From positions 714,149 to 778,148 of the forward strand of contig JAEHCO010000001.1 in NCBI GenBank assembly GCA_020697715.1: a stretch of 64,000 nucleotides of DNA, written 5' to 3'. This document shows, one piece after another, positions 1-64,000 of the stretch. The notes beneath the pieces are model-generated. The model saw only the letters and a program-made list of their open reading frames with translations. It was not told where the DNA came from and did not search any database. The stretch comes from Methanobacteriota archaeon (GTDB lineage: Archaea; Thermoplasmatota; Thermoplasmata; SG8-5; JAGLSY01). The position numbers were made by a program, and so were the translations under genes. Position 1 is the stretch's first letter. Each line of letters begins with the position of its first letter.

Positions 1-1034
1 ACCCAGATCTCCCATGGTAGAAGGCCATCTTCCTTGGTCGGGACCCGATCAAGATGTACATCCACTCCATAACCAGCGGCAAAGGCCAGCTCTCCGCAAA
101 CACAGGATAATCCGCCACCGCCAAGGTCCTTCATGCCCGTGATGAGCTTCTTTTGACCAACCTCCAGAATGGCATGTATGAGCGGCTCTTTCATGATAGG
201 ATCGCCCAGCTGGACAGCCCCTCTGGATTCAGTCTCTGATTTGTCAGTAAGCACGGCGGAAGCAAAGGTAACGCCGTGTATCCCATCTCGGCCAGTGAAT
301 CCACCTACCAAGATCAGATTGTCTCCAACTCCACCGACCTTGTTCTCGTAAAGGTCTTCTTTTTTCGCTATGCCAACACAGCCAACATTTACCAGGCAGT
401 TGCCCAGGTATGAATCATCGAAATAAACACCGCCACTGACAGTGGGTATGCCTATCCTGTTACCATAATCCCTGATGCCAGATACCACCCCGCTAAGAAG
501 GTATGTGGGGTGTTTCGTGCCCTTTGGGATCTGATCATGCGGATGGTCCAATGAACCGAAATAAAGTGGGTCTATGAGGGCGATCGGCTGACATCCCATG
601 CATAGAACGTCCCTCACGATACCGCCAATGCCAGTTGCCGCGCCACCATAGGGCTCGACAGCACTGGGATGATTATGTGATTCAATTCTCAATGAATACG
701 CATATTCATCATCGAATTCCATCACGCCAGCATCTCCTCTATCTATCACTTGTGAATTGTCAATGCCGAATACGAAATCCCGCAAAATGGATTTCGAGCT
801 TTTGTAACAACAATGTTCGGACCAGGCCTGGCCAAGAGATTGTAATTCAACATCAGTGGGATTACGGCCCATGGTCTCGAAGTGTAATTTTATCCTCTTC
901 AATTCGTCCAGGCTCAGCCCTGTTCCGCTCTCGGTTCCAAGAGCAATAAGATCGTCATCACTGGCCTTGTCAAGCAAGACCTCGAAGAAGGGAAATGAGG
1001 CTTCCAATTTTTTGTACAGATGATCGGCGCTCAA
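1..1034 (-). CDS. purL: Phosphoribosylformylglycinamidine synthase subunit PurL (runs off the window start)
   Basis: Not in the ORF track. Manual minus-strand translation from a TTG at 1034 gives ...[26 protein letters not shown], and later [26 protein letters not shown] and KDLGGGGL, all PurL motifs. Lies directly downstream of purS. Confidence 0.95.
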
Positions 1035-1036
1035 GC

Positions 1037-1285
1037 CTACACCTCTTTGATGTTTATCAAGGGAATGTGGATGACTGGATTCGAAAGAAGCTTCACGCAC
1101 ATGTCATCCATCATGGCTTTTGCCTCGTCTTCCGAGTTGGTATCCAGAGTTATAGTGAAGAATTTAGAGGTCTTGACCTCCAAAACCTTGTCAAAACCCA
1201 GTAGGTCCAATGCCTTCTTGGTGTTCTTTCCCTCAGGATCTGCAACTCCTTTCTTCAGCTCCACTCTTACTTCTGCTTCGAACAT
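1037..1285 (-). CDS. purS: FGAM synthase subunit PurS
   Basis: 82 aa with [10 protein letters not shown] and C-terminal LLSNPVI motifs; adjacent to purL. Confidence 0.95.
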
Positions 1286-1337
1286 GGTATCACTGTGGAA
1301 GGTGATAACAACGGCATATTAATGGTTTATTGAATAA

Positions 1338-1370
1338 TTGTCAAGCTATGCTTGATAATATGCTTGATAA
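1338..1370. promoter_or_regulatory. Candidate operator in the purS/hypothetical divergent promoter
   Basis: Near-perfect palindrome TTGTCAAGC-TAT-GCTTGATAA plus a direct repeat of the half-site TATGCTTGATAA. Confidence 0.4.
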
Positions 1371-1447
1371 GAATTGAATATCAGTGTGAGAAATTAGCGA
1401 TAATATTCCAAAACTTAATATTAGACATTTGTATTGGTTTGGATTCA

Positions 1448-3010
1448 ATGCCTAAAGGAAAGATGAGAAAGATGGGGCGAAGGAGCTCCGGTATCAAGTC
1501 AGCTTCAAAAGGCCAGCAGGACAAGCTCAATAAGAGAGCGAAGAAGCTGGCAGAGAAGCCCCGACTACTTATTCCCGAATGCATAGGGGAATGCAGAGGG
1601 TGTGATTTTGACAAGGTGGAAGCAAAGCTTATCAGGATCAGCAAGTTCAGAGGCAATTTAATCACACTTCAGAAGCTGGCCAAATCAGGAGGCCAGCTGG
1701 AAAGGGCATATGCCGTGATGCTCATTCTTGATGAAGAGGATTCGGCTCCATTTTTAGGTGTTGCCAGGGTGGCAAGTGGCGAGGTCAGCTACGCTAATAG
1801 AGGTAAGGTGAGCAAAGAGGTCCTTATTGGAGTTCAGCATTATGATGATCCCAAGTTCGGCCTTCTCGCTTATTCTGAGATCGCGATCAAGAAAAACCTT
1901 CATTTATATTATACACCAGAGGGTGTCAAATGCTCTGGCAAATTCCCCAATTATCCCAAAGAGCTCGCGTCCAGTGTATTGAAAGATGTTGATTATTCTT
2001 TCAATAGATCTGGCAACACATATCGTTGCCAACATTGTGCTTCTGGTAATGTTGGAGGGAAATTGACATTGAAGATAAGGTCTTCTGATATGACCATCGA
2101 GATATGTGGAACATGCTTGAAGGACAAGGAGAACCTGTTCATGGCATTCTCCCGCATGGCATTGACCAAAAACCCAGAGGGTGATTTCGACATCGACCTG
2201 GATTATTCATTGACATGCGTATCAGATAGCTGTTCTGTAGGCGATCTGTTCATAAAAACAAAACAAATATTGAAAGCATACACCACTGGCCAGATATCGG
2301 ATAAAGCATTGATGAATGCTTATTCTTCAGAAGTGATGAAAAAGATACACGATATAGACAAGAAAATGCTGGTCGTTGGTGGCAGATGTTTCGAAGATGA
2401 TACTGACAAGTTCATAGAGGCTCTCAGGCCATCGAAGATCGAGAAAAAAGCTCTTCAATACGTTTTATCAAATATCACGGAGCCAGTTGTAATAGATTCT
2501 GCCACGGCCAGTGCAGTTCTTTCCATGTATTGGGATGAATTGGGCGAAGGGGCTATAAATGCGGTCATTGATGATCCGTCACTGTCAAAGAAGATATACA
2601 CTGGAGCAAAAGGATCTGGCTCCACTCCATCTCATATTCTTAAGGATGCGGACATGCGCAAGAAAGCGGAGGACACACTGAGCCAGATACCTAAATTCAA
2701 AAATCTCTCAAGACTATCAAAATTCACAGATGAGGTAGTTCGCACTTACAAGGCCTATGGGTCTGATGAGACCATGAAGATACTGGAGAAAGGTCATGCA
2801 GGTGACACCAAGATGAAGTCGATCTCCTGCGGTTTCTACGATGCCATGGGCTTGCTAAAGGGTAAGGAATGGCTGTTCACAAAAGAAGAATTGGATTATG
2901 GTAGATATCTTTCAGAGTTCTCCAAGGGTCTTCTTGATGCTGAACCTGATGATTATAAGGAAGCTTTGCAGGATCTCATGACAGCCAGTGGCTCTGGTGA
3001 GACAATATAG
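1448..3010 (+). CDS. Hypothetical protein, basic N-terminus with several Cys clusters
   Basis: Long ORF; likely ATG at 1448 (MPKGKMRK). Cys motifs CxxxCxxC, CxxC, CxxC and CxxxxC. No family recognised. Confidence 0.8.
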   Translation: MPKGKMRKMGRRSSGIKSASKGQQDKLNKRAKKLAEKPRLLIPECIGECRGCDFDKVEAKLIRISKFRGNLITLQKLAKSGGQLERAYAVMLILDEEDSAPFLGVARVASGEVSYANRGKVSKEVLIGVQHYDDPKFGLLAYSEIAIKKNLHLYYTPEGVKCSGKFPNYPKELASSVLKDVDYSFNRSGNTYRCQHCASGNVGGKLTLKIRSSDMTIEICGTCLKDKENLFMAFSRMALTKNPEGDFDIDLDYSLTCVSDSCSVGDLFIKTKQILKAYTTGQISDKALMNAYSSEVMKKIHDIDKKMLVVGGRCFEDDTDKFIEALRPSKIEKKALQYVLSNITEPVVIDSATASAVLSMYWDELGEGAINAVIDDPSLSKKIYTGAKGSGSTPSHILKDADMRKKAEDTLSQIPKFKNLSRLSKFTDEVVRTYKAYGSDETMKILEKGHAGDTKMKSISCGFYDAMGLLKGKEWLFTKEELDYGRYLSEFSKGLLDAEPDDYKEALQDLMTASGSGETI

Positions 3011-3107
3011 GTCTTATTTTTAGCCTAATTTAATCCTTTTATATCATATAATAATAAATCCAAAGTATATTATATAAATGCCATGATTTCCCTTTTGGTG
3101 AATATAT

Positions 3108-3680
3108 ATGGATAATGAACCAATTAATACGGGAGAACCTGCACCGCCAGCACCACCGGAGGCACCAATACCTCCAGTGGAATCTGAGCCTGCACCACCT
3201 CCCCAGGATGCACCTGCACCAGCAAAGTCTGGTGGAGGTAAGGGACCAATCATCGCAATAGCAGTCATTGCGGTTGTCGCCATTGTCGTTCTTGCTTTCA
3301 TGTTTATGGGCGGAAGCATAGAAGGTAAATGGGAACTGGAAAGTGGAAAAATCTACGATGCAGATGGCACTTTGAACCAAGAAGCGACTGACGCATTTGA
3401 TGGCAAAGGCGAATGGATGGAATTCAAGTCAGATGGTTCTATTGCGAATAGCGATGGAGAAGATGACGGAACCTGGAAAACAGATGGTGATAAGCTCACT
3501 ATCACTTCCACATACGAGTATGAGAATTATGATATTGATGCAAATGGCAATATCACATGGGACAATCAAACTATGACTGACACTATAGAATTCACATACA
3601 AAGTATCCTTCAACACTCTCACACTTGAGATGGAATATCCAGATGGCTCGTCAATGAAGCTGACTGCTAAGAAAGCATGA
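3108..3680 (+). CDS. Membrane-anchored lipocalin-like protein with Pro-rich N-terminus
   Basis: Pro/Ala-rich segment, one TM helix, then IEGKW...MEFKSDG...GTWKTDGDKLTI, a lipocalin-like beta-barrel pattern. Confidence 0.7.
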   Translation: MDNEPINTGEPAPPAPPEAPIPPVESEPAPPPQDAPAPAKSGGGKGPIIAIAVIAVVAIVVLAFMFMGGSIEGKWELESGKIYDADGTLNQEATDAFDGKGEWMEFKSDGSIANSDGEDDGTWKTDGDKLTITSTYEYENYDIDANGNITWDNQTMTDTIEFTYKVSFNTLTLEMEYPDGSSMKLTAKKA

Positions 3681-3712
3681 AGTCTTAATCGACACATCTG
3701 AATACAAGCTAA

Positions 3713-3751
3713 TGGCCTTCGGGCCACCTCTTTCCTTTTTCTTCATTTTTC
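3713..3751 (+). terminator. Hairpin with UUCG loop and pyrimidine/T tract
   Basis: TGGCC-TTCG-GGCCA followed by CTCTTTCCTTTTCTTCATTTTT, between convergent genes. Confidence 0.65.
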
Positions 3752-3789
3752 ATAACTCAGCCTGAGCTTTTTAATATTCGATCATATGT

Positions 3790-4347
3790 CTAAAAAACAG
3801 TATGTTCCAGAAGGATCTTCAACCCCAATCCGATCAATATCAGACCGCCAATGACCTCCATTTTACCTTCCAATCTCTCCCCCGCCTTTTGACCGATAAA
3901 GGTTCCAGCAAAGGCGAATATGAATGACATCACACTGATCAGGATGACTGGGAGTAATATCGATATGCCCAGGAAGGCGAATGAGATGCCTATGGCCAGA
4001 GAATCAATGCTTGTGGCGATCGACAATATCAAGAGTATCTTCAGGTTCCTATGGTTCATACCTGAGGATTCCTCCTCTTCCATCCCTTCCTTGATCATCT
4101 TGATGCCTATTATAGCCAGAAGTATGAAGGCGATCCAGTGATCCACGCTTTCAACAAGAGTGGCAAAATTGCTTGCCCCCAGCCAGCCAAGCAGGGCCAA
4201 TCCTCCCTGGAAAGCACCGAAGAATATTCCCACTCTCACACCATCAGATAGTTTGACATCTTTAATGGTGACCGCACTGGATATGGAGACTGCCAGGCAG
4301 TCCATCGCTAGTCCGATGGAGATCAGTAATATAGATAAGAAGTCCAT
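3790..4347 (-). CDS. mntP: Manganese efflux pump MntP family
   Basis: LAMDCLAVS, DHWIAF and IATSIDSLAIG motifs; 6 hydrophobic helices. Confidence 0.9.
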   Translation of the reverse strand: MDFLSILLISIGLAMDCLAVSISSAVTIKDVKLSDGVRVGIFFGAFQGGLALLGWLGASNFATLVESVDHWIAFILLAIIGIKMIKEGMEEEESSGMNHRNLKILLILSIATSIDSLAIGISFAFLGISILLPVILISVMSFIFAFAGTFIGQKAGERLEGKMEVIGGLILIGLGLKILLEHTVF

Positions 4348-4474
4348 TGAAACGTCAATGATAGAACCTGTATTTGATATTGACGATTGGATCTTTCAGC
4401 ATTAAAGGTCAGATATCCTCGAGCAATATCTTTATAATCCTTTACCATTTACACATAATTGAGGTAGCCTGGCT

Positions 4475-5236
4475 ATGGTATTGAAGCACATGGTGCATGA
4501 TGAAGATATGGATCATATCAAGAAGACCCTTAAAGACAATGTCCTGGACAATGCTATTTTCCTGTACAGGGTCTTTGAACTTGGACACGAATATGATATC
4601 TATTTCGACGAGGATGTGAAAGCGGCAATGGCCGTTGATAAGAATCACCCTCTGGTGGTCTTTACAGGTGATTGGTCATCGACCATCATACCTTTTGATA
4701 AGCTTCCACTGGATGGTTTCTTCACTCATGGCTGCCCAACAAGCGCACTGATACAAATTGAAAATGAATTCAAAATAGATGATCCATATCCGTGTTGGAG
4801 GTATATCTCAACAGGGAATGTGGGAGCGGGACCATGGGATGATCTGGGTAGGCTTGATGAGGATGATGCGGTATTGATCGCCAAGCATTGGGACCTAATA
4901 GATGATCCAGAGGAAATATTAAGAGAGAAGATAAGAAAGTTCGATAGTGCTTGTGTAAGGGAAAATGGGAAACCAGTTTCCTGGGTGGGCATTCATTTTG
5001 AGATCGAGGGGATGGCCGAGCTTGGATTCGCCCATACTCTTGATGGACATAGAAGAAAGGGATATTCCGCTATGGCGACAAAGGCTTTAGTAAATAGAAT
5101 AGATGAACGTGGTGGGAAGGCCGTGGTGCATATGTTCAAATCTAATGAGGCCAGCATCTCATTGGCAGAGAGCATGGGATTCAAAAGGATCGGCGAGGCC
5201 ACTTGGGCTCAGATAGAACCGATATCCAAAAAATAA
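4475..5236 (+). CDS. GNAT family N-acetyltransferase
   Basis: C-terminal HRRKGYS acetyl-CoA motif A and N..S..L..SMGF. Confidence 0.8.
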   Translation: MVLKHMVHDEDMDHIKKTLKDNVLDNAIFLYRVFELGHEYDIYFDEDVKAAMAVDKNHPLVVFTGDWSSTIIPFDKLPLDGFFTHGCPTSALIQIENEFKIDDPYPCWRYISTGNVGAGPWDDLGRLDEDDAVLIAKHWDLIDDPEEILREKIRKFDSACVRENGKPVSWVGIHFEIEGMAELGFAHTLDGHRRKGYSAMATKALVNRIDERGGKAVVHMFKSNEASISLAESMGFKRIGEATWAQIEPISKK

Positions 5237-5286
5237 GGGATGCGAAGCTAAAGCAGTTTATTTTACATTATATTTACAAACAATTA

Positions 5287-5703
5287 CTATTTATTGGTTT
5301 CAGGAGGACATAGGCCAAGTTCTATCTCCTTTGCCTTTGCCTTTTTTCTGCATTGGGATTTGCTCATGTGGCCAGATTTGAAATTCTTTTCCAGGATCTT
5401 TTTGTAATCGTGAAATTGATCCTGTGCTTGTTTTAATTTTCGACCTTTGAGTGGGATCCATTCCTCATTAGAAGATCTCTCTGGAATGATCGGATCCGCT
5501 GAAGGAGCTGGAGCTACAGACCTCACAGGTTCAGGAGTTGGAGCAACAGGCGGGTCAGGGTTACCACTAAAAGCAGAAACTGTGTGGACAGGAGGCGATT
5601 CTTCCCCTGGCTCCTTTTCTCCGATGAAAGAAAAGAATCCCTTTTTCTTACGTTTTCCGCGTGCTTCTATTTTTTCCAAATCTGCGTATATGTCGCGCCC
5701 CAT
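5287..5703 (-). CDS. Hypothetical protein (basic, Pro-rich linker)
   Basis: Fills an intergenic gap and has an AT-rich region upstream. Start at ATG 5703 or TTG 5715. Confidence 0.55.
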   Translation of the reverse strand: MGRDIYADLEKIEARGKRKKKGFFSFIGEKEPGEESPPVHTVSAFSGNPDPPVAPTPEPVRSVAPAPSADPIIPERSSNEEWIPLKGRKLKQAQDQFHDYKKILEKNFKSGHMSKSQCRKKAKAKEIELGLCPPETNK

Positions 5704-5995
5704 GTCTTCACCCAATTAAACTAATAATCTCCATTGTTGGAACTATCATAAATAAGTATTTAATGCATCTTCTTAAATTGTTATAATAGACAAATTATTT
5801 ATCACTTAATGGCAATTTATACATTATTTGATAAAACATAGCATGTTTATCGATCTTTCTATCCACATATATAAGATTTACTGAATTTAGAACTCTTCAA
5901 ATCACACGAGATCTAATATGAGATATAGTAATGATCTATGATCTGAGATCCAAGATTCAATAATCAATAAATAGAAAGATACCCATGAGGCCGCA

Positions 5996-6994
5996 ATGCG
6001 TGATAAAGCCCCGAAGACAGACAAACCCATTGCCGTGTGGAGTGAGAAGGAATTCCTCAATACGGATCAGCTGGACGCACTGGTCGTCATCCTCCGAGGT
6101 AGAGGTTGCTACTGGTCAGCCAAATCCGGATGTATCATGTGTGGCTATTCCAATGACACGACATCGGGGATCACGGAAGATGATCTACAGGCTCAATTTG
6201 TATCCGCTATGGATAAATACAAGGGGGAGGGATATGTCAAGATATACACCTCTGGAAGCTTTTTCGATAATAGAGAAATGACGGATGATACCAGGGAAAA
6301 GATCCTGGTAATGGCAGGCGATGGTGGAAAGAACCATGTGCTTGTGGAATCCAGACCTGAGTTCATCACAGCGGATATCATAGACAGGGCACTGGAGCAT
6401 GTCAGTAGCCTGGAGGTGGCCATCGGCCTGGAGACCGCGAATGACGATGTCAGAAAAAAATGCGTGAACAAGGGCTTTACATTCGCGAACTTCGAGCGTG
6501 CTGCCACCATCCTGAAAGAAAAAGGCGTCAAGGTAAGGACATACATCCTCCTAAAGCCACCATATCTTACAGAGAGGCAGGCCATCGAGGATGCTGTTGA
6601 TTCGGCCGTCAAGGCTGATGCGCTATCAGATACAATTTCTTTCAATCCGATAAATGTCCAGAGGTGGACCTTGGTCGAGGAACTCTGGAAAAAGGGACTA
6701 TACAGACCCCCATGGTTATGGAGCCTGGCTGAGGTTCTAAAAAGAACCGTGGAAGTTACAAATTCAAGGATCGTGTCCTCCCCATCCGGCGGGGGCAGCA
6801 GAAGGGGAGTGCATAATTGCAAAAAGTGCAATAAGCAATTCCTCGAGGCTGTAGATCGCTTTTACATGACACAGGATCCAAGCCAGTTGGAATTCTCCTG
6901 CACCTGCAAGGCCGAGTGGCTGGACACACTTGACTTCCAGGAAATGATGGGCACAACTGGAGATGTAAGCAAGCTTCTGGGGATATGGGAATAG
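5996..6994 (+). CDS. raSEA: Archaeosine biosynthesis radical SAM protein RaSEA (TIGR01210-like)
   Basis: LRGRGCYW...GCIMCGY (CX6CX2C), KIYTSGSF, VESRPEF, IGLETAND, LLKPP, YRPPWLWS and RGVHNC motifs. Confidence 0.85.
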   Translation: MRDKAPKTDKPIAVWSEKEFLNTDQLDALVVILRGRGCYWSAKSGCIMCGYSNDTTSGITEDDLQAQFVSAMDKYKGEGYVKIYTSGSFFDNREMTDDTREKILVMAGDGGKNHVLVESRPEFITADIIDRALEHVSSLEVAIGLETANDDVRKKCVNKGFTFANFERAATILKEKGVKVRTYILLKPPYLTERQAIEDAVDSAVKADALSDTISFNPINVQRWTLVEELWKKGLYRPPWLWSLAEVLKRTVEVTNSRIVSSPSGGGSRRGVHNCKKCNKQFLEAVDRFYMTQDPSQLEFSCTCKAEWLDTLDFQEMMGTTGDVSKLLGIWE

Positions 6995-7139
6995 AATTAC
7001 TGGTTCCGCTCCCACAGCTCCGCCCCCACCTCGAATTCTTATTGAATACACCCACCCACCCACGAATTATGAATAATATGCCTGGTAGATCAAGCATAGG
7101 TATTGTAAAGTTTTTAATCAATACCGCATTCCGGTGTCC

Positions 7140-7619
7140 ATGGCGATATTATCCGATAAGGGAATACTCAAGGCGATGGAAGATGGACAACTGGGTATTG
7201 ACGATTTTGTTGAGAATAATCTAACTCCCAATGGTTACGACCTGAGCATAGCGGAGATAAAAGTTGGTCAGGACGGCCAGCTGATAACTGAAGGCGATGT
7301 CCGAATACCTCCAATGACCTGGTTCGCAGTCAGCACGAAGGAATACGTTCGATTCGGGCCAGCCATCACCTCACAGCTTTGGATAAGAACATCCTGGGCC
7401 CGCCGCGGTGTATTATCATCATTTGGCAAGGTGGACGCTGGCTTCGAAGGAACACTGACCTTATCAGCTTTCAATTCATCTGATAAAGATGTTATAATTC
7501 CAATCGGTGATCGCTTCTGCCAGATAGTCTTCGAATGGCTGGATTCTGCAGCGGACAAGCAATACGCCGAGCGCTCCGGGAATTACCAGGGACAGCGAGG
7601 GGTCAACCTTGGGAATTAA
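7140..7619 (+). CDS. dcd: dCTP deaminase / trimeric dUTPase family
   Basis: ILSD, PNGYDL, RTSWARRG, VDAGFEGTLTL, GDRFCQ and C-terminal GNYQGQRGV. Confidence 0.85.
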   Translation: MAILSDKGILKAMEDGQLGIDDFVENNLTPNGYDLSIAEIKVGQDGQLITEGDVRIPPMTWFAVSTKEYVRFGPAITSQLWIRTSWARRGVLSSFGKVDAGFEGTLTLSAFNSSDKDVIIPIGDRFCQIVFEWLDSAADKQYAERSGNYQGQRGVNLGN

Positions 7620-8298
7620 GGCAGTTCTTTTCGACATGGGCAACACATTGATCGACAGTAGGACCACCGAGGGAACCTTTTCCCGGATACTCAGGGAAAA
7701 GGGATATGATGTGCCTCCAGATCTCATAAAGGAGGCGCTGGTCAAACATTCAGATGAGCCTGCTCCGAACCAGGAGGTTGGTGACCGGGCTGGTATTTCA
7801 TCCGAGGATTTTTACATCAAGTTCAACAATGCCATCCTGAGTCATATTGGCCTTGAGAATGCTGAGCCCGATCTTGGAAAATACATCTATGATCGCTGGT
7901 TCATCGTCCTTCATATCTATTTATTACAAAATGCTGAAAGCACAATAGTCCAGCTTAAGAAAAAGGGAATCAAGGTCGGGATCGTCACCAATGGTTTCCG
8001 TGATGAGGTAGAAACCATTTTTGAAGAATTACCAATACAGCCATCTGACTTTGATATCGTGGTCGGATGCAATACCACTGGTTTTGCCAAGCCCAATCCC
8101 GCTCCTTTTAAGTTCGCGCTGAAGGTACTTGGACTCCTACCAGAGGAAATAATGTTCGTTGGCGACTCATACAGAAATGATTATCTAGGCTCGAAAAAGG
8201 TCGGAATGAACCCGGTTCTGTATCTACCTAAGGGAGAGCCGCCTGAGCCAGATACCATATTTGTCAGGGATCTGAAGGATCTGCTTGATCTTATTTAG
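7609..8298 (+). CDS. HAD-superfamily hydrolase
   Basis: Motif I FDMGNTL, VTNG, KP and VGDSYRND. Confidence 0.9.
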   Translation: MGIKAVLFDMGNTLIDSRTTEGTFSRILREKGYDVPPDLIKEALVKHSDEPAPNQEVGDRAGISSEDFYIKFNNAILSHIGLENAEPDLGKYIYDRWFIVLHIYLLQNAESTIVQLKKKGIKVGIVTNGFRDEVETIFEELPIQPSDFDIVVGCNTTGFAKPNPAPFKFALKVLGLLPEEIMFVGDSYRNDYLGSKKVGMNPVLYLPKGEPPEPDTIFVRDLKDLLDLI

Positions 8299-8329
8299 TC
8301 ACATATTGGTTCATGTCTTGGCTTAGTTT

Positions 8330-8463
8330 GCCCGCCCCAATATATGGGTAGGCCCCCCGCCTTACACCACAGAATCATCTGGCTACTCCGTATCCAGAAG
8401 ATTAATTGAATCGCTGTGCAATTCAATTCGCTGGGTCGCGCCCTTCCCCCCTGCTCGTGGTGT
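8330..8463 (-). ncRNA. Candidate multi-helix structured RNA 3' of a small membrane ORF
   Basis: Outer stem ACACCAC/GTGGTGT encloses an 11-bp and a 10-bp hairpin; G-U pairs favour the minus strand. Confidence 0.35.
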
Positions 8464-8464
8464 T

Positions 8465-8656
8465 TCATTCTTCAAATAACAGCCACAAAAGAATTCCAAT
8501 GCCAAGAGGAACTGCTCCCATCATTATCAACGAGCTTTGCTCAGCCAGGGTACTGTGGAATTTTGTGGCAACTCCCTTGTACACGCCCCATGATGTGATA
8601 GCTGATCCGAATAGGATTAACCACAATCCAAGATTATGCAATTTTTGATTCCTCAT
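8465..8656 (-). CDS. Small 2-TM membrane protein
   Basis: 63 aa with two hydrophobic helices; GGTGGAAG SD-like sequence upstream. Confidence 0.55.
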   Translation of the reverse strand: MRNQKLHNLGLWLILFGSAITSWGVYKGVATKFHSTLAEQSSLIMMGAVPLGIGILLWLLFEE

Positions 8657-8731
8657 ATCTCTTCCACCATTTTATTATCTAATATATGAACAAATACACA
8701 ATATCGATATTTAAATGTATTTTGGGCTTGC

Positions 8732-9760
8732 CTACCAATCCATAACTTGTATCGATGATAGATCAAAGACATACAGGCTGGATGTTGGCGAATAGGTATG
8801 CACGATCCTCGCCCCATCCACAGTAACTGGATGTCCATATCCCATGGCCTTTTCCTCTATCTCACCAGATAGCTTGGGAACGTCCTCGTTCTCCACGATG
8901 GCATATAAGTAGATCGACCCGCCAGGCTCCAGCACATCCAGTGCCGCCCCCAGGAAGTCCATTGACGAGTGAGGCAAGTTCATGATTATCCTATCAGAAT
9001 TCGGAAGACCGCATATCACTGATCTGGCATCTCCCTGATAATGGGAGATGTTCTCCACTTTGTTCAGCATGATATTCTTTTCAAGGTAAACGATGGCATC
9101 GGGATTGATATCGATGGCATGTATCTCCCTCGGGTTGGCGTGCTTGGCTATCATTATGGAAAAGGGCCCGACACCTGCGAACATATCCAAAATATTATCA
9201 CCATACCTCACGATCTCGGCAATTCTTTTTCTCTCCCCAGCCAGTCTGGGTGAGAAATAAACACTGGCTATGTCCATTTCCAGTCGCAATCCGAATTCCT
9301 TGTGAATTGTCTTTGTACGATCATCACCCGCGATGATACTGATATCGCGAGTTCGAAACTCACCCTTCACACCACCGTCCAGTGTCACTACTTTCAGATT
9401 ATTGTTCGCCTTCAGAATTGCCTCCCCGATGGCTTTGGAATAGTGAAGTAGGGCATCTGCCAGCTTGATGATGCAGATGTCTCCGATGATATCGAATGAA
9501 GATGGCAAGAGGTCCTTGAGTTGGCTCGGAATATCAGCCAACTCCCTGTATCCCTTCGCCTGCTCCAACTCTTCAAAATCCATTTCGGAAATTGGATAAC
9601 AAAGCTCCAGCTCTTTGCCAGGCTCGACAGATATCGGGATGAAGATATCTGTGTTGGATGACATGATACGAAGATCCTTTCTAAGTAGATCTTCGTCTGA
9701 AAGCTTTTTACGTATGGTCTCCCCTTTACTCCTGGGTACGACCACGCATTTGGAGATCAT
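8732..9760 (-). CDS. trm5: tRNA methyltransferase, Trm5/Met-10+ family
   Basis: [32 protein letters not shown] and RIIMNLP motifs. Confidence 0.85.
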
Positions 9761-9771
9761 TGGTGTTTGAC

Positions 9772-10560
9772 ATGAGTCATTTGATATTTATCGGTTTGGG
9801 GCTTCACGACGAGAAGGGAATCACACTGGCAGGTTTGGAGGCCATAAAAAGCTGTGATCAGCTTTTTATGGAGGAGTACACCGCGGTGCTCACTGGTACT
9901 GGCCATGAGAAGCTTGAAGAGCTATATGGTAAGGAAATAAATTTTCTTGATCGAAAAGCGGTGGAGGATGGCTCCATCATTCTGGAAGCCGCTAAAAGGT
10001 CAAAAGTGGCCTTTCTTGTTCCTGGGGATGCGATGTCCGCCACCACCCACGTGGATATAACTCTGCGCGCCAGGGACATGGGCATCGGGACATCCATCAT
10101 ACCCGGGGTCTCAGCTCTCAATGCGATCCCTGGATTCCTCGGACTTCAGAATTACAAGTTCGGTAAGATAACGACAATTCCTTTTTGGGAGGAGAACTAC
10201 AAACCAGCCAGCTTCTACGACGCGGTGGCTGACAATCTGGAGATGGGATTGCATTCACTTATTCTTCTGGACATACAGGCTGACGTACCAAGGTACATGA
10301 CGGCCACCCAGGCCTTTGAAATGCTTATAGAGGTGGAGAAAGATAGCAATAAAAATATCTTCACACCCGATCGTATAGTGTGTGTTGTCGCGAGGGCTGG
10401 AAGTGAGGATGTCCTTGTTAGGGCGGGCACGCTGGCCGAACTGCGGGGTGAGGATTTCGGAGGGCCTATGCATTCCATTGTTGTTCCTGGAAAAATGCAT
10501 TTTATGGAAGCCGAGGCGCTGGTTAAATTGGCTGGAGCGCCGAAGGAAATAATGGAATAA
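9772..10560 (+). CDS. dph5: Diphthine synthase
   Basis: FIGLGL, EEYT, GDAMSATTH, GLQNYKFGK, HSLILLDI and DFGGPMHS..VPG.MHFME. Confidence 0.95.
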   Translation: MSHLIFIGLGLHDEKGITLAGLEAIKSCDQLFMEEYTAVLTGTGHEKLEELYGKEINFLDRKAVEDGSIILEAAKRSKVAFLVPGDAMSATTHVDITLRARDMGIGTSIIPGVSALNAIPGFLGLQNYKFGKITTIPFWEENYKPASFYDAVADNLEMGLHSLILLDIQADVPRYMTATQAFEMLIEVEKDSNKNIFTPDRIVCVVARAGSEDVLVRAGTLAELRGEDFGGPMHSIVVPGKMHFMEAEALVKLAGAPKEIME

Positions 10561-10640
10561 TCTTATGAAAATTAATACTTTCGCCCTACCCCACCTAAGC
10601 CTTATAAATGAACCGGGGAATGTACCTATGGTGATAGACC

Positions 10641-11585
10641 ATGAGTGACGAGATACAGATAGAAGACCTGCCCGGAGTGGGACCCGCAACCGCCGAGAAG
10701 CTAAGAGAAGCTGGATACACAACATTATTGGCCATAGCGGTTGAATCCCCAAAAAATCTTTCAGATCTGGCGGATATCGGGGATGCTGTCGCGGTCAAGG
10801 TCATCGCCGCCGCGAAGAAAGCCGCGGATCTCGGTAATTTCGAGACCGGTGATATCGTCATGGAAAGAAGGCAGAACATTGGAAAGCTTACGACCATGTC
10901 GAAAGCTTTCGACAGCCTGATGGGCGGAGGTATCGAGACCCAGGCCATCACGGAGATGTTCGGGGAGTTTGGTTCAGGTAAGACCCAGATAGCGCATCAA
11001 TGTGCGGTCTCGGTGCAATTACCAGTGGAAGAAGGGGGGCTGGATGGAGACGTGATCATAATCGACACAGAGAACACTTTCAGGCCGGAGAGGATAACGC
11101 AGATGGCTGAAGCACTCGATCTGGATCCTACAAAGGTATTGAAGAGGATACATGTTGCCAGGGCTTTCAATTCCCATCATCAAATGTTACTGGCGGATAA
11201 AGCAAAGGAAACTGCCGAGGATCTCAATGTACGTCTTTTGATAGTTGATTCATTGACATCACATTTCAGAGCAGAGTACATTGGTCGAGGGGCATTGGCA
11301 GATCGCCAGCAGAAGCTGAACAAGCATATGCATGATCTATTGAGATTCGGTGACCTTAATAACGCGGCCATCATAGTTACCAATCAGGTGTCTTCCAAAC
11401 CTGATGCTTTCTTTGGAGATCCAACAAGACCCATCGGGGGACACATAGTCGGGCACACGGCGACCTTCAGATTATATCTCAGAAAGAGCAAGGGTGGAAA
11501 ACGTATAGCCAGGCTCATAGATTCTCCGAATCTACCAGAGGGTGAGGCAGTTGTCACGATAGATGTGAAAGGCGTTCGAGATTGA
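10641..11585 (+). CDS. radA: DNA repair and recombination protein RadA
   Basis: N-terminal HhH ([12 protein letters not shown]), Walker [20 protein letters not shown] and GGHIVGH. No intein. Confidence 0.98.
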
Positions 11586-11653
11586 TATTAATTTATCAAT
11601 ATCGAACTCTGCCATTTAAATTAGATAATATCGCACTCTAAAATTATCAAGTC

Positions 11654-12916
11654 CTATTGATCGGATATCTCGCCCAATGCCTTCTTCACAAAATCATCCA
11701 TCTTCAGATGTGTGTAGAGATTGGCGGCTCGTCTCAGTTCCTCATTGGCTCGACTGATATTGCCCTTTCTCTTATAGGACATTCCCATTTCATACCTGCA
11801 CTGGGCGAGGTAAGAAGGTGTATTGATCTCTGTGTAAATATCAACAGCTTTCTGATAGCTGAGAGCGGCCATATCCCAATTCTCTTTTTTGGAATACAAC
11901 ATGCCATAGGCCTGATAGGCTCCTCCTATGCCAGCTCTGTCCCCGATCTCCTCCAGGAATGATAGACTGGAACCCAGCATCTCCTCTGCTTTATCAAAGT
12001 CAAGCTTATTGACCAATGCGATGGCCATGTTCGCCTCGGCCCATGCCTTCATATTGAACCATCCACCCTTGTTTGCGAACTCCACGCTCTTTTCCAAGTT
12101 GACAAGAGCTTTATCCCAATCCTTTTTCAATAGATAGGTATCGCCAAGATTATTGTATGCTCGAGATATTTGTTGATAATTTTCAGTATCCTTCAAATTA
12201 TCCAGAGCCTCGGTATAATGCTCCAGGGCATCCTGAAGCTCACCCATATCGGAATGAACATTACCGAGTCCGATATTGGCTATTCCCTGCCCATCATGAT
12301 TATCGGACACTCTGGCAAGGTACGCGCCCTCTTCGTAGGATTTGATGGCCTTGGCATAGAGACCCATGTTCCATTGAGCAGTGCCAATGGCATTATGGCA
12401 GTTCGCCATTTCAGCCTTGTCACTGGTCTCCTTAACGAACTCAAGGGATTGAGCATAGAACTCCAATGCCTGCTCGAATTCCGCTCTTTCCTGATGGATG
12501 AACCCCAATAATCTGAGGAATCTGGCAGTCTCATTCTTATCCTTCCTTGACTCAGCATCCTTTAAAAGCTCATCAAAATATTGGAAGGCCTTGTCCCACT
12601 CTCCAGCAAAGAGGCTTGCTTTCCCAAGATCCTCTCTCATACGGATCTTGTTCTCCTCACTGGCCTCGTCCTCAACGATCTGCTCCATATCACCAAGAGC
12701 CTTGATCTCCTTGTAAATCTTCCTTGCTTTCTCATACCCACCGAATGTCCTCATAACCTCTGAAAGCTTGCTAGCCAGGCTTGGAAGGTCTCGGGATTCG
12801 ATATTGTCAGGGTCTGTGCCGATTATAAGGCACTGCTTCTTAACAATAAAAGGTCCCATATCATGCATCTCTCTCTGCATGATGTCATTTATTTTTGTAG
12901 TTAATTCACTGGGCAT
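11654..12916 (-). CDS. TPR-repeat protein with small N-terminal helical domain
   Basis: About 8 TPR repeats (e.g. AYNNLGDTY...ALVNLEKS) after a ~75-aa N-terminal domain. Confidence 0.85.
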   Translation of the reverse strand: MPSELTTKINDIMQREMHDMGPFIVKKQCLIIGTDPDNIESRDLPSLASKLSEVMRTFGGYEKARKIYKEIKALGDMEQIVEDEASEENKIRMREDLGKASLFAGEWDKAFQYFDELLKDAESRKDKNETARFLRLLGFIHQERAEFEQALEFYAQSLEFVKETSDKAEMANCHNAIGTAQWNMGLYAKAIKSYEEGAYLARVSDNHDGQGIANIGLGNVHSDMGELQDALEHYTEALDNLKDTENYQQISRAYNNLGDTYLLKKDWDKALVNLEKSVEFANKGGWFNMKAWAEANMAIALVNKLDFDKAEEMLGSSLSFLEEIGDRAGIGGAYQAYGMLYSKKENWDMAALSYQKAVDIYTEINTPSYLAQCRYEMGMSYKRKGNISRANEELRRAANLYTHLKMDDFVKKALGEISDQ

Positions 12917-12993
12917 TTCTCATCATCCTTAATGTTGAGGATAATTGCACTTAGAATATATAATCCTGTTTATCCTTCCTCATATATCCTTCA

Positions 12994-13377
12994 TCAACCA
13001 TAGCCATCTATTTCAAATATCTTTGATCGGGATCTACATTGGCTCATGTATTTGATGAGGTCCTTTATCGTGTTCGTCAAGATAATGTGATTCATCTCTC
13101 CCTGGAATTCCCGCATCATATCCCTGCCACAGAAGAATTTGAAGGTAGGTACACCCATGACATTATGAAAAGCAGCCAGGGATTGATTCCTGGAGGCATC
13201 TATCTTGACAAATATGGCATCTTCCTTCATCTCCCTGGCCACATCTTGAAATACAGGTTCCATGCTCCTGCATACTGGACAGGTGGTGGTGTAGAATTCC
13301 ACAACTATCAATTTCTTGGTCTCATCCATTAGTCTATTGAAGCTGGCTTCATTAAGTTCCTTGATGACCTCTTCCAT
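12994..13377 (-). CDS. Thioredoxin family protein
   Basis: VVEFYTTTCPVC and cis-Pro motif GVPTF. Confidence 0.9.
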   Translation of the reverse strand: MEEVIKELNEASFNRLMDETKKLIVVEFYTTTCPVCRSMEPVFQDVAREMKEDAIFVKIDASRNQSLAAFHNVMGVPTFKFFCGRDMMREFQGEMNHIILTNTIKDLIKYMSQCRSRSKIFEIDGYG

Positions 13378-13454
13378 ATTCCTTCACCAATTGATGAAAT
13401 GGATTTCCATGAATATAAATTTGTTCATCAAGCATCATAAAAAATAATAAAGTG

Positions 13455-13487
13455 TGGATGGGCTCTTTCGAACCCATCCATTTTTTG
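13455..13487. terminator. Hairpin downstream of the ABC operon
   Basis: TGGATGGG-N10-CCCATCCA flanked by A/T tracts. Confidence 0.6.
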
Positions 13488-13507
13488 TTCATTACTTATG
13501 CCAGTTC

Positions 13508-16500
13508 TTAACCCACATATCTCAGAGCCTCTGAAGGCGATGTCTTGGAAGCATTCATGGCCGGTATTATGGTGCACAGTATTGTCGCTATGTACGCGAT
13601 GGCTGTTACCAGAGCGATCTTCGCCCATGGTATGACGTACTCAATGTCGCCGCCCATATCGGATATCATGACATTGAAGATCTCATATGATACCATTATG
13701 CCAGCTAATGTCCCGATAAGGACTCCCATGGTCGCCACGAACAATATCTCGATGAGGAAGGCATTGCGCACATTCTTCTTCTTGAAGCCAATGGATCGCA
13801 ATATTCCGATCTCCGGTGTCCTTTCAACGACCGATCTTATGGTTATTATACCAAGACCTGCAACACCCACGACCATACCCATGTAGAGGTAAAGCTCGAA
13901 GAGAACGAACATGGAGTTCATCATCTCCATGGAGCTCTCCACCATGTCCTCGACGATGACCGAGTTCATACCAAGAGCCGCAAAATCCTTTTCCATGGCA
14001 TCGGCAGTAGCCTGAATGTCCTGACCGTCACCCACATCAATGAGGAATACGGAATTGGCCATCCCCATCATGCCGAATTCCTTGATAACGTTCGGCTTGG
14101 ACATGAAAGCACCGTTCAAGGTACTCTGGTCAACTATTCCGATCACCTGATATTCTTCGGTCACATCTCCTGTGAAGGTTGTAAAGGTCAAGTGGTTGCC
14201 AACAGACACCTGGCTCATCATGGCCATCATACTACTGTATATGATGTAGTTTGAATCTGGTGCTGTGACCGCCTCCCATACGGCGCTCACTTCCTGGCCT
14301 TCAAATTCCTCCATGACCTTCATGAACTCGAATGATCTTCCTTCATGGAATTGATCATCTATACCATATACGATGGCGCCCGAGAACATTCCAAAGCCGA
14401 AACCCATACCTCCTTCATCAGCCTGGACCTCTTCGGTCACATTCGCTTCAGCAGCATAGGCTTGAGAAACCTGAGAAATAGTGGCATGATCGAAGACACT
14501 GGACGTGATCATGGTATTGTCTACAGGGTCTGTCACATTGTATATGTCTATGACCGGGTTCTGTGCATTGGCAATTATATGATAACCGCCGCCTTCCTTC
14601 AATGTTTCTTCATCCAGATCCATGACGAATATGTTCGAGAACACAGAAAGCATGACGATCATGTAAACGACAAGTGCGAACATGGCCACACTCATTCCAG
14701 TTCTGAACTTCTTGCTCAATGGATATGATACCGCGGTCATCACGGTTGGCCTGAACTTCTTCGCTCGCCCAATGCTATTAACGATCATCATTATAACTGG
14801 TTTTGAATTGTACATTATCAAAAGCACCAGGCTGAGAACTATCAGAACACCAGACAGGATGAAAGGCATTTCCAGATTTCCCATGTCCGCATCTCCGAAA
14901 TATGTCCTTATAGCGTAATATGTGTAAAGGAATACTCCAAGAGTGGCGGATGTGACAGAGATCCTATCTCCGATCCATCTCCACAGGAGCATTGCCAGTC
15001 CTGTTATGATTCCTGATGGGGCCAGTAACTTCACCATGAACTCATCGTTCCACATTTGGAACATCATCACGGAGGAAACCACTACAAGGAGAGCACCGAG
15101 CAATGGAATCTTCCAGCCTTTCCTATCATTAACTGGCTCTTCAATTCCTCGAATAGCCCTTATGATATTCAGATTGCTGATCCTCCAGGATGTGAATAAT
15201 ATCGTGGCAAAGGTTATTATGAACCCTGTGGAGAAGGCCTGTATCAGGCTGAAGTTCTCGAAGTGGAATGGTATGACCACACCTGCCATGATATTCGCGA
15301 TATTGTTTATCATGTAGATAAGTATCCAACCGATCACGACACCGACTATCGTTCCCATGGCACTTGCCACAGAACCATAGGCTAATCCTTCAAAGAGGAA
15401 GGACTGCATAAGGTGACGTCGCTTCATTCCAACCGCTCTGGCCATTCCCAATTCGGACTTTCTCTCCTCGGCCAGCATGGTGAAGATATTGATTATAAGA
15501 ATAACACCTGCCAGTATGGCGAATGATCCAAATATGGTAAGGAATGTGGATAATAGTTCATTTATATCCTGCGCCATCTCAAGGCTGTCCTGCTTGACTC
15601 CCTCGGCTTCCAGTATGAATGTGTAGGAGTACTCGGCGAATACAGGGGTCATCGGAGGCGGCGAAACAAATGTCACCATGCCAGACGACTCATCGAATTC
15701 GAAATTATTGTATATGGTCGAATTAACATCACTTAGAAGAGGAGCAACAGGAAGGAAGGAACCATTTGGTGCCATGACAAAATCCCCCAGGATGATGTAC
15801 ATCGCTCCACCATTCTCCACCATGAAAGGCGTCTGCTCCATCACAGTACCATTGGTCGTGAGCACCAAGCTACCTGCATCCAGATTGGAATTAGATAGCA
15901 TCGATATGTTGGCTCCACCCATTGGGATCGGGATCAGCATCTCGTTCTGGACATTGAAGGTCAGATCCTGTATAAGTGGCTCTATGGCCTCCAATACTTC
16001 CTCGGTGCCATCTGTTCCACTCTCCACACCACCAATATTGGAGATCTTGATCATGGATATCATGTTTTGAGCATCCAGCATATCCTGGGCCGTATCTATA
16101 TCGACATAGATATTGTATGTTTCCAGATTCATGCCGCTTCCAGGATTGAACTGTGCCTTTCCCTCATCTTCCACAATGTAGGATATTGTCAATGTTTGGC
16201 TGTGTATGTCTCCGTAGCCCATGTATCCATTCCCGATGGTGTATGTGAGATCGATCGTGTCGCCAACATCTGCATCCAGGCTATTGGCCAATTCCCGGTT
16301 GATGACCGAATTGTTTCCAGTCACGGCTCCATTTATCTCCTCACCGTTGGAAAGGGTGAACAAACCAAATTCCTCATCCTGCACGGCGTCGAATCCGATA
16401 AGACTCACTGATGGTTCAAACAATCCACTTTGCTGTTGACGAACACTGACACTTTGCACCAGCAACGGCGATATGCCGTCCGTCAGCGCACTCAGCTCAT

Positions 16501-16819
16501 TGTTGCTGGATATGGTAGTGTAGATAGATTCGTCAAAGGTTCCACCATTATCCTCGCTGATGAGCACATCTATGACCTGAAGTTGCTCATATGTCTCCTC
16601 AACGATGAAATATTCTATCGAGTCTCCAACGACCATCGATGCACATATGATAGAGGTCCCTATCAACAGGCCAGCCACCGATATCACGGTATGGCCCTTG
16701 TGCCTCAGGAAGTTCCTGACCCCGAGTTTCGCGATCACCCGTCTATGAATTCCCATGGCCAGCATCAGTACGATGAGGCCAAGGACGATAGCGGGCAAAT
16801 ATAATTCAGAGGTTTCCAT
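13508..16819 (-). CDS. ABC transporter permease, duplicated MacB/FtsX type
   Basis: Two FtsX motifs (EERKSELGMARAVG, VERTPEIGILRSIG), two large extracellular domains, ends P.EALRY. Confidence 0.9.
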   Translation of the reverse strand: METSELYLPAIVLGLIVLMLAMGIHRRVIAKLGVRNFLRHKGHTVISVAGLLIGTSIICASMVVGDSIEYFIVEETYEQLQVIDVLISEDNGGTFDESIYTTISSNNELSALTDGISPLLVQSVSVRQQQSGLFEPSVSLIGFDAVQDEEFGLFTLSNGEEINGAVTGNNSVINRELANSLDADVGDTIDLTYTIGNGYMGYGDIHSQTLTISYIVEDEGKAQFNPGSGMNLETYNIYVDIDTAQDMLDAQNMISMIKISNIGGVESGTDGTEEVLEAIEPLIQDLTFNVQNEMLIPIPMGGANISMLSNSNLDAGSLVLTTNGTVMEQTPFMVENGGAMYIILGDFVMAPNGSFLPVAPLLSDVNSTIYNNFEFDESSGMVTFVSPPPMTPVFAEYSYTFILEAEGVKQDSLEMAQDINELLSTFLTIFGSFAILAGVILIINIFTMLAEERKSELGMARAVGMKRRHLMQSFLFEGLAYGSVASAMGTIVGVVIGWILIYMINNIANIMAGVVIPFHFENFSLIQAFSTGFIITFATILFTSWRISNLNIIRAIRGIEEPVNDRKGWKIPLLGALLVVVSSVMMFQMWNDEFMVKLLAPSGIITGLAMLLWRWIGDRISVTSATLGVFLYTYYAIRTYFGDADMGNLEMPFILSGVLIVLSLVLLIMYNSKPVIMMIVNSIGRAKKFRPTVMTAVSYPLSKKFRTGMSVAMFALVVYMIVMLSVFSNIFVMDLDEETLKEGGGYHIIANAQNPVIDIYNVTDPVDNTMITSSVFDHATISQVSQAYAAEANVTEEVQADEGGMGFGFGMFSGAIVYGIDDQFHEGRSFEFMKVMEEFEGQEVSAVWEAVTAPDSNYIIYSSMMAMMSQVSVGNHLTFTTFTGDVTEEYQVIGIVDQSTLNGAFMSKPNVIKEFGMMGMANSVFLIDVGDGQDIQATADAMEKDFAALGMNSVIVEDMVESSMEMMNSMFVLFELYLYMGMVVGVAGLGIITIRSVVERTPEIGILRSIGFKKKNVRNAFLIEILFVATMGVLIGTLAGIMVSYEIFNVMISDMGGDIEYVIPWAKIALVTAIAYIATILCTIIPAMNASKTSPSEALRYVG

Positions 16820-16851
16820 TTTCTCACCTTTTGGATATTTAATATATTATT

Positions 16852-17640
16852 CTACCTCAACTCGGGTGCCTCGACGGCCTCTGTGATCTCTGCGGATCCT
16901 TCAATTTCATGGTCATCAGCATGCTCTATCGGAACCTTTCCTTGCCCTGGCATCTCAGTGGCAACGAACTTGCCGCTTCGCATGTAGAGGATCTTGTCAG
17001 CCCTTCGTCCGATCTCCAGGTTATGAGTGACTATGACGAATGTTGCCTGTGTTTCATCCCTCAATCTGGCAACAAGGTCCATTATGCCATTCGCGGTCTC
17101 ATCATCAAGATCACCTGTCAATTCATCGCCCCAGATGATAGCTGGCTTTGCGATCAATGCTCTTGCGATGGTGGTTCTCTGTCTCTCACCACCACTCAAT
17201 GCACCGGGTCGGCTGTGCATGACCTTCTCGAGACCAACAGTCTTCATTATCTCGATGGCTGCCTCCCTAGCTTCCTTAGCAGGTGTGCCGGATACCAGAA
17301 GTGGCATCTCGACGTTCTCAACTGCTGAAAGAACTGGAAGCAGATTGTAAAATTGGAATATGAAGCCCATTCTATGAGCCCTGTGCTCGGTCTTGTCATT
17401 ATCTGACATGGAAGCAAGGTCTGTACCTTCTATCTCCACAACTCCGCCAGTTACATCATCAAGACCAGAAAGGCAATTCAACATAGTTGTCTTGCCACAG
17501 CCAGATGGACCCATGATAGCGATCATGTCTCCTTTCTTGACGGTAAAATCCACGCCCCTTAGGGCCTTGACCTCGACACTGCCTGTCTTGTAGGTCTTGT
17601 ATATGTTCTTGGCATTCACCATTATATTATTTTCACTCAT
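16852..17640 (-). CDS. ABC transporter ATP-binding protein (LolD/MacB type)
   Basis: GPSGCGKT, GFIFQFYNL, LSGGERQR, DELTGDLD and VTH motifs. Confidence 0.95.
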   Translation of the reverse strand: MSENNIMVNAKNIYKTYKTGSVEVKALRGVDFTVKKGDMIAIMGPSGCGKTTMLNCLSGLDDVTGGVVEIEGTDLASMSDNDKTEHRAHRMGFIFQFYNLLPVLSAVENVEMPLLVSGTPAKEAREAAIEIMKTVGLEKVMHSRPGALSGGERQRTTIARALIAKPAIIWGDELTGDLDDETANGIMDLVARLRDETQATFVIVTHNLEIGRRADKILYMRSGKFVATEMPGQGKVPIEHADDHEIEGSAEITEAVEAPELR

Positions 17641-17653
17641 TTCTTATTCCTCC

Positions 17654-17986
17654 TCATAGATCATTGAATATATCTTTAATCGCATTCAATCCATCGTCGA
17701 AATTATCATCCAATTGCTTGATCGCCTCTTTGCCTTTTTTTGTGATGGAAAAGACCTTTTTCATTCCACAGGATTTCACATTTATCAATCCGGCTCCTTT
17801 TAGCTTCATAAGAGCAGGATGTAAAGAACCTGAGCTTGGTCTCCAACCACTGACTTCTTCTATTCGGCTCATCATGGCATAGCCGTGCATCTCCTCGCGT
17901 GCCAGCATCTTCAATATGAAGAACTTTAAGAGGCCTTTTCGGAAGTCCTTGGCAATTTCCCTGGTAAGTATATCGGATTTCGACAT
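17654..17986 (-). CDS. PadR family transcriptional regulator
   Basis: ILKML...MHGY..M......PSSGSLHPAL..L...GLI.......KKVF.IT.KG. Likely ATG at 17986 (alternative 18001). Confidence 0.9.
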   Translation of the reverse strand: MSKSDILTREIAKDFRKGLLKFFILKMLAREEMHGYAMMSRIEEVSGWRPSSGSLHPALMKLKGAGLINVKSCGMKKVFSITKKGKEAIKQLDDNFDDGLNAIKDIFNDL

Positions 17987-18015
17987 ATCGATATCCGACA
18001 TATCGATGTTCGATA
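17971..18015. promoter_or_regulatory. Three tandem 15-bp palindromes TATCG-N5-CGA(C/T)A (putative PadR operator)
   Basis: TATCGGATTTCGACA / TATCGATATCCGACA / TATCGATGTTCGATA, overlapping the padR start and the minus-strand TTTATAT box. Confidence 0.7.
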
Positions 18016-18066
18016 TAAAGATTTCGCCTGTCAAAAGCAGATAAATTTTAGAAAATAAAGGAAAAA

Positions 18067-18098
18067 TGAAAGCGGCCAGTTCATAATGACCGCTTTAT
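18067..18098 (-). terminator. Hairpin terminator after the M3 peptidase gene
   Basis: AAAGCGG...CCGCTTT stem followed on the minus strand by TTTTTCCTTTATTTT. Confidence 0.55.
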
Positions 18099-18106
18099 TC
18101 TCGTTC

Positions 18107-19801
18107 TCACAACCCTATCTGTTTCATTATCTTATTGGTCATGTCCTCAAGGACCTCAGGATGCTTCAGAATGAACTTCACACCTGCTGCCTCGAACAGT
18201 TCTGGCAGGCTGACCGTGCTTCCCAAGCCGAGCGCATGTTTGTAATCCTTCACAGCTCCATCGAAATCATCCAGTGATCGGAGGTATACTTGAAGGGCTC
18301 CTATCTGTGCTATGCCGTATTCGATGTAGTACAGTGGAACTTCATAAACATGTAGATACTGCCATCCGAGCTGATCCTCTTTCTCCAATCCCGAATAGTC
18401 AGTTGAAGGTCTGTATTTGGCAGTAAGTTCTCTCCATTTTGCAGCTCTCTTTTCCGCACTGGCTCCATCAGGATCACTGTATACCCAGGTCTGGAACTCG
18501 TCCAAACTGGCCATGAATGGTAGGAATATCAAGATATTCTCCAATTGCTTGATCGCGATCCTCTCTCTGTCCACCTCATTGTATATGATGTCCATGTAAG
18601 GCCGGGCTAGAAGTTCCAATGACATGGAAGCCACCTCTGCGAACTCCAAAGGCACTTCCCTCGCCTGCTTTAGCAGATGTCTGGACAGGAAGCCGTGCAT
18701 CGCATGCCCACCTTCGTGGATGAGTGTGTCAAAGTCTCGGCTGGTACCCACGAAGTTACTGAAGATAATGGATATCCTCTCTTCCTCAAAGGTCATCATG
18801 TAAGCTCCTGGAGCCTTCCCCGGTCTGTTCTCCAGATCCAGATATCCTTTCTTGTCCATGAGCTTGAAAGCATCTGAGAACTGTGGATCGATGGAACCCA
18901 TTACCTTCGCCACCTTGTCTTTCAGATCATCAATATCATCATAGATCTTTGGAGGTTCCGCTCTGTCTGGGTCTGCCTGTGAATCCCAGGGCCTGAAGGA
19001 ATCCAGCTCCAATTTCTGCTTTCTCCTTTCCAGGATCTTGTCAACAGCAGGGACCACATATTCCTTTATCGCATCCCTGAAGGCCTTCACATCTTCTTTG
19101 GTGTAGCTCAGTCTTCGATAATCCTTGAACTTGTACTCGACAAAGCCCGGCATATCGGCATTGGCAGCCACTGCTTTGCGATTGGGCAGCATCTTGTCAA
19201 AGAGATCGTTCAGCTTATCATAATCAACCTTATGCATTTCCACAATAGCTCTCCATGCCTTTTCCCTGAGCTCACGGTCTGGAGATTCAAGGTATGGTCG
19301 TAATTGGGCCGGTGTCTTCTTTTCTCCATTGAACTCGGTCTCCCAAGACCCGGATATCTTCTGGTATTCCTTTCTCATCAGCATATCCTGGCTGATGAGT
19401 GGCAGATTCTCTTCCTTGAAGAGCTCGACATCCCATTTGGAATTCATTTTCGCAATACTGAAATCATCGGGAACCCATTCTTCCGGGAAAGAAAGGAACT
19501 TCTGCTTCGCTTTCTCGTCCAGCTCTTCCGCGACAGGAACAACTTCCTGCACAAGGCGGGTGAATTCCTTCTCGATCTCTTCATTGTTCACATCCCTCGT
19601 CATATTGAAATAAGACTTATCTTGGACCTCGGCAATGGCCGATGTGACCTCTGACCAGGCCTCCATCCATGTCCAAGCCTCTTCCTTGGATTCTACCTTC
19701 ATTCCATCCAGCATCTCGTATGCTGGCTTGATCTTCTCAATGTCTCCCATATAATCATTCTGATCTATGAATTGTCTAGGATACTCTTTATAAATGTCCA
19801 T
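18107..19801 (-). CDS. M3 family oligoendopeptidase
   Basis: HEGGH zinc motif, RPGKAPGAY, EFAEVASMSLE and YYIEYGIAQ. Confidence 0.93.
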   Translation of the reverse strand: MDIYKEYPRQFIDQNDYMGDIEKIKPAYEMLDGMKVESKEEAWTWMEAWSEVTSAIAEVQDKSYFNMTRDVNNEEIEKEFTRLVQEVVPVAEELDEKAKQKFLSFPEEWVPDDFSIAKMNSKWDVELFKEENLPLISQDMLMRKEYQKISGSWETEFNGEKKTPAQLRPYLESPDRELREKAWRAIVEMHKVDYDKLNDLFDKMLPNRKAVAANADMPGFVEYKFKDYRRLSYTKEDVKAFRDAIKEYVVPAVDKILERRKQKLELDSFRPWDSQADPDRAEPPKIYDDIDDLKDKVAKVMGSIDPQFSDAFKLMDKKGYLDLENRPGKAPGAYMMTFEEERISIIFSNFVGTSRDFDTLIHEGGHAMHGFLSRHLLKQAREVPLEFAEVASMSLELLARPYMDIIYNEVDRERIAIKQLENILIFLPFMASLDEFQTWVYSDPDGASAEKRAAKWRELTAKYRPSTDYSGLEKEDQLGWQYLHVYEVPLYYIEYGIAQIGALQVYLRSLDDFDGAVKDYKHALGLGSTVSLPELFEAAGVKFILKHPEVLEDMTNKIMKQIGL

Positions 19802-19917
19802 TTAACCTCACCTTAACACGGACAATACATAATGATTGATATTAATTTGCTTCATGGTCGCTATCCGCACATGGTGGATGATGATGTTGATGAGAATTAT
19901 GTTAATATATCCAAGGA

Positions 19918-20703
19918 TTATTTTATTTTCCTAACTCTTTTGCCTATCATCTTTTTGATATCTTCATAGGATGGAGGTGGTCCTTTTTGAGCGACCTTGC
20001 CGTCAATATACACGGCATCCAGTATTCCCCATTCATGGAAGGTGGCCATATTGAAGGTATCAATTTCCTGAAAATCCACTTTATCACTGAATTCAGCGGC
20101 CGCTCGTTTAGCTCTTTCAAAAACGATATTACTGGCTGGGCACCATCCATTCTTGAATGCCATGACCGTGACCTTTCCTGGATATGTCTGTGGCTTTTTC
20201 ACTTGCTTGACCCATTTTGGGGGTTTCGCATCATCCGTGAAAGATTTCCACAAGAGCACTGCCATGCCATCCTTATCAACTGTCTTATACCCCTGTTTCT
20301 TGAACCAACTGGCCTTCATCCAGAATGGCATTGACACCCCCCAGGCCGCGATACCCTTCGCGCCCTTCTGCCTGGCATCTTCCTCGGCAGCTTTCAAAAG
20401 AGCTTTTCCCATGCCCTTTTTCTGAAAGTTTCCTCGTCCTTCCTTGTAGCCATGTACCCAAACACACATTATGAAATAAAGGTCATTGCCTTCGACATGA
20501 GATCTTTCGATCGGTAGATATTGGATCATTCCACCAATGTTATCCTCATCATCGGTGGCAAGCTTTGCCGTGAACCCAGAATCTCTCATATTTTCCAACC
20601 ATTTTTTCTTGTGGCTTCCAGATTCTTTCATCTCCGCGCTCCAGTCCTCAAGGCAGTTGCAGAACAGTTCCTCATGCTCGGGTGCAAGGTCAATTATCTT
20701 CAT
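19918..20703 (-). CDS. GNAT acetyltransferase with C-terminal YoaP/thioredoxin-like domain
   Basis: IGGMIQYLP, IMCVWV, QKKGMGKALL, then NGWCP. Confidence 0.8.
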   Translation of the reverse strand: MKIIDLAPEHEELFCNCLEDWSAEMKESGSHKKKWLENMRDSGFTAKLATDDEDNIGGMIQYLPIERSHVEGNDLYFIMCVWVHGYKEGRGNFQKKGMGKALLKAAEEDARQKGAKGIAAWGVSMPFWMKASWFKKQGYKTVDKDGMAVLLWKSFTDDAKPPKWVKQVKKPQTYPGKVTVMAFKNGWCPASNIVFERAKRAAAEFSDKVDFQEIDTFNMATFHEWGILDAVYIDGKVAQKGPPPSYEDIKKMIGKRVRKIK

Positions 20704-20798
20704 TGGATGATGATGTATTTTCGGGCTTAATAGTCTTTTGAATGGGGAAAGATATTAGAAAGTGGAGGCAATCTATGACCTATATTGGAGTTGAATAA

Positions 20799-21026
20799 AT
20801 GGAATTAACTGACAGAGTTGAAGCAGCCTTGGAAAAGGTAAGGCCTGGATTGATGATGGACGGCGGAAATGTCGAGCTTGTCGAAGTGACCAGTGATAAT
20901 ATCGTCAAAGTGAAGCTTGTCGGAGCATGCGGCGGCTGCCCAATGAGCCAGATGACCCTGAAAATGTTCATCGAAAAGGTCGTCAAGGAAAATGTTCCAG
21001 AGATCAAATCAGTAGAGAATGTTTGA
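20799..21026 (+). CDS. NifU/Nfu-type Fe-S carrier
   Basis: VRPGLMMDGGNVELV...LVGACGGCP. Confidence 0.93.
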   Translation: MELTDRVEAALEKVRPGLMMDGGNVELVEVTSDNIVKVKLVGACGGCPMSQMTLKMFIEKVVKENVPEIKSVENV

Positions 21027-21032
21027 ACTGAA

Positions 21033-21078
21033 ATGGGGCGGGTCTGCCTATAGCCTATTGTTTCATGGGCCCGCCCAT
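21033..21078. terminator. GC-rich hairpin between convergent genes
   Basis: ATGGGGCGGGTCT...GGGCCCGCCCAT. Confidence 0.5.
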
Positions 21079-21120
21079 TAGACCTTTTCATATATTTTTG
21101 ATCGATGAATATTATGTTGA

Positions 21121-21468
21121 TCAAATATCATTCATCAGTTTTTTCAATTTTCTGTAGAACTCTTCCTCATCTATCTGTCCTTCAGCATAGTATCTGTAAA
21201 GTTCTTTTGTAGCCTGCTCTCTCAAATGTATAGCTCCGACAAATACCACACTGGCCATTATGCCGAAGGCTATCAGAGATATGATACTGCCTGTCCTTTG
21301 AGGGGTCAATTCCCATGCTGGCTCCTCGGTCTCTTCAGCAGGGCTCCTAAGGAAGAACTCTTCTTCCATAACCTCTTCCTGGGGCATCATCATCAGATAC
21401 ATGCCAAGCAGGAATATCGCTGTACATCCTATTACTGCCAAGGTCATCATTATGGATCTTATCTTCAT
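21121..21468 (-). CDS. Small 2-TM protein with SHOCT-like C-terminus
   Basis: Two TM helices; C-terminal YAEGQIDEEEFYRKLKKL. Confidence 0.7.
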   Translation of the reverse strand: MKIRSIMMTLAVIGCTAIFLLGMYLMMMPQEEVMEEEFFLRSPAEETEEPAWELTPQRTGSIISLIAFGIMASVVFVGAIHLREQATKELYRYYAEGQIDEEEFYRKLKKLMNDI

Positions 21469-21491
21469 TTCTTATCACCATATCCTATAAG

Positions 21492-21546
21492 AGTGGTCAA
21501 AGTTCATAACCAAAATGAGGAAAAGTGACCACTTTCTGAGCACTTT
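21492..21546. promoter_or_regulatory. Candidate operator cluster upstream of the radical SAM gene
   Basis: Palindrome AAAGTG-AC-CACTTT (21522-21535), repeat TGA(C/G)CACTTT, and inverted copy AGTGGTCA at 21492. Confidence 0.45.
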
Positions 21547-21600
21547 CACTCCTCTCTCCCCTGTTCTTATTCTTATACTTCGGAATACTACCTTTACATA

Positions 21601-22824
21601 ATGGTGACATTGGATAAGATAGTCCGACTGGCCAATGAAGGCCAATTCGATTCTTCAGGCCCGAAGATATATGACCTTAATAATATCGATATGCAGAAGG
21701 TCAAGACACTGGGTGAGGGAACCAAGCACGATATCTGCGCATCCACAGCGTCAAAGCGGCAGGTGGCGGATGTTTCGGGCAGAATAGGGGATGTGGTGAA
21801 AGCCGGAGTGTGCCATGCTTTCACTCCTGATGGTCGTTGTGTCGGTATGTTCAAGACCCTTTTCACGAATGCGTGCCAGCATGAATGTAAATATTGTCCA
21901 AATGCCACATTGAGCCATCGCCCCAAGATACAGAAATATACGCCTGAGGAACTGGCCAAACTCACGCTCATGCTCTACCGTGGCAATTATGTCGAGGGTC
22001 TATTTCTCAGTTCCGGAATAGCTGGCAATGAGGATCAAACCATGGAGGATATGATCGAATCAGTTAGACTTCTCAGAGAGAAATATAGTTTCCAGGGCTA
22101 CATTCATATGAAAGTACTGCCGGGCGCATCCTATGAGCATATCAAGCAAGCCAGTGAGCTCGTGGATCGTGTCAGTATAAATATCGAAACACCTTCGAAA
22201 TCATATATGAGCGAGCTTAGCTCGACCAAGGATTATGACAATGATATCCTTCAGCGCCAGAAATACATCCGCCATAATATTGGCAAAGGTCGATTTCCCG
22301 CTGGCCAGACCACTCAATTCATTGTGGGCGCGGCACAGGAAACCGATAAAGAAATATTCAAGTCCATGTTGAACGAGTACGAAGAAATGGAAGTGAAAAG
22401 GTCTTATTTCTCAGCCTTCAATTCAGTGAAAGGAACGGAGTTAGAGAACACGCCATCACAGCCCCAATGGCGTGAGAACAAACTGTATCAGGTGGATTGG
22501 CTGCACAGGATATACAAGTTTCAGAATAAAGAGATAGAGCATGCTTTCGATGAGGATGGTTTTCTTTTTAACAAGGATCCGAAACTGTCCATCGCTCTCA
22601 ATATCATAGACTCGTCCATAGATCCGAACGAGGCCACCCAGGAACAGCTTTTGAGAATTCCTGGTATTGGCCCGAAGAGCGCGTATGGCATACTGAAATT
22701 GCGAAAAAGAGAGAGGATATGGAAGAATGAGCAATTGGCCCGTATCGGGGTGGTGACCAAGCGAGCTAGGTACTTCCTGAAATTGAATGGATGGGAATAT
22801 TCCTCCCTGGAGGATTGGTCATGA
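21601..22824 (+). CDS. Putative DNA modification/repair radical SAM protein (TIGR03916-like) with HhH
   Basis: DICAS, GVCHAFTPDGRC, TNACQHECKYC, VEGLFLSSG, GQTTQFIVGA, RENKLYQ.DWL and LLRIPGIGPKS. Confidence 0.9.
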   Translation: MVTLDKIVRLANEGQFDSSGPKIYDLNNIDMQKVKTLGEGTKHDICASTASKRQVADVSGRIGDVVKAGVCHAFTPDGRCVGMFKTLFTNACQHECKYCPNATLSHRPKIQKYTPEELAKLTLMLYRGNYVEGLFLSSGIAGNEDQTMEDMIESVRLLREKYSFQGYIHMKVLPGASYEHIKQASELVDRVSINIETPSKSYMSELSSTKDYDNDILQRQKYIRHNIGKGRFPAGQTTQFIVGAAQETDKEIFKSMLNEYEEMEVKRSYFSAFNSVKGTELENTPSQPQWRENKLYQVDWLHRIYKFQNKEIEHAFDEDGFLFNKDPKLSIALNIIDSSIDPNEATQEQLLRIPGIGPKSAYGILKLRKRERIWKNEQLARIGVVTKRARYFLKLNGWEYSSLEDWS

Positions 22825-22873
22825 GATTTACAGGTCATATGAATTTCATGGAGGTGGTGATCTGATAAGCCAT

Positions 22874-23455
22874 GTGCCAAATGAATTCCTTCAGTATCTC
22901 AAGCTTCACAAGGACTGCTCTCCATCATTGATGGCAAAGGCTGGGCGCCTTTGTTCCCAGGAACTGGATGTATCCACAGATCTCGAGCATATCAGGATAA
23001 GAAAAATGGTGAACAGCGTACTGACGGAGATACACCTCATGAGGGCTTTCGTGCGCTTGTCTCCCATCGGGGAGAAGGTGCTTTACGGTTATATCAAGCC
23101 CAAGCATGACATAGTTCCAAGAGTGGGATATTTTCTTTCCAGAAGATTCCCGGACACGATAATCATATTGGGGAACAATACCAGAAGCTGGATATCCATC
23201 AATAATAATGGCAAGACCTCCAGATCCAAGGGCGGTCCACTGTCTGAAACAGTGGAGCGCGTGAAGGAGCAGATGGCGGATAATAAAGAGGCCGAGACGG
23301 AAGATCTGTGGAAAACATACTATTGGAGCCAGTATATCGATGATAGAAGGAATGTGAAGTATCACAAGAAGAACATGCCCAAGAAATACATGGACGCGAC
23401 CAATATCAAAGTGGCTAGGAATCAAAATAAAATAACATTGGATGATTTTGAATAG
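22874..23455 (+). CDS. DUF4130 / TIGR03915-like partner protein
   Basis: V..EIHLMRAFVR, P.HDI, LW.TYY.S and MPKKY motifs. The start is uncertain: SD GGAGGTG at ~22850 and GTG at 22874; the frame is open from 22787. Confidence 0.8.
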   Translation: MPNEFLQYLKLHKDCSPSLMAKAGRLCSQELDVSTDLEHIRIRKMVNSVLTEIHLMRAFVRLSPIGEKVLYGYIKPKHDIVPRVGYFLSRRFPDTIIILGNNTRSWISINNNGKTSRSKGGPLSETVERVKEQMADNKEAETEDLWKTYYWSQYIDDRRNVKYHKKNMPKKYMDATNIKVARNQNKITLDDFE

Positions 23456-23495
23456 GCCTTAAATTCTAATAATATGCAATGCTTGTAGGTAATTG

Positions 23496-24329
23496 ATGAA
23501 AGGAAAGGTAGTTATAATCACGGGAGCCACGTCCGGCATAGGAAAGGAGACCGCCATCAGCCTGGCAAAGATGGGAGCCATCATCGTTATAGCGACCCGG
23601 AACATCGAAGCTGGAGAGAAGATCAAGAAGGAGATCGTTCAAATCACCAAGAACAACAATATCGATTACCTTCAATGTGATCTGGCTTCCATGAATTCTG
23701 TAAGAAAATTCTGTGATAGTTTCAAAGAGAAATATGAACGCCTTGATGTGCTCGTCAACAATGCTGGCACTTGGGATTTTGAAGGGAGAAAAGAGAGCGA
23801 GGACGGGATAGAGAATATCTTTGCAGTGAACTTTGTAGCTCCTTTTCTCATGACCCACCTTCTCCTTGATATGATAAAGAAAAGTGCGCCATCCAGAATA
23901 ATCAATCTTTCTTCCGCCCTTCATACTGGCACGATAAATTTTGATGATATCGAGTTCAGAGAGGACTGGTCCGGGTTCAAGGCCTATCGCCAATCGAAAT
24001 TAGCGATAATTCTTTTCACAAGGAAGCTGGCCAATGATCTTAAGGATGCGAATGTGACGGTCAATTGCATCCACCCTGGAATGGTATCGACCAAACTGGG
24101 TAGGGATGCTGGGGGATTCTCAAGGTTGTTCTTCAAAGTATTCGGCAAAAGCCCCAAGGTTGGGGCAGAGACATCTATCTTTCTTGCCAGTTCTCCAGAT
24201 GTGAAGAAGATCACTGGAGAATATTGGTCTAATTCCAAGATCGATAAGGCCTCCAAGGAATCCATGGATATGGAGGCTGCTGAAAGATTGTGGAAGATTG
24301 GATTGGAATACATAGGAGTAGGGGAATAA
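23496..24329 (+). CDS. SDR oxidoreductase (retinol-DH/WWOX-like)
   Basis: TGATSGIG, NNAG, YRQSK and HPG motifs. Confidence 0.93.
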   Translation: MKGKVVIITGATSGIGKETAISLAKMGAIIVIATRNIEAGEKIKKEIVQITKNNNIDYLQCDLASMNSVRKFCDSFKEKYERLDVLVNNAGTWDFEGRKESEDGIENIFAVNFVAPFLMTHLLLDMIKKSAPSRIINLSSALHTGTINFDDIEFREDWSGFKAYRQSKLAIILFTRKLANDLKDANVTVNCIHPGMVSTKLGRDAGGFSRLFFKVFGKSPKVGAETSIFLASSPDVKKITGEYWSNSKIDKASKESMDMEAAERLWKIGLEYIGVGE

Positions 24330-24330
24330 T

Positions 24331-24918
24331 ATGGAGATAACAGAGACATTCTATGCAAAGGACCGCAAGGAATGGCGGAACTGGCTCAAGGCCAATCATG
24401 ATTCCAAGAAGGAGATATGGTTGATCAGATACAAGAAGCATACCGGCAAGCCAGTCGTATCCTATGATGATTCCGTGGAGGAAGCATTGTGCTTTGGTTG
24501 GATAGATTCCACTGTAAAAAGAGTTGATGATGAATATTATGTCCAGCGCATCACACCAAGAAGGATAAAAAGCATCTGGTCAGTCCCCAATATCAAGCGG
24601 GTGAGGAAGATGCTGGATGAAGGTCTGATGACAGAACATGGCCTGGCCAAGATACCGGATGAGGTGATGGAAGCTGCCAAGACAGGGAATATCAAGTCAT
24701 CGCAGACCGTGATCCCTGATGAGATACCGATGGTGCAGGAGCTTGAAAAGATCCTGAAAAAGAATGAGATGGCCAAGAAAACTTGGGAATCCTTCTCTCC
24801 ATCCCTGAGAAAGCGATATTTATACTGGCTGAATGATGCCAAGCGGGAAGACACCCGTATCCGGAGAATGACCAAGTTGGTCAAAATGCTGGAAGAGGGA
24901 AAACAACAATTGATGTGA
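24331..24918 (+). CDS. YdeI/OmpD-associated family protein
   Basis: WRNWL, EALCFGWIDS, TPRR.KS.WS and AKREDTR.RR. Confidence 0.9.
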   Translation: MEITETFYAKDRKEWRNWLKANHDSKKEIWLIRYKKHTGKPVVSYDDSVEEALCFGWIDSTVKRVDDEYYVQRITPRRIKSIWSVPNIKRVRKMLDEGLMTEHGLAKIPDEVMEAAKTGNIKSSQTVIPDEIPMVQELEKILKKNEMAKKTWESFSPSLRKRYLYWLNDAKREDTRIRRMTKLVKMLEEGKQQLM

Positions 24919-24922
24919 TAAT

Positions 24923-25480
24923 ATGACAGGCGAACCAGTGATCGTGCCCGATATTCAAACCGAGAGAATGACCCTCCGCCAGCTTACGGAGGATGACATG
25001 GATTTTATCTTCGATATGTTCAGCAGGCCGGAGACCAATCAGTATGTTGCCGATGATGATGTCAAGAATATGGAAGAGGCCGTGGAACTATACGAGGCCT
25101 TCATCAAACCCAAACCATACCTTTTCAGACTCGGTATGGTGCTTGAGGAAAATGGACAGCTTATCGGAACATTGGGCTTTTACAGCATCAGCATGGATGA
25201 TAAAAGAGCCGTATTGGGCGCGGATCTTTTCAAGGAGCATTGGGGACAAGGCTTGATGCAGGAAGCTGTCCAGGCTCTTTTGAGATATGGCTTTGAAGAA
25301 ATGGAGCTCAACCGGATCGAGGCATCTGTAGATCCGGATAATATTCGATCTATGAAATTAACTGAGAGATCGGGCTTTGTCAAAGAAGGTGTGAAAAGGC
25401 AGCTGGACTGGTACAAAGGCGCGTATCACGATGATGTGGTCTTCTCGATGCTTCGAGAAGAATGGCAAGCTCGTAAATAA
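24923..25480 (+). CDS. GNAT acetyltransferase, RimJ/RimL family
   Basis: TERMTLR, HWGQGLM.EA, LNRIEA...N.RS and GF.KEG. Confidence 0.9.
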   Translation: MTGEPVIVPDIQTERMTLRQLTEDDMDFIFDMFSRPETNQYVADDDVKNMEEAVELYEAFIKPKPYLFRLGMVLEENGQLIGTLGFYSISMDDKRAVLGADLFKEHWGQGLMQEAVQALLRYGFEEMELNRIEASVDPDNIRSMKLTERSGFVKEGVKRQLDWYKGAYHDDVVFSMLREEWQARK

Positions 25481-25483
25481 AGA

Positions 25484-26104
25484 TCAAACTTTACCCCAGA
25501 TGAACTTCCTGGCTCCATCGTCCGGTACTGTGGCGATGAAAGCATATAGGTTCCTCTTTTTCAGATCGGGCAGATCATTTATCTCCAATATCTTCCTTAC
25601 AAATTTCAGGGCCGCGTAGAATCTCGTTGTAAGCTCTTCCTGATGATACTCATCCGCCCTCCTGGAGCTGGTGATGATCGCGGCAAAGATCTTGGGAGAT
25701 CTAGCACTGTTCACCATCAGGAGCTTGGTAAGGTCCTGCGCGATCAGCCTTTCATCGTACATCCTTGGCCCTTTCCATTCGACAAATATCGGAACAGTAT
25801 CCCTTATCACGAAATCAAAATTAGCTGCCTGTCCTCTATTCAGAGCAGCCCGCTGTGTTGTCTTCGGCCTGCCCAATCCGAATTCTTTCCAAGCATACTT
25901 CACAAGGGTTGGATGATTGGGTATGAGCATGGGTCTTTTCCACACATCGATGCCCTCTGTTTCATAATGTTTCGAAACATAGTGTGAGAACTGGTGTTGA
26001 AAATATTCTTCATTAAGTATTAACCCTCTCTTTCCCGCCCTCACGGTCTCTTCAGTATTCTCCAGTATCTGGTCAAAGATGGATTGTATGTCCCTTATTC
26101 TCAT
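25484..26104 (-). CDS. Hypothetical protein, PD-(D/E)XK nuclease-like
   Basis: EEYFQ helix, FDFVI...FVEWK and D..KL pattern. Likely ATG at 26104. Confidence 0.55.
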   Translation of the reverse strand: MRIRDIQSIFDQILENTEETVRAGKRGLILNEEYFQHQFSHYVSKHYETEGIDVWKRPMLIPNHPTLVKYAWKEFGLGRPKTTQRAALNRGQAANFDFVIRDTVPIFVEWKGPRMYDERLIAQDLTKLLMVNSARSPKIFAAIITSSRRADEYHQEELTTRFYAALKFVRKILEINDLPDLKKRNLYAFIATVPDDGARKFIWGKV

Positions 26105-26198
26105 GGTACGTTGTCCCCTGTTACCATATGACAGTATTATTAATAAATCATACCCAAATTTCGACAAACTCTTTATTGCATAACCACAATCACAATCC

Positions 26199-27248
26199 AT
26201 GGTTCAGGATTTCAAATGCCAAAGCTGTGCCGCCCCCCTAAAATTCGATCCCAATGAAAAAGGATTGAAATGCGAATATTGCGGATCAGCAGAGGTGATC
26301 GAGGTCGCGAGAAAGGCCATTCTGGAGCATGACCTTTTTTCTGCCCCGGTCAATAATGGCTGGGGAACAGAGACCAAGAATATCACATGCGAATCCTGTG
26401 GGGCGAGAACATCAGCCGGAAAAATAATATCTGGCAACTGTGCTTTTTGTGGCTCCAATTTTGTCAAGGAGCTGGTTCCGGATCCCAATTTGATAAGACC
26501 TGAAAGCCTGCTCCCCTTTTCCATCGATAAAGACAGGGCATTATCACTCTTCAAGAAATGGCTGGGTAAGGGATTCTTCCGCCCCTCGAATCTTAAAAAA
26601 CTTGGAAGGCTGAAGAACATTCAAGGCATCTATATCCCATTCTGGACATATGATTGCAACGCGCACTCGAACTGGACGGCCATGAGCGGCTATTATTACT
26701 ACGTCACCGAGACATACAGAACGAGCGAAGGAACAAAGACCAGGCAGGTTCGCAAGACACGATGGGTTCCTTCAAACGGGCATAGACAGGGATTTTACAA
26801 TGATGTTCTCGTGCCAGCTTCCAAAGGATTGGATCACGATCTCGCAAGTAAGATTTATCCATTTCATCTGCAGCAACTGATACCTTACGATCCAAAATTC
26901 CTCGCAGGCTGGATGGCCGAGGAATATGCCATATCTTTACCAGAGGGATGGCTGGTCGCACAGCAAAAGGTTAGAAGGTCAGAGCACTCCGAATGTGCGA
27001 GGGATGTTCCTGGAGACACACACACAGGATTGAGCGTACATACTACCCTAACAGAACCAAAATACAAGCATATTTTACTTCCAGTCTGGGTCGCCTCCTA
27101 TCATTATAAAAAGAAATTATACCACTTCCTTGTAAATGGACAGACCGGGGAGGTACAGGGATATGCTCCGATATCTTGGCTAAAAGTAATGGCTGTTATA
27201 CTAGCCGCATTGGGTGTGGTTTTGGCGATCTGGATGTTCTCTAATTGA
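26199..27248 (+). CDS. Multi zinc-ribbon membrane-anchored protein (YdjG-like)
   Basis: Four CxxC pairs, P...LPF, YIPFW, LLPVW, VNGQTGEV.G..P and a C-terminal TM helix. Confidence 0.8.
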   Translation: MVQDFKCQSCAAPLKFDPNEKGLKCEYCGSAEVIEVARKAILEHDLFSAPVNNGWGTETKNITCESCGARTSAGKIISGNCAFCGSNFVKELVPDPNLIRPESLLPFSIDKDRALSLFKKWLGKGFFRPSNLKKLGRLKNIQGIYIPFWTYDCNAHSNWTAMSGYYYYVTETYRTSEGTKTRQVRKTRWVPSNGHRQGFYNDVLVPASKGLDHDLASKIYPFHLQQLIPYDPKFLAGWMAEEYAISLPEGWLVAQQKVRRSEHSECARDVPGDTHTGLSVHTTLTEPKYKHILLPVWVASYHYKKKLYHFLVNGQTGEVQGYAPISWLKVMAVILAALGVVLAIWMFSN

Positions 27249-27328
27249 AATTGCTAATGCCACATTCTAAATATTTTTAATTGAAGAATACCATATTCTA
27301 AATATGTTTATTTCCAATATCCCAGCTC

Positions 27329-27877
27329 ATGTGCGGATTGGAAATAAGAAGAATTCCCAATAAAGAGCTGGCTGATAGGACCACGGTCTTTTCATATGAA
27401 TCCGATCATCATTATCGAGTCATCATTTATGAAAGAAATGATGGTGATGGCTGGTCGATAGATCTGAAGCGTGAGCGATTTCCCCAGACCTTTGTGAAAA
27501 ATGATTCCAGTGATAAGCTGGTGCATGATTTCAAGGGCGATTCGGAGATATATCTTGCTTATGTTGATGGCGAGGAAGCCGGGCAATTACAGATAGAATT
27601 TCAGGATTATAATAAGAGCATGAGGGTGTGGGATATAGACATCTGGTCGGATTTCCAGAGAAAAGGAATAGGAAAAGCTCTCATGGATCTATGCAAGAAA
27701 AGAGCGAATGATCAGAATGCCAGGCGCATTGTTCTGGAGGTTCAATCATCCAATTCAAAGGCCATAGATTTCTACAAGGCCATGGGATTCAAGCTCATTG
27801 GATTTGACGGCAGCCATTACAATAATGATGACATGACGAGAGGAGAAGTTCGATTGGAAATGGCGATACACCTGTAA
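27329..27877 (+). CDS. GNAT acetyltransferase (streptothricin acetyltransferase-like)
   Basis: FQRKGIGKAL, LEVQSSN..A..FY..MGF.LIGFD. Confidence 0.8.
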   Translation: MCGLEIRRIPNKELADRTTVFSYESDHHYRVIIYERNDGDGWSIDLKRERFPQTFVKNDSSDKLVHDFKGDSEIYLAYVDGEEAGQLQIEFQDYNKSMRVWDIDIWSDFQRKGIGKALMDLCKKRANDQNARRIVLEVQSSNSKAIDFYKAMGFKLIGFDGSHYNNDDMTRGEVRLEMAIHL

Positions 27878-27890
27878 AGCGATCTATTTC

Positions 27891-29009
27891 CTATAATCTC
27901 ATCTCATCTATGTCCAGTATCTTCGCAACTATGGGAGAATAGACATGGTCCTTTATCATATCCAGTTCCGAGAGCGAGAATAATAATCTCTTGGGTTCTT
28001 TTACAAATATATTTTCATATTTATAGACCTCGGCAAACCGATTTATGCTTCGCCGATAAGTATTGAAATCCTCATACACGGTCATGGCAACGACATCTGA
28101 ACTTCCCACGATAAATGATATGGGGGGCTGGATACCCATCAATGCCTGGAGGATTATGGCTCGCTGATCGCCCTGCACCTTGAGATTGATCTTGGCATGA
28201 TCGAAGACCATCATTTTGAAGCCCAGCTTGGATAGATTGGGAATGATGACAGTCCTGAACATCCCCTGCGTTTCGAATTGCTTTCTCAGTTTGGTTATCG
28301 TGCGCTGAGATATCTTGATCTTATCAGATAGCTCAGTATCTGTCATTTCGGGATTTTTTATCAGACCATAAAAGACATGCTTGCTGGTCTGGCTCATATT
28401 TACAGAATGGTTATCAAATGGATATGGCAGACCACCTGATCTACCTCCTTTTTCATTAAGCTCGCTGGTCTCTTCTGTTATTCCAAAGCTGTGAGCCAGT
28501 AAGGGGGCGAAATCAAAGAAATAAGGAATATAGGTCAACTTAAAAGGGAATACCAAAAGCTCGATTCCCCCCTCATCTAAAAATCCCTGTTCCGTATGAT
28601 GCTTCTCAAGTTCTGATATATTGGACCTGACATCAGTATAATTGCTTGAAAAATGAAAAGCTATTGACTGGACATACTCATTAACGGCCCAGAACACTTC
28701 CTTGTGGTCTGATGCAAATCTTTTGCCAGTCTTCAATCTCAGCTCAAGCGGGGCAGTAGCCTTATAAACTGAATAATTAACAGCCAGCATCTCCGCTCCA
28801 AGGAATTGAAGGCATGGTATCCTGGTAGTATAGAACATTCCATTTCTTTTCAGGCGGCGCCGTATAGCCGTTATTGTTGAAAGTTTGATGTCAGTACTCT
28901 GAGAAATGTTCTTATCCGTATGTGTAGGATTCTTAACAATTTCGTAGAATACTTGCTTTTCTCTTTCAGAAAGTGGTTTCTTCATAAGGGATAATATGCC
29001 ACTAAACAT
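27891..29009 (-). CDS. Tandem-duplicated Lrp/AsnC-like wHTH regulator
   Basis: Two internal repeats: ..LS..EK.VFY.IVKNP..TD..IS.......STIT..RRRL and ..MS..SK.VFYGLIKNP..TD..LS......RTITK.RK. Confidence 0.75.
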   Translation of the reverse strand: MFSGILSLMKKPLSEREKQVFYEIVKNPTHTDKNISQSTDIKLSTITAIRRRLKRNGMFYTTRIPCLQFLGAEMLAVNYSVYKATAPLELRLKTGKRFASDHKEVFWAVNEYVQSIAFHFSSNYTDVRSNISELEKHHTEQGFLDEGGIELLVFPFKLTYIPYFFDFAPLLAHSFGITEETSELNEKGGRSGGLPYPFDNHSVNMSQTSKHVFYGLIKNPEMTDTELSDKIKISQRTITKLRKQFETQGMFRTVIIPNLSKLGFKMMVFDHAKINLKVQGDQRAIILQALMGIQPPISFIVGSSDVVAMTVYEDFNTYRRSINRFAEVYKYENIFVKEPKRLLFSLSELDMIKDHVYSPIVAKILDIDEMRL

Positions 29010-29190
29010 AAAAACCTTATGTTCATATCCGCATAATAATACGATAAAGAGAATTATATCGCAATAAAATGCTTTTTAAAGTAAAATAATTAGTTAATTT
29101 ATATGAATACAGGAATATTTATATACTAATTCAAATATCGGCATTTCTATATCATCTGCAAAAGATGAGAAATAGAAAAAAGGGATATAT

Positions 29191-29643
29191 ATGAATGGAA
29201 GAGGAGTAATTGTACTCGGCATCATCTTCATGGTCATCATGACCTCGGGAGTAGCCAGTGCTGCAAAAGAAATGACGCTCGAAACTGACAAGAGCGCGTA
29301 CAATGAAGGCGAAGTAGTTATCATCACTGTTACAAACAACATGGATGAGGTGCAAATAATGCCATATGGATACTGGGTGGAAGATCAGGCTGGAGAAATG
29401 ATCTACACACCTGACATTCTTGCCTACACACCACCAATGGCACCAGGTGACAGCTTCGTATATACATGGAAACAGATCTGCATGGATGGAAGCATGGTAT
29501 CTCCTGGAGATTATACCATACACACATCATGGGGCGGATCCGCACTCATTAAGATCTTCGACACAACGACCAGTGACACCCCAGGTCATGGAAAGGTTTC
29601 CATAGACAAGCCAAGGCCAATAAAGAACACGATATTTGCCTAA
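29191..29643 (+). CDS. Secreted Ig-like protein (BsuPI-like)
   Basis: Signal peptide, TDKSAYNEGE.V.ITVTN and PG.S..YTW.Q....G..V.PGDY. Confidence 0.65.
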   Translation: MNGRGVIVLGIIFMVIMTSGVASAAKEMTLETDKSAYNEGEVVIITVTNNMDEVQIMPYGYWVEDQAGEMIYTPDILAYTPPMAPGDSFVYTWKQICMDGSMVSPGDYTIHTSWGGSALIKIFDTTTSDTPGHGKVSIDKPRPIKNTIFA

Positions 29644-29658
29644 TTATATCACAATTAA

Positions 29659-29713
29659 GGTGCGCCTGGTTGCCCACAAATTTCCCAGGCGCATCGTCTT
29701 TCTTTTTTCTTTT
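29659..29713 (+). terminator. Hairpin plus T tract
   Basis: GGTGCGCCTGG...CCAGGCGCATC followed by TCTTTCTTTTTTCTTTT. Confidence 0.65.
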
Positions 29714-29771
29714 AATTACCATTTTATTTCAATAGAATAAGATTTTATCAATTGTCGTATTGCACTATGAT

Positions 29772-30731
29772 ATGGATATCCCTAGCATCCAGGACATTGA
29801 AGAATCTCACCAGCGCATCCAGCCCCACATTAGGCGGACACCCGTCAAATCATCGGATGTCATCGACAAGGAACTTGGAGCAAGCCTTTTCTTCAAGTGC
29901 GAGAACCTCCAGGTATGCGGGGTGTTCAAGCCCCGAGGAGCTTCCAATGCCGTATTCTCACTGAGCGCGGAGGAAGCGATGAATGGAGTGGCGACGCATT
30001 CATCGGGCAACCATGCTCAAGCACTGGCATACGCGGCTAAAAAGAGAGGCATATCGGCTCATATCGTGATGCCCCGGACCGCCCCCAGTATCAAGGTGGA
30101 GGCGGTCAGATCCCATGGCGGTAATATCACATTCTGCGAGCCAAATCAGAAGGCTCGCGAAGACACTTTGGAAAAGATCGTGCAGGAAACACACGCACGA
30201 TTCATCCACCCTTATGATGATCCAGTCATAGTCGCGGGGCAGGCGACATCCGCCCGCGAGCTTATTCAGGACCATCCCGACCTCGACATAATTGTCGGGC
30301 CAGTGGGAGGTGGCGGCTTCATGTCCGGCACCTGTTTGGCAGCGAGGTATTGGTCCCCGAATACAAGGTTGATAGGAGCGGAACCGAAAGGCGCGGACGA
30401 TGCCTTTCGCTCACTAAAGGCCGGCCACATCATACCATCGATAGACCCGGACACGATCGCAGACGGTCTGCTGACATCACTGGGGATTATCAACTTCGAG
30501 ATACTAAGCCAGGATCTTGAGAGAATTATCACGGTCAGCGAGGAGAATATCATCAAGGCGATGAAACTCATATACGACCATCTTGGAATGATGGTCGAGC
30601 CCTCTGGAGCCGCGAGTCTGGCCGCCCTGTTGGAGAATGAGATCGACATCAGGGGAAAGAAGGTGGGTGTGATGGTGTCTGGCGGGAATATCAGCGCTGA
30701 GGGATTTGGGGAATTGACTGCATTGAAGTAA
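29772..30731 (+). CDS. PLP-dependent serine/threonine dehydratase or serine racemase
   Basis: KCENLQ..GVFKPRGA, HSSGNHAQ, PVGGGG, TIADGL, EPSGA and SGGN. Confidence 0.92.
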   Translation: MDIPSIQDIEESHQRIQPHIRRTPVKSSDVIDKELGASLFFKCENLQVCGVFKPRGASNAVFSLSAEEAMNGVATHSSGNHAQALAYAAKKRGISAHIVMPRTAPSIKVEAVRSHGGNITFCEPNQKAREDTLEKIVQETHARFIHPYDDPVIVAGQATSARELIQDHPDLDIIVGPVGGGGFMSGTCLAARYWSPNTRLIGAEPKGADDAFRSLKAGHIIPSIDPDTIADGLLTSLGIINFEILSQDLERIITVSEENIIKAMKLIYDHLGMMVEPSGAASLAALLENEIDIRGKKVGVMVSGGNISAEGFGELTALK

Positions 30732-30737
30732 ATAGAG

Positions 30738-30800
30738 AATAAGTGGGGTCATGCCCCGTCTAAATCTTAGTATATTCACAGTTGGCGGACGGGGTCTTAT
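30738..30800 (+). repeat. Dispersed structured repeat, copy A
   Basis: Aligns with the reverse complement of 44831-44894 with 8 substitutions and 1 indel by manual count; a 24-nt block is identical. Confidence 0.85.
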
Positions 30801-30844
30801 ATTCAATGTGCCAGTAAGTGACAATCACCAATTGATATTCCGTA

Positions 30845-30926
30845 AAACCCCGTCTGGATAGCAGTGTTTTATCTGCTTGAGGTCGGGGTTTATTTTTTTA
30901 ATATTCAGAGCGAGCGCGCTCTGAAT
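30845..30926. terminator. Two hairpins between convergent genes
   Basis: AAACCCCG...CGGGGTTT plus a T tract; ATTCAGAGCG-AGCG-CGCTCTGAAT flanked by A/T tracts. Confidence 0.6.
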
Positions 30927-31125
30927 TAAAAAAATAAAAAAAAGGGGGGAGGTAATCGTGATGTGTGATTTGGTTTGGTAACCCTTTTTTGACTACCTGT
31001 TCTATTTTGGGTCCCATCCCTGGTAAAAGCGGTTTCACCGCGTTTACCAATTGATTTCGTCGTTGTCGGGGAGTATTCCCCAGGTGCATCCATACCCACA
31101 CTTCTGCAGGTCACCCTCAATTTCC

Positions 31126-31362
31126 CTATAGTTTCAGAAGCTTTTCTTCCAGGGCTACAGCGTTCTCCACGGCCTGTTCAGCCGCCTGGATCTTCTGGAT
31201 CTTGTCTGGAACAAGCTCTATTCGCTCATAGATCATGTCCCTGACCGCTGCCCTTATAGCTTCAGAACGCGATGGGAAATCGTCTGCTCTGACAAGATAA
31301 TCAATAGCCTTCAGATACCGCTTGGGTACCCGGATAGTGATCTTCTCATTGTCGCCTTCCAT
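31126..31362 (-). CDS. Ribbon-helix-helix regulator, CdrS/CopG-like
   Basis: EKITIRVP...IDYLV..DDFPSRSEAIRAAVRDMI; SD GGAGTGG before the ATG at 31362. Confidence 0.85.
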   Translation of the reverse strand: MEGDNEKITIRVPKRYLKAIDYLVRADDFPSRSEAIRAAVRDMIYERIELVPDKIQKIQAAEQAVENAVALEEKLLKL

Positions 31363-31586
31363 TTTTATCCACTCCGGCGTTGTTTGTACCTCTTTCGCCT
31401 TACGCTTGTCGGACAATCCTATATCCTTTCACTTATATTTAAAGGTTTAGGTTTTAATAAGTTATATAGAAATAACTAGATAATTAATAGCCAGTAATTG
31501 TGCAAATATTAGAATGTTTCAAATAAACAGCATCTAATACCATTTTCATCAAGCTTAAATAATCGTGTGTGATTAGCCATTACAAT

Positions 31587-32231
31587 ATGGCAAATGATGT
31601 ATTTCGCTTAACATACGAACCACCCAATAAACGCAAGATAATGGGCTTCAGCCAGACCGAGTTCAAGGATCTGGGCATCGCGATGTTGGTCCTATCCATT
31701 GCCTTCACCATAGTTTTCAGCGGAGGCATCCAGGATATAGATTGGGTCGCCTTCCCATTGTTCTTCCTTGTGGCGGCGATCGCGGTACTAACTGCTTTTG
31801 TATTTCATGAACTGGCACATAAGTTCGTGGCTCAGAAATACGGCTGCTGGGCGGAGTTCAGATCCTGGCAGGCGGGACTGATGATGGCATTGGTATTCTC
31901 CATGATGGGATTTCTTTTCGCCGCTCCCGGGGCCGTGATGGTCATGGGCAATGTGACAAAAAGCCAGAATGGCAAGATAAGTGCTGCCGGACCAGCGACC
32001 AATATAATGATCGCGACAGCCGCATATGGAACATCCTTCCTGCTGGGCGATTCAGACATTGCATTCATCATATTCTTCATTGGAACTGTGAATGCCTTCA
32101 TAGGGGCATTCAATATGATACCCTTCATGCCTTTCGATGGAGCCAAGATAGTCAAATGGAGCATTCCCGTGTATGTGGTGATGCTGGCGGCTGTTCTATT
32201 CCTGGTCGCGATAGGCTATGGCATAATATGA
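31587..32231 (+). CDS. Site-2 protease (peptidase M50)
   Basis: HELAH, AAGP and NMIPFMPFDG motifs. Confidence 0.92.
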   Translation: MANDVFRLTYEPPNKRKIMGFSQTEFKDLGIAMLVLSIAFTIVFSGGIQDIDWVAFPLFFLVAAIAVLTAFVFHELAHKFVAQKYGCWAEFRSWQAGLMMALVFSMMGFLFAAPGAVMVMGNVTKSQNGKISAAGPATNIMIATAAYGTSFLLGDSDIAFIIFFIGTVNAFIGAFNMIPFMPFDGAKIVKWSIPVYVVMLAAVLFLVAIGYGII

Positions 32232-32294
32232 TAATATGATAATATGAAAATTTGACAGCAGGTTTTTTAAGCATGCCATCCGATTAACAAGTGT

Positions 32295-33011
32295 ATGCGA
32301 AATACGATCTCAACAATCGTCATTGTAGCTATGATCATTGTTGGCTTGGCAATAGTCCCGGTAGCAAGTCTGGTAACAGCCCAGGTACTCCCGGACCCCA
32401 CATATCTGGGTTATGGAGATCATGACATCGATATCACATTAGGCATGGGCGAGGTGTCGATATTCGTGATCCCGCTTGAGATGGGAGACAAGATCAATGT
32501 GAACCTGGAGGTGGGGTCAGGTGGAGCTGTTGATTTCTTCTTGATGGACAATTATACAATGTACATCATGTCGGAAGAAGGTGGGCTTTTTGATGAAGAT
32601 AGCGAACTGGTCTTTCTGGAAGATGGAACAAAAAGAGACACCTACCAGATATCTTATCAGCATACGGCAAATTTTGACGACACTCTCTTCTTATTGATAG
32701 ATAATAGTGGTTTGACAGAGACTGGAGCCACACCGACTGGCGATGTCAAGGTATCAGGCTCGATCGATGTGAAGGAAAGCATCTGGACCTTGCAGAATAT
32801 TGTCATCACTCTTGTCATAGTAGCCGTAATAATCATCATATTCGTTGGCATCAAACTTCCGGCCAAGAAGAAAAAGGAAGATGAGAGAAGAGTGGCTGTT
32901 AGAAAAGCCAATCTTGCCAAGCATCATAAGCAAGCTGGACATAAGAAACAGGTTAGAAAAGTGAGACGAAGAAGTACAGTGAAGCAAATTAAACGCAAGC
33001 CAAAAAGATGA
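32295..33011 (+). CDS. Secreted/membrane protein with C-terminal TM and long basic tail
   Basis: Signal peptide, acidic beta domain, TM helix, then a ~50-aa Lys/Arg-rich tail. Confidence 0.7.
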   Translation: MRNTISTIVIVAMIIVGLAIVPVASLVTAQVLPDPTYLGYGDHDIDITLGMGEVSIFVIPLEMGDKINVNLEVGSGGAVDFFLMDNYTMYIMSEEGGLFDEDSELVFLEDGTKRDTYQISYQHTANFDDTLFLLIDNSGLTETGATPTGDVKVSGSIDVKESIWTLQNIVITLVIVAVIIIIFVGIKLPAKKKKEDERRVAVRKANLAKHHKQAGHKKQVRKVRRRSTVKQIKRKPKR

Positions 33012-33047
33012 GAAAGGATTTTATGGAATTCCGATGATAAGGAGCGG

Positions 33048-33644
33048 ATGTATTCTGATGAGGATGGGGAATTAGCCGTTAAATATGCCAGGGCTTTGAT
33101 CGAATATTATGTCAAGAATGATGTGAAACCGGATGTCCGGCTTCCCGAACATTTCAATGAGATGTCCGGGGCTTTTGTCACTCTGAACACTTATCCAGAA
33201 GGTGATCTAAGGGGATGTATTGGCTATCCAGTACCGTATTTTCCACTTAAAGAAACACTGGAAAAGGCCGCCGAGGGAGCTATCCAGGACCCGAGATTTC
33301 CTAAATTGAGAAAAAGAGAGCTAGATCTGGTGGTCGTGGAGGTCAGCATACTCAGTCCCCCCGAACAGATAAGTGTGGAAAAACCACTGGATTATCTGAA
33401 AGAGGTCGTCGTCGGGCGCGATGGTTTGATCGTGGAGAAGGGCAATTACAAAGGCCTGCTCTTGCCCCAGGTTCCAGTTGAATGGAAATGGGATGTCAAG
33501 ACATATCTTTCTCAAACCTGTTTAAAAGCAGGTCTGAGACCGGATGCCTGGCTGGAACCAGATACTCAAATATTCAAATTCAGTGGACAGGTCTTTGGGG
33601 AAAAGAAACCAAATGGAGATATCACAAAGAAGGAGCTTGCATGA
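33048..33644 (+). CDS. AMMECR1 domain protein (TIGR00296-like)
   Basis: GAFVT, LRGCIG, DPRF, EVSILS, GRDGL, LLLPQV and KAG motifs. Confidence 0.93.
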   Translation: MYSDEDGELAVKYARALIEYYVKNDVKPDVRLPEHFNEMSGAFVTLNTYPEGDLRGCIGYPVPYFPLKETLEKAAEGAIQDPRFPKLRKRELDLVVVEVSILSPPEQISVEKPLDYLKEVVVGRDGLIVEKGNYKGLLLPQVPVEWKWDVKTYLSQTCLKAGLRPDAWLEPDTQIFKFSGQVFGEKKPNGDITKKELA

Positions 33645-34888
33645 CCCGACCGGAGCTTGTTATCAAAGGTAGAGTTTTGATGGGCAATGAGGCTCAGACC
33701 ATCTGCATCGGCATCGTGGATGGCAAAATAACAGTCATGGGGAAGGATCTGGATGGTGATGAATTCCTTGATTATTCCAAATATCTCATAATGCCGGGTG
33801 GCATCGACATACACACCCATATGCGTGACCCAGGATTCACGGATAAAGAGGATTTCAACACTGGAACAATGGCAGCTGCCTTTGGAGGGACCACGACCAT
33901 ACTGGATATGCCAAATACCAAGCCAATGGTAACAACCACACAACAGTTGAAGGATAAGCTCGATATCATAGAAAAAAAGGCCAATGTGGATTATGGCCTT
34001 TATGCCTCGCTCACACCTGATTCGAATATCAAAGAATTGAAGGAATTGGCTGTGGGTTTCAAGCTTTTCATGGCCGAGACCACATCCGCGATCCCGATTT
34101 CGGAGGATGAGATAAGAGATGTACTGGTTGACCCTGAATTGGATGGACAGGTGGTCAGTGTTCACGCCGAATCCCCCGAAAGGTTCAGAGACATCGAGGT
34201 CACTGACCTCACGACTCATGACGATTCAAGACCTGCTTCGGCCGAGGTCGTCGCGGTCGATACCATCACCCAGATGAAAACATCCGCCATTATGCATTTT
34301 GCCCATCTGACAGATCTCATGTCCTTTGAAAAGGCCTTCGGGTACAGCAATGAGATCACACCACACCATATGCTCCTAAGCACATCCAATGTCCATGGTA
34401 CAAAGGGTAAGGTCAATCCACCTTTACGAAATATCAGGGAGCAGGCCTCACTCTTCACGGCCTTCGTGAAAGCACAGGTGGGCATCGTGGCCAGTGATCA
34501 CGCACCTCATACAGTGGGGGAGAAGATACTGCCTTTTGGAGAAGCTCCATCTGGACTTCCGGGAGTGGAGACCAGACTCCCGATGATGCTGGCACTTGTT
34601 CAATCAGAACAAGTGAGCCTCGGATTGGTGCAGGCAACCTGCTGTCACAATCCGGCCAAATTATTTTCATTACCTAAGGGACAGATAGATGTTGGATTCG
34701 ATGCTGACCTGTCGATATTTGATATGAATAAGACTACCAAGATCGAGGGAGATAAATTGCATTCGAAATGCGGCTGGACCCCTTTTGAAGGTTATAATGC
34801 GATCTTCCCAGAACATGTTTTCCTGGGCGGAGAAGAAATAATTTCTGATGGAGAATTGGTCAGGAAAGGAAAAGGAAAGAAGATATGA
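33641..34888 (+). CDS. pyrC: Dihydroorotase (amidohydrolase)
   Basis: DIHTHMRDPG, DMPNT, KVNPPLR, SDHAPH and SKCGWTPFEG. ATG overlaps the AMMECR1 stop. Confidence 0.85.
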   Translation: MTRPELVIKGRVLMGNEAQTICIGIVDGKITVMGKDLDGDEFLDYSKYLIMPGGIDIHTHMRDPGFTDKEDFNTGTMAAAFGGTTTILDMPNTKPMVTTTQQLKDKLDIIEKKANVDYGLYASLTPDSNIKELKELAVGFKLFMAETTSAIPISEDEIRDVLVDPELDGQVVSVHAESPERFRDIEVTDLTTHDDSRPASAEVVAVDTITQMKTSAIMHFAHLTDLMSFEKAFGYSNEITPHHMLLSTSNVHGTKGKVNPPLRNIREQASLFTAFVKAQVGIVASDHAPHTVGEKILPFGEAPSGLPGVETRLPMMLALVQSEQVSLGLVQATCCHNPAKLFSLPKGQIDVGFDADLSIFDMNKTTKIEGDKLHSKCGWTPFEGYNAIFPEHVFLGGEEIISDGELVRKGKGKKI

Positions 34889-35032
34889 AAGAGTAAAGGG
34901 AAGCCCAGATTATGTACCTGGGCTCATATTGCCAGAATTGGAATTATATGCAAAGCTAGATTAAGCCTACGGCCATGTGGGCCTGACAGTCAAGGTGACT
35001 GTTTTGGTTGACACGACCGTAAAATGGCCTAT

Positions 35033-35341
35033 CTAACCGAACAATGCACCGAGACCGGCTGCTGCGTCTTCCTCTGTTGCTGCTTCTTCTTCGGGCTCTT
35101 CTTCCTTCTTAGCCTCTGCTGGAGCTGCTGCGCCACCTGCTGGTGCTGCTGCAGCTGCTGGTGCGGCCACCGCGGTCTTCATTGCTTCCTCGATGTCCAC
35201 GCCATCAAGAGATGCGGCCAATGCCTTAATTCTGGAAGTGTCTGCTTCGACACCTGCAGCCTTCAAGATATTTGCTATCGCGGTCTCATTGATCTCCTTC
35301 CCAGCTGAGTGAAGGATCATTGCGCTGTATATATATTCCAT
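35033..35341 (-). CDS. rpl12: 50S ribosomal protein P1/L12
   Basis: [11 protein letters not shown]...; C-terminal [13 protein letters not shown]. Confidence 0.97.
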
Positions 35342-35380
35342 TTCTTATTCCTCCTATATGATCTATTGATTCTTATCTAC

Positions 35381-36388
35381 TTAACCGAATAGGGCACCAA
35401 GTCCTGCTGCTGCATCCTCTTCGGTAGCTTCTTCTTCCTCGTCATCGTCTGGCTTTTTATCATCCTCTGCTGCAGATTCTGCGGCCACGGGAGCGGCTAC
35501 TGGAGCTGCAGACAATCTCGATCTGAGATCGTCATCCAGTGCATCTGGCACTTGGGATGCCACTGCCATCATCTTGCCTGTTGCGATCGCAAGAAGCATC
35601 TCGATGGTATCCTTATTAGCGACACCGGCATTCAGCGCTACGCTAAATGCCGCCATCTGAGCCTTGCTTATCAATGGTCTGATGGTAAGTGGTGTTGTGT
35701 AGGATATGAATGTTGCCAAGTTAAAGGAACTTGATATGACATAGTTCAGGTTGCCCATGAAGGCCTCTTCATCGATGTTCAATACATCTTTCCTGAAGAT
35801 CGTGCCATTTTCATAGACCGCGCCCATGTCCATTCCCACTGTCAATGGGAATATCTCCAACTTCGTAAGCATGGATGCCACATCTACTGGGATGGGCTCT
35901 CCTTCTTTGACAAGGACCTTCGTCTTCTTTATGACGACCTTCCCGCCCTCAATGGCTGCTGGTATTCCAGCTTTCTGGAAATCTCCGACTATTGGACCTG
36001 GTTTGAATGGAGTATCTCCTGCTTTGAGCTCTATTTCGTCTGGAGCTATCTCGCCGCCCTTTGCAGGGGCTGCTGTCTTTGTCGCTTCCAGACTTTTGTA
36101 TAATTTGAATGGGTTCATGTCGGTTGCTATGATCGCACACTGGCCATTGACCTCTCCTACCAGGCCTTCCAAGCCTTTCTTCTCTTCGGACAGATCTTTC
36201 AGTGCCCTCTCGATAAGATTGTTCTTTGCGACGATAAGTTGTGCTTTTCCCTTGAGATTTCGTCTCATCTTCTGGATCTGAGGACCCGGGATACCATTTA
36301 CCCTGACGATGCCAATGACTTCACTTTCTTTGATAAGTGAACTCAGATCTTCGACATATGCTTTCTTCCATTTCGCTGCCTGTGTCAT
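35381..36388 (-). CDS. rpl10: 50S ribosomal protein L10/P0
   Basis: WKK, KNNL, MNPFKL, GDTPFKPGP; C-terminal GLGALFG. Confidence 0.97.
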   Translation of the reverse strand: MTQAAKWKKAYVEDLSSLIKESEVIGIVRVNGIPGPQIQKMRRNLKGKAQLIVAKNNLIERALKDLSEEKKGLEGLVGEVNGQCAIIATDMNPFKLYKSLEATKTAAPAKGGEIAPDEIELKAGDTPFKPGPIVGDFQKAGIPAAIEGGKVVIKKTKVLVKEGEPIPVDVASMLTKLEIFPLTVGMDMGAVYENGTIFRKDVLNIDEEAFMGNLNYVISSSFNLATFISYTTPLTIRPLISKAQMAAFSVALNAGVANKDTIEMLLAIATGKMMAVASQVPDALDDDLRSRLSAAPVAAPVAAESAAEDDKKPDDDEEEEATEEDAAAGLGALFG

Positions 36389-37023
36389 TACATCAACCTC
36401 ACTGATGGACCCATAGTGGTCTTGACATAGATGGATGATATGTTCTGTTCACCGCGCTCTAATTTGGATTTCAATCTTGTGATCACAGCATCTATGTTCT
36501 CAGCCAGCTCGTCCGGACTCATATCTTTGGATCCGACCATCGTATGGAAGGTCTTGCTTTCCTTTGATCTTATCTTCACGGTCTTTCTCAAACCAGTGAT
36601 CAATACTGTTGGATCCATGCCTGGTGGTACTGGCTTAGGCATCTTTCCACGAGGACCCAGGAAAATACCCAATCTCTTACCAATTGTGGGCATAAGTGGA
36701 GCCTCTGCAATGAAGAACGCGTGCTGGTTGGCCAATTTCCTGGCCTTCCTCTTCTCATCAGCATATTCTTCGATCTCTTCAGGTGTGATGACCGTATCGG
36801 CAACTGCCTTTGCCTTTACTGCAAGTTCACCACTACCGAAAACCGCAATTTTCATGTCCTTACCCCTTCCGTTTGGAAGCTGGATCTCTTCTTCTATCCT
36901 GTTCTTAGGTATCTTCAGGTCGATATCTTTCAAATTGATAGCCAGCTCTACTGACTCTTTGAATTTTCGCTCCTGAGCATCTTCGATCGCCTTCTTCAAG
37001 GCTGCCATCATGTTTGGGTCCAT
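36388..37023 (-). CDS. rpl1: 50S ribosomal protein L1
   Basis: RKFKESVEL, LP.GRGK, LGPRGKMPKP and KTTMGP. Confidence 0.97.
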   Translation of the reverse strand: MDPNMMAALKKAIEDAQERKFKESVELAINLKDIDLKIPKNRIEEEIQLPNGRGKDMKIAVFGSGELAVKAKAVADTVITPEEIEEYADEKRKARKLANQHAFFIAEAPLMPTIGKRLGIFLGPRGKMPKPVPPGMDPTVLITGLRKTVKIRSKESKTFHTMVGSKDMSPDELAENIDAVITRLKSKLERGEQNISSIYVKTTMGPSVRLM

Positions 37024-37035
37024 TGGATATTCCTC

Positions 37036-37069
37036 CTGTAGTTAGTCGGGGGATCAGCCCCTCCTACAG
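37036..37069 (-). promoter_or_regulatory. Putative L1-binding autoregulatory leader hairpin
   Basis: CUGUAG-GAG-GGG-CUGAU-CCC-CCGACUAA-CUACAG: two helices around an asymmetric internal loop; the 3' strand overlaps the SD AGGAGGA of rpl1. Confidence 0.65.
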
Positions 37070-37181
37070 TATCACATAACTTAACTGTGGAAACCATGGT
37101 AATAATGAGATGTTTATAAACGTTTTGGTTAAAATGGGGGTGAAGTAGGCATGAACAACACTTAGGTCTAGTCCTATACGT

Positions 37182-37460
37182 CTATTCAGGTTCCAGCCAC
37201 TTTCCATTCTCTCCATATTCCTGGACGATCCTGAGCATACCCAGAGTCTCCAACAGGATAAAGAGGACAAGCATCAGAACAGGATAGAGCGAATAATCTC
37301 CCTTTATAATAATAAATGATATCAATATACCAAAGAATATGAGAGAAGCCACACTGGCCGCCCTTCCCTTCTTATTGGGTATTATTTTTGGAACATCAGA
37401 AGGAGCATCTTCCGATGTCTCTATTGGTATTTCTGGATCATTGGCTTCAATTGCTTCCAT
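37182..37460 (-). CDS. Small 2-TM membrane protein
   Basis: Two hydrophobic helices; SD GGAGG upstream; last gene of the lig operon. Confidence 0.6.
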   Translation of the reverse strand: MEAIEANDPEIPIETSEDAPSDVPKIIPNKKGRAASVASLIFFGILISFIIIKGDYSLYPVLMLVLFILLETLGMLRIVQEYGENGKWLEPE

Positions 37461-37461
37461 T

Positions 37462-38199
37462 CTATTCCTCCTTCTCGATTATCGCTATGTATTGATGTTC
37501 ATTGTCCAGGTACTGGCTCACTTTCCAACCCGTGCCTTCCAGTATCATCTCCATCTCATCCTTTGACACGATGAGATAATCGAACCATGGGTTTGTGAAT
37601 TTTTTGTAGCGAACCCTTATCCTCACCTGGCCAGACATCCTGCCACGCTTGCGATTATATTCCTGATACCATAGGTGATCGGGGTTATCAGTTTCATGCA
37701 CTTGCATGCTCTCGGTGATTATCCTGGCATCTTCGCTCGTCATGCCATGGAAGCGCTTGAGCAACCATTTCGCCCTCTTGACATTGGAGAACAATCCGAA
37801 ATTATTGCCCAGCATCATTATGGTGTCGAACTGGCCTAATTTTGAGTTTACCTGTGTGATCGGCAGGGGCTTTGTCTTCTTCAAGCCCCTTTCCCTGGCC
37901 ACCTTCTGTGCCATCGGAGAATTGTCGATACCAAGGACATCCAGACCCTTCTCGTTCTGGAGATATATCGCATGCCGGCCTGCACCACTGCCAATGTCCA
38001 GCACTTTGCCTTTTGCGAACTTCATAGCCTTTTTCTCATGGGGAGCCCAGTCCTTGTATTCGGACAGATACATCTTGGGGCCAGTGGATGCATCGATATA
38101 GCCATCCTCTCTTTCTATAACCTCATCCACGTCCTTTCCCTTGTAAAAATCGTATATCACATGGCCTTGCGCATCCTCATGGTCCTTCAACATACCCAT
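37462..38199 (-). CDS. Class I SAM-dependent methyltransferase
   Basis: [22 protein letters not shown] and [12 protein letters not shown]. Confidence 0.9.
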
Positions 38200-38205
38200 T
38201 TTATC

Positions 38206-39972
38206 CTACTCCAGTCTCTTCAATTGTAAATTGTAAAGGGATACCATTTCCTCGGTAGTGGTGGCATCCTCCGGGCCCTTGTCCTCGCGCATGCCGATGA
38301 AGCGCGGGAATCGTATGGCCAGGCCATTTCCTTTTCTTATCTCGTCCAAGCCGCAGGTGTGGATCGGTGAAAGGGTTATCTCCGCACCTTTCACTTCCAT
38401 CACGACCACTGGCTCGAACCAATAGTCAGGTATCATCTTGGATTCAACTCGAACTGGTATCTTCTTCACTTTATGCTCATCCAGCATACTGGAGAAGGAT
38501 GCTAACATCTCGTCATTGAAGCCGCTTCCCAGTTTGGTCACGGATTCGAATGTGTCGGTCTCGTGATTGTAGGTGGCCATCAAAAGCGCGCCGTATGTAC
38601 CGGCGCGGCGACCCCTACCTGCGAACCCACCGATGATAGCCAGGTCCACTGTATCATCCAATTCGGACTTGTAATCGCGCTTGAACTTCACCCACTGCCA
38701 ACCGCGGGAGCCAGCCTTGTAAGGTGAATCATCTGAGATGGATTTGGCGATTATGCCTTCACAGCCATCGGATAGAGATTGCTGGAAGAAATCTTCGGCT
38801 TTGTCTGGGTCGTCAGTAATGAGGGAATGAGAGATGAACACCCTATCGGAGATATCAAGGCAGCTAGCTAGCTTCTCCCTTCGGGTTGTGTAAGGTAAAT
38901 TGATAAGTTCCTCTTCATTGAGAAAAAGACAATCAAAGAAAAACACGGAAACTGGATAATCCTCGATCGCTTTGGCCAACTCGGTCTTCCGACCCCTGCG
39001 ATGGCTAACCTCTTGAAATGGGAGCATCTGGCCAGTATTGATGTCTATGGGCACACATTCTCCATCAAGTATCCCTTCTGTTTTGTTGAAAGAGGCTTTC
39101 AGAACCTCGATCACATCCGGGAACTGGGCAGTGACATTCTCCAATTGCCTCGTGTATAATTCAACCACTTGCCCAACTCTTGGATCTGACCAAATATGAG
39201 CCTGTATCCTCAAACCATCATACTTGTATTCGAAGGAACATTTGCCTAATTTATCAATTATATCGGGCAAGCTCGATAGGCGCTCGCAAAGCATGGCCTT
39301 CAATGGCACGCCAGGATCTATTTTGATCTCATCCAGACCATCCAATCCCTTCTCTGACAGTACATAAGCTATTTGTCCAAGGGCTGGATATTTATTATAG
39401 GCAATCTCCACTCTTTCTTTTTCAGTTCCAAAGGTTTGTGCTAATGCATCTATTATAGTCATATCCGCAATGCCAAGTCGCAGCTTCCCACTCAGCATTC
39501 TAGCAATATACTTTGCCTCATGTGGTGAGGAGTCGTGGAAAAGATTTGCAAATATATCTTGCTTTGTCTTTTGAGAGCCAGAACCTTCTTTCATTGCCAT
39601 ATTCATCAAAGAATCGAACACCCTGTTAACTGTCAAAGGTTCTGAAAATAGAGAAGTCTGCGTCTTATTCGCCATCGCTCTCTCTGCAACAAACCCAAGA
39701 TCACCTGTTTCGATCCACCAATTTTCTATTGTTTCTGGGGAGACTCCAGAGCCTCTAGAAATTGCCTTAAGTGCGAGCTTATTGGCCACCCCAAGAACCA
39801 TTGACTGATAATCGGGCGATAATTGCCCCTGGGTAAGGTAGACAATTCTTCTGAGAAGGTCAGAATCATCTTTAACCTTACTGAACAGCTCCACCAGTAT
39901 CTCGGTCATCTCCAATCTTTTGCGAGTCTCCTCTATCCTGGAATAGGCCTCGGCGATCACGGAATAATCCAT
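38206..39972 (-). CDS. lig: ATP-dependent DNA ligase
   Basis: EYKYDGLRIQ, LDGE, FDCL, EGIIAK, WVKFK and RFPRF..REDK. Confidence 0.97.
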   Translation of the reverse strand: MDYSVIAEAYSRIEETRKRLEMTEILVELFSKVKDDSDLLRRIVYLTQGQLSPDYQSMVLGVANKLALKAISRGSGVSPETIENWWIETGDLGFVAERAMANKTQTSLFSEPLTVNRVFDSLMNMAMKEGSGSQKTKQDIFANLFHDSSPHEAKYIARMLSGKLRLGIADMTIIDALAQTFGTEKERVEIAYNKYPALGQIAYVLSEKGLDGLDEIKIDPGVPLKAMLCERLSSLPDIIDKLGKCSFEYKYDGLRIQAHIWSDPRVGQVVELYTRQLENVTAQFPDVIEVLKASFNKTEGILDGECVPIDINTGQMLPFQEVSHRRGRKTELAKAIEDYPVSVFFFDCLFLNEEELINLPYTTRREKLASCLDISDRVFISHSLITDDPDKAEDFFQQSLSDGCEGIIAKSISDDSPYKAGSRGWQWVKFKRDYKSELDDTVDLAIIGGFAGRGRRAGTYGALLMATYNHETDTFESVTKLGSGFNDEMLASFSSMLDEHKVKKIPVRVESKMIPDYWFEPVVVMEVKGAEITLSPIHTCGLDEIRKGNGLAIRFPRFIGMREDKGPEDATTTEEMVSLYNLQLKRLE

Positions 39973-40018
39973 TGCTCCAGAGAAGCCTTGTGATTATAAG
40001 AATTTTGGGAATCGATAT

Positions 40019-41356
40019 TCACTTTCTCTTCCTGGAAACCATTGGCATGATAATACCTATGCCAGCAAACATCAATATCATTATCAAAGTGAGATCGTTC
40101 CCCAGGCCAAGGAATCCGTCCTCGTCGTCCGAGTTATCCCCGTCACCTGTATCGTCGCCATCGGTGTCGTCGTCATCATCATCCGAGGTATCATCATCAA
40201 CAATATCAGGCAAGACAAAGCCATTCACCTTGTATGCAAGTACTCTATTATTGGCAGAATAACTTGTCGCTCTGGTGAGTATGTCCAGGTTTCCATCATC
40301 GTCCAGATCGGCCAATACCAGAGCATCTTCTTCGCCCACATCTATCAATGTGTTTGAAGTGCTCCATATCGATGTCTTGTTCCCCGCATTCCATATCTCA
40401 AGACGGTCAGAGGTGATGACAATTTCCTTATTGCCATCATTGTCCAGGTCCGCGACCTCTATACTGTGTACAGCTCTTCCCAGATCCTCACTTTCCCATT
40501 CCAGTGTTCCTGCGGAATCATAGATATAGACATAACCATGATAGCTCATACCAGTTATTCCGCCTTCGCCCACTATGATCTCCATATCTCCATCAGAATC
40601 CACATCTGCGAGTTCGATGCAGGTGAAGCTCCCATTGAGTGTTTTGTTCAGTTTTATATCAAGGGTCTGGCTATCAATGATGAACAATCTTCCATCATCA
40701 TAGAACTCATCCACCAGAACAACTATCTCTTTATTGCCGCCAGCGATCACATCCGCGACCTCGATATCCCTTGTGATGGCGATATAAGTAATATCGACAG
40801 AGGAACCCTGTATGGTCTGGGTATCCACATCATGAACAGTGACATTGTCACCTACAGTGATTATCTCCGACATACCATCTCCATCAATATCCGCAACTGC
40901 GATATTATCCAGATTGAAAGAGGTTAATTCCCACTCAACAAGCTTGGTGGATGCATCGATCACTACGAAACCCCCGGACAAAGCCCCGGAATAACATATG
41001 ATCTCCAGTGCTGGATCTCCATCCGCCTGAGCGACTTCTATAGTATCGTACGATATCGTGAAATAACCTCCTGAAGAGGGTATCGTGATATTCTCGACGA
41101 ATGTGAAATCAGTAGCAGAATAAACACAGATAATATTACCTGATGCCATAGCCAGTATTTCCAGATCGCCATCCTGGTCTATATCCGCGACCTCCAATCC
41201 CCATTTATCAAAGATATAGTCAGTTAATTTCTCGCTTTCCCATGCTTCCTCCGCATACGGTATTGCTGTTTGTCCAGATGCTGCAAAAGGGGTCATACAA
41301 ATTACTAATATTACAATTATACTAATGCTAAATCTCTTCCACTCCATGGTCATCAT
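40019..41356 (-). CDS. FG-GAP/VCBS-repeat surface protein with acidic linker and C-terminal anchor
   Basis: Signal peptide, ~7 ADxDxDGxxEI repeats, Asp-rich linker, TM helix and RKRK. Confidence 0.85.
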   Translation of the reverse strand: MMTMEWKRFSISIIVILVICMTPFAASGQTAIPYAEEAWESEKLTDYIFDKWGLEVADIDQDGDLEILAMASGNIICVYSATDFTFVENITIPSSGGYFTISYDTIEVAQADGDPALEIICYSGALSGGFVVIDASTKLVEWELTSFNLDNIAVADIDGDGMSEIITVGDNVTVHDVDTQTIQGSSVDITYIAITRDIEVADVIAGGNKEIVVLVDEFYDDGRLFIIDSQTLDIKLNKTLNGSFTCIELADVDSDGDMEIIVGEGGITGMSYHGYVYIYDSAGTLEWESEDLGRAVHSIEVADLDNDGNKEIVITSDRLEIWNAGNKTSIWSTSNTLIDVGEEDALVLADLDDDGNLDILTRATSYSANNRVLAYKVNGFVLPDIVDDDTSDDDDDDTDGDDTGDGDNSDDEDGFLGLGNDLTLIMILMFAGIGIIMPMVSRKRK

Positions 41357-41511
41357 ATCTCCATCACATAATCAAGATACTGATATATATTGATACTGAA
41401 ACCATCGCTAAATGATAGGAAGAATATACTGGCTATGACATAATGATATCATACTTAGGTTTCCAATAATCATCAATTAATTTATTAATAAGATAAACAT
41501 CAGGGGAATTC

Positions 41512-42075
41512 ATGGATGAAACTAACAAAACATTGGTAGCGATAGTCGCCATCGCCGTGATAGTTACTTTGGTTGTGGCAGGATTCTGGGCGATATCCAC
41601 CAATAATAAGATAGTGGAAGAAGAAGAGGCCATAGACAGTAACTGGGCTCAGGTGAGCAATCAATATCAGCGAAAGGTCGATCTGATACCCGAGCTTGTC
41701 ACTATAGTTTCAAATTATCAGGAATTCGAGTCCAGCACCCTGAGCAATATCACCGCATTGCGTTCACAATGGATGGATGCCGATACTACTGAGGAGCAGG
41801 TCAATGCATCCAATGCACTGGATCAGGAATTGATGTCCATAGTCCTGACCTTCGAAGCATATCCATACCTTCAATCGGTATTTGTCGTTAGTGATCTAAT
41901 GGTCTCGCTGGAGAGCACTGAGGATATGATCATGGTCGCGCGTATGAGATACAATGAGGCTGTCCAGGATTATAATGCCCATATCAAAAAATTCCCTGCG
42001 AACATGATAGCCGAGATGGGAGACTATGAGGAGCGTTCGTACTACTCCAGTACTGCCGCGCCTGAAGCCCCATAA
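41512..42075 (+). CDS. lemA: LemA family protein
   Basis: W..V..QYQRK.DLIP.LV, EAYP.L and AR.RYN.AV..YN.....FP.N. Confidence 0.92.
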   Translation: MDETNKTLVAIVAIAVIVTLVVAGFWAISTNNKIVEEEEAIDSNWAQVSNQYQRKVDLIPELVTIVSNYQEFESSTLSNITALRSQWMDADTTEEQVNASNALDQELMSIVLTFEAYPYLQSVFVVSDLMVSLESTEDMIMVARMRYNEAVQDYNAHIKKFPANMIAEMGDYEERSYYSSTAAPEAP

Positions 42076-42089
42076 TAGAGCGTCTGGCT

Positions 42090-42782
42090 ATGAGATCACA
42101 CTGGGTATTTGGTGTTGTAATAGTTCTATCACTTTTAGTTCCAGCTGTATCTGGGTATCCTCAATTGGACTACTATGTCACGGATGATGTCGGAGTCCTT
42201 TTGAGCGATGAGATATACCTCATCGAGCAGGTGTGTTCCGACATGTATTACGAGACCGGGGTGGAGATGGCCATCCTCATCGTGAATGATACTGGCGATG
42301 ATGATATAACCCTTTTCGCGGTAAAAACATTCGAAGAGAATGGCATAGGTCAAGAAGGCGAGGATAATGGCCTTCTTTTCATCATTGTCACTGGTACTGA
42401 TGAATGGCGTATCGAGGTTGGCTATGGTCTGCAAGGCACCTTGCCAGCTATTCTCGTTCATCATATCGCGGAGGATAATCTGGAACCCGCGATGGCACAG
42501 GGTGATTATTTCACCGGCATAGGCAGCACGGTGGCCGAGCTGGCTGATGAGATATTGGAGAATTATGATGGGGAGCCCGTGAAAAAAACAAGCCCTTATC
42601 CGATAAGCTGGCTGCCATTGACGGGTTTCCAATTACTGCTGGTGGGTGTGGTAATTATCGTAATGATAATAACCAAAGGCCAGTTGGTCCTCTGGATACT
42701 GCCCTTTCTCGGAGGCGGTAGTGGGAGAAAGAAATGGGGTGGCGGACGATCTGGTGGTGGAGGATCTAGAGGCAAGCTCTGA
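42090..42782 (+). CDS. TPM domain protein
   Basis: VTDDVGVL, IG....DNGLL, RIEVGYGL and a Gly-rich C-terminus; the usual LemA partner. Confidence 0.9.
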   Translation: MRSHWVFGVVIVLSLLVPAVSGYPQLDYYVTDDVGVLLSDEIYLIEQVCSDMYYETGVEMAILIVNDTGDDDITLFAVKTFEENGIGQEGEDNGLLFIIVTGTDEWRIEVGYGLQGTLPAILVHHIAEDNLEPAMAQGDYFTGIGSTVAELADEILENYDGEPVKKTSPYPISWLPLTGFQLLLVGVVIIVMIITKGQLVLWILPFLGGGSGRKKWGGGRSGGGGSRGKL

Positions 42783-43397
42783 TCAGCAGCTGCAGACCTT
42801 TTCTTCTTTCAGGACCGTGTATCCTTCTTTGAAGAGGAAAACAACCACAAGCAATCCCACTATCGGGTCTGCCTGCCAGAATCCCCACAGATAGTTGGAG
42901 CCAAGCCCGACCAGCAGGGCGATGGACAGGAACATGCACGTCAATGTTTGCTTGGAATCAGCTTCCAGGCTTTTGCTTCCCATGGACCTGGCAGTATGGT
43001 TCTTGGTATAGAACAGAATGGGCATGACAATGAGGGAGGTAATGGCCAGAGCTATCCCCAAAAGGCTTGGATCAGGAATCTCCTGCAAATATAATTTCTT
43101 CACAGATTCATACAGAACATAGGAGCCAAGGATGAAGAAGGTGTAGCCGATGAGTTTAATGGCCTTCTTTTCGATCTTATCTTCTTCTGCCCCGCAAACA
43201 TCCTTCTTGCTGCCGAACCTCCATATCATGATGCAACCAGACAGGGATTCCACAAAGCTGTCCAACCCGAATCCTACCAGGGAAACACTGCCAGTCAATG
43301 AACCAGCAAAGAGAGCGAACATCCCCTCGATCACATTGTAACCCACTGTGAAATATGAAAGAAATAGAGCTCTCTTGTGGAAATCTGCCTTATTCAT
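42783..43397 (-). CDS. Cation diffusion facilitator (TM-only, TMEM163-like)
   Basis: YNVIEG, SLVGFGLDSFVE, LEADS and WQADP motifs. Confidence 0.85.
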   Translation of the reverse strand: MNKADFHKRALFLSYFTVGYNVIEGMFALFAGSLTGSVSLVGFGLDSFVESLSGCIMIWRFGSKKDVCGAEEDKIEKKAIKLIGYTFFILGSYVLYESVKKLYLQEIPDPSLLGIALAITSLIVMPILFYTKNHTARSMGSKSLEADSKQTLTCMFLSIALLVGLGSNYLWGFWQADPIVGLLVVVFLFKEGYTVLKEEKVCSC

Positions 43398-43521
43398 TAT
43401 AATGGCAATCTATTAACAATTGATAATAATTTCGCCATCTTTTGATATTAGACCTAGCCATGGGCTTTCCCAGGGAAATCCCACACTGGATTTATTAGCA
43501 TAATTTTACATTATTATTGAT

Positions 43522-43589
43522 AGGAGGTCAAATTACTGATGCATAGCCAGTAATTCCAACCTCCTTGAAAATAAATTGATAAGGAGGTT
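43522..43589 (+). promoter_or_regulatory. Mutually exclusive SD/anti-SD hairpin leader with a 4-codon uORF
   Basis: AGGAGGT (43522) and AAGGAGGTT (43581) are both complementary to AACCTCCTT (43558). Inner stem AATTACTG/CAGTAATT. uORF ATG CAT AGC CAG TAA. Confidence 0.55.
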
Positions 43590-43595
43590 AAAACT

Positions 43596-43694
43596 ATGAA
43601 CTGCGTAACCTGCAAGGTTTGGGTCAAGATGGCACGCGATGCCGCTCAGCGAGTGTGCACGGCCTGCCAGCAGCAGACATCCAATCCGGTATGA
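43596..43694 (+). CDS. 32-aa zinc-finger micro-protein MNCVTCKVWVKMARDAAQRVCTACQQQTSNPV
   Basis: Strong SD AAGGAGGT 7 nt before the ATG; CxxC-x14-CxxC; below the ORF-track size cut-off. Confidence 0.6.
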   Translation: MNCVTCKVWVKMARDAAQRVCTACQQQTSNPV

Positions 43695-43830
43695 CTACAG
43701 GGAAATGATGCAGTTCATGGAAGTGATAAAATAATAAGCAAAATGGAAGCTCACCTCCTACTGCATCTCCTCTAACTCATAGAATAGGCCAGTCAGCTCA
43801 ATACTGGCCTTTGATTTTTTATTTATAACA

Positions 43831-44721
43831 CTATTTTGATGACAAGGATCTATTCTTTTTATTCCTTCTGATCTTCTTTGACCTTTCCGCCTTTTTGGAA
43901 TATCTGGCCAATAGATAAATAAGCATAATTCCAAAGGCAGCCGGCAGGAGGATGCTGCCAATCATGTCACTGTCCATATCGATATTATCATACGGGAGAC
44001 GAAGGGCTCCGAGCATCAGGCCAGTGAGGAAAGAAATGGTCTGATACTTCCATTTTTTAATCACTATATTGAGGATCTTGGAGAAGGCCAGCAAGCCGAT
44101 TATAGCTCCCAGCATGAAGGCGAATATGTCCACCAGGACCAGGGTCTTGAGTGAATGAAGCATGTACTCGTATTGATTGAGAAATAATAGGATGAGAGCT
44201 CCGGATATTCCTGGCAATATCATGGCGCAGATCGCCACTATGCCAGATAGGAAAATGATGGGCAAGTCATGACCTATTGTCAGGGAGGTCATACCGACAA
44301 AAAGATAGGCGAAGGAAAAGCCAATGAGCAGTAGGGAGATATTGGTAGCTGTCTTCTGCCTTATGCCCATGAATAACATCGCGGCGGATGCCAGTATTAT
44401 CGCGAAAAAGAATGAATAAATTTCAGTCGTGTGGTGTTCCAGAAGATAGCCCATGATATTGGACATCAGAAGAAAGGCCAGGGCGATCCCGCTTCCAAGT
44501 GGAATAAAGAATTCCAGATCCAGTTTCTTATCCTTGGCGACATCCTTTCTCTTAATGGTGTTGATAAGGGTTTCCTTATTAACCTGGCTGATGCCGTGAA
44601 CCAGCCTCTCATAGATGCCAGTAATGAGAGCGACAGTGCCGCCGGACACACCCGGAACTATGTCCGCCATGCCCATGGTCATGCCTTTGAAGAAGATCGA
44701 GCCAGATTCTTTTGGATTCAT
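43831..44721 (-). CDS. DUF368 family membrane protein (putative polyprenyl-phosphate translocase)
   Basis: GMADIVPGVSGGTVA, AMILPGISG and GLMLGAL. Likely ATG at 44721. Confidence 0.9.
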   Translation of the reverse strand: MNPKESGSIFFKGMTMGMADIVPGVSGGTVALITGIYERLVHGISQVNKETLINTIKRKDVAKDKKLDLEFFIPLGSGIALAFLLMSNIMGYLLEHHTTEIYSFFFAIILASAAMLFMGIRQKTATNISLLLIGFSFAYLFVGMTSLTIGHDLPIIFLSGIVAICAMILPGISGALILLFLNQYEYMLHSLKTLVLVDIFAFMLGAIIGLLAFSKILNIVIKKWKYQTISFLTGLMLGALRLPYDNIDMDSDMIGSILLPAAFGIMLIYLLARYSKKAERSKKIRRNKKNRSLSSK

Positions 44722-44830
44722 ATTATACCTGCTGTGGGTATATGTCTCAATATTTAATAATGGTGGGTTTCGGAAAGGTGGATATTCTCTATGAGGGTGT
44801 GTGGGTTTCAATTTGTTATGCTGGGTGAGG

Positions 44831-44894
44831 ATAAGGACCCCGCCCGCCAGCTGAGAAAACAATACGATTTAGACGGGGCATGACCCCACCTATT
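44831..44894 (-). repeat. Dispersed structured repeat, copy B
   Basis: Reverse complement AATAGGTGGGGTCATGCCCCGTCTAAATC...CAGCTGGCGGGCGGGGTCCTTAT matches 30738-30800. Confidence 0.85.
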
Positions 44895-44914
44895 AAAATT
44901 CAGATCTAACAATT

Positions 44915-46684
44915 CTATCCAGAATAATAGTACTCGCCAGAACTCTTCTGCTCGCGGTCGAGTCGGCTACCATCTTTGTTAATTCTCGGCCTATTGGTAT
45001 CAGTATCCCGCCTGAAAGTTATATTGACATCTTTCAGGAATTGGTTCATACCGATCCTCATTCCGTAAGGCCCAGCTCCATGGCCTTTAACAGATGGCTC
45101 ACCATCGAATACCATCAAGGAATCTGCCACCATGTCGATGAAGTACACGTCGTGATCGACGATCATGCCAGACTTGCCGGATTTCTCCATCACGCGGCGT
45201 ATGGTTCGGGCAGCTTCCATTCTCTGATTCGAATCCAGGTAAGCGGATGGTTCATCAATAAGGTAGATATCGGCCTCCCTTCCAAGGGCGAGGGCGATGG
45301 CAACTCGCTGCAATTCTCCACCGGAAATCGAGTCCACCATTCTGTCCATTATCGGCTCCAGGTTAAGGGGTGCGGCGATCTCCGCTTTGAAGAAGCCGGA
45401 CTCCATTGCTTTGCCAATCTGGCTTAATAGTAATATTCTAACAGATCCGTCAAAGTCCGGCTCGATATATTGTGGCTTGTAGGAAACTTTAACCTCCACT
45501 TCCACTGCGCCAGAATCGGGCTGAATTTCATTGGCTAACATCTTGACAAAAGTGGTCTTTCCGGTTGCATTCGAACCGACAATTCCGACCACTTCTCCAG
45601 CCTTGATCGTACCGGGTTCGGTCTCCATCTCGAAATTCTCGAACTTCTTCTTAAGGCTGTCAAAAGTTACGAGATCTGGAGCTGTCCAGTCCTCCCTCGG
45701 AGCCTTTGTTTCGAACTTGATAGATTTTGTGCGCACACGGATATTCTCTTCTTTAAGATAACCATCCAGATATGTATTGATCGCATTGCGTACGGTTCTC
45801 GGATGTGCGACCACACCGAAAGCTCCTTCCATCCCGTACATGAGATAGACATTATCAGCCAGGAAATCAAGGACCGCGAGATCGTGCTCGATGACCATCA
45901 CTTGGCTGTCTTTAGCCAGTGTCTGGATGGCCTTGGCGACATTCAATCGCTGGTAAATGTCGAGATAAGATGATGGCTCATCGAAGAAATAAATATCCGC
46001 GTCCTTGAGGAAGGTGGCGGCTATGGCCACCCTTTGAAGCTCTCCTCCGGATAATTTCCCCAATTCGCGCTCCATACAGTGTTCGATGAAAAGCTCTTGA
46101 CTTACTTCGTCCAGGCGACCGGAATCATCAACTTTTTTGAGCAGTTCACTGACCCTGCCAGTATGCACTTTGGGGAGCATGTCCACGTACTGCGGTTTCA
46201 TGGCAGTTCGAATCTCACCCTCGGATACCTTCTGAAGGTAATTGACCATCTCGGTCCCTGCGTATTTTTCCAGAACATATTCCCATGTGGAATCAGTATC
46301 CAGATTCCCCATGTTTGGAATTTCCTCTCCGGATAATATGCGGATGGCCGTGGTCTTTCCGATACCATTTGGCCCGAGAATTCCGATAACATCTCCTTCT
46401 CTGGGTACTGGCAGTCTGTAAAGCTGGAAGCCATTGACACCATATTGCTGGACAAGTTCTCCTTCCAGCTCTTCTGGAAGACCTATGATCCTTATCGCGT
46501 CAAAGGGGCATTTGTTTATGCAAATTCCGCAGCCCACGCATAGCTCTTCGGAGATGATCGGCTTGGTATCTGGACCCACAACTATGGTCTCGTCACCACT
46601 TCGAACACGAGGACAGAATTTGATGCACTCGATATTACACCGCTTTGGCTGGCATCTGTCTTTTAGCAGAACTGCTATGCGCAT
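44915..46684 (-). CDS. abcE1: Ribosome recycling factor ABCE1/RLI
   Basis: N-terminal Fe-S Cys motifs, two NBDs (GPNGIGKT, GSNATGKT, SGGELQR) and TFRRD...RPRINK. Confidence 0.97.
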   Translation of the reverse strand: MRIAVLLKDRCQPKRCNIECIKFCPRVRSGDETIVVGPDTKPIISEELCVGCGICINKCPFDAIRIIGLPEELEGELVQQYGVNGFQLYRLPVPREGDVIGILGPNGIGKTTAIRILSGEEIPNMGNLDTDSTWEYVLEKYAGTEMVNYLQKVSEGEIRTAMKPQYVDMLPKVHTGRVSELLKKVDDSGRLDEVSQELFIEHCMERELGKLSGGELQRVAIAATFLKDADIYFFDEPSSYLDIYQRLNVAKAIQTLAKDSQVMVIEHDLAVLDFLADNVYLMYGMEGAFGVVAHPRTVRNAINTYLDGYLKEENIRVRTKSIKFETKAPREDWTAPDLVTFDSLKKKFENFEMETEPGTIKAGEVVGIVGSNATGKTTFVKMLANEIQPDSGAVEVEVKVSYKPQYIEPDFDGSVRILLLSQIGKAMESGFFKAEIAAPLNLEPIMDRMVDSISGGELQRVAIALALGREADIYLIDEPSAYLDSNQRMEAARTIRRVMEKSGKSGMIVDHDVYFIDMVADSLMVFDGEPSVKGHGAGPYGMRIGMNQFLKDVNITFRRDTDTNRPRINKDGSRLDREQKSSGEYYYSG

Positions 46685-46810
46685 GAGATGTTGTAATCAA
46701 AACTTGGATTTAAAATAATTGGGTGATAGTATAAACAAATCAGCAATAAACATTATACATAGGTTCACCATTTAGTAGAATATTAGTAGAACAATAAGGG
46801 GATCGTACAC

Positions 46811-47293
46811 ATGGTGGAAAGTAAATTAGATATCATACAGGCAATTGAGATCGCGATGCAAGAGGAACTGGCAGCTGCTGGTTTCTACAATTTGGCGATG
46901 AAGAAAGTGAAAGATGAGAGGGCGATCATGATGCTGAACCAATTGGTGAGGTTCGAGCAGCATCATTATGAGAAGCTGGTGGAGCTAAGGAACTCGCTGG
47001 AAGCTGATGGGAAGTTCATCAAATATGATGGGATCGAGTTCGCTCTGCCACCCAGCACACCCGAGGCCGCAGGTCGCATCGAGGATAATAAGATCGAGAT
47101 ACTGGACATACTCAGCATCGCTATCAAGACCGAGGAGAATGCCAAGAATAAATATCTTGAACTGGTCGAGAGGACTGATATTCCTGAGGGGAAGGAGATG
47201 TTCACCAGGCTGGCTAAGGAAGAAGAGATGCACTGGCGTATCTTGAGCGATGAGCATTACCATCTCACGAACGATGGTATGTGGGGTATCTGA
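46811..47293 (+). CDS. Ferritin-like/rubrerythrin di-iron domain protein
   Basis: Duplicated AxxxE...Y...ExxH motifs (EQHH, EEMH). Confidence 0.85.
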   Translation: MVESKLDIIQAIEIAMQEELAAAGFYNLAMKKVKDERAIMMLNQLVRFEQHHYEKLVELRNSLEADGKFIKYDGIEFALPPSTPEAAGRIEDNKIEILDILSIAIKTEENAKNKYLELVERTDIPEGKEMFTRLAKEEEMHWRILSDEHYHLTNDGMWGI

Positions 47294-47319
47294 ACTACCA
47301 GGTTTTAGACTGGTAGTTC
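47292..47319. terminator. Perfect 10-bp hairpin between convergent genes
   Basis: GAACTACCAG-GTTTTAGA-CTGGTAGTTC. Confidence 0.55.
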
Positions 47320-47362
47320 TCTAGATAATTTCTATTCGATTAGCTGAAGCTTTAGATAAAGC

Positions 47363-50113
47363 TCAGTCAGATCTCCTGAGCTTTCTCCAAACCACGGAGC
47401 CAATTAGCACGAGCAGAGGCAGGATATACAGTATGGTCAGATCGCTACCATCATCTGCCTTTTCCTCTGCCACTTGATCCAATGTGCCAGTCATATTCTG
47501 ATCCTCCGATGTTAGGGTCACTTCTTCCAATATTTCAGTCTCTATCTGATCAGTATCTGGATGGTCGATATCAAATATTGTAGCTTCTATTCTTATCATC
47601 AGATAGGTGTGATCGACATTTCCATAGATATCGGATATGGACAGTGTGACATTGTGATCACCTGGTTCGTCAAACACCCAGGTGGTGTTCATATCGAATG
47701 AATCCGCAATTCCATCAAAATCCATATCCCATGAGTAGTTGGATAGCTCATATCCGCAAGTGGAGCTGGAAGCCGAGAAATTGATGGTCATGTTCGTCAT
47801 CAGAACACCAGTGGCTGTTATGACTGGCCTTGGCTTTTCCATCTCGTCCTTCCAATCGTATCCAAATACCTGGGTGAAATAATCGGCTATTTCTCCATTT
47901 TCCACGATGATGCCCACTTCCCTGTTCCGTGTGCATGAGTTCTCGTTCCAATTTATGCTGGATATCAAGGTTTTCGAACCATCGACCACCATGCCTTTGG
48001 TGTGGACCTTGGTGAATATGTGTGTGCCGGACCTGACAAGCCTTGCCTCGATGTCCAGTTCCTCTGTTTCAGCCAATGAATTTAGGTATGCGACAGTGTC
48101 GTCATTGTCATTGTAATCCTCGAATTTGATATTATAATCTGAAGAATCCAAAAGCACCTTGACGGAACAGCCTCGCCTGGCAGCGTCTATGAGGGCTGCC
48201 AGGTAGGGATTGAGCTGTGGCCAGGAACCATCCGCATTTCGCTTTCCCCAATGCAGGTCGATGTAGAATTGCTCGACCAGTATAGTGTCCTCTGCGGAGT
48301 TGATAAGATTCATCAAGGGGTCTTCCGGGGTGAGGGACATATCTGGATAGATCACGGCGGTCACATTCGATGTGGATGTGCTGGTCTGCTGCTCGAAGAT
48401 GGGCTCCAGTGTCTTGTCCATCATTGGGTTGAAGATATCAGATACCGTATTTGGTTCGAACTCATGCACATCTTCCCAGTCCACTTTCCAATCATTGTAG
48501 AAGACATGTGAAAAATATTCTGCCAATCCCTCATCGTCTATGGCGACCCCCCAACCACGATTGCCTGTGGTTCCCGGAACTGGCACGCCACTTTTCTTCC
48601 AATTCTCGGTCATGACGATTGTTGTTGAATTATCTGCCACCATGTATTTCGCATGATTGAAATTGTACCTGGTCTCGATCTTGGGATTGGAAGGGTTCTG
48701 TGTATGCACCTGGGCTCCGGCCAGTGACAACCATGATAGTAGCTCTTCTTCCGCATCCGGCATGCCGCCGACAGGTGAACCATCCACCAGGATCATCACA
48801 TCCACACCTCTTGAAAGTGCGGTGTGAAGTGATGTGGCCAGATTGTAGTCCGTGAACTCATAGAGATTGAGCGAAATTCCGATCTCGGCATTTTCAATAA
48901 TATCAATGATAGCATCCATTGAACAATCTGGAGACACAAAAGCAGTGGTCTGGCCGGATGTTTGGAAGTATCCGGATGATACGCTGGATTGACCAGCCTT
49001 GATGGTCTTGGACATATCCCAATCCAATGAGGAATCCGTGTCCAGATAAGTTCCATTGATCATCATTCTCTTGACTATCTCATATGAACCATCCACCTTC
49101 ACTGCCGCCCCTGTCCAGCCTTCCCCGCTGTGGGTGGAATCTCCGAAGACAAAAGCATCTGCAACATCGAGGCCAGTGTTCACAAGGAATATCTCATCCC
49201 CATCATTCGCCATCGTGGGGCTTGACTTGGGCACACTGAGGCCATCCATGATCGATCGCCCTGTATAGGCGAATTCCGGATACTGGAGGGTCATCTCATA
49301 ATACCGGGTTCCATTGTCCGCTATTGCCATTACTTCGCCTGGCAGGATGACAGTTCCTTTATCAAAAACAGCCAAACCCTCGCCATCGGTGATCCCACAC
49401 ATGCTCAGATCGATGGATCCATTGGTCGGATTCATTATCTGGATGAACTCACCGCCAAGTTTTGCATCCGGGCAGACGGCGGTGATCAGAACACCGCTGA
49501 TATTCCTGGATAAGGAGCCAGGTGTTGGGAGTGACTGGCTCCATCTGTCTCCCTCTTTCACATATGAATAGCCTTCGGAAATGAATGATAGATTGGATCT
49601 CTGACCAAGCTCCATTGGCGGAAGGTCCACCGAGCTACCATCACCATAACTTATGAAATCCACAGGATGGTCAGTATTGTTCCTAAGTAGTATATCGTCA
49701 CCAGTACCAGTAAGCAAGGAGGATGTCTTGTTCATGAACAGATACCATGCTCCCTCGGTCGCATTATAGCTCGGTATGCCGCAGTTGACATGAACAACTG
49801 CGAATTCGCCAGGGGCCAGAGTGATATTCGGAAATACCATATCCACGCCTCCATCCTGATCACTAAGGGTCCAATTCAGGATATTGTGATGTTCCGTTCC
49901 CATGTTCTGCAATTCGATGAATTCCCCTTCCAGTTCCAATCCAAGAGGATCATAGAGGAACTCGCTGATGAATATCTCATTAGATGGGATGGTGGTGATG
50001 GTGTCCATCGTCTGTAATGGAACTACATCTGATGCGGCCGTGTTCATTGCCGTTCCGCAAAGGTTGATCATTGTCAGGGCGATTATCAGGGTTGCTATCA
50101 GTGTCTTTTTCAT
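47363..50113 (-). CDS. Surface-anchored phospholipase D-superfamily protein with lamin-tail and PKD domains
   Basis: Signal peptide, two LTD-like domains (FISEFLYDP..EFIEL.N), HKD motifs HAKYMVAD and HTKGMVVD, PKD domain (YSWD..D..PG...VTL) and a C-terminal TM helix. Confidence 0.88.
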   Translation of the reverse strand: MKKTLIATLIIALTMINLCGTAMNTAASDVVPLQTMDTITTIPSNEIFISEFLYDPLGLELEGEFIELQNMGTEHHNILNWTLSDQDGGVDMVFPNITLAPGEFAVVHVNCGIPSYNATEGAWYLFMNKTSSLLTGTGDDILLRNNTDHPVDFISYGDGSSVDLPPMELGQRSNLSFISEGYSYVKEGDRWSQSLPTPGSLSRNISGVLITAVCPDAKLGGEFIQIMNPTNGSIDLSMCGITDGEGLAVFDKGTVILPGEVMAIADNGTRYYEMTLQYPEFAYTGRSIMDGLSVPKSSPTMANDGDEIFLVNTGLDVADAFVFGDSTHSGEGWTGAAVKVDGSYEIVKRMMINGTYLDTDSSLDWDMSKTIKAGQSSVSSGYFQTSGQTTAFVSPDCSMDAIIDIIENAEIGISLNLYEFTDYNLATSLHTALSRGVDVMILVDGSPVGGMPDAEEELLSWLSLAGAQVHTQNPSNPKIETRYNFNHAKYMVADNSTTIVMTENWKKSGVPVPGTTGNRGWGVAIDDEGLAEYFSHVFYNDWKVDWEDVHEFEPNTVSDIFNPMMDKTLEPIFEQQTSTSTSNVTAVIYPDMSLTPEDPLMNLINSAEDTILVEQFYIDLHWGKRNADGSWPQLNPYLAALIDAARRGCSVKVLLDSSDYNIKFEDYNDNDDTVAYLNSLAETEELDIEARLVRSGTHIFTKVHTKGMVVDGSKTLISSINWNENSCTRNREVGIIVENGEIADYFTQVFGYDWKDEMEKPRPVITATGVLMTNMTINFSASSSTCGYELSNYSWDMDFDGIADSFDMNTTWVFDEPGDHNVTLSISDIYGNVDHTYLMIRIEATIFDIDHPDTDQIETEILEEVTLTSEDQNMTGTLDQVAEEKADDGSDLTILYILPLLVLIGSVVWRKLRRSD

Positions 50114-50416
50114 CTTATCACTGAAGCCCAACTGCCCCTATGCGCATATAAACGAAGTCGATTCTTGTAGGCTATATGTAGGGTATTGTTTTCCATAAAT
50201 ATTTCAAATCCAGATATGATCTTTGTAACAGATGAGCAAAAAGCATTGGCTAGTATCTTTATTTGCTGGCCACTCAGCGACCATTTTATTTAAATTACAA
50301 GTAGCAAGGCTACCTGGGCAATTTATAAATATATATTGTTGTAATACATGCGTATATTGATACAACGTCTGTTGTATAACTATAGACTCAGGGTGGGGGT
50401 CTTTGGAGGAATATTA

Positions 50417-52876
50417 ATGGAATTTGATAGGAAAGTGATTAGCATTTTACTAATCACTTCAATGATATTAGCTAGTGTCGCGATAGTTTCTGAGAACGTG
50501 AGTTCCATCGATGTAGGTGGTAAAACTGTCACGGATATTGCCTCCCTTCCAAATGGGGTGACCATCAATGATATCTCATGGATGGATGATGGCTCAATGG
50601 CATTGGCTGTTGGAGCCAATGAATCCGGTGGCTCGAATGCTTTCTGGTATTATCCAAATACCGATCAATGGGTGGCCATCACACCATATTGTGTCGAGGT
50701 GGTCATGGAATTGGTCCATACCCAGACAGCCACAGAAACTGGCCCCTATGCCCTTGCAGACTCGCCTGTTTACAATTACACTTTCTATGTTGATGATGGC
50801 AGTCTTAGTCAGATAGTGGAGGGCGTGGATTACACTTTTGACCCAGTTACGGGACACATAACAATGTTGGCAGGTATAGCTCCTGCTGCAGATATTTTAT
50901 GCTGGTACAATTACTCAGTAAGAGAATTGTTCGCAACTGAATATGATAAGTTCACTGGTAGCTTCGGTATTGTTGGATCATTTATTGATGGTATACAGTC
51001 CAGTGCATTGTACATAACTCCCGGATCCTCGGAAATGATGGAGATATCACATAATGGTGCATGGCCGACCCAGGAACTAAGAGGTATGGATGTGGATGAG
51101 TACGGCAATTTCCTAGCAGTAGGATCAAATGATCTGGTCTTATTCTACAGACTACTGGATGACACTTGGTATGCGGTTGCCGATAATGAAGGTGAGACTG
51201 GCTGGGATTACAATGATGTTAGCTATGAGCTGGAAAATCATAGATACTACCTTGTGGGTGGTAATGCCAGCGGCGGCGTGATCGCATACTGTGACGCTCT
51301 TGCTGATAATACGGCTATACCAGTGAAGCATCACAATTATGATTCTTTTGCCAATATGACCCAGAAGGCGATCATCAATTCCATCGAATGGAACAATGAT
51401 CCGAATAAGTTCGGCGGAAATCAATACGCTTTGTTAGTAGGTGGCTCGGATCTGGTAATGATCCAGCCAATCGATTCAGGATCGCCGATGATCGTTGGCC
51501 CCCAGATCCCGAACATGGTCTTCGAGGATGTTGGATTTGATGAATACTCATGGGCGGATGCGACACTTGTCGGATGGGATCAATCCACTTCCAAAGGTTA
51601 TATTCTTTATTTCACACCCGGGGAATCCAATATAAAGACACTACATTCTGACTTAAGCCAGAAGTTCTATTGTGTGGATTACCGACCACCGAACAGTCCG
51701 TCCTTTGGTTTTGTACTGGGAGCAACTGGAGCAATGAAGATCAATACCAATGCATTTGATATGACCACCAAGCTCTACGTGAACACCGATGTGCCTCATG
51801 TATTCGATATAGACATGTGGGATGCCAGTGATGCTGGTCAGGTCTCGGTGCTCAATACACAGGTCGATGTCAAGAACACATACACCTTTTTCACGGAGGT
51901 GAATTACACTATTGGAGGAGTGGATGAGTTCTGGGACAATAATGACAATGTCAGAGTCATTCTTTGGGCATGGCATGATGAGGGGCAGACAGATACCGAT
52001 TCAAATCCAGAAGGGACCTGGGCCACAGAAGATAATAGGACCCGGCAGTTCAGTGTCGCATGGGATGAGGGGACCACTCTTGTTCCAGGACAGGGATCAG
52101 CCAGTATGTTATATCCTGTTGGAAGCGCAGGAGAGGACGAGTTCAGGCTGGACAGCTACTGGGTCGATCCAACGGGATATGGTTTAGACAGTAGCACCTG
52201 GCGATTGTATTTCAATATAACTTTCGATAATCAAACATGGGCCGCGGATGGAAATGGCTTTGGAAATGGAGCATCATCCAATATTAATGACCCTGGCCAA
52301 TCATTGAACGATATAAATAGCTGGGATATGAGATTCCAGATATATGACCAGAATTTCGTAACAGCACTGAATGAGAGTTATGAGGAGTTCGGAATATTCA
52401 AGTTCACGAACATCAGTGTCAGTGGAAACCCAATGGGCAATGCACCTCCAGGAACCAATGATTCCGCTCTATCACCATTCTCCCAGATCACCTATGCCGC
52501 GAATCTGGATTATTATCTCAATGTATCCATAACCAATCTTTCCAAAGTAGGTGGCGGAGCAGAGATCGGAGCCAATAATATCCGTGTTGAGATGAATGAT
52601 CCGCAGGCCAATAGCACCAATACCCAGTTGAACGACACGTTCAGCTATTTCCCGGATGCGGACATTCCTCTTGGAATTTGGGGGAATGTATCACAACCTG
52701 TTTCTAATTGGGTCTTACCAGCGCCACTGAATGGAACAACAGCCAATGGTCCATTTGGTTCGGATTACAATGCTTACGGTGGAGCCACTGATCTGGAGTG
52801 GTATGCGACCGTTCCGGGGGCCACACTCGAAGGGATCTATGAGGCTGTTATAACGATCACGATAGGGTACTATTGA
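50417..52876 (+). CDS. Secreted scaffold-family surface protein 1
   Basis: Signal peptide, beta-propeller blades, a ~75-aa insert and the shared C-terminal region. SD GGAGG before the ATG at 50417. Confidence 0.85.
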   Translation: MEFDRKVISILLITSMILASVAIVSENVSSIDVGGKTVTDIASLPNGVTINDISWMDDGSMALAVGANESGGSNAFWYYPNTDQWVAITPYCVEVVMELVHTQTATETGPYALADSPVYNYTFYVDDGSLSQIVEGVDYTFDPVTGHITMLAGIAPAADILCWYNYSVRELFATEYDKFTGSFGIVGSFIDGIQSSALYITPGSSEMMEISHNGAWPTQELRGMDVDEYGNFLAVGSNDLVLFYRLLDDTWYAVADNEGETGWDYNDVSYELENHRYYLVGGNASGGVIAYCDALADNTAIPVKHHNYDSFANMTQKAIINSIEWNNDPNKFGGNQYALLVGGSDLVMIQPIDSGSPMIVGPQIPNMVFEDVGFDEYSWADATLVGWDQSTSKGYILYFTPGESNIKTLHSDLSQKFYCVDYRPPNSPSFGFVLGATGAMKINTNAFDMTTKLYVNTDVPHVFDIDMWDASDAGQVSVLNTQVDVKNTYTFFTEVNYTIGGVDEFWDNNDNVRVILWAWHDEGQTDTDSNPEGTWATEDNRTRQFSVAWDEGTTLVPGQGSASMLYPVGSAGEDEFRLDSYWVDPTGYGLDSSTWRLYFNITFDNQTWAADGNGFGNGASSNINDPGQSLNDINSWDMRFQIYDQNFVTALNESYEEFGIFKFTNISVSGNPMGNAPPGTNDSALSPFSQITYAANLDYYLNVSITNLSKVGGGAEIGANNIRVEMNDPQANSTNTQLNDTFSYFPDADIPLGIWGNVSQPVSNWVLPAPLNGTTANGPFGSDYNAYGGATDLEWYATVPGATLEGIYEAVITITIGYY

Positions 52877-52908
52877 TGGTCTGATAATAAGGCTGATCTC
52901 CAAAAAGG

Positions 52909-52935
52909 CACAATCGGATAATCTATCCGATTGTG
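52909..52935. promoter_or_regulatory. Perfect 12-bp inverted repeat (terminator or operator)
   Basis: CACAATCGGATA-ATC-TATCCGATTGTG, about 50 nt upstream of the TTTATATA box at ~52983. Confidence 0.5.
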
Positions 52936-53098
52936 TTATCCTACTTTTCCCCATAATATATAATAGTTACCCAAATAGTATATTTATATAAAGTAACATA
53001 CAAGCTTTATTCTCTAAGGGGGGTTCCGAAAGGGCTCTGCATGATCCGCATCTCTCAATTATGGGAGGGCGAATTCAATAATAGAGGGGACGAGGCCT

Positions 53099-56000
53099 AT
53101 GTTCAGAAAACGAGTTATAGCTTTGAGCATTGTGATGTTGATGATAGCCAGTGTATTCACAGGAATATCATTTCTAATCACAGCTGAAGATGTTGGAACG
53201 GATCCTATCGAGGATATATCAAGTGCTCCAGCAGGTGTCCAATTGAATGATATCGCATGGCATCCTGATGAGAATATTGCCGTTGCCGTTGGTAATGATT
53301 CGACCAATGGATACATTTACAGATATGAGCCAGATGCTGATAATTGGGCCAATCTCAGAAATTATGTGGGAGATACTTTCAAGGGCGTGACCAGAACCGA
53401 GCCTTGGACCTTCTTTGATGATGCAGAGTCTGATGCTGGATGGACAATAAATTCATGGAGGGGTAACTTGGACTGGGAAAGAAAGAATCCAACAGTCTTG
53501 CCAGTGCCAGGCTCTGGTATCTCTCATGACACTGCATATTCTGGTAATTCAGTATGGTGGTTTGGAAACACCACCACTGGGGATTACAATGATAATAATC
53601 AGATAGTCAGAGGTAGCATGATATCCCCTGTAAAACACATACCAAATATCTCGACCAATGCATACCTATCGTTCCAGCACTGGTTCGATGTTGAGTCCGG
53701 TGGAAGTTATGACTACAGTCATGTCTATATCAAGAACACTACCGACCCAGGATGGACAAATCTGTACACCTGGAACTCTGGATGGGTAAGCTCCAATGGA
53801 GGCGCTGGCACTCACTCGAAGATTTCCTGGACACAAGAGAGATATGATATATCTGACTGGATAGGAAATGATGTCCTTCTTAACTTCACATTTGATTCTG
53901 GGGGAGACGGATCAGCTAATAATTATGCTGGATGGCATATCGATGATATCCAGCTGGAATCCAATGGTATTTTCATGGCTGTGGGTAATCCTGGCGGGGG
54001 TTCTTTCTCCGCTTTCTATACGGATGGTTACAGTCCGATGACCAGTGTGGAAGACCTGGCTGGCTTTGATCTTTATGATGTAGCTGCCGGACCTATTGGG
54101 ACCGCTGTGGCTGTCGGAGCAGGCGGAGCTGCCCTTTACTGGGATGGTGAAGTTTGGCAAGGTCTAAGTGGCCCGGCTGGCACGGACACCCTGGCATCTG
54201 TGGATTGTAATGGCTCGCATTACTTCATTGTAGGCTATGACTCGGGTGACAATGGGATCGGCTTCTTCATAACGGCCAATGAGCTGGCCACAGGGAATTA
54301 TGACATGCACTCAATGCCTGGAGCCCCCACTTACAAGCTCAATAGTGTAAGTTGGTCCAATGATTGTCCGGCTGGCAGTTCGGATAATGGATTGGGAATA
54401 ATCGCCGGAGAAGGAAACATCCTCGGTCTGACCAATCCCGAGTTCTGGCGGCAGAAGGATCCATCAACGGTTCCCACTGGCAGAAGGAATCAGGCCATGT
54501 CCTGGGATGAAGATTACAATCAAATGATAATGTTCGGTGGAAGTAGTGGAGTTAACCTTGGCGATACCTGGGCATATGATATTGGCAATGATGAATGGAA
54601 TAACCTGAACCCAGGAGGCGCCCCATCTGCAAGAGAATACCCCAGGATGGTATACAGTCCAACTGACAATGTTCATATAATGTTCGGGGGCAATGATGGT
54701 GGTGGCTATGATGATGAGACCTGGGTGTACAATTATGCCACAAACTCCTGGACGAACAAGAATCCCAACCCCAGACCCCCTACAAGATCCGAGCACACTA
54801 TGGCCTATGACGAGGTCTATCAAAAGGTCATTCTCTTCGGTGGAAAGAATAATGGTGGAAACCTGGCAGATACATGGGCGTACGATTACCGCACCAACAC
54901 ATGGACCAATATGACCCCCACAATATCAGGAATTCCAAGTGCGAGGTTCCTGAGTGGAATGAGCTATGACGCAATGAACGAAAAGACCATAATGTTCAGT
55001 GGCTGGGGATCTTCAGGAGCCATCAGCGACACTTGGGCCTACGATTATCCCAGCAATACATGGACCGATATGAGTCCAGTACCATCCCCAACAGCGAGAG
55101 ACAGGCATGCCATGACCTTCGATAAGGCTATTGGCCGAAGTGTTGTCCATGCTGGTTGGACCGGAGCTAATGTAGACGATACATGGACATACGATTATGG
55201 GACCAATACCTGGGAGGAAATGACCACACCCACTCGTCCATCTTATAGGTTTGATATGGTAATGGCCTATGCCACACAAGGTGTGATCGTCATGTTCGGA
55301 GGGAACTATCCTGTATCCAATGATGAAACATGGCTATGCAGGCTGAATGTGAACCCATGGGGGGAACCTTCCAGTGTCACGAATGGTGAGAGCTTCACTG
55401 ACACTGCATGGGATACAGCTGGAACAACAGCTATCGTCGTTGGTCATAATACCATATCCGCGGTCCTTTATTCATATCAATCTGGGGATGAGGATGTGAC
55501 TAAATTACAGGATTTGAACAATGTACTGGCTGGCCACGAGCTTTATGGCGTCAGCTGGAGACCTCTGGACCATGGTGCGGAATATGCCATGGCCGTTGGA
55601 GCCAGTGCCTTCAAGCTATGGAGCAATGTCTTTGATGATGGTACCGAAATAACAGTGTCCACTGACAAGCCACACATTTTCCAGCATGGCCTATGGAAGA
55701 CCGCGGATGGTCTATATTCTGCTTCAAAATTGGATAGCCAGCTGGATGTCCGGACAACATACACTTTCTTCGCCGAGGTCAATTACACCATCGGCGACGT
55801 GGATGACCTTATGGATGCGGATGGGAATTCGCGGATCGAGGTAATGGCCTGGTATGATGAAGGGAACACAGGAACATCCAATCCTGAACCGTCATGGGCC
55901 TCTGTTGATAACAGGACCAGGCAATTCAGGCTCATGTGGTTCGAGCAGAATGGACCTGTACCTGCCACAGCCAGTATGCTTTATCCCATTGCCAGTCCAG

Positions 56001-56758
56001 GGATCGACGAGTTCCAATTGGACGGATGGTGGATGGATCCCATCGCCTATGGTGCTGATGGCAATACAAGGAGATTCTTCTTCAATGTCACACTCGGGCC
56101 ACAGACATGGGCAGCGGATGGTAATGGCTTCAGCAATGGCATAGGTGTGCCATCTCACGATAAGGGCGTGGCTCTCAATGATCCAGACAGCTGGGATTTC
56201 AGGGTTCGACTATACGACAATAACTTCGTCAATTCGGCAAATCTCTCATTTGGTGAGTTCGGGATCTTCAGATACACGAACATCACAGTAGCTGGCAACC
56301 CTGGCGGGAATGCACCGCCAGGAACTATGAACTCCGGACTGGGACCGCAGAGCCAGATCACATATTCATCCAATATTCCACATTATGTCAATGTCTCAGT
56401 GGGGGATCTGAACAGACAGGGTGGTGGCGGTAGTATTGCTGCTACGAACATCAATGTCAGTCTCCAGAATGATCTGGGAATTGGATTGAACCCATACACT
56501 GAGATCAATGATGATACTTGGCCCAATGGAAGGGCCTTTACAGGTGCTGGACTAGCCAATGATCGGTGTGTCTGGGGTAATAGAACCCAGCTCATAAAAT
56601 CCATGCCAGCGCCAAAGAACGGGACTACCTCCCATGGACCTTGGGGTTCTGATTTCAATAGCATGGGAGTGACGTACATCAACTGGTGGGCCAATGTGCC
56701 CGGAGCTACGCCTGAAGGTATCTACCAGGCGAGCGTGACATTTACAATAGAATATTAG
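53099..56758 (+). CDS. Secreted scaffold-family surface protein 2 (InhA/MAM-like jelly roll plus Kelch propeller inserts)
   Basis: FFDDAES...LSFQHWFDVE..YD...GWHIDDI domain, six Kelch repeats (P..R....M.YD....MFGG...DTW.YD) and the shared C-terminus. Confidence 0.88.
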   Translation: MFRKRVIALSIVMLMIASVFTGISFLITAEDVGTDPIEDISSAPAGVQLNDIAWHPDENIAVAVGNDSTNGYIYRYEPDADNWANLRNYVGDTFKGVTRTEPWTFFDDAESDAGWTINSWRGNLDWERKNPTVLPVPGSGISHDTAYSGNSVWWFGNTTTGDYNDNNQIVRGSMISPVKHIPNISTNAYLSFQHWFDVESGGSYDYSHVYIKNTTDPGWTNLYTWNSGWVSSNGGAGTHSKISWTQERYDISDWIGNDVLLNFTFDSGGDGSANNYAGWHIDDIQLESNGIFMAVGNPGGGSFSAFYTDGYSPMTSVEDLAGFDLYDVAAGPIGTAVAVGAGGAALYWDGEVWQGLSGPAGTDTLASVDCNGSHYFIVGYDSGDNGIGFFITANELATGNYDMHSMPGAPTYKLNSVSWSNDCPAGSSDNGLGIIAGEGNILGLTNPEFWRQKDPSTVPTGRRNQAMSWDEDYNQMIMFGGSSGVNLGDTWAYDIGNDEWNNLNPGGAPSAREYPRMVYSPTDNVHIMFGGNDGGGYDDETWVYNYATNSWTNKNPNPRPPTRSEHTMAYDEVYQKVILFGGKNNGGNLADTWAYDYRTNTWTNMTPTISGIPSARFLSGMSYDAMNEKTIMFSGWGSSGAISDTWAYDYPSNTWTDMSPVPSPTARDRHAMTFDKAIGRSVVHAGWTGANVDDTWTYDYGTNTWEEMTTPTRPSYRFDMVMAYATQGVIVMFGGNYPVSNDETWLCRLNVNPWGEPSSVTNGESFTDTAWDTAGTTAIVVGHNTISAVLYSYQSGDEDVTKLQDLNNVLAGHELYGVSWRPLDHGAEYAMAVGASAFKLWSNVFDDGTEITVSTDKPHIFQHGLWKTADGLYSASKLDSQLDVRTTYTFFAEVNYTIGDVDDLMDADGNSRIEVMAWYDEGNTGTSNPEPSWASVDNRTRQFRLMWFEQNGPVPATASMLYPIASPGIDEFQLDGWWMDPIAYGADGNTRRFFFNVTLGPQTWAADGNGFSNGIGVPSHDKGVALNDPDSWDFRVRLYDNNFVNSANLSFGEFGIFRYTNITVAGNPGGNAPPGTMNSGLGPQSQITYSSNIPHYVNVSVGDLNRQGGGGSIAATNINVSLQNDLGIGLNPYTEINDDTWPNGRAFTGAGLANDRCVWGNRTQLIKSMPAPKNGTTSHGPWGSDFNSMGVTYINWWANVPGATPEGIYQASVTFTIEY

Positions 56759-56769
56759 GAGGCTGTAAT

Positions 56770-56841
56770 ATGAAAACCAACACAGAAAAACTGAGCAAGA
56801 ACTTGACGGCCTTCGAACAGAGAAGGGGTGATTCTCAATGA
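56770..56841 (+). CDS. 23-aa bridging micro-ORF MKTNTEKLSKNLTAFEQRRGDSQ
   Basis: SD AGGAGG overlaps the upstream stop; its TGA overlaps the next ATG (ATGA at 56838-56841). Confidence 0.45.
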   Translation: MKTNTEKLSKNLTAFEQRRGDSQ

Positions 56842-59800
56842 ATCAAAAAATGACCTCAATAGTGATAGTGTGTGCGATGCTGTTGATGGGAATAACCATC
56901 AACATAGACAGTGGCGCCCAAGGGGCCTTCGTGAACTACCAGTCCGTACCATGGGACAGTAACTTCACACCATTGGATTCCGCATGGGATCCAGCCGGAG
57001 ACAATTGTATCGTTGTAGGCAATGATACGTCAGGACTACAGTCAAGTGCCTGGCATTATTATGAGCCTACGGACACTTGGTCTCAGATATCTGAGGCCGG
57101 TGGTTATATGTCAACACCTGGCAATTATGCTGAGAATCAGAACTCTGGAATTTCTTATCCAACTATCCAGGGTGCTATCGACGCGGCCAATGAGGGTGAT
57201 ACCATCGAGGTATGGGCAGGTTCATATACTGAGAATATTGCCGTTGGCATTCCCCTTACCTTGGAGGGAAATGGAAGTTACAACACCGTTATTGACGGCG
57301 CTGGTGCAGGTAATGTCGTCACAATATCAGTAGATGGTGTTGAGTTCAGTGGTTTCACGGTCACTAATTCCGGAGCAGGGAATTCTGGGATATTGCTGTT
57401 CAATTCGGACAATAGCCAGATACATAACAATACTGCTGAGGGAAATGGTTATGGGATACGCCTTGAGGGTTCATCCAACAATATCATTAGGGATAATGAT
57501 GTGGAGAACAATGATGTTGGAATGATAACCACTGACAGTCCAGAGATAAAGAAGATGGTCGGCATAACAGGTTATGGGGGTATGGGCTATGGTACTATGT
57601 TCGACATGGACCCATCTGGAGATAATTATGAAGTTGTACGTTCTTTCACCCCTGCATATGAAGATGGATACAGTCCGCAATTTGGGAAATTGACACAGGA
57701 TATCTTTGATCCCAGTATCCTGTTCGGTATGACGGCAAATGGTGGAACATATAATGAGGGGGTCATTTACAAGGTTCGCACCGATGGATCTGATTATGAG
57801 ATCCTACATGAGTTCAATGGGGGCACGACAGATGGAGGACGTCCATATGATGCCACCCTCCTTCAGATAGGCTCCACTCTTTATGGAATGACCTATGATG
57901 GAGGGATTTCTGATGCTGGAGTAATATTCTCGATCGAAAGAGATGGTACTGGTTTTGACATATTGCATGAATTCTCTACAGGGGCTGGTGGAAATAGTCC
58001 CCGAGGCAGTTTGACATATGATGGCATCAGGCTATACGGAATGACGTATTATGGAGGGGCTGTCTTCAATTATGGTGTTATCTTCTCGATGAACTTGGAT
58101 GGAAGTGCATATACCGTCCTGCGCAGTTTTTCAGCTCCAGATGGAGAATATCCATACGGTAGTTTGATACTGGATATGACTACCGGAACCTCCTTGTTCG
58201 GCATGGCCAGAGTAGGGGGTAGTGGCTATGGGACTATCTTCAGGATCAGTACAGATGGCAGTAGCTTCAATGTCCTGCACACTTTCACAGCACTATCAAC
58301 AGACGGACGCTATCCATATGGTTCTCTGATCCAGGATGGGCTGACCCTTTATGGAATGACGTACCAGGGTGGCAATGCTCTTGGTAATGATGGGTGTGTT
58401 TTTAAGATCCAAACAGATGGTAGTGGATTCACCCTCTTGCACAGCTTTTCAACCTCGGGAGGAGGCTACTATCCATATGGTGATCTGGTGCAAAGCGGCG
58501 GCATGCTTTACGGTATGACGCGCTACGCCACAGGAGGGACTGGAATGATATTTGGAGTAAGCACTGATGGATTAACATACAACACACTGCATACCTTCAC
58601 GAATTCACCAGATGGAGCTTACCCATATGGTGGTCTAATACTGGATGGGGCAACCCTTTACGGAGCAACAGGCAATGGAGGCCTGAACTACGGAGCACTG
58701 TTCAAGATAAACACGGACAGCAGTGGCTATTCTATAATTCATAATTTCGATGGTGTCGAGCATGAAGGAACAAAGCCATCTGGTCGCATGGTGCAAGATG
58801 GGAACACCTTGTATGGAGTTACTGAAGATGGTGGAGCTTATGGTTATGGAACCTTCTACAAGATAAACACGGACTACACGGGTTATACCATCCTGCATAA
58901 TTTCGATTATAATACAGAGGGTTATCCATATGCCAGTAGTGTCATTCAGGTAGGCTCGACATTCTACGGAATGCTTTATGAAGGGAACACGGATGATCAA
59001 GGAAGCCTTTACAAGATAAATGCAGATGGCACTGGATTCACTATCCTTCGTGATTTCGAGGATTGGGATGGAAGCTACCCATCCGGTTATTTAGCCTACA
59101 GCGACCCATACCTTTACGGCATGACAGAGAGCGGAGGCATGTGGGGCGAAGGGGTCTTGTACAGATTACGAACAGATGGGACGGATTTCTCTGTAATGGC
59201 TGAATTCGAATATGGTTCAGGATCACCGGCCTATCCATATTTCAATGGATTGGTCGATGGTGGATCGGTCATGTATGGATTTTCTCAAAATGGAGGGATC
59301 TTCAGCAGGGGATGTATATTCAGCATTGATAAGACAACATGGTTCATGGATGTTCTTTACAGCTTCACTGGCGATGTTGATGGAAGCTATCCTCATGGAG
59401 TTCCGATATTGGATGGCGGATACTTGTACGGGACAGCATCCAGTGATGGAGATGTTGTTGCGAATGATGGTACAATATTCAGAATAAACACCGATGGTAC
59501 CAATTTCGTGGTCCTTCATACTTTCCTTCCTGTTGATGGATCGAACCCATACCAAGGGCTGGCACTAGATGGCAATGAGCTCTATGGGATGACCGGTAAT
59601 GGAGGAGCATTCAATGATGGTACAATATTCAAAATGGATAAGGATACAACTACATTCACGGTCCTTCATGAGTTTTCGAGCAATCCAGATGGAAGAAATC
59701 CTAATTATAATGATATCACTGTGGTCGTAATTCCAGCAGCTCAATCCATGGGCAACCTCATCTACCACAATAATTTCATTGATAATACCCAGCAGGCACA

Positions 59801-61898
59801 GGATGATCTCATTCCACCACCGGCCAACTCATGGCATAATGGATTCGCAGATGGTGGGAACTACTGGAGTGATTATGGAGGAATTGACCTGACAGCAGAT
59901 GGAATTGGTGATACAAGCTATCCGATACCTGGCATTGCTTCAGCTTCTGATATCTGGCCCTGGATGAGGGCGGATGGCTGGAAACTGCCATACACGTCCT
60001 TCACCTCAGTTGCGTGGGACGATGTCAATGAGAGATTCTGGCTCTGTGGTGAAGTTTCCACTGATGCTCAGAGCTGTATCTATTATATTCAGAACGGCAC
60101 CTTTGATTCGATGGTGGCTATAGAACCACCACCATTCACCGTGACGGCCTTAGCACCTGACAATTTGGGTAATATCTTGTTAGCAGGGAACAATCTTGAT
60201 TCCATGTTCTATTTCGATCCGATAGCTATTGCCGCATATCCTGTGACCGAGATAGGCACAGGCAAGATGTGGGGCTGGAATATCACAGACATTACTTTCA
60301 ATCCTAATGATAACAGGTTCTATGTGGTCGGCAATCAGATGAATCAGGACAAGGGTGTGGCCTTCCACACGGATACCATTCCACTTGATTCAGGGTCTGA
60401 TAATTGCTATTTGGACACATCCGCATTCATCAGCACACCTCCAGGTAAATTGAAGTCAATTGAATGGAACCCTGCCAGAGACTATGCACTTGTCGTAGGG
60501 GATGGCATTTACAGAATGGATTACTATGATGGCAATCCTGGATATGAACTGACATGGTCCGAGATTGACGCAGGTTCCGCTGGTATCACTTACAGTGATG
60601 TTTCCTGGGATACTGATGGATGGAATGAGGCGGCCATATCGGGTGACGATAATACATTCGGATCCTATTGGAGATATTATCACACCAATCCTCAACTCCA
60701 GCTTGGGTTCACCAATGGAACCGCTAGTACGGGATACAGCACTTGTGCGATGAAGCCACCATCAAGTCCAAAATGGGGCCTTATACTCGGTGGCTCTGGT
60801 GCATTGCAGATCAATATTGAAGAACTGGATCAGAGCTCTACGGTATCGACCAGCTCAATAAATCCGAATTTGTACTGGGTGGGATTCAATGATACTGCTA
60901 TGAATCCTATGAACAACCAGGTCATCAACCCGGATTCATCATTCTACATAACCTTCGAAGGAAATTACAGTGGAGGATGGGACCAATTGGCCATGGAGAT
61001 CGACATGTGGTATGATTTCGGTTTCACCGGTACCAATTCTATATATCCTGTGGAGACTGAATTCAACAGGAACAAGGCCTTTAGTCTGACATATATTCCA
61101 GCCACTTCATCGTGTTCTGTCAATTATCCGAATGGTCCTATCATGGAATTCCAGACAGGTTCGATCACAGATATTGTCTCTATACCACATCCTACCATGC
61201 CAACACATTCCACACATAGGGTGGAGATCGAGATCCTGCTTGGGGCGCAGATGTTCGCGGCCGATGGCAGTGGTTCAATGGGTATTGGTCCCGATTATCA
61301 TTCGGATCCGAATATAGCACTTGACAGGGCCAATACCTGGGACTTCAATGTCACCATGATGGATGTGGGCGACCCAACCAAATTCAACTGCACATATGGG
61401 GAATTTGGTGTGAACAAGGCTATCTCCATATCCATAACTGGAAATCCAGGTGCCGAAGGTACACCAGGTACGAACGGCGTATACCTTGGCTCCAATACCA
61501 TCGAGTATTCGACCAATACCGATTACTGGGTCAATGTCTCGATACCTAATCTTTACTTATATGGCAATGAGGCCAGTCCTTACTTCATATCTGCGGATAA
61601 ACTGCAGGTGGAGAATACCAATGGACTATCTTACTTGCCATTGGTATCTGACATTGATGCTGCGACATATTTCTCGGGTCCTGACCTGAAATGGTGTGTG
61701 TGGGGCAGTTCTGCTGGAGGAGCATTACAAGCTCCCGGTAATGGAACGACAGCTCATGGACCTTGGGGTTCGAACTATAACAATTATGGCAGCGGAGATG
61801 GGTCCACGACTGTGGAATGGTACGTGGATCTTCCAGGGGCACTGGTCGCTGGCACTTATGAAGCGACCATATCATATTCGATAGAGACGGAGGGATGA
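56838..61898 (+). CDS. Secreted scaffold-family surface protein 3 (NosD-like beta-helix containing 14 Gloeo_Verruco-type repeats)
   Basis: TIQGAID....GDTI.V..G.Y.E, 14 x LYGMT..GG...G.IF....DG.....LH.F, IYHNNF...GGNYWSDY...DGIGD and the shared C-terminus. Confidence 0.88.
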   Translation: MNQKMTSIVIVCAMLLMGITINIDSGAQGAFVNYQSVPWDSNFTPLDSAWDPAGDNCIVVGNDTSGLQSSAWHYYEPTDTWSQISEAGGYMSTPGNYAENQNSGISYPTIQGAIDAANEGDTIEVWAGSYTENIAVGIPLTLEGNGSYNTVIDGAGAGNVVTISVDGVEFSGFTVTNSGAGNSGILLFNSDNSQIHNNTAEGNGYGIRLEGSSNNIIRDNDVENNDVGMITTDSPEIKKMVGITGYGGMGYGTMFDMDPSGDNYEVVRSFTPAYEDGYSPQFGKLTQDIFDPSILFGMTANGGTYNEGVIYKVRTDGSDYEILHEFNGGTTDGGRPYDATLLQIGSTLYGMTYDGGISDAGVIFSIERDGTGFDILHEFSTGAGGNSPRGSLTYDGIRLYGMTYYGGAVFNYGVIFSMNLDGSAYTVLRSFSAPDGEYPYGSLILDMTTGTSLFGMARVGGSGYGTIFRISTDGSSFNVLHTFTALSTDGRYPYGSLIQDGLTLYGMTYQGGNALGNDGCVFKIQTDGSGFTLLHSFSTSGGGYYPYGDLVQSGGMLYGMTRYATGGTGMIFGVSTDGLTYNTLHTFTNSPDGAYPYGGLILDGATLYGATGNGGLNYGALFKINTDSSGYSIIHNFDGVEHEGTKPSGRMVQDGNTLYGVTEDGGAYGYGTFYKINTDYTGYTILHNFDYNTEGYPYASSVIQVGSTFYGMLYEGNTDDQGSLYKINADGTGFTILRDFEDWDGSYPSGYLAYSDPYLYGMTESGGMWGEGVLYRLRTDGTDFSVMAEFEYGSGSPAYPYFNGLVDGGSVMYGFSQNGGIFSRGCIFSIDKTTWFMDVLYSFTGDVDGSYPHGVPILDGGYLYGTASSDGDVVANDGTIFRINTDGTNFVVLHTFLPVDGSNPYQGLALDGNELYGMTGNGGAFNDGTIFKMDKDTTTFTVLHEFSSNPDGRNPNYNDITVVVIPAAQSMGNLIYHNNFIDNTQQAQDDLIPPPANSWHNGFADGGNYWSDYGGIDLTADGIGDTSYPIPGIASASDIWPWMRADGWKLPYTSFTSVAWDDVNERFWLCGEVSTDAQSCIYYIQNGTFDSMVAIEPPPFTVTALAPDNLGNILLAGNNLDSMFYFDPIAIAAYPVTEIGTGKMWGWNITDITFNPNDNRFYVVGNQMNQDKGVAFHTDTIPLDSGSDNCYLDTSAFISTPPGKLKSIEWNPARDYALVVGDGIYRMDYYDGNPGYELTWSEIDAGSAGITYSDVSWDTDGWNEAAISGDDNTFGSYWRYYHTNPQLQLGFTNGTASTGYSTCAMKPPSSPKWGLILGGSGALQINIEELDQSSTVSTSSINPNLYWVGFNDTAMNPMNNQVINPDSSFYITFEGNYSGGWDQLAMEIDMWYDFGFTGTNSIYPVETEFNRNKAFSLTYIPATSSCSVNYPNGPIMEFQTGSITDIVSIPHPTMPTHSTHRVEIEILLGAQMFAADGSGSMGIGPDYHSDPNIALDRANTWDFNVTMMDVGDPTKFNCTYGEFGVNKAISISITGNPGAEGTPGTNGVYLGSNTIEYSTNTDYWVNVSIPNLYLYGNEASPYFISADKLQVENTNGLSYLPLVSDIDAATYFSGPDLKWCVWGSSAGGALQAPGNGTTAHGPWGSNYNNYGSGDGSTTVEWYVDLPGALVAGTYEATISYSIETEG

Positions 61899-64000
61899 AA
61901 ATGAGAACTAAATTAACCTCAATTTTGATCGTGAGCGCGATGTTGTTGATGGCCTTTAGCATCAACATAGACATGAATGCTCATGGGGCATTCATAAACA
62001 CTCTGTCCGGAAATGGACTGAACCCGAATTTCATCCCACTAGATACGGAATGGAACACAGAGGGGACCATGGCAGTGGTGGTTGGCCAGGATGTTACAAA
62101 TGGACCAAATGCATACATGTATTGGCCGCATAATGACACCTATTTCCCCATATCGAACTATGTGCCTGGCCAGATACTGATGGGAGTGGATTGTTACAGC
62201 GAACCTGTGTACAATAACACACAATCAGCCCCAGCCTCGACCGTACTTCTGGTTGACGCGGACTGCGCTAATGATGGATTGGTAACACTGTATGATGATC
62301 CTCTGGTGAACCAGGGCTACAGTGTGACCATATGGGATGTATATGGAACCAATGGCCCGGCCGAGGGAAAACCCCAGGATACGGATATGTCCAGCTATGA
62401 CCTGGTTGTGTGGATACCCAGCAGGGACACACAGGGGCCGCCGGTCTATAGTGGTGGAGAGACCTTTGACAGTACTGATCAGAATGAGGTCGGAAATTAT
62501 CTAGATGGTGGAGGAAATTTCTTCCTTTCCAATATCTATTGGTCCTCCTATCTACCTTTCGCAATGCCTTACAGTCTTGGTGAATTCACATACGATTACC
62601 TGGGACTTAGCGGTATATCCAACACTGGCTCCAATAGGGAGAACGCTGTAATGGGAAATACCGGAGATTCTCAGTTCGATGGGTTCGGAACAGCGTACCT
62701 GGATTGGAACCTGGGAAACTGGGGTGGAACGAATCCATTCCAGTCCGATGAGCCAACTGTCGGAAATGGGGAGATCTGTGCTTATATTGGATGGGATATG
62801 CCACCTCTCGATTGGGGAAATGGCGGGGTCAAGTATGATGCAGGAACCTTCAAGTCCATGTTCATGGGATTCCCTGTTGAAACACTACAACCAGCAGATG
62901 CAGATGATTTCTGGGCAAGAGTGGGAGATTTCTTTGAATTATCTGGTGGTGGTGATCTCACGAACTTCGCAATGTTAAATCCCTCACAGGATAACACCAT
63001 TTATGAAGAAGATACAAGCTACAGCAATGGTGCCGGGCAATACATCTTTACTGGAATGAATTCAGGCTCTGATATTAGAAGAGCTCTTGTTCAATTTGAC
63101 CTGGAGGGATCTCTGCCTGAAGGCTCGACCTTAACTGGTGCAGCCCTTTATCTATACTGTAGCTGGTCCGAGATGCCAGGAAACGAAGCGGTCAGCCTTC
63201 ATGCCCTACAGGAAGATTGGGGCGAAGGGATCTCAGATGCTAATCCAAATGAGGAATATGGAACCAGTGCGGCCATTGGAGATGCAACATGGAACCATAG
63301 ATATTATTCCTCAACCTTTTGGGCAAGTCCGGGTGGAGAATATGATCCGTCATCCAGTGCTATAACTACCGTGGGAGTTGCTGGTTCTTATTATGTCTGG
63401 ACATCTGCACAAATGAAAACAGATGTGCAAAATTGGATAGATAATCCAGAACAGAATAATGGATGGATGGTCAGAGGAAATGAGGGTATGATGGAAACTG
63501 CAAAAGGTTTCAGCAGTGTGAACAATAGCGATTCATCTACCATTCCGATCCTAGTTTTGGAATACACAAATCCCTTCACTCAAGAAGTGGTAATCGAATC
63601 AGATAGGGATAATGGTATGTTCTCCGAGGATCCAGACCAGAGCAATGGTGCCGGGGAGGCCATGCGTGCTGGTGCCAACAGTGTGGATGATGTAAGAAGA
63701 GGTCTGATCCACTTTGATGTAGCTGGCAATGTACCAGCAGATTCAATCATAAGCTATTCTGACCTGCAGATGACATGCAGGCGAGATGCGGATGGCTCTT
63801 CAAGGACCTACACTCTGCAGAGAATGACCAATGACTGGGGCGAAGGAATATCGGACGATGGAGGCTTTACAGCTTCCGGCAATGCTGAAGCTGAAGATGC
63901 CACATGGGACTACAATTTCTACTCCTATTCCAATTGGGGCACACCTGGTGGGGATTTCGATCCCACAATAGTATCTTCTCAGATCGTCACTAGCAGTGGA
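61895..64000 (+). CDS. Secreted scaffold-family surface protein 4 (partial; alpha/beta domain plus two DNRLRE-like domains)
   Basis: Not in the ORF track. Manual translation gives a signal peptide like protein 3, F.PLD..W...G..AVVVG, VLLVDAD...YDLVVW...YLDGGG, and twice DN...SNGAG...RR.L..FD...WGEG. ATG 61895 overlaps the previous stop (alternative 61901). Confidence 0.85.
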   Translation, partial: MKMRTKLTSILIVSAMLLMAFSINIDMNAHGAFINTLSGNGLNPNFIPLDTEWNTEGTMAVVVGQDVTNGPNAYMYWPHNDTYFPISNYVPGQILMGVDCYSEPVYNNTQSAPASTVLLVDADCANDGLVTLYDDPLVNQGYSVTIWDVYGTNGPAEGKPQDTDMSSYDLVVWIPSRDTQGPPVYSGGETFDSTDQNEVGNYLDGGGNFFLSNIYWSSYLPFAMPYSLGEFTYDYLGLSGISNTGSNRENAVMGNTGDSQFDGFGTAYLDWNLGNWGGTNPFQSDEPTVGNGEICAYIGWDMPPLDWGNGGVKYDAGTFKSMFMGFPVETLQPADADDFWARVGDFFELSGGGDLTNFAMLNPSQDNTIYEEDTSYSNGAGQYIFTGMNSGSDIRRALVQFDLEGSLPEGSTLTGAALYLYCSWSEMPGNEAVSLHALQEDWGEGISDANPNEEYGTSAAIGDATWNHRYYSSTFWASPGGEYDPSSSAITTVGVAGSYYVWTSAQMKTDVQNWIDNPEQNNGWMVRGNEGMMETAKGFSSVNNSDSSTIPILVLEYTNPFTQEVVIESDRDNGMFSEDPDQSNGAGEAMRAGANSVDDVRRGLIHFDVAGNVPADSIISYSDLQMTCRRDADGSSRTYTLQRMTNDWGEGISDDGGFTASGNAEAEDATWDYNFYSYSNWGTPGGDFDPTIVSSQIVTSSG

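Follow-up and report, generated by a model that had tools for sequence, protein, structure and literature searches.

A candidate fold-back lock on the mRNA of a four-cysteine micro-protein in cold-seep Thermoplasmata-class archaea

A short open reading frame with four cysteines lies in a 64-kb stretch of archaeal DNA (hereafter the window, to which all coordinates refer), preceded by two Shine-Dalgarno (SD) sequences and a complement to them. This arrangement raises two questions: is the frame a gene, and does the folding of its mRNA control its translation? The first-pass annotation had proposed a metal-binding micro-protein governed by a two-state leader switch, and all the sequence features that it listed were found where it had placed them. 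Our best explanation, to which we give about an even chance, is an icaR/hok-like fold-back lock to which a young leader cassette was later added.

We compared the full orthologous DNA sequences of this genome (G000) and its two sequenced congeners (G003 and G002), a sample (n = 3) that makes a formal covariation statistic impossible. Column-wise pair counts on the three-sequence alignment are unreliable, since the SD is displaced by one column in the MAFFT alignment and G002 pairs in another register.

The micro-gene and its surroundings

The gene, its divergent neighbour and the presumptive transcription signals are as follows.

42783-43397, minus strand: 204-aa cation-efflux (CDF) protein, the divergent neighbour (PF01545, E = 6e-17)
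43462-43482, strand unassigned: double 10-bp box GGGCTTTCCC-A-GGGAAATCCC, which precedes the TATA-like box by 9 nt and is kept in G003 and G002
43491-43498, plus strand: TATA-like box TTTATTAG, conserved (TTATAAG in the relatives)
43596-43694, plus strand: micro-ORF MNCVTCKVWVKMARDAAQRVCTACQQQTSNPV, 32 aa, CxxC-x14-CxxC, supported by the orthologues, the family alignment and dN/dS
43787-43825, plus strand: terminator-like hairpin GGCCAGT/ACTGGCC followed by a T-run; stem and T-run occur in all three orthologues and the loop varies

The cysteine pattern of the peptide (C3, C6, C21 and C24, in the motifs CVTC and CTAC) is kept in database proteins and in the two congeners, whose peptides are 94% and 77% identical to this genome's copy, and the dN/dS of the micro-ORF is 0.24-0.31. 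Alignment of six family members (G000, the two congeners and three database proteins) revealed 14 columns invariant in 6/6, namely the four cysteines and ten others. A profile search of 1.84 billion representative proteins returned five matches at E <= 0.001, three of which (31, 42 and 96 aa) span the whole core in the alignment. By reading, six of the nine ORF differences listed for seep contigs are synonymous. This conservation bears out the earlier view of the 32-aa frame as a real gene and points to a genuine micro-protein gene of 31-32 aa, four-cysteine and zinc-ribbon-like. An overlapping frame at 43639-43734, which by reading stays open over some 70 codons in G003 and G002, was rejected as a gene: it has no SD, and its only part common to the relatives, DYRE.MQ, corresponds to the conserved RNA box.

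The peptide search of 401 class genomes gave three strong matches, all in the genus, together with six weak partial ones that we took as chance, and a search of genome contigs gave two loci, those of the two congeners. The peptide had no match in the metagenome-contig scans and no copies in viral contigs, the exact protein is absent from a 15-billion-protein collection, and the gene is single copy in its own genome. As far as searched, the micro-protein appears restricted to one genus of uncultured cold-seep Thermoplasmata-class archaea.

The C4 zinc-ribbon pattern, two CxxC pairs in 6/6 members, predicts a zinc site in a hydrophilic peptide that has no membrane helix. Scores stayed below the Pfam cut-offs for Zn_ribbon_8 (FmdB-like; 17.0 versus 34.4 bits) and DZR_2 (13.9 versus 27 bits), and a PDB profile search with the peptide gave 0 matches. 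A protein atlas returned unnamed clusters as well as YhfH and DUF4428 at 0.89, which serve as leads only, and the AlphaFold2 model contains two beta-hairpins, weak at a pLDDT of 68.5.

The micro-gene is syntenic in three species, between TPM and PF04018/ABC-ATPase genes. On its divergent side, G003 and G002 carry a 49-aa zinc-ribbon ORF (CPxC...CPxC) and no CDF gene at that position, and the similarity of G000 to G003 resumes near 43462. The proposed link to a metal exporter is seen in this genome and in some seep contigs, and not in the congeners.

The double box is a candidate transcription-factor site. Its exact form is the sole copy in the genome; a near-copy at contig C11:287280 likewise precedes a TATA by 9 nt, that of a leaderless membrane-protein ORF of 111 aa. 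In the SD-less (leaderless) genes of this genome, TATA-like hexamers are most frequent 31-29 nt upstream of the ATG, and the position of the TATA-like box at 43491 would put the transcript start near 43520-43522. An alternative AT-rich TATA nearer the ATG, if used, could make the mRNA leaderless and the SD irrelevant.

Predicted pairing between the start region and the 3'UTR

Two blocks downstream of the stop codon are complementary to the translation start.

43698-43720, plus strand: proximal 3'UTR box CAGG ... ATGCAGTTCATGG, whose complements are codons 5-6 and the start region 43594-43606
43753-43775, plus strand: distal 3'UTR block, comprising the anti-SD ACCTCCT(A), the start-region mimic ACTGCATC and the CU-rich TCTCCTCTAA

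The 13-bp pairing of start region and 3'UTR noted earlier is present, and it is the part conserved in relatives. The segment ATGCAGTTCATGG (43708-43720) meets the start region over 13 bp including 2 G-U pairs, 9 bp being exact; the helices of the proximal box measure 13 bp and 4 bp, and its alternative partner is 43760-43767. The first-pass annotation had overlooked a second, distal anti-SD, ACCTCCTA, at 43753-43760 in the 3'UTR. The conserved distal block CCTCCTAC(C)TGCATCTCCTCTA occurs in G000 and G003 and in weaker form in G002. Its partner in full-length folds is the SD in G003 and G002 and either SD1 or SD2 in G000; in the two orthologues with a single SD, it is GGAGG that the MFE fold of the full-length RNA sets against the CCUCC box of the 3'UTR.

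The predicted TIR/3'UTR duplex reaches -30.5 kcal/mol in G000, -25.6 in G003 and -25.8 in G002. Shuffled duplexes average -12 to -14 (sd about 2.6), and the observed value was reached by 0/1000 of them in each orthologue; likewise, 0/3000 random genomic 93-mers attained -30.5 or lower (minimum -28.3). The duplex has a z-score of -6.9, while the z-scores of 180 control genes have a mean of -0.16 (sd 1.06, minimum -3.5), and raw duplexes as low as -30.5 occur in 4/180 control gene/3'-flank pairs, all with GC-rich TIRs. CCTCC is found in only 3/180 control 3' flanks and is conserved at the micro-gene. The TGCA-type palindromes in the Cys codons mean that some pairing is easily obtained.

Complementarity is retained in G003 and G002 through shifted or changed partners (n = 3 sequences). 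Codons 4-7 are changed in G002, and its 3'UTR has UGCAGGUUG (9 bp) and a relocated AGUUCA (6 bp to UGAACU). The boxes that pair are conserved, whereas the intervening 22-58 nt differ in both length and sequence. Two properties expected of an icaR/hok-type system appear in these models: complementarity beyond chance, in 3/3 orthologues, and its persistence despite sequence change.

Folding the 3'UTR in isolation revealed a competing self-hairpin, box A on box B', in 3/3 orthologues (-19.4, -24.5 and -13.0 kcal/mol), which we predict to be the alternative conformer; the boxes could also be conserved for this hairpin alone. The predicted cost of opening the TIR at 37 C is 12.7, 11.8 and 10.2 kcal/mol in the three orthologues. 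In the models this is not unusual among control genes (n = 180; mean 8.1, sd 4.5), whose cost is at least 10 in 53/180 and at least 12.7 in 27/180.

We propose that an mRNA of roughly 230-290 nt folds back on itself. The distal CCUCC box would pair with the Shine-Dalgarno sequence and the proximal box with the AUG and first codons, so that the finished transcript would hide its own ribosome-binding site. Pairing of the two 3'UTR boxes with each other would yield the open conformer. On this scheme the mRNA would be translated in three situations only: during transcription, as long as the 3'UTR has yet to be made; under conditions that favour the 3'UTR self-hairpin; or once the 3'UTR has been removed.

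The leader cassette and its history

Upstream of the gene, G000 carries additional elements, all on the plus strand.

43522-43528, plus strand: SD1 AGGAGGT, probably the extreme 5' end of the mRNA
43531-43589, plus strand: leader indel of 59-60 nt in the alignment, which G003 and G002 lack, with a direct repeat at its flanks
43531-43555, plus strand: 8-bp hairpin AATTACTG (43531-43538) / CAGTAATT (43548-43555) with a 9-nt loop, present in every predicted state
43539-43553, plus strand: putatively translated uORF MHSQ* of 4 codons (ATG CAT AGC CAG TAA), not in the orthologues
43558-43566, plus strand: local anti-SD AACCTCCTT, paired with SD2 in MFE folds
43581-43589, plus strand: SD2 AAGGAGGTT of the micro-ORF, its GGAGG 13 nt before the ATG, the genome's optimum

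SD1 can pair with the local anti-SD or, as TAGGAGGT (43521-43528), with the distal anti-SD at 43753-43760; the uORF has its ATG within the hairpin loop and its stop within the 3' arm. The arrangement is more than chance would give. Counting both strands, the 64-kb window has three copies of the 9-mer of SD2 and anti-SD where 0.53 would be expected, two of them being this pair, and an upstream SD complement of at least 8 nt accompanies only 2 of the genome's 180 GGAGG-bearing genes of at least 100 aa. The fold of 43500-43740 (-73.2 kcal/mol, z = -3.9) was matched by 0/200 shuffles. GGAGG in this genome peaks 14 to 12 nt before the ATG (24, 33 and 49 of 172); G003 and G002 retain a single GGAGG, at -14 and -12, and SD1, at -16 from the uORF ATG, occupies a fringe position (8/172). 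An SSU rRNA sought for anti-SD comparison was not present in the genome's own assembly.

The alternative SD/anti-SD pairings that the first-pass annotation described are indeed available, and in the isolated leader (43515-43625) their energies nearly coincide, at -24.4 kcal/mol for SD1 with the anti-SD and -23.9 for the anti-SD with SD2. Its 'ON' state proves masked in the full-length model. There, SD1 on the distal box with the local anti-SD on SD2 gives -86.3 kcal/mol, versus -83.8 when SD1 takes the local anti-SD and SD2 pairs with the distal 3'UTR anti-SD; both SDs are masked in both leader states. The geometry of an attenuator is present (uORF 43539-43553, anti-SD 43558-43566, SD2 43581-43589), with fringe SD1 spacing and a second, distal mask on SD2. 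A riboswitch-like reading finds little footing, the module being absent from the orthologues and no Rfam family reaching its gathering score: a permissive Rfam search of 42500-44500 gave three sub-threshold matches, the best being caiA (25.6 bits versus a gathering score of 55.5, E = 0.18).

SD1, hairpin, uORF and anti-SD all lie on the 59-60-nt indel, whose exact borders are ambiguous because a direct repeat, TTGATAGGAGGT (43517-43528) / TTGATAAGGAGGT (43577-43589), flanks it. Both congeners and three single-SD metagenome contigs are without the module, which therefore cannot be the core control of the family and is no conserved regulator; for the same reason no covariation test of the leader is possible. 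The insert is present in seep contigs 6, 7 and 9 (runs X1-X3), and contigs 4 and 8 skip it; the sequencing runs listed for the locus are all of DNA. The three insert-bearing contigs have zero listed differences over 43520-43593, yet their ORF differs and their upstream flank is G002-like: a second, diverged lineage shares the insert letter for letter. This identity extends to loop and spacer bases, which recent transfer fits better than structural constraint. As to conservation of a leader peptide or stall site, the uORF is missing in the orthologues, and the only other carrier, having an identical cassette, offers no independent test.

The insert is single copy in its own genome, where the only other match is 27 nt at 90% identity (41135-41163, E = 0.02). 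The 400 other class genomes gave only short, chance-level AT-rich matches (40/401 genomes), none in the genus. Two origins were rejected: a tandem duplication of the gene start, whose likeness ends after about 16 nt with the rest equalled by 1747/2000 shuffles, and a MITE-like mobile element, given the single copy and its absence from 400 class genomes. The insert's direct repeat is about 12-16 nt, and its inverted repeat lies in the interior instead of at the ends. The case calls for caution, as it shows that a two-state structure, however striking in one genome, can rest on a recent indel.

We read the cassette as a 60-nt insertion at the SD, shared by this genome and one other lineage, that would have supplied a second SD, a local anti-SD and a hairpin enclosing a uORF of 4 codons. 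Since the added SD comes with an added anti-SD, masking would be kept, and neither leader state would leave an SD unpaired. A 5'-terminal stem-loop and an extra, local lock are the cassette's most likely contribution. Its distribution points to a young elaboration and not to the core mechanism.

Rival readings and known systems

The interpretation first given to the locus is borne out in part: the micro-gene, the SD/anti-SD alternatives and the start/3'UTR pairing are supported, and the leader as core control, its open state, the riboswitch and a general exporter link are not. As a rival reading, that interpretation makes the leader the main regulator of a CDF-linked metal-binding peptide, a toggle that either ribosome loading at the MHSQ uORF or a ligand or metal would set. 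We regard this as unlikely. The two leader states are indeed near iso-energetic, and the anti-SD begins 5 nt past the uORF stop, a geometry from which a terminating ribosome could cover it. The predicted opening cost at 10 C is also higher in G000 (22.5 kcal/mol) than in the orthologues (14.4 and 15.4). Selection could explain a letter-identical cassette between diverged flanks, but the loop and spacer identity fits recent transfer better. The toggle is further opposed by its absence from both congeners and three single-SD seep contigs, the lack of an aptamer-like conserved element or Rfam match, the masking of SD2 in both full-length states, the fringe spacing of SD1 (8/172 at -16) and the unconserved CDF adjacency. 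Joining the two ideas, the whole mRNA might be a hok-like two-conformer lock and the cassette a laterally spreading regulatory module, together forming an archaeal translational attenuator. The closed form would hold SD and AUG on the two 3'UTR boxes and the open form box on box, with the cassette blocking co-transcriptional translation and opening dependent on ribosome traffic over the uORF; we think this joint reading distinctly improbable.

A simpler possibility, to which we assign a low but appreciable probability, is that there is no translational control: the insert would be a neutral young indel, the 3'UTR boxes would be kept for their own stem-loop (stability or termination), and the TIR complementarity would be a by-product of TGCA and CU-rich motifs. 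The self-hairpin predicted in 3/3 orthologues, an opening cost inside the control range and the addition of one SD with one anti-SD all favour it. Against it, the segments that pair with the AUG (GUUCAUGG in G000 and, in G002, the relocated AGUUCA) are not part of the self-hairpin stem and are still complementary to the start region, the z-score of -6.9 is far from the control minimum of -3.5, and CCTCC, conserved here, is in only 3/180 control 3' flanks. Nested inverted repeats could instead act as DNA, as flanking protein-binding sites or relic ends of a small mobile element carrying the micro-ORF. Inverted repeats I2 and I4 do bracket the ORF, and CAGGGAAAT recurs in the upstream double box and just past the stop, conserved in relatives. 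This is nevertheless very unlikely for a single-copy gene, syntenic between TPM and PF04018/ABC-ATPase genes in three species and without copies in viral contigs, at which G-U pairs and register shifts preserve RNA pairing and not DNA identity. We judge equally remote a type I toxin-antitoxin-like system, with a harmful peptide silenced by a hok-like fold-back and an antisense RNA. The architecture resembles hok tac/fbi as far as the available account goes (PMC9841398), and the local anti-SD of G000 could block co-transcriptional translation, but the peptide is hydrophilic, has four cysteines and no membrane helix, unlike type I toxins, the gene is single copy and syntenic, and by eye no conserved antisense promoter was seen in the three 3'UTRs.

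The fold-back lock with a later cassette matters since translational control by mRNA structure in archaea is barely charted; keyword searches of the open-access literature gave neither an archaeal 3'UTR anti-SD masking its own SD nor an archaeal leader-peptide attenuator. If the fold-back works, icaR/hok-type self-masking would extend to archaea, and to a gene missed by gene callers. The two-conformer lock, if true, would give Archaea their first 5'/3'-UTR SD-masking system resolved to base pairs. Close lineages with the same gene, with and without the SD/anti-SD/uORF cassette, form a natural experiment in which the cassette's effect is directly measurable.

At the protein level, the nearest parallels are the zinc-finger micro-proteins of Haloferax volcanii with two C(P)XCG motifs, in the portions of the reports available (PMC10716476, PMC11241148). 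Like them, the present peptide is archaeal, below 70 aa and has two CxxC pairs with one zinc ion predicted; it differs in having CVTC/CTAC instead of C(P)XCG and in being shorter (31-32 aa). No sequence relationship to them was detected, with Pfam below cut-off and the PDB search without a match. For haloarchaeal mRNAs, the accessible part of one study reports that translational regulation needs the 5'- and 3'-UTR together (PMC2636863). The dependence there is functional, and that part describes no SD/anti-SD pairing, whereas here the pairing is explicit and predicted only.

The erm/cat leader-peptide attenuators carry, ahead of the hairpin in which the main SD is sequestered, a short uORF served by a separate SD; a ribosome on this uORF remodels the hairpin. 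Upstream RBS occlusion is a further comparison system, to the extent that its source is accessible (PMC13285730). The G000 leader resembles both in placing a short uORF with its own SD before an SD-sequestering hairpin that a ribosome could remodel. The differences are that the G000 uORF has only 4 codons, is unconserved and sits on a 60-nt indel, with no stalling signal known here, that the anti-SD has two SD copies as alternative partners, and that a further, distal mask is available for the main SD.

The hok/Sok mRNA closes through the fold-back pairings tac/fbi and ucb/dcb, as the available text describes (PMC9841398). On that description, the two share a long-range 5'/3' pairing that closes the full-length mRNA, alternative pairings that open it, and a local 5' element that can mask the SD. 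Unlike hok, the micro-gene is neither plasmid-borne nor multi-copy, its product is hydrophilic, neither an antisense RNA nor a mok-like overlapping frame was found, and 3' processing is not known here.

In the icaR mRNA of Staphylococcus aureus, a 3'UTR UCCCCUG motif pairs with the SD, according to the available portion of the report (PMC3868564). Relative to that account, the present case has an archaeal host and a 32-aa gene, a second 3'UTR box that also covers the AUG and first codons, and a competing 3'UTR self-hairpin predicted; its masking is predicted from sequence, with RNase III-type cleavage not known. What it shares with icaR is a 3'UTR anti-SD that is complementary to the SD of the same mRNA, conserved in relatives and expected to block initiation.

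The micro-protein gene and its setting

The 32-residue ORF and the leader and 3′ elements described for it in the first-pass annotation were all located in the window, and the inverted repeats among them were recovered independently by repeat detection. The interpretation offered with them finds partial support. SD1 and SD2 denote the upstream and downstream Shine-Dalgarno copies.

43522-28: SD1, AGGAGGT (read directly and by inverted-repeat detection)
43531-38 / 43548-55: hairpin of 8 bp, arms AATTACTG / CAGTAATT (inverted-repeat detection)
43539-53: upstream ORF (uORF) of 4 codons, ATG CAT AGC CAG TAA (sequence reading)
43558-66: local anti-SD, AACCTCCTT (inverted-repeat detection)
43581-89: SD2, AAGGAGGTT (inverted-repeat detection)
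43596-43694: micro-ORF of 32 aa, Cys at 3, 6, 21 and 24 (translation)
43708-20: 3′ segment complementary to the start region (inverted-repeat detection)

Its occurrence in the genus, family conservation, dN/dS and synonymous differences show that the micro-ORF is a real gene under selection. The peptide is present in three of the four genomes of the genus, the remaining one being 78% complete; the other 397 class genomes searched gave no convincing match. Profile searching against 1.84 billion representative proteins yielded five matches, three of which (31, 42 and 96 aa) align across the whole core, and M1, N2, C3, C6, V8, W9, M12, D15, A16, A17, Q18, C21, C24 and one Gln are invariant in 6/6 sequences. 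Among the three orthologues, from the window's own genome (G000) and two congeners (G003 and G002), dN/dS is 0.24-0.31, and 6 of the 9 ORF differences listed in seep contigs, read by eye, are synonymous. The label "hidden" was fair, since a collection of 15 billion proteins lacks the exact peptide. A PDB search with the peptide found no relative, its Pfam zinc-ribbon matches all fell under family cut-offs, and protein-atlas leads were weak; the structure model comprises two beta-hairpins (pLDDT 68.5). The few sequencing runs in which parts of the locus occur are cold-seep metagenomes.

The neighbours are LemA, a TPM-domain protein, a CDF protein, a PF04018 membrane protein and an ABC-ATPase with Fer4 domains. 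Divergence from a metal exporter, as originally proposed, holds for the window's genome, and the CDF-side flank also occurs in some seep contigs (records 4, 5 and 8), but in both congeners the divergent gene is instead a short CPxC...CPxC ORF.

L024:2740-2886 (G003 locus) and L025:2742-2888 (G002 locus), minus strand: 49-aa zinc-ribbon ORF (MAKCP.CKNQ...CPICE.ILGFSRGNYS), conserved in both congeners

This ORF was not found in the window's genome (best match E 0.06), which has the CDF gene at that position; from ~43462 onward the sequence is again homologous to G003. Judged by gene order, exporter adjacency is lineage-specific and offers little functional guidance.

A conserved TATA-like box (43491-98) predicts a transcript start near 43521; in leaderless genes of this genome, TATA-like hexamers are most frequent 31-29 nt ahead of the ATG. 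The T-run after a conserved hairpin (43787-43825) likely marks the transcript end. Nine nucleotides upstream of the TATA-like box lies a double 10-bp palindromic box, GGGCTTTCCC-A-GGGAAATCCC (43462-43482), and a near-copy, GGGAAATCCC-A-GGGTCTTCCC, occurs outside the window at C11:287280 of the same genome, with the same spacing to a TATA box serving a leaderless 111-aa membrane ORF; the two promoters may form a small candidate regulon under a common transcription factor. The 9-mer CAGGGAAAT occurs within the double box (43471-43479) and just past the stop (43698-43706), both copies being conserved in the congeners. With the convergent PF04018 gene ending at 43831 and the only minus-strand terminator-like site within 43725-43830 lying at 43758-43745, the mRNA of that gene and that of the micro-ORF may overlap antisense across the distal anti-SD of the 3′UTR.

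The leader cassette as an indel

By several measures the leader arrangement is not a chance one. The window contains three copies of the SD/anti-SD 9-mer where 0.53 would be expected, and none of 200 shuffles folds as low as the 241-nt segment (z = -3.9). Among 180 further genes of the genome with a GGAGG, just 2 have an upstream complement of at least 8 nt to their own SD, and the two states of the isolated leader are predicted to be near iso-energetic (-24.4 and -23.9 kcal/mol). The two other cases are related leaders outside the window, on contig C28 of the same genome near 174855 and 191929, where the SD is sequestered by 8-10-nt hairpins (…ACCTCCAAAATTATGGAGGT…) directly 5′ of ORFs of at least 100 aa. 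SD sequences are in use in this genome, with GGAGG peaking 14-12 nt before the ATG; SD2 sits at this optimum, and SD1, at -16 from the uORF ATG, at the edge of the observed range.

The energies of the isolated leader speak for the proposed two-state SD/anti-SD switch, but the switch lies on an indel: both congeners align with one SD each and miss the 59-60 nt in which the hairpin, uORF, anti-SD and SD2 reside. A direct repeat, TTGATA(A)GGAGGT, borders the insert, with repeat-unit similarity ending after ~16 nt; the insert is single copy in its genome, and a scan of 400 other class genomes did not show it to be a repeat family.

Contigs of three seep metagenomes from 2 studies yielded 11 records aligned to the window. 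Records 6, 7 and 9 span 43520 and the insert into the ORF, without a listed difference over 43520-43593 and lacking 2 nt at 43594; in records 7 and 9, all "other letters" are explained by listed mismatches and gap letters. The same three diverge from the window within the ORF (e.g., 43606, 43643, 43655 and 43667), and their upstream flank is G002-like, unlike the window's. In records 4 and 8 a stretch of 81-86 nt is missing and there is one SD; record 10 has one GGAGG within 30 letters 5′ of the ORF. From these insert-bearing and single-SD records, the cassette is a presence/absence polymorphism, letter-identical in two diverged lineages. In record 10 (run X3), ...GGAGGTATGAAAT precedes 43597, which suggests that this lineage starts in another context, perhaps at a TTG.

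Because the identity includes loop and spacer bases while the flanks have diverged, recent lateral spread fits the cassette's history better than ancient constraint; recurrent deletion between the direct repeats is a possible rival to spread. The leader toggle is a recent 60-nt cassette common to two lineages, with a putative regulatory role. A 29-nt stretch 2.4 kb upstream (ATTACCTGATGCCATAGCCAGTATTTCCA, 41135-41163) resembles the insert's hairpin and uORF (26/29 with 2 gaps; genome-wide E 0.02) and may be its source or a chance match. G003-like lineages carry an extra ~26-nt segment 3′ of the proximal 3′UTR box (L024:3121-3146; a seep-contig loose end after 43720) containing TTACTGAT, also present in the insert (43533-40).

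A conserved, predicted 5′/3′ fold-back

The conserved feature is a predicted 5′/3′ fold-back that hides the ribosome-binding site; RNA ends, RNA structure and translation at the micro-ORF are all as we infer them. When putative transcripts were folded from start to terminator, the GGAGG of the single-SD orthologues paired with a conserved CCUCC box ~150-185 nt downstream, and the start region with the proximal 3′UTR box. The 13-bp complementarity of the start region noted initially was present in the window, and the predicted fold-back is conserved in both congeners. The predicted window helices are:

43582-88 : 43753-59: 7 bp
43594-606 : 43708-20: 13 bp
43609-12 : 43698-701: 4 bp

The duplex that the 3′UTR forms in prediction with the SD and start region of the same gene (TIR, -19 to +17) has energies of -30.5 (G000), -25.6 (G003) and -25.8 (G002) kcal/mol, against shuffle means of -12 to -14, with 0/1000 shuffles matching the observed energy in each orthologue; no random genomic 93-mer (0/3000) reached -30.5. 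In G002, where codons 4-7 are changed, the 3′UTR supplies UGCAGGUUG (9 bp) as well as an AGUUCA that has moved (6 bp with UGAACU). When 180 GGAGG genes were each set against their own 3′ flank, 4 had raw energies of -30.5 or lower and 10 of -25 or lower; such low-energy controls have GC-rich TIRs. After shuffle normalisation, the micro-ORF scores z -6.9, and z for the controls averages -0.16 (sd 1.06, minimum -3.5). CCTCC occurs in 3/180 control 3′ flanks.

To keep the TIR single-stranded takes 12.7, 11.8 and 10.2 kcal/mol at 37 °C and 22.5, 14.4 and 15.4 at 10 °C (G000, G003 and G002, respectively). Pairing strength lends no support, because the 37 °C costs lie within the control range (mean 8.1, sd 4.5; 27/180 at least 12.7); the case for function is the specificity and conservation of the pairing. 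The 96-aa profile match, P0002, fuses the zinc-ribbon core to a tail (...IRYDYR.M...) that is the window's conserved 3′UTR box read in another frame; the nucleotide box seems conserved in this more distant, frame-shifted relative.

In the isolated 3′UTR, the proximal box (GAUGCAGU) pairs with ACUGCAUC, adjoining the distal anti-SD. Because this self-pairing is predicted in 3/3 orthologues, a closed form (TIR on 3′UTR) would compete with an open form (3′UTR on itself). In the window's full-length minimum (-86.3), SD1 is bound by the distal anti-SD and SD2 by the local one; in the alternative (-83.8) the partners are exchanged. The "ON" state envisaged earlier is thus not open in the full-length model; since both SDs are masked in both states, it would open only before the 3′UTR exists or when the 3′UTR self-folds.

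Relation to known regulatory systems

The leader cassette is similar to attenuators of the erm/cat type and to upstream-RBS occlusion, but lacks the conservation among relatives expected of an attenuator. Keyword searches of open-access text returned no archaeal example of 3′UTR fold-back SD masking or of a leader attenuator. In haloarchaea, translational regulation requires both UTRs together, although SD masking is not part of the abstract's account (PMC2636863). The closest mechanistic relatives of the fold-back are all bacterial: icaR, whose 3′UTR UCCCCUG motif is described as pairing with the SD (PMC3868564), and hok, with its tac/fbi fold-back and alternative pairings (PMC9841398).

Follow-up and report, generated by a model that had tools for sequence, protein, structure and literature searches.

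Tandem archaeal genes for predicted secreted proteins in which different domains interrupt a shared beta-propeller chassis

Four tandem genes and their parts

The window analysed here, a 64,000-nt stretch of DNA from an uncultured Thermoplasmata archaeon, carries between positions 50417 and 64000 four neighbouring plus-strand genes, predicted to encode secreted proteins built on one common frame. Their open reading frames extend over 50348/50417-52876, 53099-56758, 56838-61898 and 61895-64000, the fourth being open at its 3' end, where it runs off the window. The intergenic gaps are 222, 79 and -4 nt, the start of gene 4 overlapping the stop of gene 3 by 4 nt. The start of gene 1 was set at M24 (position 50417) on the basis of homologues and of the coordinate given in an earlier, sequence-only reading of this DNA. 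We refer to the common frame as the chassis and to the domains that interrupt it as cargo. Two insertion sub-sites flank strand A of propeller blade 2: A1 lies before it (genes 1 and 3) and A2 after it (genes 2 and 4).

In gene 1 (50417-52876; 819 aa from M24), the chassis is interrupted at sub-site A1 by an insert of 71 aa. An N-terminal hydrophobic helix at approximately residues 5-24 of the AF2 model (50417-50506) was judged by eye to be a probable Sec signal peptide or signal anchor; the N-termini of relatives have a conserved K/R, a hydrophobic stretch and an AxA-like end. Next come a short strand (residues 38-40), which the model suggests completes blade 7, and blade 1 (residues 48-87), together spanning 50528-50707 and chassis HMM positions 4-94 (AF2 pLDDT 87-94). 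The insert (residues 98-168; 50708-50920), delimited by the HMM break and the AF2 model, is a small beta module of about five short strands, modelled with low confidence (pLDDT 53-72) and matching no known family. Blades 2-7 (residues 169-446; 50921-51754) are modelled as 24 strands grouped in fours, mostly with pLDDT above 90, and are followed by a C-terminal module of 373 aa (51755-52873) which, in the structure model, forms two packed beta-sandwiches.

Gene 2 (53099-56758; 1219 aa) has two inserts, one at sub-site A2 and one at a second site, B. The first (residues 99-287; 53393-53959), which follows strand A of blade 2, was identified from Pfam and the HMM as an InhA-like MAM jelly roll; PF20773 scores above its cut-off (35.9 versus 26.9 bits), the match being partial and covering profile positions 62-174 of 191. 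The chassis then runs from strands B-D of blade 2 to strand C of blade 5 (residues 288-447; 53960-54439; HMM positions 102-267) and is interrupted again at the blade 5/6 junction by residues 448-756 (54440-55366), a predicted six-bladed Kelch propeller with six DTW..W repeats at residues 450-735 (PF24681, 195.3 bits against a cut-off of 50; Kelch_3, Kelch_4 and Kelch_1 also pass). Blades 6-7 and the C-terminal module (residues 757-1219; 55367-56755) complete the protein. Gene 2 has a propeller within a propeller, the Kelch domain being nested in that of the chassis.

In gene 3 (56838-61898; 1686 aa), a single insert of 966 aa occupies sub-site A1 (residues 87-1052; 57096-59993), after which blades 2-7 and the C-terminal module resume (residues 1053-1686; 59994-61895; blastp and HMM). 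Profiles and the HMM resolve the insert into a parallel beta-helix split by GloVer choice-of-anchor repeats (TIGR03803, 421.9 bits, cut-off 44), whose 14 stretches lie at approximately residues 245-955 (57570-59702, borders approximate) and occupy about 700 of the inserted residues. Since NosD profile positions 57-159 precede these repeats and positions 156-212 come after them, the repeats lie inside the beta-helix, and gene 3 has three nesting levels: repeats in a beta-helix in a propeller. The NosD subfamily proper (nitrous oxide reductase maturation) was rejected, since TIGR04247 reaches 111.1 bits and its cut-off is 300. Only generic models exceed their cut-offs (PF05048, 47.9 versus 23.6; Beta_helix, 33.1 versus 25.9), indicating a parallel beta-helix rather than NosD itself.

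The visible part of gene 4 (61895-64000) encodes 702 aa before the window end cuts it. Residues 1-103 correspond to blade 1 and strand A of blade 2, and the insert at sub-site A2 comprises, in order, an alpha/beta domain (about residues 104-352), a DNRLRE domain (366-555) and a second one from about residue 565 (NF033679, 77.7 bits versus 34, in two stretches; the internal duplicate was also found by blastp). The DNRLRE domain is described in PMC9971899 as about 30% identical to alginate-binding CBM96. The preceding domain of about 245 aa has no Pfam match; the sole clue to its nature comes from a language model, which points to DUF4960/GATase1-like domains. Gene 4 itself runs on past the window: its ortholog P0015, with which it shares 82% identity over 700 aa, has 1391 aa and returns to the chassis at residue 775. 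The earlier reading had named the MAM domain, the six Kelch repeats, the NosD-type beta-helix and the two DNRLRE domains, all of which were recovered here, and had missed the 14 GloVer repeats.

A propeller and double-sandwich chassis

Pairwise blastp comparisons showed that the N-terminal 85-120 aa or so are common to all four proteins (E 1.6e-12 to 3e-4), with 45% identity between P0003 and P0004, bearing out the proposal that each begins with the same blade. The three complete proteins also share blades 2-7 and the C-terminal module, which had been noticed as a region of about 370 aa: P0001 388-841 matches P0002 757-1219 (45% identity, E 6e-113), P0001 147-839 matches P0003 1003-1682 (29%, E 1.5e-56) and P0002 754-1218 matches P0003 1240-1683 (E 1e-37). 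The motifs listed earlier (D..W, VG, Y.P..D.W, AADG.G, SWD, EFG, GNP....PGT and AP.NGTT..GP.GS..N) can be made out in alignment A2. On either side of every insert the chassis HMM matches remain collinear, and the parts that differ are genuine insertions of domains within the chain. Among 153 proteins examined, 24 are full-length chassis without any insert (709-747 aa); an automated architecture parse scored 102 of the 153 as incomplete or other (fragments or Kelch-confounded chains). Since insert-free homologues exist, the chassis is one continuous unit, and the idea of one chassis diversified by domain insertion holds.

The discontinuous propeller, for which structure prediction had been proposed as a check, was found in the AF2 model of gene 1 (pLDDT 88.3): seven sets of four strands (residues 38-445), with the insert between blades 1 and 2, precede the two sandwiches. 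Modelled alone, the C-terminal module again gave two packed beta-sandwiches (pLDDT 95.2, pTM 0.90). These models indicate that the chassis is probably a seven-bladed beta-propeller followed by a rigid double beta-sandwich, behind an N-terminal signal-like helix, the C-terminal module being its family-defining part. Strand order and general propeller topology suggest that the ring is closed by the N-terminal strand, which would complete the last blade. The chassis has no match in Pfam, NCBIfam or PDB sequences and no close fold neighbour in Foldseek, and searches of the literature gave no description of the family. We conclude that this chassis is previously undescribed, as the sequence-only reading had supposed.

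Foldseek with the whole model placed integrin alpha chains on top (E 2.6e-11 to 1e-8), but with TM scores of only 0.2-0.3 and 7-10% identity. Those integrin alpha chains that contain an I domain (alphaM, alphaX, alphaE) likewise have a seven-bladed head followed by Ig-like beta-sandwich legs, and likewise carry a complete, folded binding domain within a propeller loop close to the N-terminal blades. The I domain is inserted between blades 2 and 3, here the inserts lie around strand A of blade 2; the integrin cargo is a single vWFA domain, whereas many types are found here. Unlike integrins, the chassis has no C-terminal transmembrane helix and the array contains no beta-subunit partner gene. 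Gene 1 matched no Pfam family at E 0.01, and no FG-GAP repeats were found in the chassis parts of genes 2-4.

For the C-terminal module, Foldseek returned generic tandem Ig-like adhesin and pilin matches, the best PDB fold matches being FimH, CfaE/CfaB, antigen I/II C-domains and SdrG; with TM at most 0.41 and rmsd of 7-14 Å, the likeness is one of fold class only. Bacterial adhesins with Ig-like stalks would share the logic proposed here, in which the stalk is conserved and the binding part varies, but append that part at the end instead of inserting it in a propeller. No chaperone/usher, sortase or pilus genes were found near the array. A donor-strand pilin of the chaperone-usher type was considered and rejected: the module folds complete on its own, fold-match TM is at most 0.38 and such genes are lacking nearby.

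Insertion sites, relatives and the histories of chassis and cargo

All four inserts closest to the N-terminus begin within about 20 residues of the end of blade 1. General propeller topology would place the loops of sub-sites A1 and A2 on opposite faces. Most inserts flank strand A of blade 2, and the family has at least three further sites: the Kelch site, an N-terminal site and a last-sandwich site. The "fixed permissive loop" envisaged earlier must consequently give way to two neighbouring, non-equivalent loops in the window and additional sites beyond it. Gene 2 may be compared with nested-propeller proteins of the DDB1/CPSF160/SF3b130 type, and the nesting in genes 2 and 3 with other insertions of one domain in another; the comparison proteins are eukaryotic intracellular scaffolds, whereas nesting here recurrently diversifies secreted archaeal paralogues.

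The chassis family comprises at least 273 clusters, and all 20 genomic loci found belong to Thermoplasmata-type MAGs. Further members and assembly genes had been anticipated beyond 64 kb. In a relative at 85% identity (JAEHCQ010000001.1), 12 members follow one another in tandem, flanked by the same LTD-PLD gene and by LonB, which confirms the former; no assembly genes were found in that array. Array order is kept across genomes at 55-85% identity (L001/L010/L006, L002 and L004). Among 57 long relatives, recognised cargo included Laminin_G_3 lectin-like domains (12), Kelch (12), NosD/beta-helix (11), GLUG (6) and FG-GAP (2), and no catalytic family recurred. In 21 of the 57, the cargo matches no family, so that a binding type is not established for these. 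Similar cargo (DNRLRE, beta-helix or PKD modules) occurs in Methanosarcina surface proteins and methanogen adhesin-like proteins, which are predicted archaeal surface proteins that carry their domains end to end and lack the propeller and double-sandwich chassis; the DNRLRE domain is described in PMC2447325 as first defined in archaeal surface proteins.

Chassis and cargo have incongruent histories. Presence or absence of an insert at site A changed at least nine times on a tree of the post-insert columns (74 rows). The chassis of P0003 is 59% identical to that of P0015, the ortholog of the neighbouring gene 4, which carries different cargo; it is only 34-38% identical to those of P0013, P0016 and P0021, which carry the same cargo as P0003 at 41-45% identity over about 960 aa. 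Clades uniting proteins with the same cargo are rejected by the AU test (p 3.6e-4 and 1.4e-48), the groups having been named after the tree was seen. This incongruence indicates that chassis and cargo have recombined, and it supports the view that the cargo is interchangeable.

Possible roles of the array

We consider it probable that the array, as a whole, encodes an extracellular binding repertoire. The window genes would be the first four of a long tandem array whose products are paralogues, exported and probably carrying N-linked glycans. Propeller surface loops would have received entire folded domains of a binding kind (a MAM-like jelly roll, a Kelch propeller, a beta-helix with GloVer repeats, and a GATase1-like domain with two CBM96-like DNRLRE domains), giving a repertoire of adhesins or of glycan/polymer receptors. 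Folding, export and a shared stalk or means of attachment would come from the conserved chassis, and differing ligand specificities from the inserted domains; gene duplication, and recombination re-pairing chassis and cargo, would have generated the set. An adhesin or glycan-binding role is suggested by the cargo types, and surface display by these together with the signal-like N-termini and the sequon density: genes 1 and 2 have 2.3 and 1.3 N-x-S/T sequons per 100 aa, against 0.2-0.5 in six cytoplasmic-type window proteins. Against this account, NosD-like beta-helices can be catalytic in other proteins, and no anchor was found that would keep the proteins on the cell.

One alternative, which we regard as improbable, is that the chassis serves as a subunit of an S-layer or envelope lattice and that the array encodes lattice-compatible variants decorating the envelope. 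The array proteins show no evident membrane anchor, PGF-CTERM-like tail or lipobox, genes 1-3 ending in ...TIGYY, ...TIEY and ...IETEG without a hydrophobic stretch; this, the rigid and highly conserved C-terminal module and the high sequon density would suit a lattice, as would secreted forms consisting of the C-terminal module only (P0100, P0108, P0113 and L020 885-2117). Single-copy insert-free members also keep one chromosomal position in L013, L014, L016, L017, L018, L019 and L020, between an acyl-CoA dehydrogenase/ETF/M20 operon and Usp/RpiA, as for a core envelope protein, but this may be mere synteny of related genomes. Twelve paralogues at 30-60% identity, each carrying large inserts that reach up to 1400 aa, would fit one lattice poorly, and no solved S-layer protein is among the Foldseek matches listed.

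Equally improbable in our estimation is a polymer-degradation locus, whose proteins would carry catalytic inserts (polysaccharide lyase/hydrolase or peptidase) on a chassis that binds substrate or tethers the enzyme. Parallel beta-helix, DNRLRE and GATase1-like domains are all known from carbohydrate-active enzymes, DNRLRE being described in lyases (PMC9971899), the gene 4 domain has an atlas lead to accessory domains of glycoside hydrolases, and the divergent neighbour encodes a secreted LTD-PLD-PKD protein. The four window proteins, however, contain no glycoside hydrolase, lyase or peptidase catalytic family at E 1e-5, the NosD subfamily model falls far below its cut-off (111 versus 300 bits), and the 57 relatives yielded only a partial GH130 (P0085) and, in one protein, a Peptidase_M26_N region, which is non-catalytic, as are the commonest cargoes (Laminin_G_3, Kelch and MAM). 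A conflict system of polymorphic toxin-like or variable-receptor cassettes directed against competitors or viruses would share the tandem diverged paralogues, swapped modules and incongruent histories, but is very unlikely considering that variation lies inside the proteins and the C-terminus is their most conserved part, that no toxin family occurs in the four window proteins, that the intergenic gaps leave no room for immunity genes and that array order is conserved.

Within the binding-repertoire account, we tentatively entertain a more specific reading, namely a recombining cassette system in which an export-and-display chassis, possibly an envelope lattice or attachment unit, draws on a pool of binding domains re-paired between tandem paralogues at the few propeller loops that tolerate them. 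If this reading is true, the archaeon would gain an evolvable surface-receptor repertoire, and the integrin I-domain solution would have in this system an archaeal counterpart born among prokaryotes. It would also offer a natural guide to the beta-propeller loops that tolerate insertion of whole domains, including a propeller in a propeller and three-level nesting. The array is a clear natural example of proteins diversifying through domain insertion.

A common chassis and its predicted fold

The four tandem genes of the array all lie on the + strand. Gene 1 is an ORF at 50348–52876 whose start is most likely M24 at position 50417 (819 aa), as in homologues; gene 2 occupies 53099–56758 (1219 aa), gene 3 56838–61898 (1686 aa) and gene 4 61895–64000, of which 702 residues are seen before the window end cuts it. 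The intergenic gaps are 222, 79 and −4 nt, the last being a 4-nt overlap of the gene 4 start codon with the gene 3 stop codon (61895–61898), which suggests translational coupling. Pairwise blastp bore out the proposal, made from the sequence alone, that all four proteins (P0001–P0004) begin alike, with ∼85–120 shared N-terminal residues (E = 1.6e-12 to 3e-4), and that the three complete genes have a long C-terminal part in common. In this part genes 1 and 2 are 45% identical over 473 aa (E = 6e-113), genes 1 and 3 are 29% identical over 725 aa (E = 1.5e-56) and genes 2 and 3 match with E = 1e-37. The motifs named in the sequence-only reading were found in the alignment.

Among 1.84 billion representative proteins, a profile search recovered 273 relatives at E ≤ 1e-3, 208 at ≤ 1e-10 and 137 at ≤ 1e-30, giving a family of at least 273 clusters at 50% identity. 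From 14 insert-free relatives of ∼720–745 aa we built a chassis HMM of 722 positions, which was mapped on 153 proteins (150 listed from the profile search plus P0005, P0007 and P0008). In an automated parse, 51 of the 153 combined the N-terminal piece with the C-terminal end; the other 102 were fragments, proteins with Kelch blades mimicking chassis blades, or the C-terminal module alone. No insert was present in 28 of the 51, comprising 24 full chassis proteins of 709–747 aa and four that consist of a signal peptide and the C-terminal module only. The chassis pieces before and after the insert are collinear in all members that carry one. It is the bare forms that argue most strongly for one fold formed by the flanking segments of insert-bearing members.

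An AlphaFold2 model of gene 1, computed with 91 aligned relatives, reached a mean pLDDT of 88.3. Its strand order is that of seven blades of four strands each (blade 1, residues 48–87; blade 2, 171 to about 212; blade 3, 221–253; blade 4, 264–307; blade 5, 322 to about 363; blade 6, 367–412; blade 7, 417–442 together with the N-terminal strand 38–40), followed by two beta-sandwiches. From this strand order and the bare forms we infer that the propeller would close into a ring. Model confidence is low in the 71-aa insert (pLDDT 53–72). The C-terminal 373 aa folded when modelled alone (pLDDT 95.2, pTM 0.90), indicating a rigid unit; a homodimer prediction for this module scored 0.02, a value that bears neither way on self-association. 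The module also occurs alone behind a signal peptide in proteins of ∼390–490 aa, in duplicate, and at the N-terminus of giant multidomain proteins of up to 2451 aa, whose other domains are NosD, PQQ-propeller, PKD, DUF11 and Big_5 (members with these arrangements are P0100, P0108, P0113, P0117, L020 885–2117, P0094, P0116, P0031, P0085 and P0014). These occurrences argue that it is an independent evolutionary unit.

Searches against Pfam and NCBIfam gave no family in gene 1, nor any that covers chassis regions in genes 2 and 3. A single-protein sequence search of the PDB gave no match at E ≤ 1, and a profile search returned only blade-level noise from Kelch and WD40 proteins (E ≥ 0.03). A word-indexed homologue search recovered, with the single protein and the profile alike, the query itself and three close relatives annotated as 'hypothetical protein'. 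When the whole model was compared by Foldseek, integrin alpha chains ranked first (E = 2.6e-11 to 1e-8), with a TM score of only 0.2–0.3 and 7–10% identity. The likeness is one of architecture, with a head of seven blades, legs of the Ig-like type and a domain insertion. Membership of the integrin family fails, as FG-GAP repeats, a C-terminal transmembrane helix and a partner subunit are all lacking. For the C-terminal module, Foldseek gave only generic matches to tandem Ig-like adhesins and pilins (TM ≤ 0.41), among them CfaE/CfaB, FimH, antigen I/II and integrin legs, and in the BFVD nothing specific, only generic Ig-like matches (TM ≤ 0.28 over the full length). The best partial fold match, TLP-1a (9ikj), an environmental fibril of unknown origin, was too weak to use (TM 0.28/0.41). 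In the ESM Atlas, none of the 30 clusters nearest to the module has a name, and most are archaeal; among named clusters the WxL cell-wall-binding domain came nearest (0.76), below the level of a usable lead. No paper on the chassis family was found at the level of listings and abstracts. The array proteins are probably modular extracellular binding proteins with an integrin-like layout, and the chassis family itself is undescribed. Here the sequence-only reading, that of an undescribed modular family diversified by domain insertion, held in both respects; its restriction of the insertions to one loop did not.

Insertion sites and cargo

A residue-level alignment of the junctions showed that several loops are in use rather than one fixed permissive loop, two sub-sites being occupied within the window genes themselves. 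At sub-site A1 (genes 1 and 3, P0016) the insert separates blade 1 from strand A of blade 2 (HMM positions 87 and 92), so that strand A ('LFATEYD', 'FTSVAWD') comes after the insert. At sub-site A2 (genes 2 and 4, P0015, P0022, P0037) strand A ('TFKGVT', 'ILMGVDC') comes first, followed by the insert and then strand B (HMM positions ∼101 and 103). The two sub-sites are 10–14 residues apart, at opposite ends of one strand, and the insertion points are therefore close but not equivalent. In the general propeller topology the ends of one strand should face opposite sides of the disc, and by this rule A1 and A2 should open on opposite faces.

Site B, after strand C of blade 5 (HMM ∼252–282), holds a Kelch propeller of ∼300 aa (gene 2 residues 448–756, P0010, P0050, P0062); Kelch is the only insert in P0012, P0102, P0105, P0138 and P0142. 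Site C, between the signal peptide and blade 1, carries a module of ∼150–170 aa that belongs to no known family. Five of the 12 array members in the 85%-identity relative described below carry this module, which makes it the most frequent variant in the stretch of the array past the window (L006 5822–16771; L010 11108–13816; relatives P0024, P0030, P0041, P0042, P0047 and P0073–75). Site D, in the last sandwich (HMM ∼680–690), takes 110–140 aa. Among the 51 parsed proteins, inserts were located at A1 in nine, at A2 in seven (counting P0006, an ortholog of gene 1 with fuzzy borders), at A1 or A2 ambiguously in one, at A2 plus B in one, at site C in two, at site B only in one and at other sites in two.

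The cargo assignments of the sequence-only reading were largely right for the MAM, Kelch, beta-helix and two DNRLRE domains; the repeats that make up most of the gene 3 insert had been missed. Gene 1 carries a 71-aa insert without a family, and gene 2 an InhA-like MAM domain as well as a Kelch propeller of six blades. The insert of gene 3 is a NosD-type parallel beta-helix with 14 GloVer repeats (TIGR03803, 421.9 bits), which account for ∼700 of the 966 inserted residues. Since the NosD profile matches on both sides of these repeats (profile positions 57–159 before and 156–212 after), gene 3 displays a three-level nesting. Gene 4 has two DNRLRE domains and an 'alpha/beta' domain of ∼245 aa without a Pfam match, for which a language model gave a lead to DUF4960 and other GATase1-like accessory domains (score 0.94, 152 shared features), below the level at which such leads are usually right. 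Published work relates the DNRLRE domain to the alginate-binding CBM96, to which it is ∼30% identical (PMC9971899), and places it also in lyases and archaeal surface proteins (PMC9971899; PMC2447325).

Pfam annotation of 57 long relatives (33 + 24; E 1e-5) identified Laminin_G_3 lectin-like domains, often three, in 12, Kelch in 12, NosD/beta-helix in 11, GLUG in six and FG-GAP in two, while 21 had no family at this threshold. No catalytic family recurred among the 57.

Genomic setting and related loci

GTDB representative genomes were scanned with one pattern, G[NS]PxGNAPPG, taken from a 12-row alignment. This gave 141 matches, of which 29 were confirmed, at 20 loci, a number that understates both the size and the taxonomic spread of the family because a single pattern was used. 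Every one of the 20 loci is from a MAG, titled Thermoplasmata archaeon (10), Methanomassiliicoccales archaeon (five) and Methanobacteriota archaeon (five), and the family appears to be confined to uncultured Thermoplasmata-type archaea. In the closest relative found, JAEHCQ010000001.1 (85% identity to gene 1), the genes upstream are those of the window (RLI, a rubrerythrin-like gene and a gene for an LTD-PLD-PKD protein); a tandem array of 12 members comes next (832, 1238, 1692, ∼1403, 1783, 736, 903, 1545, 908, 900, 948 and 904 aa), followed by LonB, cytidylyltransferase and CinA. Its fourth member is P0015 (1391 aa), which shares 82% identity with gene 4 over 700 aa and in which the chassis resumes at residue 775. 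A relative at 55% identity (L002, L004) shows parts of this gene order too. The window's own contig likewise runs on past 64 kb.

Insert-free single-copy members occupy one conserved position at seven loci (L013, L014, L016, L017, L018, L019 and L020), where they adjoin a divergently oriented operon for acyl-CoA dehydrogenase, ETF alpha-beta and M20 peptidase, with Usp and ribose-5-phosphate isomerase (RpiA) downstream in most; all these neighbours are housekeeping genes. Neither the array nor the single-copy members have genes for secretion, sortase, glycosylation or assembly beside them, only housekeeping genes.

The context of the array is archaeal and ordinary (RLI/ABCE1 ATPase, DNA ligase, M3 peptidase, FtsX-type permease), and an HMM search over six-frame ORFs found no paralogues elsewhere in the window. 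Divergent from the array, at 47363–50131 (−), lies the gene for a secreted-looking protein of 922 aa with two lamin-tail, two PLD-like (HKD) and one PKD domain; the protein may be a nuclease or phospholipase that acts outside the cell. Its gene has a syntenic counterpart in the 85%-identity relative (L001 6922–9780), and LTD proteins of ∼706–711 aa are encoded a few genes away from bare family members at L014 and L017. A 445-aa protein with a signal-like N-terminus, encoded at 40019–41356 (−), has FG-GAP repeats, which are true integrin-type blades; its sequence is unrelated to the array chassis. A very large MacB/FtsX-type permease of 1103 aa with a big extracytoplasmic domain is encoded at 13508–16819 (−), and a gene for a similar permease of 1129 aa is located near a family member at L015.

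Exchange of chassis and cargo, and a possible role

The history of the chassis was traced on 422 columns downstream of site B in 74 proteins of known architecture (106 rows at ≥90% coverage, less 32 of uncertain architecture). Bare and insert-bearing forms interleave in this tree, on which the presence or absence of a site A insert changes at least nine times and the states A1, A2 and none at least 13 times. Paralogy among the four window genes is old. The chassis of genes 3 and 4 are sisters (100% support), and yet the two genes differ in sub-site and cargo. The beta-helix and GloVer cargo of P0003 (gene 3), P0013, P0016 and P0021 is 41–45% identical over ∼960 aa, whereas the P0003 chassis has only 34–38% identity to those of the other three but 59% to the chassis of P0015, which is the ortholog of the neighbouring gene 4. 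Likewise, in the alpha/beta group (P0015, P0022, P0037 and P0039) the cargo is 38–54% identical and the chassis 35–39% in every pair except the sisters P0015 and P0022 (72%). A beta-helix-type and an alpha/beta-type protein pair up three times in the tree. AU tests rejected chassis clades of the same cargo (delta lnL 373, p = 3.6e-4; delta lnL 360, p = 1.4e-48), with the reservation that the groups were picked after the tree had been seen, which weakens the p-values but not the effect size. To judge from these sequence comparisons, either neighbouring genes have homogenised their chassis or cargo has moved from one chassis to another, and both amount to recombination. It is this disagreement between chassis and cargo that gives real content to the earlier phrase 'one chassis, interchangeable cargo'.

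At the N-termini of the four proteins and their relatives, a K/R-rich start leads into a ∼20-residue hydrophobic stretch and then an AxA-like end, and we read these N-termini as putative Sec signal peptides. N-x-S/T sequons number 2.3 per 100 aa in gene 1 and 1.3 in gene 2, compared with 0.2–0.5 in six cytoplasmic-type window proteins. No membrane anchor is visible in the array proteins. Taken together, the cargo types, the sequon density and the signal-like N-termini favour exported, glycosylated binding proteins, in which a common chassis would carry variable ligand-binding inserts; such proteins may act in adhesion or display. Considering the lectin-like and CBM-like cargo and the secreted nuclease- or phospholipase-like neighbour, the proteins may serve in attachment to, or capture of, sediment polymers.

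This is a sizeable protein family without a Pfam or NCBIfam model or a solved relative, in Thermoplasmata-type hosts that are uncultured and whose cell surfaces are essentially unknown. For protein evolution it offers an unusually rich natural experiment in domain insertion: one propeller tolerates inserts of 70–1400 aa, even another propeller, at a handful of loops, an insert can itself be interrupted, and chassis and cargo are shuffled between paralogues. For protein engineering, the family points to the permissive loops of a propeller scaffold. Its main interest lies in protein evolution and in the surfaces of uncultured Thermoplasmata.
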